From Planctopirus limnophila DSM 3776 (GTDB lineage Bacteria; Planctomycetota; Planctomycetia; Planctomycetales; Planctomycetaceae), in the NCBI RefSeq assembly GCF_000092105.1, contig NC_014148.1:840001-872000 (forward strand): a DNA stretch of 32,000 nucleotides. The letters are read 5' to 3'. The first letter of the stretch is position 1; every line of letters begins with the position of its first letter. A program made the position numbers and the translations under genes. The notes beneath the pieces were generated by a model that was not told where the DNA came from, ran no database searches, and worked only from the letters and a program-made list of their open reading frames with translations. This document shows positions 1 through 32,000 of this stretch, piece after piece.

Positions 1-1
1 T

Positions 2-712
2 CGTGCGAAGGATGGAAAGCCTGGTTACGACAGCCATCTGGAAGCTGGTGCCCGCAAGGTCATTCTTTCTGCACCTGCCAAGGATACACCTGACCTGACC
101 GTCGTGGTGGGCGTCAACGACAATCAGCTCACTCCCGAGCACAAGTGCATCTCGAATGCCAGTTGCACCACCAACTGCCTGGCTCCCGTGGCGAAGGTGC
201 TGCACGAAAACTTTGGCATCGTCAAGGGTTTGATGACCACTTGCCACGCCTACACCAACGACCAGCGTCTCGCTGACCAGTTGCACGATAACATTCATCG
301 CTCACGAGCTGCCGCCGTGAATATTATCCCCACATCGACCGGTGCCGCTAAGGCCGTCGGTGAAGTTCTGCCAGAACTCAATGGCAAGCTGACCGGGATT
401 TCGCTGCGAGTCCCTGTGCCTTGCGGCAGCATTACCGACCTGGTCGCCGAACTTGGCAAGGACGTGACTGTTGATGAAGTGAATGCTGCTGTGAAAGCTG
501 CTGCCGAAGGCCCGCTGAAGGGAATTCTGCAGTACAACACCGATCCCATCGTTTCGAGCGATGTGATTGGTAATGCTCACAGCTCGATTTTCGACGCTCC
601 CTGGACCATGGTTCTCCAGAAGCGGATGATCAAGATTCTGAGCTGGTACGACAACGAGTTTGGCTATTCCAACCGGACAGCCGACCTCATTGCCAAGGTT
701 GCCAAGCTCTAA
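2..712 (+). CDS. gap: Glyceraldehyde-3-phosphate dehydrogenase, C-terminal 236 codons (5' end lies upstream of the window)
   Basis: The frame is open from base 2 (..[17 protein letters not shown]..). The translation contains [13 protein letters not shown] (type I GAPDH catalytic Cys motif), [21 protein letters not shown] and [10 protein letters not shown] strong intrinsic terminator follows. Confidence 0.9.
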
Positions 713-722
713 TTGGATGATG

Positions 723-760
723 ATGACCACCAGGGCGGATGGCTCTGGTGGTCATTTTTT
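723..760 (+). terminator. Rho-independent terminator of gap
   Basis: Perfect 11-bp stem ATGACCACCAG (723-733) / CTGGTGGTCAT (745-755) with an 11-nt loop, running directly into a T6 tract (755-760), 11 nt after the gap stop codon. Confidence 0.8.
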
Positions 761-940
761 ACTCTTCACTGGTCGATGAGCGCGAGTTCAATGATCAGAA
801 TCTCTGGCTGAGGATATGTCCTCGGCCCTGTCGGTCTGACGGTTTCTTTGGAATCCGTGGATGATTTAGCCAGTCTGCATCGAAAAAATGATGCAGGTCT
901 GGTTTCCGACAGCCAATGATGGTTTGTCCTCAGGTACTGT

Positions 941-1645
941 ATGGTTCCGAATCCTTCTCGACTTGATGCGGCATTGGGTAGCCAGATCCCTGTGATCGCT
1001 CCGTCAATGCTCAAAGTCGATTTTGCAGATCTCGCGACAGAAGTCAGTCGGTTGGAAGAGGCCCATGCACATCTGCTGCACTGGGATGTGATGGACGGGA
1101 ACTTTGTTCCCAATCTGTCGTATGGAGCCATGCTGATTGCCAGTGTCCGCAAGAGAACGTCCTTGTTCTTTGACGCACACCTGATGATTGCTCATCCGGA
1201 AAAGTATGTGGATGAGTACTTAGCCGCCGGATGTGACGCCATCACAGTTCATATTGAAGCGGCACCAGAGCCTGCCGAGATTCTCCAGAGAATTCGTGCA
1301 GGGGGTGCGCATGCTGGTCTGGCGATTAACCCGCATACACCACTTTCGCACCTCGAGCCATGGCTTGATCAATGCGATCTGGTTCTGGTGATGAGTGTGC
1401 AGCCCGGGTTTGGCGGTCAGAAATTTATGCCCGAGGTGCTTGATAAAGTTCGCGCTTTGCGAAGCCGGCTCGCACCACATGTCCGGCTTTCGATTGATGG
1501 CGGGATAGGAACGACGACGATTGCTGCAGCATCAGCTGCGGGGGCACGCCTGTTTGTTGCAGGAAGTGCAATTTTTGATGTCAGCGATTATGCCATTGCC
1601 ATGAGGCAACTGGAGCAGTTGGCATCTTCTTCTTTGGAGTGTTGA
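941..1645 (+). CDS. rpe: Ribulose-phosphate 3-epimerase
   Basis: IAPSMLKVDFADL, HWDVMDGNFVPN, DAHLM, MSVQPGFGGQKF and IDGGI match the Rpe TIM-barrel signature. The start could be ATG 941 or the in-frame GTG at 992 just before IAPS. Confidence 0.9.
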   Translation: MVPNPSRLDAALGSQIPVIAPSMLKVDFADLATEVSRLEEAHAHLLHWDVMDGNFVPNLSYGAMLIASVRKRTSLFFDAHLMIAHPEKYVDEYLAAGCDAITVHIEAAPEPAEILQRIRAGGAHAGLAINPHTPLSHLEPWLDQCDLVLVMSVQPGFGGQKFMPEVLDKVRALRSRLAPHVRLSIDGGIGTTTIAAASAAGARLFVAGSAIFDVSDYAIAMRQLEQLASSSLEC

Positions 1646-1650
1646 GGCAT

Positions 1651-2451
1651 ATGTCTCGCTGTTCACACGTTGTTCTGGTGCAACCAGGGGCAACGGAATT
1701 GTGTTCACAAATGCGTGTTGTTGGTGGGCTCGATGTTTCGCTTTCTCCCCGAGGGATTGAGCAAGTCGCTGCGACGGGAACTTTTCTTCACGAACTGGTC
1801 ACCAAAGATCTGGCTGTCGGGGCGATTTACTCGTCAGACTCCGGGCCCGCTTTCGAAGCTGCCCAGATCCTGGCCACTCAATTGGGTTTTCCAATTGTTG
1901 CTACACCTTTGCTGGCCAATCAGTCGCTGGGATTGTGGGAAGGCCTGCAGAGGTCAGAAATCGAGCGGAAGTATGGACGCCGATTCTGTTCGAAAGGTGC
2001 CTTTCTGGATGTGGAATCGCCTCCCGAAGGAGAAGCTGGCGATGATGTGCGCCAGCGTGTCGCCACGATCTTGAAAAAGGCCACCAGACGGTATCTGGGA
2101 TTGATCATTATGGCCGATGATCCGCTGATTCGCTATGTGCGGGAGTTTCTGTCGCCAGCCGAAACGATGATTCTGGAAGCTCCTGAGAAGGGAAATTCAT
2201 CGTCTCAGACTGCTCCCGAATTGCAGAAATCTACCAGTTCCCTGGGCGAATCTGGCCATGAGCTGTCGACAGTTAAAGTGGCAGAAGTTGATCATTGCCA
2301 CTGCGAATTATTAACAATCTGCAACACGATCCCGGCACCACGGATGGCCAGTCGCTGGTCAATTTTCAGTGGCTGGATGGGGCAGTCATCTGTTGCCAAT
2401 TCCAACTCAGTGACAGCAGTGACAGCAGTGACAGAATCGCAGACCATTTAA
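1651..2451 (+). CDS. Histidine-phosphatase (PGM-like) fold protein with degenerate catalytic motifs and a low-complexity C-terminal half
   Basis: The family scaffold is recognisable: VVLVQPGATE..GGLDVSLSPRGIEQVAATG..AIYSSDSGPAFEAAQILA..LGLWEGL..EIERKY..LIIMADDPLIRYV. The RHG motif reads QPG, and the later Arg and His positions are also substituted. ATG 1651 is preceded by GGAG (1636-1639); the track start, GTG 1639, overlaps the rpe stop. Confidence 0.5.
   Translation: MSRCSHVVLVQPGATELCSQMRVVGGLDVSLSPRGIEQVAATGTFLHELVTKDLAVGAIYSSDSGPAFEAAQILATQLGFPIVATPLLANQSLGLWEGLQRSEIERKYGRRFCSKGAFLDVESPPEGEAGDDVRQRVATILKKATRRYLGLIIMADDPLIRYVREFLSPAETMILEAPEKGNSSSQTAPELQKSTSSLGESGHELSTVKVAEVDHCHCELLTICNTIPAPRMASRWSIFSGWMGQSSVANSNSVTAVTAVTESQTI
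2408..2434 (+). repeat. Perfect 9-bp x 3 in-frame tandem repeat (cagtgacag)3
   Basis: Read directly from the sequence. It encodes SVTAVTAVT near the C-terminus of the 1651-2451 CDS. Confidence 0.9.
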
Positions 2452-2731
2452 GTGCGTGGATATCAGGCTGAGGCATTTCCAGCATTGCCGTGAAAAAAAT
2501 TGATCCCGGTTTGTTCACGACCTGTCGTGTACTCTCGGCAAAATTTCCCGTTTTCGTTATACTGCCACGCATGAAAGTCTGTGGCCAAAGGACATTTCCG
2601 CCGACAGTCAACGTACGAAAACCGTGTTCCTGTGAGATCATCGGAACAAGCGATACCCTGGACATCGAAATTCAACAGTCAGTATCCTGAGCAGATTAAT
2701 TTGTCAGGGCTTACTGGGGTAAGGATCATCA

Positions 2732-3589
<858 letters not shown>

Positions 3590-3673
3590 TCGGTCTATAT
3601 GCAGAGCACATGCTCTCTGTTCTCTGTAAACTTTGAGATCTGCCAAACACCTCTTAAACGAGGCGGAGCAGGA

Positions 3674-5281
3674 CTAATCTCGCAGAGGTGCCAGAACGGG
3701 AGGCCAGTCCTTGTCAGAGACTTCGGGAGTGACGCCACCCGGAGGAAGTGACTTGCCAACCGCCTCTTTCAAGAGAGCCGAAAGCTCGGTGATTTTGGCG
3801 GCGTATTCAGGTTTTTCGGCCAGGTTATTCAACTCTTTGGGGTCCGCCAAGTGATCGTACAACTCACGACCCCGCTGGCCATCATCCCATTCCGTGTAGC
3901 GGTACTTGTCGGTTCTCAGGCTGTAGCCAAAAAACCGATTGCTGGTGGGCTGTGGTTGAGGAACTGACGCAGCGGTTCCCTTTTTGGCTGCGGCTCCCGC
4001 ACGATTGGGATTTCCTTGATTCCGCATGACCTGAGTCAACGCCCAGCCGCGACCTTTGGCCTGCGGATCAGTCAGCAACGAAACCAGCGATTGGCCTTGC
4101 AGACTGGCGGGAGTGGGAATGTTCGCCAGCTTTGCCAAAGTTGGATAAAGATCCACTTGAGAAACGGGTTCTGTAACCACCTGGCCAGCCTTGGAGATTC
4201 CGGGAGCAGAAATCAGCAGTGGGACTCGGGCACTTTCTTCGAACAGACTTTGCTTCTGCCAGAGACCATGCTCCCCGAGGTGATAGCCATGATCACTGGT
4301 GAAAACGACAATCGTGTTGTCGGCGAGGCCATTCTCTTTCAGCGAGGCCAGGACTCGCCCCACCTGGGCATCCATGAAGCTGATGCTGGCAAAATAGGCT
4401 TGCAGGATTTCCTGCCGCATGGGATCGGTAAGTTGATCCTGCTCTTTCTTGGCACTGGCCAGTGCCGGCTTCGGGATATCGAGTTGATCTTCCTGGATGC
4501 CGGGGATCAAAGGCATTTGAGGTCGATCATACCAACCGAAATAAGGTTCGGCAGGAGCCACGAATGGTGTGTGTGGGCGATAGAAGCCAACTGCCAGAAA
4601 GAACGGCTGCTGCGGATGCTGAGCAAAACGTTTGAGTAAAAGTTCGGCTTCGGTGGCGACCTTGCCATCGGTATGTTCGAGATCCTTGCCGGGGGATGCA
4701 TACCAACTCAGTGTGCCACCAAATTGCCGGGGTGTGAGAGTGTGAATCTTGTCTTCTTCCTGCAGGTGATCGATCCCTGCGGGATTGATTTTCAGTTCCC
4801 ACGAAGCCGGGTCGTCATGACCATCCGTCCCGATCGATGTCGGAACGTTGTAGTGATAAAGTTTGCCAATTCGAGCGGAGAAATACCCAGCCTTGCGAAA
4901 CTGTTCGGGGAGACTGGAGTGCTGAGGGATCGATTGCCGGAAGATCTGCGAGTTCTGCAGAATACCGGTCGAGTTGGGGTACAGACCCGTCAGAATGGAA
5001 TTGCGACTGGGGCCGCATAAAGGAAAGGTGCAGTAGGCTTTGTCGAAGCGAACTGATTGCTGAGCGAGTCGATCGATGTGAGGCGTTTTGACAAGAGGAT
5101 GACCATAGCATCCCAGAGAGTTATTCAGATCATCAGCGATAATGAAAAGGATGTTCGGACGGGCTGTTTTCTGAGAACTGACGGCTGGTGATGGATCTTC
5201 GGCAAGAAGTGGGGAGACCGCGTGTATAATGAAAAAAGCGATTCCCAAAGAGACAGACAGGCCAGCAAAGCGGTGGATCAT
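3674..5281 (-). CDS. Secreted Cys-type (formylglycine) sulfatase, iduronate-2-sulfatase-like
   Basis: Start chosen at the ATG at 5281, with GGAG about 6 nt upstream. The signal peptide is MIHRFAGLSVSLGIAFFIIHAVSPLLA. Motifs NILFIIADDL, the sulfatase signature PLCGPSRNSILTG and VFTSDHGYHLGEHG are present. The 101 codons upstream in the track ORF overlap the divergent DUF2892 gene and are probably not translated. Confidence 0.9.
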   Translation of the reverse strand: MIHRFAGLSVSLGIAFFIIHAVSPLLAEDPSPAVSSQKTARPNILFIIADDLNNSLGCYGHPLVKTPHIDRLAQQSVRFDKAYCTFPLCGPSRNSILTGLYPNSTGILQNSQIFRQSIPQHSSLPEQFRKAGYFSARIGKLYHYNVPTSIGTDGHDDPASWELKINPAGIDHLQEEDKIHTLTPRQFGGTLSWYASPGKDLEHTDGKVATEAELLLKRFAQHPQQPFFLAVGFYRPHTPFVAPAEPYFGWYDRPQMPLIPGIQEDQLDIPKPALASAKKEQDQLTDPMRQEILQAYFASISFMDAQVGRVLASLKENGLADNTIVVFTSDHGYHLGEHGLWQKQSLFEESARVPLLISAPGISKAGQVVTEPVSQVDLYPTLAKLANIPTPASLQGQSLVSLLTDPQAKGRGWALTQVMRNQGNPNRAGAAAKKGTAASVPQPQPTSNRFFGYSLRTDKYRYTEWDDGQRGRELYDHLADPKELNNLAEKPEYAAKITELSALLKEAVGKSLPPGGVTPEVSDKDWPPVLAPLRD

Positions 5282-5427
5282 GGGGAACTCCTGCAATGAA
5301 CTGCGGCATTGGTGTGAATTCTCAGTGGCATCAAGCACAGCTTGGCAGATATCCCGCGAAATCGCATAACGAATTTTGATCATCTGCCACGATTTTGCTG
5401 CGAACAAAGAGAAAGTGAGGTCATCCC

Positions 5428-5652
5428 ATGCAGTGCAACATCGATCAGAAGGGACGCCGGGTCCGCATGATTGGCGGTATTGTTTGTACGATTGGCGGAC
5501 TGGTCTGCCTGGGTGTGGCCATTGCCGGACTGGCGGTGATTGCGATGGTCTGTACCGGGATTGCCCTGCTGATTTCGGGGGCATTTCAAATTTATGAGGC
5601 CCGCAAAGGCTGGTGTGCCATTCGCGCGATGGGCTTCAAGACCCCGATTTAG
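5428..5652 (+). CDS. Small two-helix membrane protein, DUF2892 / YgaP-like transmembrane domain
   Basis: 74 aa with two hydrophobic helices (IGGIVCTIGGLVCLGVAIAGLAVIAMVCTGIALLISGAF) and a C-terminal GWCAIRAMGFKT that matches the GxCPLYxxLGxxT tail of the family. The match is from memory. Confidence 0.6.
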   Translation: MQCNIDQKGRRVRMIGGIVCTIGGLVCLGVAIAGLAVIAMVCTGIALLISGAFQIYEARKGWCAIRAMGFKTPI

Positions 5653-5842
5653 GTTGGATGGGGACTTGTTGGTGCGTGCGAACACATTCTCATCATGACG
5701 AGTCGACAAATCCCAGAAATCAATAGAGCGTTGGGTTCAGTCAAGCATGCTTGCTCGAAGCCGCAAGCATGGCACACAAATTACTCTTAATCGACGAATC
5801 CGAGTCAGGTGTTCATTGCTCTCGATTCGATGGAATATCGCT

Positions 5843-7138
5843 CTATTGGTTCTGTCTGGAAGTTTCGATTGATCGAGACGACTGGCGTGCCAGGGCTTTC
5901 TGGCGTTCGGGTTTCGTGGCATGCCAGACAGATCGAAGCATTCTTTCCTGAGCGATCGAAAACTCTACGCCACGACGGCTCATGGCAATGGCTGCCGTTT
6001 CGAGCAGGGGTTCGATGCTGGATAGCTCTTCGATCTCTCCGTGCCAGAATCGGGTAAACGAGGGAATATGTTTGGGGAGGAGTTCGCCCGCCGGGAGAAT
6101 CATACTCATCACGCCCACGGCACTTCCCGTATTGAACATGCTCCCCAGACCCGTTTTCACGTGGTCGGCAAGAAAGCAGCCCACCTTTTTCTCACCCGTT
6201 GCGATCGATGTGCCACCAATGGGGACGGAGACATTCGAGTAATCGTTTTTCAAGTCGCTATTGGTCGTAATGGCCCCCAGATTCACCCACGAGCCGACAT
6301 AGCTGTGGCCCAGAAAGCCATCGTGGTACTTGTTCGAGAAGCCTTGGAAGACGGAATTCTCGATCTCTCCACCCACCCGGCACATGGGGCCAAAACTGGT
6401 ACCCGCGCGGAGGTTCGTACGGAAAAGTTGAGTCCCCGGGCCAACATAACAGGGGCCTTCCATACGGGTAAACGCCTGAATGACGGCATCGCGGTCGATG
6501 TAAATGGGGCCACCCGTCGTATCGAAGACGACAAAAGGATCGACTTTGGCAGATTCATGAACCCACAGCGCTTGCGTTGGCCCCACGATTGTGAAGGTCT
6601 GGTTTGGATGAGCTTTCAGTTCACTTGAGGATGATTGTCGGAAGGCATGATCCTCACAGATCTGCTGCTCATTCTCATTGACCAGATTCCATGGTCTTCG
6701 CAGGATCTTTCCGGGTGAGACGACTCGCTTGCGAGATTGAGCCAGCCGGACGAGCGATTCGTCGAGGTGATGATCGAGTAGCAAGGTGGCTTCGAGTGGA
6801 TCGCAAACTAGCCAGGCGATTTCTCCATCGACGATTCCCACAGATTCATCGCTGAATTCCGGGACTTCTGCGGGATTGCAGAGCCATTGACCATTCAGCA
6901 ACAGTGTGTGACCACCAGCCAGCCAGCGGGCATCATTGACGTAAGCATCGGGATGGGATTCGCGATACGTTTCGAGAAGGTGCGGACGAATAATCGCCCC
7001 CCATTCATCCGGCTGCAAAACTTTCAGCCAGCGTTCACGTGTGGAAAAGTGGCCTGTCAGCAACTCGAACACGGGACGGACCCAGACGAGTGGCTCAAGA
7101 GCTGATGAAGCGGAGTTTTCAAAAATTGCCAGACGCAT
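5843..7138 (-). CDS. Putative sugar nucleotidyltransferase / left-handed beta-helix protein (alternative GlmU-like family)
   Basis: The N-terminus MRLAIFENSASSALEPLVWVRPVFELLTGHFSTRERW resembles the alt-GlmU 'putative sugar nucleotidyl transferase' family. The C-terminal half has hexapeptide-repeat character (GPGTQLF.., GGEIENSVF, GHSYVGSWVNLGAITTNSDLKN). Confidence 0.6.
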   Translation of the reverse strand: MRLAIFENSASSALEPLVWVRPVFELLTGHFSTRERWLKVLQPDEWGAIIRPHLLETYRESHPDAYVNDARWLAGGHTLLLNGQWLCNPAEVPEFSDESVGIVDGEIAWLVCDPLEATLLLDHHLDESLVRLAQSRKRVVSPGKILRRPWNLVNENEQQICEDHAFRQSSSSELKAHPNQTFTIVGPTQALWVHESAKVDPFVVFDTTGGPIYIDRDAVIQAFTRMEGPCYVGPGTQLFRTNLRAGTSFGPMCRVGGEIENSVFQGFSNKYHDGFLGHSYVGSWVNLGAITTNSDLKNDYSNVSVPIGGTSIATGEKKVGCFLADHVKTGLGSMFNTGSAVGVMSMILPAGELLPKHIPSFTRFWHGEIEELSSIEPLLETAAIAMSRRGVEFSIAQERMLRSVWHATKPERQKALARQSSRSIETSRQNQ

Positions 7139-7576
7139 GACGGGATTCCCTTCGCTGTCGTGCTTCCTGCAGAATTTTCATTTTGTCGTTGTCAATTTAG
7201 GCAATTCGAATTTTCTGGTGAAGACGACTTTTGAATTCATACGTGTGGTTTTGGTGGAGGGGGAGCGATTTGGGTAAATTTGCTACGTTGACACAAACTT
7301 CACTCCCTTCTTTGAAACGGCTTGATAAGCTGACTGTGGTGCGTTAGTCGTCAATCGTGGATGAAAGTGCGTGGTGCGTGACGGCCACTTTCTCACGATG
7401 TCCAGGTTGGTTTTCCAATCGTCTGAGTGATCCCATCACCTTCCATCTTTAAGAGTTCCATCATGCTTGCTCCTCAAATATCGACTTTTAATGGGTCTCA
7501 GCCTGCAAGGTTACAGGTCAGTGATGGTCAGGCCGATTGCTGGATCACGATTGGAACATCGACAGGCGCCACACGC

Positions 7577-8596
7577 ATGCTGCGGGTGAGTGCCGTCCTG
7601 CTGGTTATGGGTGTTCTGGGAACGCTGGGTGGAACAGTTTCTTCGGCATTCGCCCAGCAGAGTGCGGCACCAACGCCGACACCCATCTCAAGGGCGACTC
7701 CTGTGGCGGCACCGGTTGCTGCACCACCTGCGAGTGAAGAGCCACTGGCCATTGTCACCAGCTTTGCTGAGAAGTATGGCCAGGCCTTCAATGCTGCGAA
7801 GATCGATGACCTTATTGCCTTGTGGCGTGCGACGGGAACCTATGAGGACGAAACCGATGGGCTGATTGTGACTGGCCATGCAGCACTCAAAGAAGGGTTC
7901 GGCAACCTCTTCAAAGAAAACCCGGGCCTGCGGATTATTGCGAATGTGCAATCGGTGCGACCCGTCACCAAGGAAGTGCTGATGTTCGAAGGAATCGTCA
8001 CGACCAGTGCTCCAGAGAGTGACGCCACGGTCTCAAGCTTTGAGGCTGTGCTCGTCAAGGAAGGGAATCAGTGGTTACTCGATTCGGTGAAAGAATCGGC
8101 TGCGGTCGAAGGAAAGGCCATGTTGCAGAACCTGGCCTGGCTGGTGGGTGAGTGGCGCGACGACAATCAGGATGTTTCCATTGAGACGACTGTGCGCTGG
8201 TCAAGTCAGCAGGCTTTTCTGATTCGGGCCTACAAGGTGCGAATTGATGACGAGATCAGCCATGAAGGGACACAAGTGATCGGCTGGGACGCGCAGCAGA
8301 AAACGATCCGTTCGTGGAATTTTGAATCGGATGGTGCTTTTGGTGAAGGCCTCTGGACCCTGGCCAGTGGGGAATGGACGATTCGCAATACAATGACACT
8401 GGCTGATGGAACACGCGGATCTTCGCGGCAGATCTTGAGGCCGGAATCGGCAGATGCCTACACGGTCGAATCCGTTGGTCGCGAATTGGGTGGTGTGCCA
8501 CTTCCATCCACGGGAGAGATCCGCGTGATTCGCGTCAACAGCGAGTCGATGACTCAGGTGGAATCAGCTCCCAATGCGAATGTTCCAGGTCGGTGA
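7577..8596 (+). CDS. Secreted protein with two NTF2-like (SnoaL/DUF4440-like) domains
   Basis: Start chosen at ATG 7577, which gives the signal peptide MLRVSAVLLVMGVLGTLGGTVSSAFA. An Ala/Pro linker follows, then FAEKYGQAFNAAKIDDLIALW...TGHAALKEGF (SnoaL-like) and a second LAWLVGEWRDD...IGWDAQQKTIRSWNFESDGAFGEGLW module. No catalytic assignment is possible. Confidence 0.5.
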   Translation: MLRVSAVLLVMGVLGTLGGTVSSAFAQQSAAPTPTPISRATPVAAPVAAPPASEEPLAIVTSFAEKYGQAFNAAKIDDLIALWRATGTYEDETDGLIVTGHAALKEGFGNLFKENPGLRIIANVQSVRPVTKEVLMFEGIVTTSAPESDATVSSFEAVLVKEGNQWLLDSVKESAAVEGKAMLQNLAWLVGEWRDDNQDVSIETTVRWSSQQAFLIRAYKVRIDDEISHEGTQVIGWDAQQKTIRSWNFESDGAFGEGLWTLASGEWTIRNTMTLADGTRGSSRQILRPESADAYTVESVGRELGGVPLPSTGEIRVIRVNSESMTQVESAPNANVPGR

Positions 8597-8733
8597 GTTG
8601 CTTAGGGCGTACCTGTTCTGAGGCTGGAGCCATCTCAGATATTGAACGCCAACATTGGTATTGAGACCCAGAAGCATTGTTTTTCGAGACCACGACTCCA
8701 CTCCATATGCCGGGCGACATCCAGGGAGCGATC

Positions 8734-10788
8734 ATGTATCAGAAATTTTCATGGACTTTGGCGGTTTCGCTATCGCTGGCATCGCTCTCGCCCGTCTGGG
8801 CGATTGGTGGTCGAGGTGGCGGTGGCGGTGGCAATCGGCCAAATATCTCGCGACCTTCTGGCGGTGGTGGGGGGGGAGCAGCAGCAGCCCGGCCATCCAT
8901 GCCCTCCAGACCTGCTGCACCGACGGCGAGGCCCAGTGCGCCAGCGGCCCGGCCCAGTGCACCAGCAGCGAGGCCTAACCTGCCGACCGCCAGACCGAAT
9001 ACGCCAGCGGCCCGTCCATCACTTCCGGCCAATCGGCCGAATTCGTTGCCATCGGGTGGGATCTCCAGACCTTCAGGAAACAATCGCCCCACGTTACCGA
9101 CAACAAGGCCGACAGCGCCGACATTGCCCACGACGAGGCCTGGGGCAGGTGGTGGTGCAGCCCAGACACGCCCGACGCTGCCTCAAACCCGACCATCACT
9201 TCCGGAGAACCGTCCGGGCGTTGGGACCGGGATTGGCAATCGCCCCGAAGTTGGTGGCAACAGGCCTTCCATCAATCGCCCCGGGACATCAAATCCGGGA
9301 ACCACACTTCCCGGCGGCATTGGAAACATTGGTGGAAATCGTCCCGGAGTAACTCGTCCTTCACTGCCTGAAGGGGGGATCAATCGCCCCGGTACGACGC
9401 GACCTGATATCACCAGACCTGAGATCACTCGTCCTGGAACAGGGCGTCCGGAGATCTCTCGCCCAGACATTTCTCGCCCAGACATTTCTCGACCGGGCAT
9501 TTCTCGTCCAGAGATTGGGGGCGGGGCAGGCCGTCCGGGTGTGGGTGGGGTCACACGCCCGACGCCGGGGGATCTGGGTGATTTTCTGGGCATGCAACGG
9601 CCTATCCGACCAACGGAACCTCCCGTACGCCCATTACCAGATCGACCCGGGATTGGAGATCGGCCAGGTATTGGAGATCGACCCGGTATTGGAGATCGAC
9701 CCGGTATTGGAGATCGGCCAGGTATTGGAGATCGACCCGGTATTGGCGATCGCCCTGGTATTGGAGATCGCCCTGGGATTGGAGATCGGCCCGGTATTGG
9801 AGATCGCCCAGGTATTGGAGATCGCCCCGGGATTGGAGAGCGACCCGGGATTGGAAACGGTCAACGGCCAGACTGGAGTCGACCTGAAGACAGGCCACGT
9901 CCGGGACGTCCAGGTGATATTAACATCAACAACCGCCCGAGCTGGGTGAACATCAATAACAATCAGATCAATGTGATCAGAAACAACTGGGGGAATGCGA
10001 TCAGGCCCTTGCCAGGTCAGCCCGGCATGGGGAACTGGCTCAATGATCACCCTAACCGCCGAGATTATTGGAATAGTTGGGGCGGTAGTGTTCGTTCATC
10101 GTGGAGATACAACGGTTTTCACAGAAACTGGTATGGCCCCAACTGGTGGGTGAGTCATCCTCATGGCTGGGGTGGTTGGCATTTTCATCGCTGGAGTGTC
10201 TGGCAAAGCCCGAGTTTCTGGTGGCGAGTGCCTGTCTGGACGACCTTTGCCACATGGTTCACCTGGAGGCAGCCTCCTCCCGCCGTCGTGTGGTCACAGC
10301 CAGTCTTCTTTGATTATGGGACGGGTGGAAATGTGGTGATCAACTCGGATTCCGTGTTGATCAATGGTCAGGTGGTGGCGACACCGGCTGAGTTTGCAGA
10401 AAGTGCTGCAGTTCTGGCGACAGTCCCGGCACCGGCCAATGACGAAGAGGCGGCAGCGATGGAATGGATGCCACTGGGGACATTTGCCATTTCGACAGAC
10501 CGCGATGACAAGAGCCCTTCACTCAGTATTCAACTGGCTGTGACACGCACGGGGATCATCGGTGGAACGCTCTTTAACGCAGAGACCGATGAAGCAACAT
10601 CTGTGCAGGGTCAGGTTGATTCTGAGACGCAAAGAGTGGCCTTCCGCATTGGCACCACGGATGATCTGGTGATCGAAACCGGACTTTACAACCTCACTCA
10701 GAATGAAGTCCCCGTGTTGGCTCATTTTGGAGTTGAGACGACCGAAAACTGGCTCATGATTCGGCTCGATCCACCAGAAGATGAGTAA
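8734..10788 (+). CDS. Secreted RP-repeat / Trp-rich protein with a C-terminal globular domain (function unknown)
   Basis: ATG 8734 is preceded by GGGAG and gives the signal peptide MYQKFSWTLAVSLSLASLSPVWA. About 420 residues are built from short units anchored on Arg-Pro (about 55 RP dipeptides by hand count). A Trp-rich block follows (19 W in about 115 aa), then a non-repetitive domain of about 165 aa (..EWMPLGTFAIS..QLAVTRTGIIGGTLFN..QRVAFRIG..ETGLYNLTQ..). Only synonymous differences separate the repeat copies, which supports real coding. Confidence 0.8.
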   Translation: MYQKFSWTLAVSLSLASLSPVWAIGGRGGGGGGNRPNISRPSGGGGGGAAAARPSMPSRPAAPTARPSAPAARPSAPAARPNLPTARPNTPAARPSLPANRPNSLPSGGISRPSGNNRPTLPTTRPTAPTLPTTRPGAGGGAAQTRPTLPQTRPSLPENRPGVGTGIGNRPEVGGNRPSINRPGTSNPGTTLPGGIGNIGGNRPGVTRPSLPEGGINRPGTTRPDITRPEITRPGTGRPEISRPDISRPDISRPGISRPEIGGGAGRPGVGGVTRPTPGDLGDFLGMQRPIRPTEPPVRPLPDRPGIGDRPGIGDRPGIGDRPGIGDRPGIGDRPGIGDRPGIGDRPGIGDRPGIGDRPGIGDRPGIGERPGIGNGQRPDWSRPEDRPRPGRPGDININNRPSWVNINNNQINVIRNNWGNAIRPLPGQPGMGNWLNDHPNRRDYWNSWGGSVRSSWRYNGFHRNWYGPNWWVSHPHGWGGWHFHRWSVWQSPSFWWRVPVWTTFATWFTWRQPPPAVVWSQPVFFDYGTGGNVVINSDSVLINGQVVATPAEFAESAAVLATVPAPANDEEAAAMEWMPLGTFAISTDRDDKSPSLSIQLAVTRTGIIGGTLFNAETDEATSVQGQVDSETQRVAFRIGTTDDLVIETGLYNLTQNEVPVLAHFGVETTENWLMIRLDPPEDE
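8926..9030 (+). repeat. In-frame heptapeptide repeat array (ARPSAPA-like, 5 units)
   Basis: ARPSAPA ARPSAPA ARPNLPT ARPNTPA ARPSLPA read from the translation. The array decays into looser xRPxxLPx units on both sides. Confidence 0.8.
9397..9516 (+). repeat. In-frame pentapeptide repeat array (x-R-P-x-I/T, 8 units of 15 bp)
   Basis: TRPDI TRPEI TRPGT GRPEI SRPDI SRPDI SRPGI SRPEI. The coordinates were checked against the reading frame. Confidence 0.85.
9640..9855 (+). repeat. In-frame hexapeptide repeat array: 11 x DRPGIG + 1 x ERPGIG (12 units of 18 bp)
   Basis: Units were read one by one. Codons vary only at synonymous third positions (Arg cga/cgg/cgc, Pro ccc/cca/cct, Gly ggt/ggg, gga/ggc). 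The single amino-acid change is D to E in the last unit. Confidence 0.95.
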
Positions 10789-10827
10789 TCGCTGGTGGTC
10801 GCGTGAGAATCGTAAACTTCACTCAGC

Positions 10828-12747
10828 TCAAGGGTTGGTGGTAGCGTGCTGGAGCTTCTGGAGAACTTCGCGACTCTCAGGCTTGTCTTTGAGAAGTGAG
10901 TTCAAAATGTCGATCGCCTCCTCGCGCCGGTCGGTGGCGAGGAGGATATCGGCGAGAAGCTCGCGGGTGGCGAAGTTCGGGCCGGGAATTGTTAATCCTT
11001 CCCTCAAGGCTGCCTCCGCCTTGGGGAGATCATTCAAACGGACATACGCTCTTCCGAGGTTGTACCAAGTATCGACATGATCTCGCTTGAGAGCTGCCGA
11101 TTTCTGGAGAGCGACCACAGCCTCCTGAGGATTGACTTCGACGAGTGCATCGCCCAGATTCAGCAGATGCAGGCTGTTTTTGGGATCAAGTTCGTGGGCT
11201 TTGCGAAACATTACAGCCGCATCTTCGGGGATTTTCATTGCGAGAAGCACGAGTCCGAAGTCGGCATAAGATTCGGCACTCCGTGAATAGTTTCTGACGA
11301 GATAAGCCGCATGCGTAGCCGCTTTTTCGAGACGGTTGTCTGCCAGATAATTGCGAACGAGTGAAGATCGCGGCCTGGCAGCATCGGGATACTTTTGAAT
11401 CGTATCCATAAAGGCGGCCTCTTCCGACGTGTAGACCGCGTTCCGTGAATAGGTCACACAGCCCAGGGCCACAGCAATCGGCAGGCAGACAAGTAAGCTG
11501 ATCCCTGCTGGTGACTGTTGAGGCAGCTTCAGTTTGTCTGTGGCCAGTCGAGCGAGCTGATAGATCGCCAGGACAAACCCTGCGGCCAGGAAGGCGATTG
11601 GCAAATACATGCGATGCTCGAAATAGGCATCAGCAATCGGCACAATGCTGGATGTAGGAGCCAGCACGAGGAGCCATCCCCCGGCAAGAAAGCCAGTTCT
11701 GGGGAATCGAACCATTAAGAAAACAATCAGGCAGAGTCCGAGTGCAAATGGTAAAACTTCCGGCCAGGCTTCGGAAAGTGACATTCGCCAGGGCCAGCAG
11801 GGGTCTAACGCCTGACCATCGGGCCAAAACAGAAGTTTGAGGTATTGGAATATCACGCTGGGTTGAGTAATCAGATATTGCCAGGGGGTTCCCTTCTGGA
11901 TGACTCCAATTCCGCCATCATCGTAGTTTTCGCGATGAGCCCACATGATTCCGAAGAGGAAAATCAGTGTGGACCAGATGCAGAGATGAAGTTTCCAGCG
12001 AGTTATTACGAGTTCGCGAACCGACTTTGAAAAGAAGACGCGGTCGAGCCAGAGAATCAGCAGAGGTGCTGTCGCCATCAGTTCCTTCGAGGCCATCCCC
12101 AGCAGCAGGCAGAGAATTGTTCCCAGAATCAAGATTTTCTTCCGGGAAGTGACGGCCAATACAAACCCCACCAGCGATGCCAGGTACCATAAAGAGGTGA
12201 GTGATTCGAGCCTCTGGTAGGTGTAGGTGACGCCTTGTGTCTGCAAGGGATGAAGAGCCCAGAGAGCGGCCGTGCAAAGAGCAATGCACCAGCTATCCGA
12301 AATCATGCGCGGATCGGAATGAGGACTTCGTTCAATCACGAGTCGAGTGAGAACATAGACGAGGAGCGTATTGATAAGATGAATGCACAGGTTGACGGCC
12401 TGATAGCTCCAGATCTGTTCTCCACTGAGTGCATAATTGAGGGCAAAGGTGAAAAAGACAACGGGGCGCGTTGACGACCAGAGGTATTCTGGAGGCCAGA
12501 GAGCGCGAACGGGCTTGTAGGAGAGAATAAAAAGCCGGCCATCAAAGACGAAATCTGCGGAGCCAATGTTGGCATAGGCCACTGCCACGGCTGTCAGAAG
12601 AAGGAAAACTGCCAGCCACCAAGAGTTGCAGAAACTCAATAGAGCGGGCTCAAGCGGTGCTTGATGAATGGGCTTTTGACTTCCAATCGCCAGTTCCTCG
12701 GCCGGTAGAACGGATGATCGGCTAGATGCTGATGGTCGCTGGGGCAT
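10828..12747 (-). CDS. TMTC-like GT-C-fold membrane glycosyltransferase with C-terminal TPR domain (PMT_2/DUF1736-like)
   Basis: About 11 hydrophobic helices are followed by about 190 aa of TPR repeats (..WYNLGRAYVRLNDLPKAEAAL..). The first extracytoplasmic loop carries ADFVFDG (compare the FVFDD acidic motif of TMTCs). It is followed by RPVVFFTFALNYALSG..YQAVNLCIHL and HPLQTQGVTYTYQRLESL, which match family blocks I recall from TMTC/bacterial homologues. Confidence 0.7.
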   Translation of the reverse strand: MPQRPSASSRSSVLPAEELAIGSQKPIHQAPLEPALLSFCNSWWLAVFLLLTAVAVAYANIGSADFVFDGRLFILSYKPVRALWPPEYLWSSTRPVVFFTFALNYALSGEQIWSYQAVNLCIHLINTLLVYVLTRLVIERSPHSDPRMISDSWCIALCTAALWALHPLQTQGVTYTYQRLESLTSLWYLASLVGFVLAVTSRKKILILGTILCLLLGMASKELMATAPLLILWLDRVFFSKSVRELVITRWKLHLCIWSTLIFLFGIMWAHRENYDDGGIGVIQKGTPWQYLITQPSVIFQYLKLLFWPDGQALDPCWPWRMSLSEAWPEVLPFALGLCLIVFLMVRFPRTGFLAGGWLLVLAPTSSIVPIADAYFEHRMYLPIAFLAAGFVLAIYQLARLATDKLKLPQQSPAGISLLVCLPIAVALGCVTYSRNAVYTSEEAAFMDTIQKYPDAARPRSSLVRNYLADNRLEKAATHAAYLVRNYSRSAESYADFGLVLLAMKIPEDAAVMFRKAHELDPKNSLHLLNLGDALVEVNPQEAVVALQKSAALKRDHVDTWYNLGRAYVRLNDLPKAEAALREGLTIPGPNFATRELLADILLATDRREEAIDILNSLLKDKPESREVLQKLQHATTNP

Positions 12748-12998
12748 CTCGGAAGATCTTTAGTGTGTCAGGAGGAAAAGCTCATGTGTTCTAACCTGTC
12801 GAGAGTCGGCCTGCACGGTTGGCCGATGTGACTCATGAGCGAATTGTTCAAAGTTTCATGTTTTATTCACACTGGTTTCGACGTTTGATTGAGACTGATC
12901 TGACCGAACAACGAGAGGATTTCTAATGAAGAACTCTGGTGGTGATGCGGGTCTCAGTGGATATGGCCTATGGTTGTGAAGCAATATGCTGAACTTCC

Positions 12999-13706
12999 GT
13001 GACGAATGACAAACCATCCCTGGTAAAGCCTGAAATGACTGACAGCCTCAAACAAATCGCTTCGCAAGATGTTGCAACTCAGGGGGTTCTGCCCGATGTG
13101 GAAGCACCGCCGGTAGTTGACCATCGACCGACGAACTACCGCGAACGGGTATTTTCGTTGTTTGAGGAATGCTGGCCCGTCCGCCAGGTTAAAGCCCTGG
13201 ACTTTGGTGCCGGGGATGGATGGTTCGCCAGTCATCTGCTGCAAAGAGGGTTGTGTGCACAGGTGACGGCGATTGATGTGCAGATTCAGCCACAGCTTTT
13301 GCATCCTGTTACCGCCTATGATGGAGTGCGGATTCCTGCTGATGATCGTCAATTTGATCTCAGTTATGCCGTCGATGTGCTTCATCATTGTCCTGATCCG
13401 ATGAAGTCATTAGAGGAACTGTCGCGGGTAACGCGAGAGTGGTTGGTTATCAAGGATCACACTTACACCACCAGTGCCGGTTACTGGACTCTCTGCCTGC
13501 TCGATGAGTTGGGTAACCGGCGTTTTGGCATTCCTTCCCGATATCGCTACATGAAGGGCTGGGAATGGTGGAGTCTCCTGGAAAGAGCAGGCTTTCAGGA
13601 AGAGCGCCGGATCTGGCCGGCACCTGTCCATGAAGGTTGGCTGGGAAGTTGTACGAATCATCTGCAGTTTGTCAGTGTCTGGAGAAGGAGCGACTGTGGA
13701 TCCTGA
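12999..13706 (+). CDS. Class I SAM-dependent methyltransferase
   Basis: Motif I VKALDFGAGDGWFASHL, an acidic post-I residue (AIDV) and FDLSYAVDVLHHCPDP..L.E..RV. The start is uncertain: GTG 12999 or ATG 13035. Confidence 0.7.
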   Translation: MTNDKPSLVKPEMTDSLKQIASQDVATQGVLPDVEAPPVVDHRPTNYRERVFSLFEECWPVRQVKALDFGAGDGWFASHLLQRGLCAQVTAIDVQIQPQLLHPVTAYDGVRIPADDRQFDLSYAVDVLHHCPDPMKSLEELSRVTREWLVIKDHTYTTSAGYWTLCLLDELGNRRFGIPSRYRYMKGWEWWSLLERAGFQEERRIWPAPVHEGWLGSCTNHLQFVSVWRRSDCGS

Positions 13707-14397
13707 TCAAAGTGGTCGTCTCCATCCCTCGTGGTTCAATCATCAGCGGCATGTGCTCAAGGCACTCGCGCAGGCAGTGGTGAAAATTGTTGAGGAACAT
13801 CACCAGCCATTGAAAAACGCCACAGTCCTCGACTTTGGTTGTGGTGATGCCCCTTATCGGACTTTGTTTCAAGCGAGTGGCATCGCGAAGTACCTGGCTG
13901 CGGATCTGGGTGATGGGGCCGAGATTCCGATTGAGTCTGGCAAACCATTGCCGATCGCAGATCAGTCGATCGATTTTGTCGTATCCTTTCAGGTCCTGGA
14001 GCACGTCTGGGATCTGGACTGGTATTTGAGTGAGGTCAGGCGAGTCCTTAAGCCTGATGGCAAGCTGATTTTATCGACGCATGGCACCTGGCTGTATCAT
14101 CCACATCCGACAGACTTCCGGCGATGGACAGTCGATGGATTGCCGGAAGAACTTAGTACCCGGGGCCTGGTTGTGGACAAGATTGAAGGGCTGGTAGGCC
14201 CTTTAGCATGGACCACACAAGTGCGGTTACTGGGCTACCGGATGGTTTGTCAGAAAATTCCGCTGGTGGGAAATCTGCTGGCTTCTTTGATGGCTTTGTT
14301 GATGAATGTGCGCATGTGCCTGGAAGATGGGATCACTCCGCCGGCGCTGATCCAGAACCATGCCTGCGTCTATATCACCGTGAGTCATCCCCGTTGA
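13696..14397 (+). CDS. Class I SAM-dependent methyltransferase (Methyltransf_11-like)
   Basis: VLDFGCGDAPY (motif I), AADL, IDFVVSFQVLEHVWD and VLKPDGKLILSTHG. GTG 13696 is preferred because GGAGAAGGAG lies 5 nt upstream and it overlaps the upstream stop by only 11 nt. The track start, ATG 13630, would overlap by 77 nt. Confidence 0.75.
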   Translation: MDPDQSGRLHPSWFNHQRHVLKALAQAVVKIVEEHHQPLKNATVLDFGCGDAPYRTLFQASGIAKYLAADLGDGAEIPIESGKPLPIADQSIDFVVSFQVLEHVWDLDWYLSEVRRVLKPDGKLILSTHGTWLYHPHPTDFRRWTVDGLPEELSTRGLVVDKIEGLVGPLAWTTQVRLLGYRMVCQKIPLVGNLLASLMALLMNVRMCLEDGITPPALIQNHACVYITVSHPR

Positions 14398-14468
14398 GTG
14401 CCATTGTCTGTCGGAATTGGCGATCGATGGATCTTGCCTGGCTGCCAACATCTGTTTGAGGTTTCATT

Positions 14469-15608
14469 TTGAAGATTCTCACGGTCACTCATTACTTTGC
14501 TGAACATGGCGGAGGCATTGAGTCGGTGGCGAAGCAGATCACCGAGCGGTTAGCCTCACGGGGGCATGCATGTGTGTGGGCAGCGACAGCACCTTCCCGT
14601 ACTCAGTCGAAACCTGCCGGGGCTGTGACATCTCTCGAAATGAGTGGCAGCAATCATCTTGAAGAATGGACTGGCGCACCTTTTCCTATCTGGGATTCCA
14701 GGAGCCTGCAAAAGTTAAGGCAAGGAGTGATCGATGTGGATCTGGTTCACATCCATGACTTCTGGTACTCGGGCAATCGAAAAGCCTTCTCGATGGCCAT
14801 TCAACTAGGCCGTCCGGTTGTGATCACACAACATGTGGGGACCGTCCCTTATCGTAATCCATTGTTGAGATGGGCCATGGCCATGGCTGACCGCCGGCTG
14901 GCTCCATCCACCCTGGGTTTGTGTGATCAGACCGTGTTCATTTCCGAACGAACAAGACGACATTTTGACGGGCGATTCCCTTATTCTCGCGAACCGGTGT
15001 TAATCCCCAATGGCGTAGATCTGACGATCTTTACTCCGGCAGAGCAGATCCGTCGTGAGGAACTGCGAAAAAAATGGGGATTCTCGACAGACGCCCCCGT
15101 CTGGCTGTTTGTCGGCAGGTTTGTCGAGAAGAAGGGGCTCAGACTTTTACAGAGAGTCTGCCAGCACTTTGCCAACATCCAGTGGTGTTTTGTGGGTCAG
15201 GGGCCGCTCAGCCCGGAGAAATGGCATGAATCTGAGAAGCCGCCACGATTAAAGGTGCTGCCCTGGCAAAAGCCTGACGCACTGGTCGAGCTTTATCAAT
15301 TGGCAGATCAGCTAGTCTTGCCTTCGATTGGTGAGGGCTTCCCGCTGGTTGTGCAGGAGGCGATGGCGAGTGGTACGCCTTGTTTGATCACACATGAAAC
15401 GGCATCGGGTGTGAGTGGTGATCTTCCCGAACTCAGTACCTGTGATCCTCGAGCCGAATCCTTAAAAGCAGTTCTTCAGCGACTGGAAGCGCAGTCACCT
15501 CTGGATGATTCTCGGAGGCGGCAGATTGCCAATTATGCTCGCGGCCTATGGGATTGGAACGAGACAGTTTCAAAATACGAACAACTTTTCGAGTCGCTTT
15601 GCCGTTGA
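14469..15608 (+). CDS. GT-B fold glycosyltransferase, family 1/4-like
   Basis: MKILTVTHYFAEHGGGIE N-terminus, FVGRFVEKKG, and the E-x7-E region PSIGEGFPLVVQEAMASGTPCL. The TTG start at 14469 has GAGG 7 nt upstream. Confidence 0.8.
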   Translation: MKILTVTHYFAEHGGGIESVAKQITERLASRGHACVWAATAPSRTQSKPAGAVTSLEMSGSNHLEEWTGAPFPIWDSRSLQKLRQGVIDVDLVHIHDFWYSGNRKAFSMAIQLGRPVVITQHVGTVPYRNPLLRWAMAMADRRLAPSTLGLCDQTVFISERTRRHFDGRFPYSREPVLIPNGVDLTIFTPAEQIRREELRKKWGFSTDAPVWLFVGRFVEKKGLRLLQRVCQHFANIQWCFVGQGPLSPEKWHESEKPPRLKVLPWQKPDALVELYQLADQLVLPSIGEGFPLVVQEAMASGTPCLITHETASGVSGDLPELSTCDPRAESLKAVLQRLEAQSPLDDSRRRQIANYARGLWDWNETVSKYEQLFESLCR

Positions 15609-15741
15609 AGAATTTTCAAAGAGTAGCCCATTCGCTGAGAAGCTGTTGACTGTGAGTCCTGTGATTAGCACCCGCAGTCTATCCGTCAGAAGAATTGGCT
15701 GCTAACTGGCAAAAGTCGTCCTTTGTGAACCGAAATTCACA

Positions 15742-17058
15742 GTGACTTCACCGGTGATTCGCGAAAGGACAGAAAGATCTCAGCACCTCGATGATCGCTT
15801 GGCTTCTCGAATCATGGTGCGCGAAATGATTTCTTCCCGGTTGCTTCCTGAAACGATTGACGACGGCGTGACGATTGCCGACTTTTCTGGTGAGTATGCT
15901 TTGCCAGCGATTGAAGTTTCCGTGGTGATGCCCTGTCTGAATGAAGAGCGGACAGTTGTGGTTTGCGTTGAAAAGGCCCTCCAGACCATGAGCCGACTGG
16001 GTGTCATGGGCGAAGTGGTGATTGCCGACAATGGATCAACGGACAAGAGCGTTGAACTGGCGACCGAGGCTGGTGCGCGAGTGGTGCATCAGTCGCAGAA
16101 AGGATACGGCAGCGCTCTCCAGAAGGGATTTGAAGAAGCCCGCGGCAAATTCATCATTATGGGTGACTGCGACGACAGCTATGATTTCACCGATCTGGAG
16201 CGGTACATCGAGGAACTTCGTGGCGGTGCCGATCTGGTGATGGGCAATCGTCTCAAAGGTGAAATCAAGCCTGGGGCGATGCCACCACTTCATCGCTATT
16301 TTGGCAACCCGGTGCTGAGTGGCTTTTTGAATCTGCTCTTTCGCACGGGAGTGGGTGACTGTCACTGCGGAATGAGAGGTTTTCGTAAAGAGGCTTACCA
16401 GTCGCTGGGCTGTCATATGCCGGGGATGGAGTTTGCCAGTGAGATGGTCATCAAGGCCAGCAAGGCTCGACTGAAAATCCGTGAGATACCGATTGTGCTC
16501 TCGCCCGATGGGCGAGATCGACCACCTCATCTGCGAAGTTTTCGAGATGGCTGGCGACATCTCAAGCTGATTCTGATGTACTCGCCTTCGTTCCTGTTCC
16601 TATTGCCTGCAGTGGTGATGATCGCTCTGGGACTGTTGGCTGCCCCTGTGGCTTTGTTAGCTGGTTATGGAACCTACGAGACCATTTTCGGCCCGAACTT
16701 TCTGATTATGGCGGCCTTCATGGCGGTTGCCGGAGCACAGATTTTCTTCCTCGGTTTGATTGCCCGTCTGCAGGCTCATCGGGTCGATCCGGTGTTTGCC
16801 AGTCCGCGTATGGATTGGCTGTTGAGAACGTTTTCGGTGGAGCGAGGATTGATCAGTGGTGGCGTGATTTCACTGATCGGACTCGGTCTGACAATCCCTG
16901 TCGTCAGCGAATGGTTTCGCTCGGGAACTGTGTCTCAACCGGCATTGTGGATTCTCTCGGGAACGTTGCTCGTACTGGGCACCCAGACCATGTTTGGCTC
17001 GTTTCTGATTGGTATCCTCGAATTGCAGATTGAGCGTTCCAAGCAAAAGAAACTCTAG
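15742..17058 (+). CDS. GT2 glycosyltransferase with C-terminal transmembrane domain, polyprenyl-phosphate sugar synthase-like (GtrB/Ppm1/ArnC architecture)
   Basis: VSVVMPCLNEE, VIADNGSTDKS, GYGSALQKG, MGDCDDSYD (DxD), HRYFGNPVLS and DCHCGMRGFRKE, followed by about four hydrophobic helices (FLFLLPAVVMIALGLLAAPVALLAGY.. to ..LVLGTQTMFGSFLIGIL). The start is uncertain: GTG 15742 or ATG 15814. Confidence 0.85.
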   Translation: MTSPVIRERTERSQHLDDRLASRIMVREMISSRLLPETIDDGVTIADFSGEYALPAIEVSVVMPCLNEERTVVVCVEKALQTMSRLGVMGEVVIADNGSTDKSVELATEAGARVVHQSQKGYGSALQKGFEEARGKFIIMGDCDDSYDFTDLERYIEELRGGADLVMGNRLKGEIKPGAMPPLHRYFGNPVLSGFLNLLFRTGVGDCHCGMRGFRKEAYQSLGCHMPGMEFASEMVIKASKARLKIREIPIVLSPDGRDRPPHLRSFRDGWRHLKLILMYSPSFLFLLPAVVMIALGLLAAPVALLAGYGTYETIFGPNFLIMAAFMAVAGAQIFFLGLIARLQAHRVDPVFASPRMDWLLRTFSVERGLISGGVISLIGLGLTIPVVSEWFRSGTVSQPALWILSGTLLVLGTQTMFGSFLIGILELQIERSKQKKL

Positions 17059-17142
17059 TCGTCCGCAGATTGAGCAAGACTCATTGAGCATCTGAGTTAA
17101 ATCCATCGAGTCTTGCTGAGTGGCTGAATCGAACAACTTGAT

Positions 17143-18681
17143 TCAATTGCCATTCATCCGGCGAATGTCGTCGTTCCAGGCTCGGTTTTCTCGAATGGCC
17201 TCTTTCGTTCCTTCGCTCAAGCCACCACCAAAACCTTCCCAGGCAGGTTGATTGGAACTGGGCATGCTTTTGGAAATTTCATCCAGAGCATTCATGACTT
17301 TTCCCATCTGCTCAGCGAACTGACCGATCATTTGCATCTCGGCCAGATTACCGGCCTCGGCTGCTGGGAGATCCTTTTTTGCCTGTGCATACCCGGCGTC
17401 AGCCGCTTTACGAATCCAGAGTGCGGCTGTCTTGTCGTTTCGTTTGACGCCATCGCCATAGGCAAAGCATAAGCCGTATTCGTACATTCCTTCGGGGTAG
17501 CCCAGATCGGCGGATTTGCGAACCCAGGCGGCATAGGTCTTGAAGTTCTGCTTCACTCCACCCCGGCCCATCGCAAAAAACTTGGCGGCATGGAGCATCG
17601 CTAACGGATTACCGGCATTGGCACTCTGGAGGAAGTATTCAAGAGCCTTCTTTTCATCGAGGGTAACGCCAGTCCCAGTGACATACAGGACTCCCATCGT
17701 ATTGAGGGCATCGGGCTGCCCCAGTTTGGCGGCCTTCTCGTACCACTCGATCGCTTTCGGAAGATCACGAGGGAGTGCCTGGTTATTCAGGTAGAGATCG
17801 CCTAGTCGCTTCATGGCCAGGGCGTTGCCGCGATCTGCCGCTGTGCGGTAATGCGTCTGACAGGTCTGCACATTCTTGGCCACACCTGATCCCAGCAAGT
17901 AGCAATCGGCCAGTCCCACCATGCCATTCGTATCATTCGCAGCTGCGGCTTTTCGATACCATTCAACGGCTGACGATGGATTGGCAGATGTCCCGACACC
18001 TTCGCGATACATATGGCCGAGCAAAGTCATCGCTTCGGGATCTTGAAGTTCAGCAGCTTGTTTCATCCAGCGAAATGATTCGGCTGCATCCACCTTTTTC
18101 GAGCGGCTGTCAATCAATACCGCAGCTAATGTGACCATGGCGTCGGCGTGATTTTTGGCTGCTGCTTCCCGGAGCAGTTCTTCGCCTTTGGCCCAGTTTT
18201 TTGTGACTCCTTTGCCTTCCAGATAGCAGCGGGCCAGGTTGGTTTGACCCGTCAGATTGCCTGTGGCTGCCGACTGGCGATAGAGGTCAAACGCTTTGGT
18301 CGATTCGGCTTTAACGCCACGGCCAAAGTGGTACATATTCCCCAACAAGGAGAGCGCCCTGCCGTCTTTGGCATCGGCAGCTTTCTTGAAGAGTTCAAAG
18401 GCTTTCGAGTCATCTTTGGAAACACCAATCCCATCGAGATAACAGAGTCCCAATTCGATATGAGCTTCGATGTTCCCTTTTCTGCTGAGCGATTGGAAGA
18501 TCTCGAAGGCCTGCTGCTGATCGGCCGCCGCCTTCGATGTGACCAAGCGTTTGCCTTCTGCCAGAGAGGGCGTTCCCTGAGCAGCTTGTAGCGTACTGGT
18601 GATGCCGACAAGACCCACGACGGCCATCAACCACAGGCCGGCCATCAACCCACGGAATCTGCTGTTTGACTTTTTTCTCAT
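17143..18681 (-). CDS. Secreted Sel1-like repeat (SLR) protein, about 10 repeats
   Basis: Start chosen at ATG 18681, giving the signal peptide MRKKSNSRFRGLMAGLWLMAVVGLVGITSTLQA. Ten units of the LGxxYxxGxGVxxDxxKAxxWYxKAA type were counted by eye. Confidence 0.85.
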   Translation of the reverse strand: MRKKSNSRFRGLMAGLWLMAVVGLVGITSTLQAAQGTPSLAEGKRLVTSKAAADQQQAFEIFQSLSRKGNIEAHIELGLCYLDGIGVSKDDSKAFELFKKAADAKDGRALSLLGNMYHFGRGVKAESTKAFDLYRQSAATGNLTGQTNLARCYLEGKGVTKNWAKGEELLREAAAKNHADAMVTLAAVLIDSRSKKVDAAESFRWMKQAAELQDPEAMTLLGHMYREGVGTSANPSSAVEWYRKAAAANDTNGMVGLADCYLLGSGVAKNVQTCQTHYRTAADRGNALAMKRLGDLYLNNQALPRDLPKAIEWYEKAAKLGQPDALNTMGVLYVTGTGVTLDEKKALEYFLQSANAGNPLAMLHAAKFFAMGRGGVKQNFKTYAAWVRKSADLGYPEGMYEYGLCFAYGDGVKRNDKTAALWIRKAADAGYAQAKKDLPAAEAGNLAEMQMIGQFAEQMGKVMNALDEISKSMPSSNQPAWEGFGGGLSEGTKEAIRENRAWNDDIRRMNGN

Positions 18682-18851
18682 GTTCTCTCCCGGCGATTCG
18701 TGAATGCTCAATCGACTGATGCAACTCTGCGCTTTCCTGACGCTATGACATGCGAGAAGCAGGAATCATCTGTGCCAGAATTTTCCAGGATTTTCCAGAT
18801 TTGCCGGAAAATGTGATCTCGATTCAGCTGAGTGAGATCATTGAACATCAT

Positions 18852-18895
18852 GAAAAACAGCAAACGCCCGATCCTGCTGGTGAGGATCGGGCGTT
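18852..18895 (-). terminator. Rho-independent terminator of the S41 protease gene
   Basis: Perfect 12-bp stem (18863-18874 AACGCCCGATCC / 18884-18895 GGATCGGGCGTT) with a 9-nt loop. On the minus strand it is followed by TGCTGTTTTTC. It lies 42 nt after the protease stop. Confidence 0.75.
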
Positions 18896-18936
18896 CTTAG
18901 AATTCGCTGTTTGGAGAGGAACTGGAAGTTGCCAGT

Positions 18937-20580
18937 TTACCTGCGGGCGAGTTGCCTGCGTAGGGAGTTCATCCCTGCCGCGAGATCCTGATCGTCTTCG
19001 GGATTTTCATTTCGCAGGCCGCGATAGGCGGTTAACTGTTCTGAACTTGCTGGCACTTGGACATCGGGTTCAACACCAATTTTTCCGTAAGTGTTGCCAT
19101 TGGGCGAGTAGAACTTGGCCGTTGTGAGCCGAAGACCTGTCGAAGCTCGACCGGGAAGAATGCTTTGGACGCTCCACTTGCCATAGGTTTTGCGGCCGAC
19201 CAGCACACCGCGGCCATGGTCGTGAATGGCACCGGCGACAATTTCGCTGGCACTCGCACTATCGCCGTCGACAAGAATGACGAGTGGAACATTCCAATCA
19301 TTACCGCGAGTGGCGGTGTAGCTCCAGTTTTGATCCTGTGTGCGACCTTTGGTGGAAACAATCATACCGTCATCAAGGAAGCGGTCGAGAACTTCGACAG
19401 CCGCTGTCAGGAGACCACCCGGGTTGCCTCGCAAATCCCAGATGAGCGCCTGCATTCCCTGGCTGCGGAGATCTTTCAGTGCCGCATCGAGTTCAGCGGC
19501 TGAGTTCTTCTGGAAGCCAGTCATCTTGATGTAGCCAATCCCGTTCGCAGGATCGACAATTCGCACAATGGGGATGCTCTTCACCTTAACGGCCCGGCGG
19601 CTCAGCTCGGTCTGGCGGATCTGTTCTGTGCGTGGATTTTTCAGATCGAGACGCACACGGCTATCGGGAGTTCCCTGCAGATGCTGGGCTGCTTCTTCAG
19701 TACTCATATTGAGGCAGTTGATCCCATCAATCGCGACGATGTAGTCGCCCGGGGCAGCACCACCTTCTTCGGCTGGACTCTCGCTGAGGACGTTGATCAA
19801 CAGCATCCCTTTACCAGCTTCGGCCTTCATTTCAATGCCGATCCCGACGAATTCACCTTCGATATTGCTGTAGAGATCATCCAGGCGGCCAGGTGTCAGG
19901 AAGCTGCTGTATTCATCAAGGGCATTGCAGCCACCGAAGACATACTCCATGACAATCGCACCGGGCGCGATTCGCAGTTCGGAATAGGCAGAGCGTGCGA
20001 CTTCGGTCACAACCATGCGGGCTTCTTCCATGCTGCTACAAGGACGATTCCAGTAGCGATCACGAAGCATGGCACGGAAGGCACCAATGGATCTTTGCGA
20101 GGCGGAGGAGACATTCTTCGCGAGAAATTTTTCGTTGGTGAGAGCGACGTAAAGACTCTCTGTGCCGTGGGCGATAAATGCAGTGGGGCTAATCGTATCA
20201 ACATAGTATTTGCGAACTTTGAGCAGTGCGTCATCGAGGAAGACTAGCGATTCGTCGAGTGATGAGGCGGTCAGTCCGTCGGTATAGCTTTTGTCGGCAT
20301 AGCGACGATCGACCGAGAACTGAATGCGAGTTCGTCTGAGGCCGTATTTGAGCTGGGGATTTTCTGGCCACTGTTTGAGGGCCTTCTCGTACAGGCCGAT
20401 GGCGTCCACCCACTGTCGACTTCTTTCGAAATCAGCCGCGCGCTCGATGGCGGCTTTCTCAGTGGCTGGTTCGCTTTCTGTTGCTTGAGCCGTCGGGGCG
20501 AATGCCACGGACCAGCCCAATGCCAGAAATGCGAGATAAGTCCAAACGGAATTTGAGCGCAGTCCAAATGGTGGATGCAC
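18937..20580 (-). CDS. Secreted S41 family C-terminal processing peptidase (PDZ + S41 domain) with a TPR-like N-terminal region
   Basis: Signal peptide MHPPFGLRSNSVWTYLAFLALGWSVAFAPTAQA (GTG start). PDZ-like GIGIEMKAEAGKGMLLINVLSESPAEEGG..GDYIVAIDG. S41 core DLRGNPGG, VDGDSASASEIVAGAI (nucleophile Ser) and GRKTYGKWSVQ (Lys). Confidence 0.9.
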   Translation of the reverse strand: MHPPFGLRSNSVWTYLAFLALGWSVAFAPTAQATESEPATEKAAIERAADFERSRQWVDAIGLYEKALKQWPENPQLKYGLRRTRIQFSVDRRYADKSYTDGLTASSLDESLVFLDDALLKVRKYYVDTISPTAFIAHGTESLYVALTNEKFLAKNVSSASQRSIGAFRAMLRDRYWNRPCSSMEEARMVVTEVARSAYSELRIAPGAIVMEYVFGGCNALDEYSSFLTPGRLDDLYSNIEGEFVGIGIEMKAEAGKGMLLINVLSESPAEEGGAAPGDYIVAIDGINCLNMSTEEAAQHLQGTPDSRVRLDLKNPRTEQIRQTELSRRAVKVKSIPIVRIVDPANGIGYIKMTGFQKNSAAELDAALKDLRSQGMQALIWDLRGNPGGLLTAAVEVLDRFLDDGMIVSTKGRTQDQNWSYTATRGNDWNVPLVILVDGDSASASEIVAGAIHDHGRGVLVGRKTYGKWSVQSILPGRASTGLRLTTAKFYSPNGNTYGKIGVEPDVQVPASSEQLTAYRGLRNENPEDDQDLAAGMNSLRRQLARR

Positions 20581-21274
20581 CTTGAAGCCCCCCTCAAGGA
20601 TCGAACAAGAACGTCGGCAATCGGAGAAGGCTTTGCGCTACCCGCGTGGCAAAACCTTCTTCAGACAGCGTGACGAGTGGAAGTGGGCAACAGCAATGTT
20701 TCTTTAATGAAACTTCTGTTGTCCGTACAAAACGACTATAGGTCGCCCCGTGCACAGGTCAAACTGGATTCCTCTTGCCAATTTTCGCTCTTTGTAAGAA
20801 CCGTCACAAACGGACAGCAGCTCATTGATTCTTGGGAAATCTGCCTGATGAGACTCAATATTTCGAGCAACGATTTCAATCGTTGTTCGAAATGTTCGAA
20901 TCCTTCAGCAGACGTCCTATGAAAACAACTGCTCCCTGAAGCCTGGGCCTATTCAGCGGTCTGCGGTCGAGTCAAACTGGCGATATCAATGAGCGATACG
21001 ATGGCCTGCTGACCATCGACCGCCTTTTCGAAATGGGTGCCATCAAACAGGGATCTTCGACCCAAGGTCTCGTACCGCTGGAATATGCTCCTTCCTTGGC
21101 AAACGTCATGTCCGCAAGAGATGTCAGCAAGTCACGTTCCGCAGTGGGGCGATCGAGCAGCTTGCCGATTTGTCGTCAGCGGACCGGCCAACTTAAGTTC
21201 TGACTCCACAATCGGAAGCGAATCATCGTATAATCTGTCAAAAATGTGTTCTTCTCGGGACCCGGAAAGTCTAC

Positions 21275-22207
21275 ATGCCTGCTCAGGATTACTATTCAGC
21301 ACTTGGTGTAACAAAAACTGCAACGGCTGATGAGATTCGCAAGACCTATCGCAAGCTGGCTCGCGAGTACCATCCCGATGCCCGTCCGGGGGATGCTGCG
21401 GCTGCCCAGAAGTTCAAAGAGATCCAGGAAGCCTACGACGTCATTGGAGACGAAGAGAAGCGTCGCAAGTACGATCAGTTAGGGCACGATTTCTACAAAG
21501 CCTCCAATGGCGAAGGCGGCGCAAACCCCTACGGTCGTTCACCTTTTGGCGGAGGTGGAGCCGGTGGTGCATCGGCAGTTGATCTGGAAGAACTTCTCGG
21601 TGGCTTTGGCTTTGGTGGTTTTGGTGGCGGCGCCAGAGCAGGTCGTGGGGAAGGTGGCAGGACTCGAAGATCTGCACCGCGCGATATTGAAATGTCTGTG
21701 ACCGTTCCCTTTGAAAAGGCCATTCTTGGCGGAAAGATCGATGTCCATCTTTCGCATTTAAATGGTGGAGAAAACGTCTCGGTCTCAGTTCCGGCAGGGA
21801 TTGAGACTGGCAAGAAGATTCGTCTGGGAGGAATGGGCCCGGAGAATCAGGGTGACGTGCTGCTGGATGTCTTTGTCGCGCCCCACAAATTTTTCCGTCG
21901 TGAAAACCGGGATATTCTCGTCGATCTTCCACTGACGCCGGCTGAAGCAGCGCTCGGTTGTAAGGCCGATGTCCCCACATTGGCTGATGGCATGATTACT
22001 CTGACCATCCCGCCCGGCACATCTTCTGGTGCACGTTTACGAGTCCGGGGAAAAGGGGTGGCAGCGACGAAAACGGCGACGGCTGGCGACCAGTTTGTCG
22101 TGATCAAGATCGTGGTTCCTAAGTCATTAACTGCTGAAGAGAGAGAACTTTACGAAAAATTGAAGCTCGTCGGTCAGGCCGCTCCCCGTGACGGAATCTG
22201 GATATGA
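21275..22207 (+). CDS. J-domain co-chaperone, type II (CbpA/DnaJ-like without Zn finger)
   Basis: DYYSALGV...IRKTYRKLAREYHPD (HPD motif), a G/F-rich linker (GGFGFGGFGGG) and C-terminal substrate-binding domains. No CxxCxGxG repeats are present. Confidence 0.85.
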   Translation: MPAQDYYSALGVTKTATADEIRKTYRKLAREYHPDARPGDAAAAQKFKEIQEAYDVIGDEEKRRKYDQLGHDFYKASNGEGGANPYGRSPFGGGGAGGASAVDLEELLGGFGFGGFGGGARAGRGEGGRTRRSAPRDIEMSVTVPFEKAILGGKIDVHLSHLNGGENVSVSVPAGIETGKKIRLGGMGPENQGDVLLDVFVAPHKFFRRENRDILVDLPLTPAEAALGCKADVPTLADGMITLTIPPGTSSGARLRVRGKGVAATKTATAGDQFVVIKIVVPKSLTAEERELYEKLKLVGQAAPRDGIWI

Positions 22208-22884
22208 ACAGAGCTGTGGATGGTCTCTGGAAACGTCCAATTCCCGGACCAGCGTCTGTCGATATAAATGCTGCGCCAGCGACTAAAACTGATGGGCAAA
22301 GAAGTTGGTGGCTTCTTGCTGTGCTGCTGTTATTGGGTTCTCATCCACTGCCGGCTGCCCCTGGTGCAGAACAATCTACCGTCGATCCAGTCCAACGGGC
22401 GTCTGAACAACCCATAGAACTCGTCGAACCGGCAGAATCACTTCTCCCATCAGAGAATGGTGTAAAATCTGCCGTGAACCAGGCGGGTGGAGAGACTGGT
22501 GACACCCAAGAGGCTCGTGATAACGGGGAGGCGGCGAGATCCCGTTTATTAGCAGATGACGTTAAGCGAAAGCAGTTGCGAGCGAAGGCGTGGGCCGGGT
22601 TGGTCGCGCTGGCTGGAATTCTGATAGCCGGTGGGATGCTGATCCTGTTAACGCTTGTCGGGGCTCGGCGGCTGAAGCGGTTGAACCGTCGTCCACTTCC
22701 TCAGCAGCATCGGATTCCAGAATACTGGTTTATCAATAAATCTCCTCCTGTGTTGCCCCCTGGTGCTCAGAAAAGTTCTGCGAATCAGGAACTTTCCAGT
22801 GGCTCATCGCCTGGCAATCAGGAAAAAGTTTCTCCACCAATTCTCGAAGATGACCGACCCACCCCTCCGGATCATGGGGCGTAA
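22204..22884 (+). CDS. Hypothetical membrane-anchored protein, translationally coupled to the J-protein
   Basis: Its ATG overlaps the upstream stop (ATGA at 22204-22207). Two hydrophobic segments are present (WWLLAVLLLLGS; AWAGLVALAGILIAGGMLILLTLVGA followed by RRLKRLNRR). The rest is acidic or Pro-rich low complexity, and I recognise no family. Confidence 0.5.
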   Translation: MNRAVDGLWKRPIPGPASVDINAAPATKTDGQRSWWLLAVLLLLGSHPLPAAPGAEQSTVDPVQRASEQPIELVEPAESLLPSENGVKSAVNQAGGETGDTQEARDNGEAARSRLLADDVKRKQLRAKAWAGLVALAGILIAGGMLILLTLVGARRLKRLNRRPLPQQHRIPEYWFINKSPPVLPPGAQKSSANQELSSGSSPGNQEKVSPPILEDDRPTPPDHGA

Positions 22885-22979
22885 ATTTCAGTTTCCCATC
22901 AACTGAAAGTGAAGATCTGTCTTAAACCGCAGCTGGCAAGAGCCGCTTTTCCCGGTTGAAGTGATCTTCGTCCGTCAAC

Positions 22980-23008
22980 TTGCAGCGCACATTCCTCTTC
23001 CCTATACT
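22980..23008 (+). promoter_or_regulatory. Putative sigma70-type promoter for tRNA-Phe
   Basis: TTGCAG (22980-22985), a 17-nt spacer, then TATACT (23003-23008), about 47 nt upstream of the mature tRNA 5' end. This is a consensus match only, and promoter rules in this phylum are poorly known. Confidence 0.35.
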
Positions 23009-23054
23009 CATCCCCGTAGTACGCAAGCGCCAGATTTGATGCTTGGTTTTGCAT

Positions 23055-23127
23055 GGCTAGGTAGCTCAGTTGGTAGAGCACAGGACTGAAAATCCTGGTG
23101 TCGCCGGTTCGATCCCGGCCCTAGCCA
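23055..23127 (+). tRNA. tRNA-Phe (anticodon GAA)
   Basis: 73-nt cloverleaf: acceptor GGCTAGG/CCTAGCC, D-arm GCTC-AGTTGGTA-GAGC, anticodon stem CAGGA/TCCTG with loop CTGAAAA, T-arm GCCGG-TTCGATC-CCGGC and discriminator A. The 3' CCA is not encoded. Confidence 0.95.
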
Positions 23128-23384
23128 TTTTCTTTTATGCGTCTCGCCAAATGCTTCCGGCGATCGATGCTTGCTCGTGTTCCCCACTGCTCCTGTCTGT
23201 CGAGCTTTGGGTGAGTCTAAAACGTGATCAACCTGCGTGTGATTCTCTCGCCCGACGTTCTGTTGAGCGGTACTCATCGACGAGTTGCCCTCGATCTTTG
23301 CTGGGGAAAGCTGGAATCCATCAATGAGTGTGGATATATTGAGGTGGTGTGTCGCAATGACTTTCCTGCCTCAATGATCCCACC

Positions 23385-24398
23385 GTGAGACCTGGCATGC
23401 CAAACGCCCCGATCTATTTTTGGCGCACTTCTGCAGGATTGATGGTTTTCCTATTGATGGTAGGGTTCCTGGCACAGGACAGCATTGCCGTGGCTGCGGA
23501 AGCACCTGTTTCACCTCAGCAAGCGACGTTATCCAGCACTGATCGACTGGTGTGGATTGGCCCGACATGGGTCGAGCAGGATGTGCGAACAGGTGCCATG
23601 GAAGCCGAACTCCAGAGCCGCCTGGGAGGTGAGACGTTTGTACTCAGGAATCTCGGCTGGAGTGGTGATACGGTTTGGGCGGAGAGCCGGGGGATTTTTG
23701 ACCCGCCAGCAGCTGGTTATTCGCGAATGCTGGAGTTGGCCAAAGAGCTGAAGCCCACCACGATCTGGCTCAGCTATGGGGCGAATGAGTCCTGGGCCGG
23801 GCCGGCTGGTCTGGAAAAATTTGTCAGCCAGTACAAAAAGCTGGCCCACGATTTCACATCCAGCACAGGGGCAAAAATCGTTTTTGTAACGCCATTTGCG
23901 TTTGTTCATTCGCGTGGGCAATACCGTGATCCTTCTTCGCAGAATGGGAACATGGCGTTGTATGTTGAAGCCATCCGCAAGCTGGCAGCCGAGCAGCAGG
24001 CTCCGGTGATTGATTTATTTGCCGAAGTAAAGGGGGAACCGCCCCTGGAATCGATGAACGGAATTCATCTGGAACCGGAAGGTGAGCGTCGATTGGCCCG
24101 TCGGCTGGCAGATCAGATTCAATTTGTTAATGCAGAGGGCCAGGCTGTCAAAGGGTTGAAGCTGACACAGGCCGAACAGGAAGAGCTTCGCAAAGCCATC
24201 GTGGCGAAGAATACGCTCTTTTTTCATCGCTGGCGGCCACAGAACATTACCTACCTGACCGGCTTTCGTAAGCATGAACAGGGGAATAACGCCGTTGAGA
24301 TTGCCCAGTTCGATCCACTGGTCGATGAAGCCGAAAAGGCAATTGCTGCCTGGCTGAAAAGTCATCAGGCGAAAGCCATAACGCCTGCGACCAACTGA
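23385..24398 (+). CDS. Secreted SGNH/GDSL-hydrolase-like protein with atypical catalytic blocks
   Basis: Signal-like N-terminus. Block II LRNLGWSGDT and block III SYGANES are recognisable. Block I reads WIGPTWVE rather than GDS, and block V reads NGIHLEPEG rather than DxxH. The start is GTG 23385 or ATG 23397. Confidence 0.5.
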   Translation: MRPGMPNAPIYFWRTSAGLMVFLLMVGFLAQDSIAVAAEAPVSPQQATLSSTDRLVWIGPTWVEQDVRTGAMEAELQSRLGGETFVLRNLGWSGDTVWAESRGIFDPPAAGYSRMLELAKELKPTTIWLSYGANESWAGPAGLEKFVSQYKKLAHDFTSSTGAKIVFVTPFAFVHSRGQYRDPSSQNGNMALYVEAIRKLAAEQQAPVIDLFAEVKGEPPLESMNGIHLEPEGERRLARRLADQIQFVNAEGQAVKGLKLTQAEQEELRKAIVAKNTLFFHRWRPQNITYLTGFRKHEQGNNAVEIAQFDPLVDEAEKAIAAWLKSHQAKAITPATN

Positions 24399-24416
24399 TT
24401 TCTCGAATAGAGCGTA

Positions 24417-24448
24417 CTCAATACAGAGCCTACTGAAACTGTATTGAG
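24417..24448 (+). terminator. Hairpin after the SGNH-like gene (possible terminator, no U-tract)
   Basis: 10-bp perfect stem CTCAATACAG (24417-24426) / CTGTATTGAG (24439-24448) with a 12-nt loop, 19 nt after the stop. It is followed by CCCCTCGTT rather than a T run. Confidence 0.35.
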
Positions 24449-24529
24449 CCCCTCGTTAATCCTGACGGGCTGGTTTCCCCGGCCTGCTCTCTATGTAATG
24501 AACTTCCTGATTCAACAGGGTGATTTTCT

Positions 24530-27500
24530 ATGTCTTCTTCGTGTCATCGAGATCAGTTCCCCAGCCTGCGGCTGCTGCTTCTGGCCATGTTCGCTCTCTT
24601 GAGTTGGGGTAATGAAGGGTTCGCCCAGCGCGACCTGAAGAACATTCCGGTTCCTGATCCGGCTGAAGAACTCAAATCGCTGGAAGTGGCCGACGGGTTT
24701 GAGATCAATCTGTTTGCTGCTGATCCGCTGATCCACAAGCCAATTCAAATGAACTTCGATGCTCAGGGAAGGTTATGGGTGGCGGCATCGGAGATCTATC
24801 CGCAGATCGAACCTGGCAAAGTGGCCAACGATAAGATTCTCGTACTTGAAGATACGAACGGTGATGGTCAGGCCGACAAGACAACAGTGTTTGCCGACGG
24901 GCTGTTGATTCCCACAGCTGTCATCCCCGGAGATGGCGGCTCCTATGTGGCCAACAGTACCGAACTCGTGCACTTCAAAGATACCAATGGGGATGGCAAA
25001 GCTGATGAATCCCGAGTGATCCTGTCAGGATTTGGAACAGAAGATACCCACCATATTCTGCATACCTTCCGCTGGGGGTTTGATGGGCTGCTCTATATGA
25101 ATCAGTCGATTTATATTCACAGCCATATTGAGACACCCTTTGGAGTGCGGCGGCTGAATGCGGGTGGGATCTGGCAGTATCGTCCTCCGACGGGACAACT
25201 CGAAGTCTTTGCGCGAGGATGGGTGAATACCTGGGGACATCACTTTGATCGATATGGGCAGTCGTTTGCGACAGACGGTGCGGGTGGTGAAGGGATTAAC
25301 TTTGTGGTGCCTGGGGCTTCGTATCCGACGGCGGCGAACAGCCCGCGAATTCTCCATGGCCTGAATCCCGGAAGCCCCAAACATTGTGGACTGGAAGTGG
25401 TGGATGGTCGGCATCTGCCTGATGACTGGCAGGGTGACTTGATCACCAACGATTTTCGCGGCCATCGCGTCTGTCGGTTTAAACTGACACCGGAAGGGAC
25501 AGGGTACGTTTCCAAGCCTATGCCCGATCTCGTTCGCACCAATCACGTCGCTTTCCGACCAATCGATATCAAGCAGGGGCCTGACGGGGCCATTTACATT
25601 GCCGACTGGTACAATCCGATCATTCAGCATGGTGAAGTCGATTTTCGCGATCCCCGTCGCGATCACACACATGGCCGCATCTGGCGCGTGACGGCTAAGG
25701 GGCGTCCACTGGTGAAAACTCCTGCTCTGCAAAGTCTATCGACTGCAGAACTCGTGGCATTGCTGACAGCTCCGGAGCAGTTTACCCGCCAGCAGGCCAA
25801 ACTCGTCTTGCGCGAAAGACCCCAAAGCGAGGTGATCTCTACGCTGGAAAAGCACGCAGCCAGTCTGTCGGCCGACGATCCCCTAAAGAATGACTGGCTA
25901 CTGGAATCGTTGTGGGTGAGAGTCGCCCATGAAGCCCCAGACTTTAAGACCTGCGAAGTACTGCTGAATTCCAGCGACTATCGCCTTCGTGCCGCGACAG
26001 TGCGTGTGCTGGGCCATTGGCAGAAGGATTTGAATTCCGAATCGCCAGTGATGGTCAAATTGCTGCAACTGGCGAAAGACCCACATTCGCAAGTGAGAAT
26101 GGAAGTGGTGCGGACACTTTCCGCCTTAGGAACGGCCGATGCGGCACGAGCCGTATTGAATGTCGCTGCAGAGCCCATGGATGAGTTTCTGGAGTATGCC
26201 GTATGGCTTTCGGCCAATGAGCTGGCGCCTGTCTGGCATGCGGCTGTTCTCCAGGGAAAGTGGTCTCCCGGAGATCAAGCGACATCACCCGCTACGTCAA
26301 AGAGTTCGATTGAACCTTGGTTGTATGGCATCAAGGCGACCAAAGCTGTGCAGCTCATTCCGGTGCTTGTGCAATGGCTGCAGGCTGGAAAGATCCCTGA
26401 AGCTGAGATTGCCTCGACGATGGAGATTATTGGGAGTCTCGGTGGCCCTCCTCAACTAAGCCTCGTTTTAAATGCCGCAATCGATCAGACGACTCAGGCC
26501 ACCCAGCGATCCATACTTTTGGAAGCTCTCGCGGGAGCAAAGAAGTCGCGGGATATTCAGCCTGCTGGAAATCTGGAAAAGATCGCTCCTTTCGTTCAGT
26601 CAAAAGAGTTGCGTGAGCAGTTTGTGGCCGTGGAACTGGCCGGGTTGTGGAAGCAGGCCCAATTAGCGGGCGAAATTCGCCAGTTGGCAAGTGATCGAAA
26701 TCGGGATGTCAGCCTGCGCGTGGCGGCAGTTCAGACGCTCGCGAAATTGGGAGGAGCAGAGAACCAGACACTTCTGGAGCAGCTTTCAAAGCCTTCCGAG
26801 AAGGTGGCCAATGCTCCGGATGTCAATGAGGCCGATGGAGTGCGGCTGGCAGCGATTCGCGGGCTGATGGTCTCAGCCAGCGAAGCGTCGTCTCAGGCAG
26901 CGGCTCTCTGGTTGGCCGAAGGGCCAGCACCTGATGTCGTAAGTGAACTGCTGCAGACATTCCTGCGGGAAAAGGGTGGTGCCGTGCTGTTGGCCAAAAG
27001 TCTGGTCACGGTGAAACTCAGCGAAGATACCGCCAAGCTCGCGTTGCGTTCAGTCACAGGCTCGGGCCGGGAAGAACCTCAGCTTCAAGCGGCATTGCGA
27101 GAATCTGGCCATCTGGGAAGCGGCCCGAAGGTTTGGTCAACGGAGGAGTTGGAGAGCATTCTCAAAAAGGTCTCGACCGAAGGGAATGCCGCCCGAGGCG
27201 AGCAAGTCTTCCGCCGGGCCGAACTGGCTTGCATGAAGTGCCACGCGATTGGTGGTGCCGGAGGAGCTGTGGGGCCCGATCTGGTGAGTATTGGTGCCAG
27301 TGCCCAGCTCGATTATCTGCTCGACTCGATGGTCACTCCGAATAAGCAGGTCAAGGAGAATTACAACACTGTGATTCTGGCATTGGCGGATGGTCGCGTT
27401 CAAAGCGGGATTGTCACTCGCAAATCAGCCAGTGAGATCGTGCTGCGGGATGCCAACGATGTTGAAGTTGTTGTGCCAGTCAAAGAGATTGAAGAGCAGA

Positions 27501-28075
27501 GTGCCGGGACTTCGCTAATGCCGGCTGGTCTGGCGGATGGTTTGACTCAAACGGAACTGGCCGACTTGATCACCTTCCTTTCACAACTGGGAAAGATCGG
27601 GCCCTATGCTCCCCCTTCCGGAAAGTATGCGATGCGCTGGGAAGTCCTGGTGCCGACAGATCCGGCCTGGACGAAGCTGTATCGCACTTCGGATACCGAG
27701 TTATTGCGACAAGGACAGGGCCTGGAATGGAAGACTGCCTACAGTCAGGTGGATGGAGCCTTGCCACTGGCTGACCTGCCCGCCTTCCGTACACGCGACC
27801 GACTGGCAGAAAAGGCCCGGCAGGTGATGTTCCTCAAGACGACCGCCACAGTGACAACCGCTGGGGAAGTGGTCTTGAGCCTCAATGATTCCGAAGGGGT
27901 CGAGATCTGGATTGATGGCGAGTCGATACCTCAAGGGCAGATTGTTCGCAAATCGTTAGGTGCCGGCAATCATGTCATCCATCTGGCAATTGATCTGCAG
28001 AAAAGAACGAACGAAGTGCAGTTAGAACTCGCGGCAGAGAAGGGGGCCCAGGCGAAATGGCAGATTAAGCCATAA
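24530..28075 (+). CDS. Giant secreted PVC-type protein: membrane-bound-dehydrogenase-like beta-propeller domain + HEAT repeats + c-type heme-binding domain
   Basis: Signal peptide. N-terminal LEVADGFEINLFAADPLIHKPIQMNFDAQGRLWVA, NGDGQADK/NGDGKADE and GPDGAIYIADWYN are typical of the Pirellula/Verrucomicrobium dehydrogenase-domain family. The central part is HEAT-like helical repeats. The single heme motif CMKCH at 27230-27244 sits in FRRAELACMKCHAIGGAGGAVGPDL. Confidence 0.8.
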   Translation: MSSSCHRDQFPSLRLLLLAMFALLSWGNEGFAQRDLKNIPVPDPAEELKSLEVADGFEINLFAADPLIHKPIQMNFDAQGRLWVAASEIYPQIEPGKVANDKILVLEDTNGDGQADKTTVFADGLLIPTAVIPGDGGSYVANSTELVHFKDTNGDGKADESRVILSGFGTEDTHHILHTFRWGFDGLLYMNQSIYIHSHIETPFGVRRLNAGGIWQYRPPTGQLEVFARGWVNTWGHHFDRYGQSFATDGAGGEGINFVVPGASYPTAANSPRILHGLNPGSPKHCGLEVVDGRHLPDDWQGDLITNDFRGHRVCRFKLTPEGTGYVSKPMPDLVRTNHVAFRPIDIKQGPDGAIYIADWYNPIIQHGEVDFRDPRRDHTHGRIWRVTAKGRPLVKTPALQSLSTAELVALLTAPEQFTRQQAKLVLRERPQSEVISTLEKHAASLSADDPLKNDWLLESLWVRVAHEAPDFKTCEVLLNSSDYRLRAATVRVLGHWQKDLNSESPVMVKLLQLAKDPHSQVRMEVVRTLSALGTADAARAVLNVAAEPMDEFLEYAVWLSANELAPVWHAAVLQGKWSPGDQATSPATSKSSIEPWLYGIKATKAVQLIPVLVQWLQAGKIPEAEIASTMEIIGSLGGPPQLSLVLNAAIDQTTQATQRSILLEALAGAKKSRDIQPAGNLEKIAPFVQSKELREQFVAVELAGLWKQAQLAGEIRQLASDRNRDVSLRVAAVQTLAKLGGAENQTLLEQLSKPSEKVANAPDVNEADGVRLAAIRGLMVSASEASSQAAALWLAEGPAPDVVSELLQTFLREKGGAVLLAKSLVTVKLSEDTAKLALRSVTGSGREEPQLQAALRESGHLGSGPKVWSTEELESILKKVSTEGNAARGEQVFRRAELACMKCHAIGGAGGAVGPDLVSIGASAQLDYLLDSMVTPNKQVKENYNTVILALADGRVQSGIVTRKSASEIVLRDANDVEVVVPVKEIEEQSAGTSLMPAGLADGLTQTELADLITFLSQLGKIGPYAPPSGKYAMRWEVLVPTDPAWTKLYRTSDTELLRQGQGLEWKTAYSQVDGALPLADLPAFRTRDRLAEKARQVMFLKTTATVTTAGEVVLSLNDSEGVEIWIDGESIPQGQIVRKSLGAGNHVIHLAIDLQKRTNEVQLELAAEKGAQAKWQIKP

Positions 28076-28119
28076 ATCGTCATCAGTGAGCCCTTGATGT
28101 CTGGAGTCGATATCAAATG

Positions 28120-28160
28120 CGACTTGAAAGCCAACCACTTCAAGTCGTATTTGAATTTCT
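28120..28160 (+). terminator. Probable intrinsic terminator of the giant heme-protein gene
   Basis: 9-bp stem CGACTTGAA (28120-28128) / TTCAAGTCG (28139-28147) with a 10-nt loop, followed by the interrupted T tract TATTTGAATTTCT. Confidence 0.4.
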
Positions 28161-28231
28161 GGGTTGATATCGCTGGTGCTAAAACGCACCAATTATACCG
28201 ATTCCCGTATTCAACTGCGCTCTTTGGTATG

Positions 28232-28315
28232 GGGTAGCTGGGGTTGAGCGACTTCGCGAACCCCCAGTTCGTGCCGAAAATCGCTGGGGGTTCGAAGACT
28301 CAACCCCAGCCACCC
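28232..28315. repeat. 84-nt GC-rich imperfect palindrome (long compound hairpin) between convergent genes
   Basis: The outer stem pairs 28232-28248 with 28299-28315 (17 bp, one A/C mismatch). The inner stem pairs 28257-28267 with 28284-28294 (11 bp, perfect). There is an asymmetric internal loop and a 16-nt apical loop. All pairs were checked base by base. Confidence 0.6.
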
Positions 28316-28368
28316 GCCGCAGTTATTTTTTGGAATCCGTATTAAAGCGACCATCGCGAATCGTTTAA

Positions 28369-28956
28369 TCACTTCGAATGACTATGGTCACCACCTTCAT
28401 GATCATGCCCATGATCATGGCTGTGTGCGAGCTTACCACTAAAGGGCTTGCCATCGACCGTCACGACCAGTTTGGCAGAGACTCCGTGCGCATCCAGCTT
28501 TTCGCAGAGCACTTTATCCTGTGATACAAATTTCGACGATTTTCCTGCTGGATCATTCGTATCTGGCGTCGCGGGCAGTTTAAATTGTTCGGCTTTTCCC
28601 TCCAGTGACACATTGACAATGACATCGGTCGCTTCAATCGGGACGCTGTTTTTTGCACTTCCATCGAGTAGATAGATTGTGACGGTTCCCGCCTCGTCGT
28701 CGTGTACGACTTCCGCATGGTATTCATCATTACCTAATTCCACGAGTTGCCCATGATGCGGCCCTTCTGCCGAATGAGCATGCCCGTGATCGTCATGGGG
28801 CTTCGCAGGGGTAGCGGAAGTTGTGGTTTGTTTCGCAGAGCTTGGCTCTCCTCCACAACCTGCCATTAAACTCCCGGCGAGGCCCAGTCCAGCCAGGCAA
28901 ATCACCGGAATGAACCGTCCTGCCAAACGATGATGAACACAAGTTGTCGTAAGCAT
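28369..28956 (-). CDS. His-rich periplasmic lipoprotein downstream of the RND pump (putative metal-binding protein)
   Basis: ATG 28956 has AAGGATGG about 8 nt upstream. Lipobox LMAGC. An N-terminal His cluster (HDDHGHAHSAEGPHH) and a C-terminal tail (HSHDHGHDHEGGDHSHS, 7 His in 17 aa) flank a beta-rich core. Same strand as the CusA/CzcA-type gene and 111 nt downstream of it. Confidence 0.65.
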   Translation of the reverse strand: MLTTTCVHHRLAGRFIPVICLAGLGLAGSLMAGCGGEPSSAKQTTTSATPAKPHDDHGHAHSAEGPHHGQLVELGNDEYHAEVVHDDEAGTVTIYLLDGSAKNSVPIEATDVIVNVSLEGKAEQFKLPATPDTNDPAGKSSKFVSQDKVLCEKLDAHGVSAKLVVTVDGKPFSGKLAHSHDHGHDHEGGDHSHSK

Positions 28957-29067
28957 GTTTTTCCATCCTTGAGTCGGTAGCAAACTATAAACAGCGTCTT
29001 GTTAAAGGCAGTATTCTGCGATTGTGCCAGCACTCGCTGAGACAACCGCCTCCAGAGATAGCCGTGG

Positions 29068-32000
29068 CTATCTGTCATCCACTGATGATCCTGAAATGAC
29101 AGAGTCTTCCTTAACGTGAAAAGTTGCCAACTCGTCATGTTCTATTAAAGGGATCTCTGTATCTGTCTGACTGACGACCCGTGCAGCCGATCTCAAGCCA
29201 AACAGCCAGAACAAAGCCGGGTGGACAAAGAAGTCGAGCATCGTCGAACTGATGACCCCTCCCAGGATCACTGTCGCGACCGGATAAAGGATTTCTTTCC
29301 CCGGTTCATCGGCTGCCAGCACCAATGGCACCAGGCCAATTCCCGCCGTCAGTGCCGTCATCAACACAGGTGCCAGCCGCTCGAGACCGGCACGCACAAT
29401 CATCTCTTTCGTCCAGCCTTCACCCTCATAACGGACGAGATGGAGATAATGATTCAGCAGTAGAATTCCATTTCGTGAAGCAATCCCTGTCAGCGAGATA
29501 AAGCCCACCATGGCAGCGATTGTCAGTGTCTGCCCGGTCATCACTAGTGCCACCACTGAACCGATAAATGCCATGGGTAAAGCCGTCATCACCTGGAGTG
29601 ATAAATTGACAGAGCGAAACATCGAATAGAGCGCTAGAAAGACTCCCATCAGCGAAATACCAAAGAGGAGAGCAATCATCCGACTGGCCGACTGCTGACT
29701 CTCAAACTGCCCGCTGTACTCCACGAAATAGCCTTCCGGGAGGCTGGCGATCACTGGTTCGATTTTCTTTTGAATGTCCTGCACCACATCGACGACGCCC
29801 CGCTCAGAGACATTGCATTGTAAGACAACCCTGCGGCGCACATTTTCTCGGTTCACCGTATTGGGCCCGCCTGATTGATAGATCTTCGCCACCGCTTCCA
29901 AAGGCACCTGTCCACCTTCAGGCAGATCAATGGTCAGCCTTTTCAGTGCTTCCAGATTCTCTCTGGCACCGTCATTCAAACGGACAAGTAGATCGAATTG
30001 ACGCTGCCCCATCAGCACCTCAGAGACCACTTCTCCATTCATCGCTGTCGCTATGAATTCATTGATCTCACTCACAGAGAGCCCGTTGAGCAGCAATTTG
30101 TCGCGATCCACCTCGATCCTCAATTGAGGGATCATCACTTGTGGTTCAAGGAGTGGATCTTTCACTCCGGGAATCCCTTTCATGACTGAGAGCATCTCTT
30201 CGGCCTTACGCCGCAGCACATCGAGATCGTCACCATAAATTTTGATACCAACCTGGGCCTTCACTCCCGAGATCATGTGCGATATCAGATGAGCAATCGG
30301 CTGCTCCACGGCGGTCACAATTCCCGGAATATCCGCCATCGCTTCGCGAATTTCGTTGAGCGATTCTTCCCGACTGCGTGATGATTGAGGGTCGAGTTCT
30401 ATGAGATATTCACTCATGTTGACGCCCTCGGCATGTTCATCGAGTTCAGCTCGCCCAGTGCGGCGGGCAAAAGAGTCAATCTCTGCGACCGCCTGTAATC
30501 GCTCTTCAACTTTACGATTGATCTCGTTCGAGGTCGCCAGCGAAGTTCCCGGCGGCAAGACCACATTGAGCTGAATGGTCCCTTCGTTAAATGGAGGCAG
30601 AAAATCCTTCTCCAGATGAGCCACAAAGACTCCGGCAATCACCACCATGACCATCGTCACCGTGAGGTTCAGCCGTGGAAATGTCAGACTGAAGCGAATG
30701 ATCTTCTCGGCGACGCATTTGAGACCTCTCAATACAAAACTGTCCTGCCCGTGTTCCATCAATCGGGCATTCCCTAACAGCCAGTAAGAGAGCACGGGGG
30801 TCACAGTTAGGGAAACCAGTAGCGATGCCATAATCGACACGATGTACGCCACACCCAGGGGCGTAAACAGCTTCCCTTCCATCCCCGTGAGAGCAAACAG
30901 CGGCACAAACACCAGGCAGACAATGATCGTCGCGAACACGACCGAGTTGCGAACTTCTGTGCTGGCCTGATAAACCACCAGCAATGCCGGCTTGGGATGC
31001 GCTGCCTGCCGATTCTCTTTCAACCGGCGGAAGATATTCTCGACATCGACAATCGCATCGTCGACGAGTTCACCAATGGCAATTGCCAATCCTCCCAGCG
31101 TCATCGTGTTGATCGATAAGCCAAAAATCGAAAAGACCACTGCCGTCAAGGCGAGTGATAAGGGGATTGCGGTAAATGTGATGAAGGTCGTGCGGAAATT
31201 CATCAGAAAGAGGAACAGAATGATGACGACTAGAATGCCCCCGTCGCGCAGGGCTTCCATCACATTCTCGATCGCTCGGTCGATAAAATCCTTTTGTGAA
31301 TAGGTCGGCTGAATACGAATATCAGAGGGCAATCCCGCTTTGAGTTCTTCGACAGCCTTAAGAATGTTTTCTGTAATGAGGCGAGTATCTGCGCCCGGTT
31401 GTTTATTGATGGTCAGGATGACTGCCGGCCCTCCGGAAAATTTGAACTGCTCTGCTTTTGCAGCAGATTCATCGGGAGTGGTCGTAGCCAATTCATCTTT
31501 CAGACGCACAAAGACACTGCTGTCCCCCCGCTTGACTTGCGGCCCTTCCATCACCTGGGCAACTTGCGCTAAAGCCACCGGCCGGCCATCGCGTACCGTG
31601 ACCACCACCTTTTGCAGATCCTCGAGTGATTGAATCCGCCCCAGCGCTCGCACTAGCAATTCATTGGGCCCCTGCTGGTCGAGATAACCCCCCGTCGCAT
31701 TTTGATTACTGTCAACAACTGCCTGTTTGACCTGTTGTAATGTCACTCCGTATTGCAGCAGTGCGTCGGGATCGACCAGCACTTGAAACTGCTTCCTGCC
31801 ACCACCCATCGTGAAGACTTGCGAAACTCCCGGGACAGTTAACAGACGCTGACGCACCACCCAGTCGGCCAGCGTTCGCAGTTCGACAGGATTGGTTTTG
31901 CCATCTTCGCTCCACATCCCCAGCATGAGGATCTGTCCCATGATGGAAGAAATCGGTGCCAGAGTGGGCACGACTCCCGCAGGCATACGGTCCTGCACCA
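29068..32000 (-). CDS. Heavy-metal-efflux type RND inner-membrane transporter, CusA/CzcA family (N-terminus beyond the window)
   Basis: 976 codons are open to the window edge. They show the typical RND organisation: AIGELVDDAIVDVENIFRRL, two large periplasmic loops and 12-TM-type hydrophobic blocks. The metal specificity cannot be assigned from the sequence alone. Confidence 0.9.
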   Translation of the reverse strand, partial: VQDRMPAGVVPTLAPISSIMGQILMLGMWSEDGKTNPVELRTLADWVVRQRLLTVPGVSQVFTMGGGRKQFQVLVDPDALLQYGVTLQQVKQAVVDSNQNATGGYLDQQGPNELLVRALGRIQSLEDLQKVVVTVRDGRPVALAQVAQVMEGPQVKRGDSSVFVRLKDELATTTPDESAAKAEQFKFSGGPAVILTINKQPGADTRLITENILKAVEELKAGLPSDIRIQPTYSQKDFIDRAIENVMEALRDGGILVVIILFLFLMNFRTTFITFTAIPLSLALTAVVFSIFGLSINTMTLGGLAIAIGELVDDAIVDVENIFRRLKENRQAAHPKPALLVVYQASTEVRNSVVFATIIVCLVFVPLFALTGMEGKLFTPLGVAYIVSIMASLLVSLTVTPVLSYWLLGNARLMEHGQDSFVLRGLKCVAEKIIRFSLTFPRLNLTVTMVMVVIAGVFVAHLEKDFLPPFNEGTIQLNVVLPPGTSLATSNEINRKVEERLQAVAEIDSFARRTGRAELDEHAEGVNMSEYLIELDPQSSRSREESLNEIREAMADIPGIVTAVEQPIAHLISHMISGVKAQVGIKIYGDDLDVLRRKAEEMLSVMKGIPGVKDPLLEPQVMIPQLRIEVDRDKLLLNGLSVSEINEFIATAMNGEVVSEVLMGQRQFDLLVRLNDGARENLEALKRLTIDLPEGGQVPLEAVAKIYQSGGPNTVNRENVRRRVVLQCNVSERGVVDVVQDIQKKIEPVIASLPEGYFVEYSGQFESQQSASRMIALLFGISLMGVFLALYSMFRSVNLSLQVMTALPMAFIGSVVALVMTGQTLTIAAMVGFISLTGIASRNGILLLNHYLHLVRYEGEGWTKEMIVRAGLERLAPVLMTALTAGIGLVPLVLAADEPGKEILYPVATVILGGVISSTMLDFFVHPALFWLFGLRSAARVVSQTDTEIPLIEHDELATFHVKEDSVISGSSVDDR

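Follow-up and report, generated by a model that had tools for sequence, protein, structure and literature searches.

Eukaryotic TMTC1-4 (CAZy GT105) are ER protein O-mannosyltransferases for cadherins. TMTC enzymes use Dol-P-Man, a lipid-phosphate sugar made by a GT2. In Pseudomonas aeruginosa, the pilin O-arabinofuranosyltransferase TfpW is a proven protein O-glycosyltransferase that uses a polyprenyl-P-sugar donor and is encoded beside its substrate gene, pilA. In actinobacterial Ppm1/Pmt, and likewise in the streptococcal GtrB/PgtC2 and PgfS/PgfM1 pairs, exported proteins receive from a GT-C the sugar that a GT2 has loaded onto polyprenyl-P. A GT2 lipid-sugar synthase is also combined with a GT-C in ArnC/ArnT (lipid A aminoarabinose) and PpgS/Rv3779 (arabinogalactan GalN), for which the acceptors are lipid or polysaccharide. 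The Agl system of Haloferax volcanii assembles its glycan on a lipid monophosphate, methylates it with the SAM methyltransferase AglP and transfers it through the GT-C AglB.

Here, we analyze a 32,000-nucleotide window of the Planctopirus limnophila DSM 3776 genome, in which a probable lipid-sugar loader is paired with an uncharacterised bacterial relative of the human TMTC enzymes. In our best explanation, to which we give a probability of roughly 55%, two enzymes at the heart of the locus form a pair for lipid-linked glycosylation. This would be a plausible variant, itself uncharacterised, of the familiar scheme in which a lipid-sugar synthase works with a GT-C.

Results

The genes, motifs and open reading frame coordinates of the original prediction, which was made from the nucleotide sequence, were all recovered (Table 1). 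Coordinates and Pfam matches agree with its divergent arrangement of the GT-C gene and an operon of two SAM methyltransferases (MTs), a GT4 and a GT2, and with the 39 bp (10789-10827) between the convergent 3' ends of the repeat-protein and GT-C genes. The start of MT2 is uncertain, given that its longest open reading frame overlaps MT1 by 77 nt, and the true GT2 start is probably near 15817-15829. Sigma-70-like matches in the intergenic region are weak and no more numerous than expected by chance. A GtrA-like flippase had been reported missing, and a scan of the larger open reading frames in the window agrees, finding no flippase-like gene. The window also contains no Wzx/Wzy/ABC polysaccharide export genes and no pilin or D-Araf biosynthesis genes, and the locus has no Arn-type sugar-modifying genes.

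Table 1. Features of the glycosylation locus and its flank, in window coordinates
Feature	Position	Strand	Remarks
SnoaL/NTF2-like exported protein gene	7427..8596	+	weak SnoaL_2/3 Pfam matches; context, outside glycosylation module
Repeat-protein gene	8734..10788	+	signal peptide, repeats; substrate candidate of the original prediction
GT-C/TPR membrane protein gene	10828..12747	-	639 aa
Divergent intergenic region, GT-C gene vs MT1-MT2-GT4-GT2 operon	12748..12998	.	251 bp
MT1, class-I SAM-dependent methyltransferase	12999..13706	+	Pfam Methyltransf_11/23/25; cassette gene 1
MT2, class-I SAM-dependent methyltransferase	13630..14397	+	Pfam Methyltransf_23/11
GT4 glycosyltransferase	14469..15608	+	Pfam Glycos_transf_1 + Glyco_transf_4
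GT2	15742..17058	+	438 aa; PF00535; predicted polyprenyl-phosphate sugar synthase

The GT-C protein has a membrane domain of 11 TM helices (residues ~35-440), in which ‘ADFVFDG’ occupies residues 63-70. Its C-terminal TPR domain (441-639) has Pfam TPR matches in residues ~490-635, and TPR matches to PilW, LapB, PrsT and AlgK-type scaffold models. Its proposed resemblance to PMT_2 and DUF1736/TMTC enzymes is only partly visible to profile searches: members of the family pass the Pfam PMT_2 gathering score, but the membrane domain of the window protein has no Pfam match even at E≤10, to either DUF1736 or PMT_2, and its profile retrieves no PDB sequence. Fold and motifs do agree with the proposal. 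The AlphaFold (AF2) model has a pLDDT of 89.7 over the full length and 87.2 in the membrane domain, and the top ~24 Foldseek matches of the latter are all GT-C enzymes that use lipid donors (Pmt4, PglB, STT3, ArnT, Emb, Pmt1/2), at modest E-values of 1e-3 to 1e-1 and TM scores of 0.35-0.51 (Pmt4 9i5k, E=9e-4, TM 0.51). In a 43-sequence alignment of the family, D69, R94-P95, K221-E222 and E377-H378-R379-x-Y381 are invariant and correspond to the published TMTC motifs M1, M2, M4 and M7; at the second position of the DD motif the window protein has Gly, and the family as a whole varies (D/G/S). The density of K+R in the same 43 members is 0.149 in predicted cytoplasmic loops versus 0.069 in short periplasmic loops. 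Given the 11 helices and these positive-inside densities, the conserved motifs, including the acidic loop 1, and the TPRs are placed outside, as had been anticipated. Model and alignment support a GT-C that carries TMTC-like motifs and whose TPR domain is predicted to lie in the periplasm. An O-antigen ligase/polymerase identity is rejected by the fold, motifs and topology.

As in TMTC1-4, an N-terminal ~11-TM GT-C domain is followed by extracytoplasmic TPRs; loop 1 has an acidic motif and, further along, ..RP.., loop 3 has KExxxT and loop 5 has E-x-R-x-Y. The window protein differs in being bacterial and encoded beside a putative donor synthase, in lacking a Pfam DUF1736/PMT_2 match and in having D-G as its DD motif, the comparison being made through published motifs. 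By architecture it also resembles TfpW (646 aa), which has a cytoplasmic N-terminus, 11 predicted TMs, a large periplasmic C-terminal TPR domain, a DDx motif in periplasmic loop 1 and ArnT as best template; however, the pilin and D-Araf genes are missing here and the donor would come from a predicted AglJ/DPM1-like GT2. The original view of bacterial TMTC-like proteins as uncharacterised thus calls for a qualification, TfpW sharing this architecture and being a proven enzyme. The GT-Cs of Ppm1/Pmt and the streptococcal systems are instead of PMT/GT39 or YfhO type without TPRs, ArnC/ArnT and PpgS/Rv3779 also lack a TPR domain, and the window GT-C, part of a bacterial system unlike that of Haloferax, is not STT3/AglB-like in sequence.

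The GT2 matches PF00535 at E=6e-28, its ‘GDCDD’ DxD aligns with that of Pyrococcus DPMS, and four C-terminal TM helices are predicted (285-303, 322-340, 370-388 and 408-426), as expected for the claimed fusion of a DxD catalytic domain to membrane helices. The best NCBIfam match is the Haloferax volcanii AglJ model TIGR04182 (E=1e-43), yet at 150 bits it stays under the 325-bit equivalog cutoff; further matches are Dol-P-hexose transferase, PpgS and ArnC. Among solved structures it matches DPMS (5mlz, 5e-12) and ArnC (9bhc, 3e-11), the ArnC alignment extending into the TM region, and the 83% identical orthologue in a sister-lineage genome (L001) carries PF26629 GT2_TM_C. These relatives are in line with the original assignment and predict a polyprenyl-phosphate sugar synthase of AglJ/DPM1/ArnC/PpgS-like type with a cytoplasmic GT-A/DxD domain. 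ArnC and ArnT are among the nearest solved relatives of the window GT2 and GT-C, respectively.

The GT4 is a predicted GT-B, retaining, nucleotide-sugar dependent glycosyltransferase, with MshA, GlgA and PimB' as nearest solved structures, and has a homologue in 15 of 80 GT2-orthologue loci (E down to 5e-91). The order MT1-MT2-GT4-GT2 recurs in unrelated metagenomes (L084 and L138), and is shuffled in two others (L135 and L150). Gene content therefore supports a recurring cassette of a GT2, a GT4 and two MTs.

At the sister-lineage loci (L001/L002), MT1 and the cassette are not found and the divergent GT2/GT-C pair is kept. TMTC-like genes lie directly after the orthologous GT2 in L085 and L089, the latter also with a GT4, and in L163 and L168 TMTC-like arrays lie divergently to non-orthologous 2-TM GT2s with PpgS/AglJ/ArnC as nearest NCBIfam models. 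PMT_2-type proteins are frequent beside GT2 orthologues, making up 9 of 47 polytopic neighbours. GT2/GT-C adjacency is nonetheless exceptional (3/80 GT2-orthologue loci), and a GT2 adjoins TMTC-like genes in two of the seven distant TMTC-like contexts sampled. Judged by these neighbourhoods, a linkage of GT2 and GT-C beyond simple synteny looks real, the pairing recurring independently with orthologous and non-orthologous GT2s.

The locus could alternatively hold two unrelated functions, with the cassette making its own methylated glycolipid or oligosaccharide and the GT-C drawing its donor from a synthase elsewhere. The four metagenomic cassettes occur without any TMTC-like gene, most TMTC-like genes lack an adjacent GT2, and the cytoplasmic methylmannose-polysaccharide cluster likewise comprises a GT4 plus two MTs. 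We consider this improbable, given that the divergent pair persists in cassette-free loci and is matched by the other GT2/TMTC-like pairings, and that our comparison revealed no specific resemblance of GT4 or MT2 to ManT or MeT1.

Discussion

The results above show folds, motifs, gene linkages and a predicted topology; what follows about the donor lipid and its sugar, the class of acceptor and the functions of the GT4 and the MTs is inferred. At the cytoplasmic face of the inner membrane, the GT2 would load polyprenyl phosphate with a sugar taken from a nucleotide sugar, a step suggested by its family, DxD motif and membrane anchor. A putative flippase would turn the lipid-linked sugar across the membrane, where the 11-TM GT-C would use it as periplasmic donor. 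Asp69, in periplasmic loop 1, would be the catalytic residue, and the TPR domain would select or hold the acceptor. One or more exported proteins are the most likely acceptors, given the parallels with TMTC1-4, TfpW, Pmt and PgtC2/PgfM1. In the window's own (P. hydrillae) lineage, a mobile MT+MT+GT4 cassette that accompanies this GT2 in unrelated bacteria would have been inserted between the GT2 and GT-C genes, and probably elaborates the glycan at the cytoplasmic face by a second sugar and/or O-methylation. A donor extended by the GT4 would be atypical, since PMT/TMTC/ArnT-type GT-Cs normally take monosaccharide-P-lipids. The GT-C diverges unusually fast (48% identity to the sister lineage versus 63-83% for neighbouring genes), which would fit adaptation to a different donor or acceptor. 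It also counts against the proposal that the sister lineage works without GT4 or MTs nearby and that the window encodes no flippase among its larger open reading frames.

The acceptor might instead be lipid A/LPS core, a periplasmic or surface polysaccharide or peptidoglycan, as for ArnT, Emb/Aft or YfhO-like enzymes, with the TPR domain as a periplasmic scaffold of the kind in BcsC, PgaA, AlgK and PelB. The structural neighbours include ArnT, EmbA/B/C and AftA besides protein glycosyltransferases, the TPR matches cover scaffold models, GT4 and MTs are polysaccharide-type enzymes, and the large arrays of TMTC-like paralogues in L163, L165 and L167 could build or decorate a polymer. Such an acceptor is still unlikely: TMTC1-4 and TfpW, the only characterised enzymes that combine a GT-C with extracytoplasmic TPRs, both act on proteins, the motif set matches TMTC, and the export genes named above are missing.

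The original prediction took the neighbouring repeat protein as the dedicated substrate. A Sec-type signal peptide, MYQKFSWTLAVSLSLASLSPVWA, begins at 8734, the quoted peptides are present, and the DNA contains tandem repeats (18 bp x12.1 at 9639-9855, 15 bp x4 and 21 bp x2.4). The repeats had been called Pro/Ser/Thr/Ala-rich, which overstates Ser and Thr; in the N-terminal ~380 residues Gly makes up 21%, Pro 19% and Arg 14%, with Ser+Thr at ~12-13%, unlike the Ser/Thr-rich disordered substrates of known O-mannosylation and Pgf systems. Glycosylation of its Ser/Thr, for example at 17 [ST]-R-P sites, would fit the short convergent spacing, the adjacency kept in the sister lineage despite the GT-C divergence, the position of tfpW beside pilA, and a repeat region (398 aa versus 50-250) and [ST]RP count (17 versus 0-10) that are the highest of the family. 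We hold this quite unlikely, and the protein is not supported as a GT-C target by gene context: its family occurs widely across Planctomycetota, all 77 of its loci beyond the Planctopirus lineage have neither a TMTC-like/GT-C gene nor a GT2 within +/-10 kb, and a 43% identical GT-C orthologue (L166) has ABC/TPR and GH16 genes on its flanks, with neither repeat protein nor GT2 alongside. Adjacency in close relatives carries little information because the whole GlmU-SnoaL-RP-GT-C-GT2 block is syntenic between them. The Trp-rich C-terminal domain, ~50% identical across Planctomycetota, belongs to a ‘mu-protocadherin-like’ planctomycete family, and in 73 of 82 loci the gene directly upstream of that for the repeat protein is SnoaL-like, a recurrence that makes the SnoaL-like gene its evolutionarily conserved partner.

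Results

The open reading frames of the original prediction are all found where it had placed them, with the sequence features it described, in a window that is 99% identical to locus L003 of Planctopirus hydrillae JC280 (Table). The gene for the membrane/TPR protein (GT-C) is separated by a divergent gap of 251 bp from a cassette operon of two methyltransferases, a GT4 and a GT2 (MT1-MT2-GT4-GT2), and is convergent with the repeat-protein gene, 39 bp away. Promoter and terminator scans of both intergenic regions gave no matches above chance. Two gene starts need care. The start of MT2 is uncertain because the longest MT1 and MT2 reading frames overlap, and the alignment of GT2 with its orthologue in L001 (Planctomyces sp. 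DS3.3.33) begins only at residue ~37, pointing to a start downstream of the first GTG.

Table. Features of the locus (window coordinates) and of comparison loci from other genomes or metagenomes
Feature	Coordinates	Strand	Remarks
GlmU-like gene	5843-7138	-	bifunctional UDP-GlcNAc synthase; 'alternative bacterial GlmU' TIGR03991, 351 bits, above cutoff
SnoaL-like gene	7427-8596	+	
Repeat protein	8734-10788	+	begins with Sec-type signal peptide
18-bp repeat in repeat protein	9639-9855		12.1 copies, 88% matches; encodes (DRPGIG)n
GT-C	10828-12747	-	639 aa
GT-C membrane domain	11413-12747	-	
MT1	12999-13706	+	
MT2	13630-14397	+	
MT1/MT2 overlap	13630-13706		77 nt shared by longest ORFs
GT4	14469-15608	+	
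GT2	15742-17058	+	438 aa; longest ORF, from GTG
Suggested GT2 start	15817-15829		
L001 GT-C	10001-11875		
L063 ORF	6557-9598		stop-to-stop; SnoaL-like and Trp-rich domains
L138 polytopic protein	11143-13068	-	adjoins GT2 orthologue
L092 polytopic protein(s)	2787-7776		next to GT2 orthologue
L114 polytopic protein	2687-4498	-	adjoins GT2 orthologue
L163 tandem array	4279-14234		TMTC-like GT-C/TPR genes
L165 tandem array	1-18391		TMTC-like GT-C/TPR genes
L167 tandem array	1-9091		TMTC-like GT-C/TPR genes
L168 tandem array	4732-9169		TMTC-like GT-C/TPR genes

GT2 had been read as a polyprenyl-phosphate-sugar-synthase-like enzyme, and domain, motif, helices, models and structures agree. It carries PF00535 (Pfam), and the DCD of its GDCDD motif aligns with the DAD (DxD) of the Pyrococcus Dol-P-Man synthase (DPMS); four C-terminal TM helices are predicted and the L001 orthologue contains PF26629 (GT2_TM_C), so that GT2 shares with members of the class a GT-A domain with DxD and membrane-anchoring C-terminal helices. 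The best NCBIfam model is AglJ (TIGR04182, E=1e-43, 149.7 bits against a cutoff of 325), followed by models for haloarchaeal Dol-P-hexose transferase (85 bits, cutoff 375), PpgS (74.5 bits, cutoff 370) and ArnC (38 bits, cutoff 529). None of these equivalog cutoffs for characterised members is passed, and the nearest curated models all describe enzymes that attach a sugar to the phosphate of a polyprenyl or dolichyl lipid. The nearest solved structures are DPMS (5mlz), ArnC and GtrB, with the ArnC alignment reaching into the membrane helices. Sequence comparison thus gives good support for GT2 as a predicted polyprenyl-phosphate glycosyltransferase of the DPM1/Ppm1, GtrB, ArnC, AglJ or PpgS type; the model scores do not support assigning its sugar specificity.

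The membrane domain of GT-C was placed by structure. At E<=10, the isolated domain has no Pfam match, and a membrane-domain profile (A4, 11 sequences) has none among PDB sequences. Three homologues (P0024, P0025 and P0031; 31-33% identity to GT-C over the full length, 34-37% over the membrane domain) score above the PMT_2 (PF13231) gathering score of 26.1, at 32.7, 33.6 and 28.7, with the match spanning loop 1 to TM5. AlphaFold2 models of the full-length protein (pLDDT 89.7) and of the membrane domain (pLDDT 87.2, pTM 0.88) were compared with the PDB using Foldseek. The full-length model retrieved TPR proteins only, and the top ~24 matches of the membrane domain alone were all lipid-donor GT-C enzymes, among them Pmt4, PglB, STT3, ArnT, EmbA/B/C, Pmt1-Pmt2 and AftA. 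A GT-C fold is therefore well supported by the predicted structure. The original prediction had itself raised an O-antigen ligase or polymerase, or a family other than glycosyltransferases, as what might speak against it; Pfam gives no Wzy_C match, the Foldseek matches include neither a WaaL nor a Wzy structure, and the ligase/polymerase reading was rejected.

Conserved residues of GT-C were identified in an alignment of 43 homologues. The motif ADFVFDG (residues 63-70) holds D69, the conserved acidic residue of the first extracytoplasmic loop in GT-C enzymes, which is kept in at least 90% of the homologues within FVFD[D/G/S], the residue after it being Gly in the window protein. Also invariant or nearly so are R94-P95, H166-P167...R179-x-E181, K221-E222...T226, D315...W318 and E377-H378-R379-x-Y381 (E377-H378-R379-M-Y381 in the window). 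By eye, D69 and these residues correspond to motifs M1, M2, M3, M4, M5 and M7 of TMTC enzymes, with M1 half kept as D-G. The motifs of human TMTC1-4 include M1 (DD), M2 (..YRP), M4 (KE[TQ]xxT) and M7 (ERxxY) (PMC7801869).

The AlphaFold2 model has 11 membrane helices and a TPR domain at residues 441-639, with TPR repeats matched by Pfam at ~490-635. The catalytic loop of GT-C enzymes is always on the outside and, with 11 helices, this would put the TPR domain in the periplasm. The positive-inside rule agrees: across 43 members, Lys and Arg per residue amount to 0.149 in predicted cytoplasmic loops versus 0.069 in short periplasmic loops. The predicted topology, an 11-TM GT-C domain with C-terminal TPRs on the extracytoplasmic side, is well supported, and the cytoplasmic acidic loop or TPR domain that would have contradicted the original prediction is not predicted. 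GT-C resembles TMTC1-4 (GT105) in this layout and, by eye, in its motifs, but unlike them it has no match to DUF1736 (PF08409) in Pfam, also when the isolated membrane domain is searched.

Coupling of GT2 to GT-C is moderately supported. The block GlmU-SnoaL-repeat protein-GT-C-GT2 is syntenic in L001 and L002, the nearest other lineage, in which GT2 is directly divergent from GT-C and MT1, MT2 and GT4 are absent; synteny between close relatives is weak evidence for functional linkage. An orthologous GT2 (44-61% identity) is present in 80 metagenomic loci; in L085 and L089 a TMTC-like gene comes directly after it, the order in L089 being GT2-GT-C-GT4-GT-C. In L163 and L168, non-orthologous GT2s (only 25% identity to the window GT2 in L163) are divergent from TMTC-like tandem arrays, and each has two C-terminal TMs and PpgS, AglJ and ArnC as nearest NCBIfam models. 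As a third comparison, 9 of 47 polytopic neighbours of GT2 orthologues are PMT_2-type. That different GT2s of the lipid-sugar-synthase type have been recruited independently is reasonable evidence that donor synthase and transferase are coupled. Adjacency is, however, far from universal. Large polytopic neighbours of GT2 orthologues at the cassette loci L135, L138, L086 and L102 were considered as hidden TMTC-like proteins and rejected (no Pfam match, hhalign probability <=2%). Ten polytopic proteins (430-840 aa) that are related to one another recur beside GT2 orthologues (examples in the Table). By hhalign they do not register as TMTC-like (probability <=2%), and they may represent a further partner family that lacks annotation; that of L138, the only one scanned singly, has no Pfam match.

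Homologues of the MT1-MT2-GT4-GT2 cassette, matched with strong E-values, occur in the same order in L084 and L138 and shuffled in L135 and L150, so the four genes make up a module of their own. MT1-MT2-GT4 is inserted exactly between GT-C and GT2, in the P. hydrillae lineage (that of the window) only. No gene of the syntenic block diverges as fast as GT-C: identity between the window and L001 is 48%, versus 83% for GT2, 74% for GlmU, 70% for the repeat protein and 63% for SnoaL. This would fit an adaptation of GT-C to a donor or acceptor that has changed. We infer a role of GT4 and the methyltransferases in glycosylation. The mycobacterial methylmannose-polysaccharide cluster (GT4 ManT, MeT1 and pMeT3) was tried as an identity for MT-MT-GT4 and set aside, given that the PDB sequences matched by GT4 are MshA, GlgA and PimB' rather than ManT, and that none of the methyltransferases of that pathway is matched by MT2; the combination of a GT4 with two methyltransferases is an analogy only.

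The repeat protein had been proposed as a Pro/Ser/Thr/Ala-rich acceptor. It does contain an RP-repeat region (Gly 21%, Pro 19%, Arg 14%), but this is not Ser/Thr-rich, with Ser and Thr together at ~12-13%. Besides the 18-bp unit, its DNA holds 15-bp (x4) and 21-bp (x2.4) repeats. Its C-terminal domain belongs to a widespread planctomycete family with ~50% identity across orders, some members of which are annotated 'mu-protocadherin cell-surface protein'. The N-terminal repeat region of the family ranges from ~50 to 400 residues between genomes and is thus probably length-variable.

It is unlikely that the module is dedicated to this protein as its substrate. Two weak points are in favour: tfpW, the gene of a characterised analogue, adjoins its substrate gene, and no other member of the family has a repeat region as long, or as rich in [ST]RP motifs, as that of the Planctopirus lineage. 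The predicted conservation of the repeat-protein and GT-C genes as neighbours fails, however, among 82 repeat-protein loci (80 from a genome-collection scan): the TMTC-like membrane-domain HMM and GT2 each match only five, all of the Planctopirus lineage, and neither GT-C nor GT2 lies within +/-10 kb of the gene in any of the 77 others. The GT-C orthologue next in distance, P0004 (43% identity), is flanked by an ABC ATPase, a TPR protein and a GH16 hydrolase. Comparative genomics does not support the repeat protein as acceptor, and its adjacency should not be taken as evidence of an enzyme-substrate pair; the predicted enzyme classes and topology stand.

The conserved neighbour of the Trp-rich repeat-protein gene is another one. 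In 73 of the 82 loci across Planctomycetota, the gene immediately upstream encodes an exported SnoaL/NTF2-like protein, and the two are a conserved two-gene unit; the single reading frame that holds both domains in L063 may be a fusion. The GlmU-like gene, two genes away from the module and syntenic in L001 and L002, may simply be housekeeping.

Discussion

The pairing of a GT2 lipid-sugar synthase with a GT-C transferase is well established, with GtrB/PgtC2 and PgfS/PgfM1 in the literature and Ppm1/Pmt and ArnC/ArnT as further examples. The mechanism of TMTC1-4, which are disease genes, has so far only been modelled. GT-C enzymes with extracytoplasmic TPRs are known from eukaryotic TMTC1-4 and from Pseudomonas aeruginosa TfpW (646 aa, 11 TMs), which glycosylates pilin and has its TPR domain in the periplasm and a DDx motif in loop 1. 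The window GT-C has the same architecture as TfpW; tfpW neighbours pilA and is accompanied by D-Araf donor biosynthesis genes, whereas the window has no pilin or decaprenyl-P-arabinose genes. Given these precedents in logic and architecture, the locus is best described as a variant of them, a TMTC/TfpW-like enzyme that has an AglJ/DPM1-like synthase as its partner and is joined by a GT4 and double-methyltransferase cassette. Nothing at the locus departs from known glycosylation logic.

A fuller reading is bacterial TMTC-type protein O-glycosylation in which a lipid-monophosphate sugar would be extended and O-methylated before transfer, and the fast-evolving GT-C/TPR enzyme would decorate the neighbouring surface protein on its expanded [ST]-R-P repeats. 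We give it a probability of roughly 10%. If true, a donor, an acceptor and a physiological role would be established for the first time in a family whose sequence clusters exceed 24,000, and TMTC enzymes would gain a prokaryotic model. Our literature search found no characterised member of the GT-C family of the window, no characterised bacterial TMTC-like enzyme beyond TfpW and no Planctopirus glycoproteins; full-length prokaryotic TMTC homologues have been noted and not studied. A cultured Planctopirus species with GT-C beside its likely donor synthase offers a concrete gene pair and a defined lipid-sugar to seek, and the locus gives testable access to an enzyme family that is very large and uncharacterised and whose eukaryotic look-alikes are TMTC1-4.

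Such membrane domains are very common in environmental bacteria, often as tandem paralogues. An indexed search returned more than 1,400 GT-C homologues, some named 'protein O-mannosyl-transferase' by JGI, and the membrane domain alone matched 24,375 representatives of 50%-identity clusters at E<=1e-3 (4,367 at E<=1e-30). TMTC-like GT-C/TPR genes form tandem arrays of 2 to ~8 paralogues in L163, L165, L167 and L168, sometimes with TPR-only genes interspersed, which recalls the multi-paralogue TMTC1-4 situation of animals.
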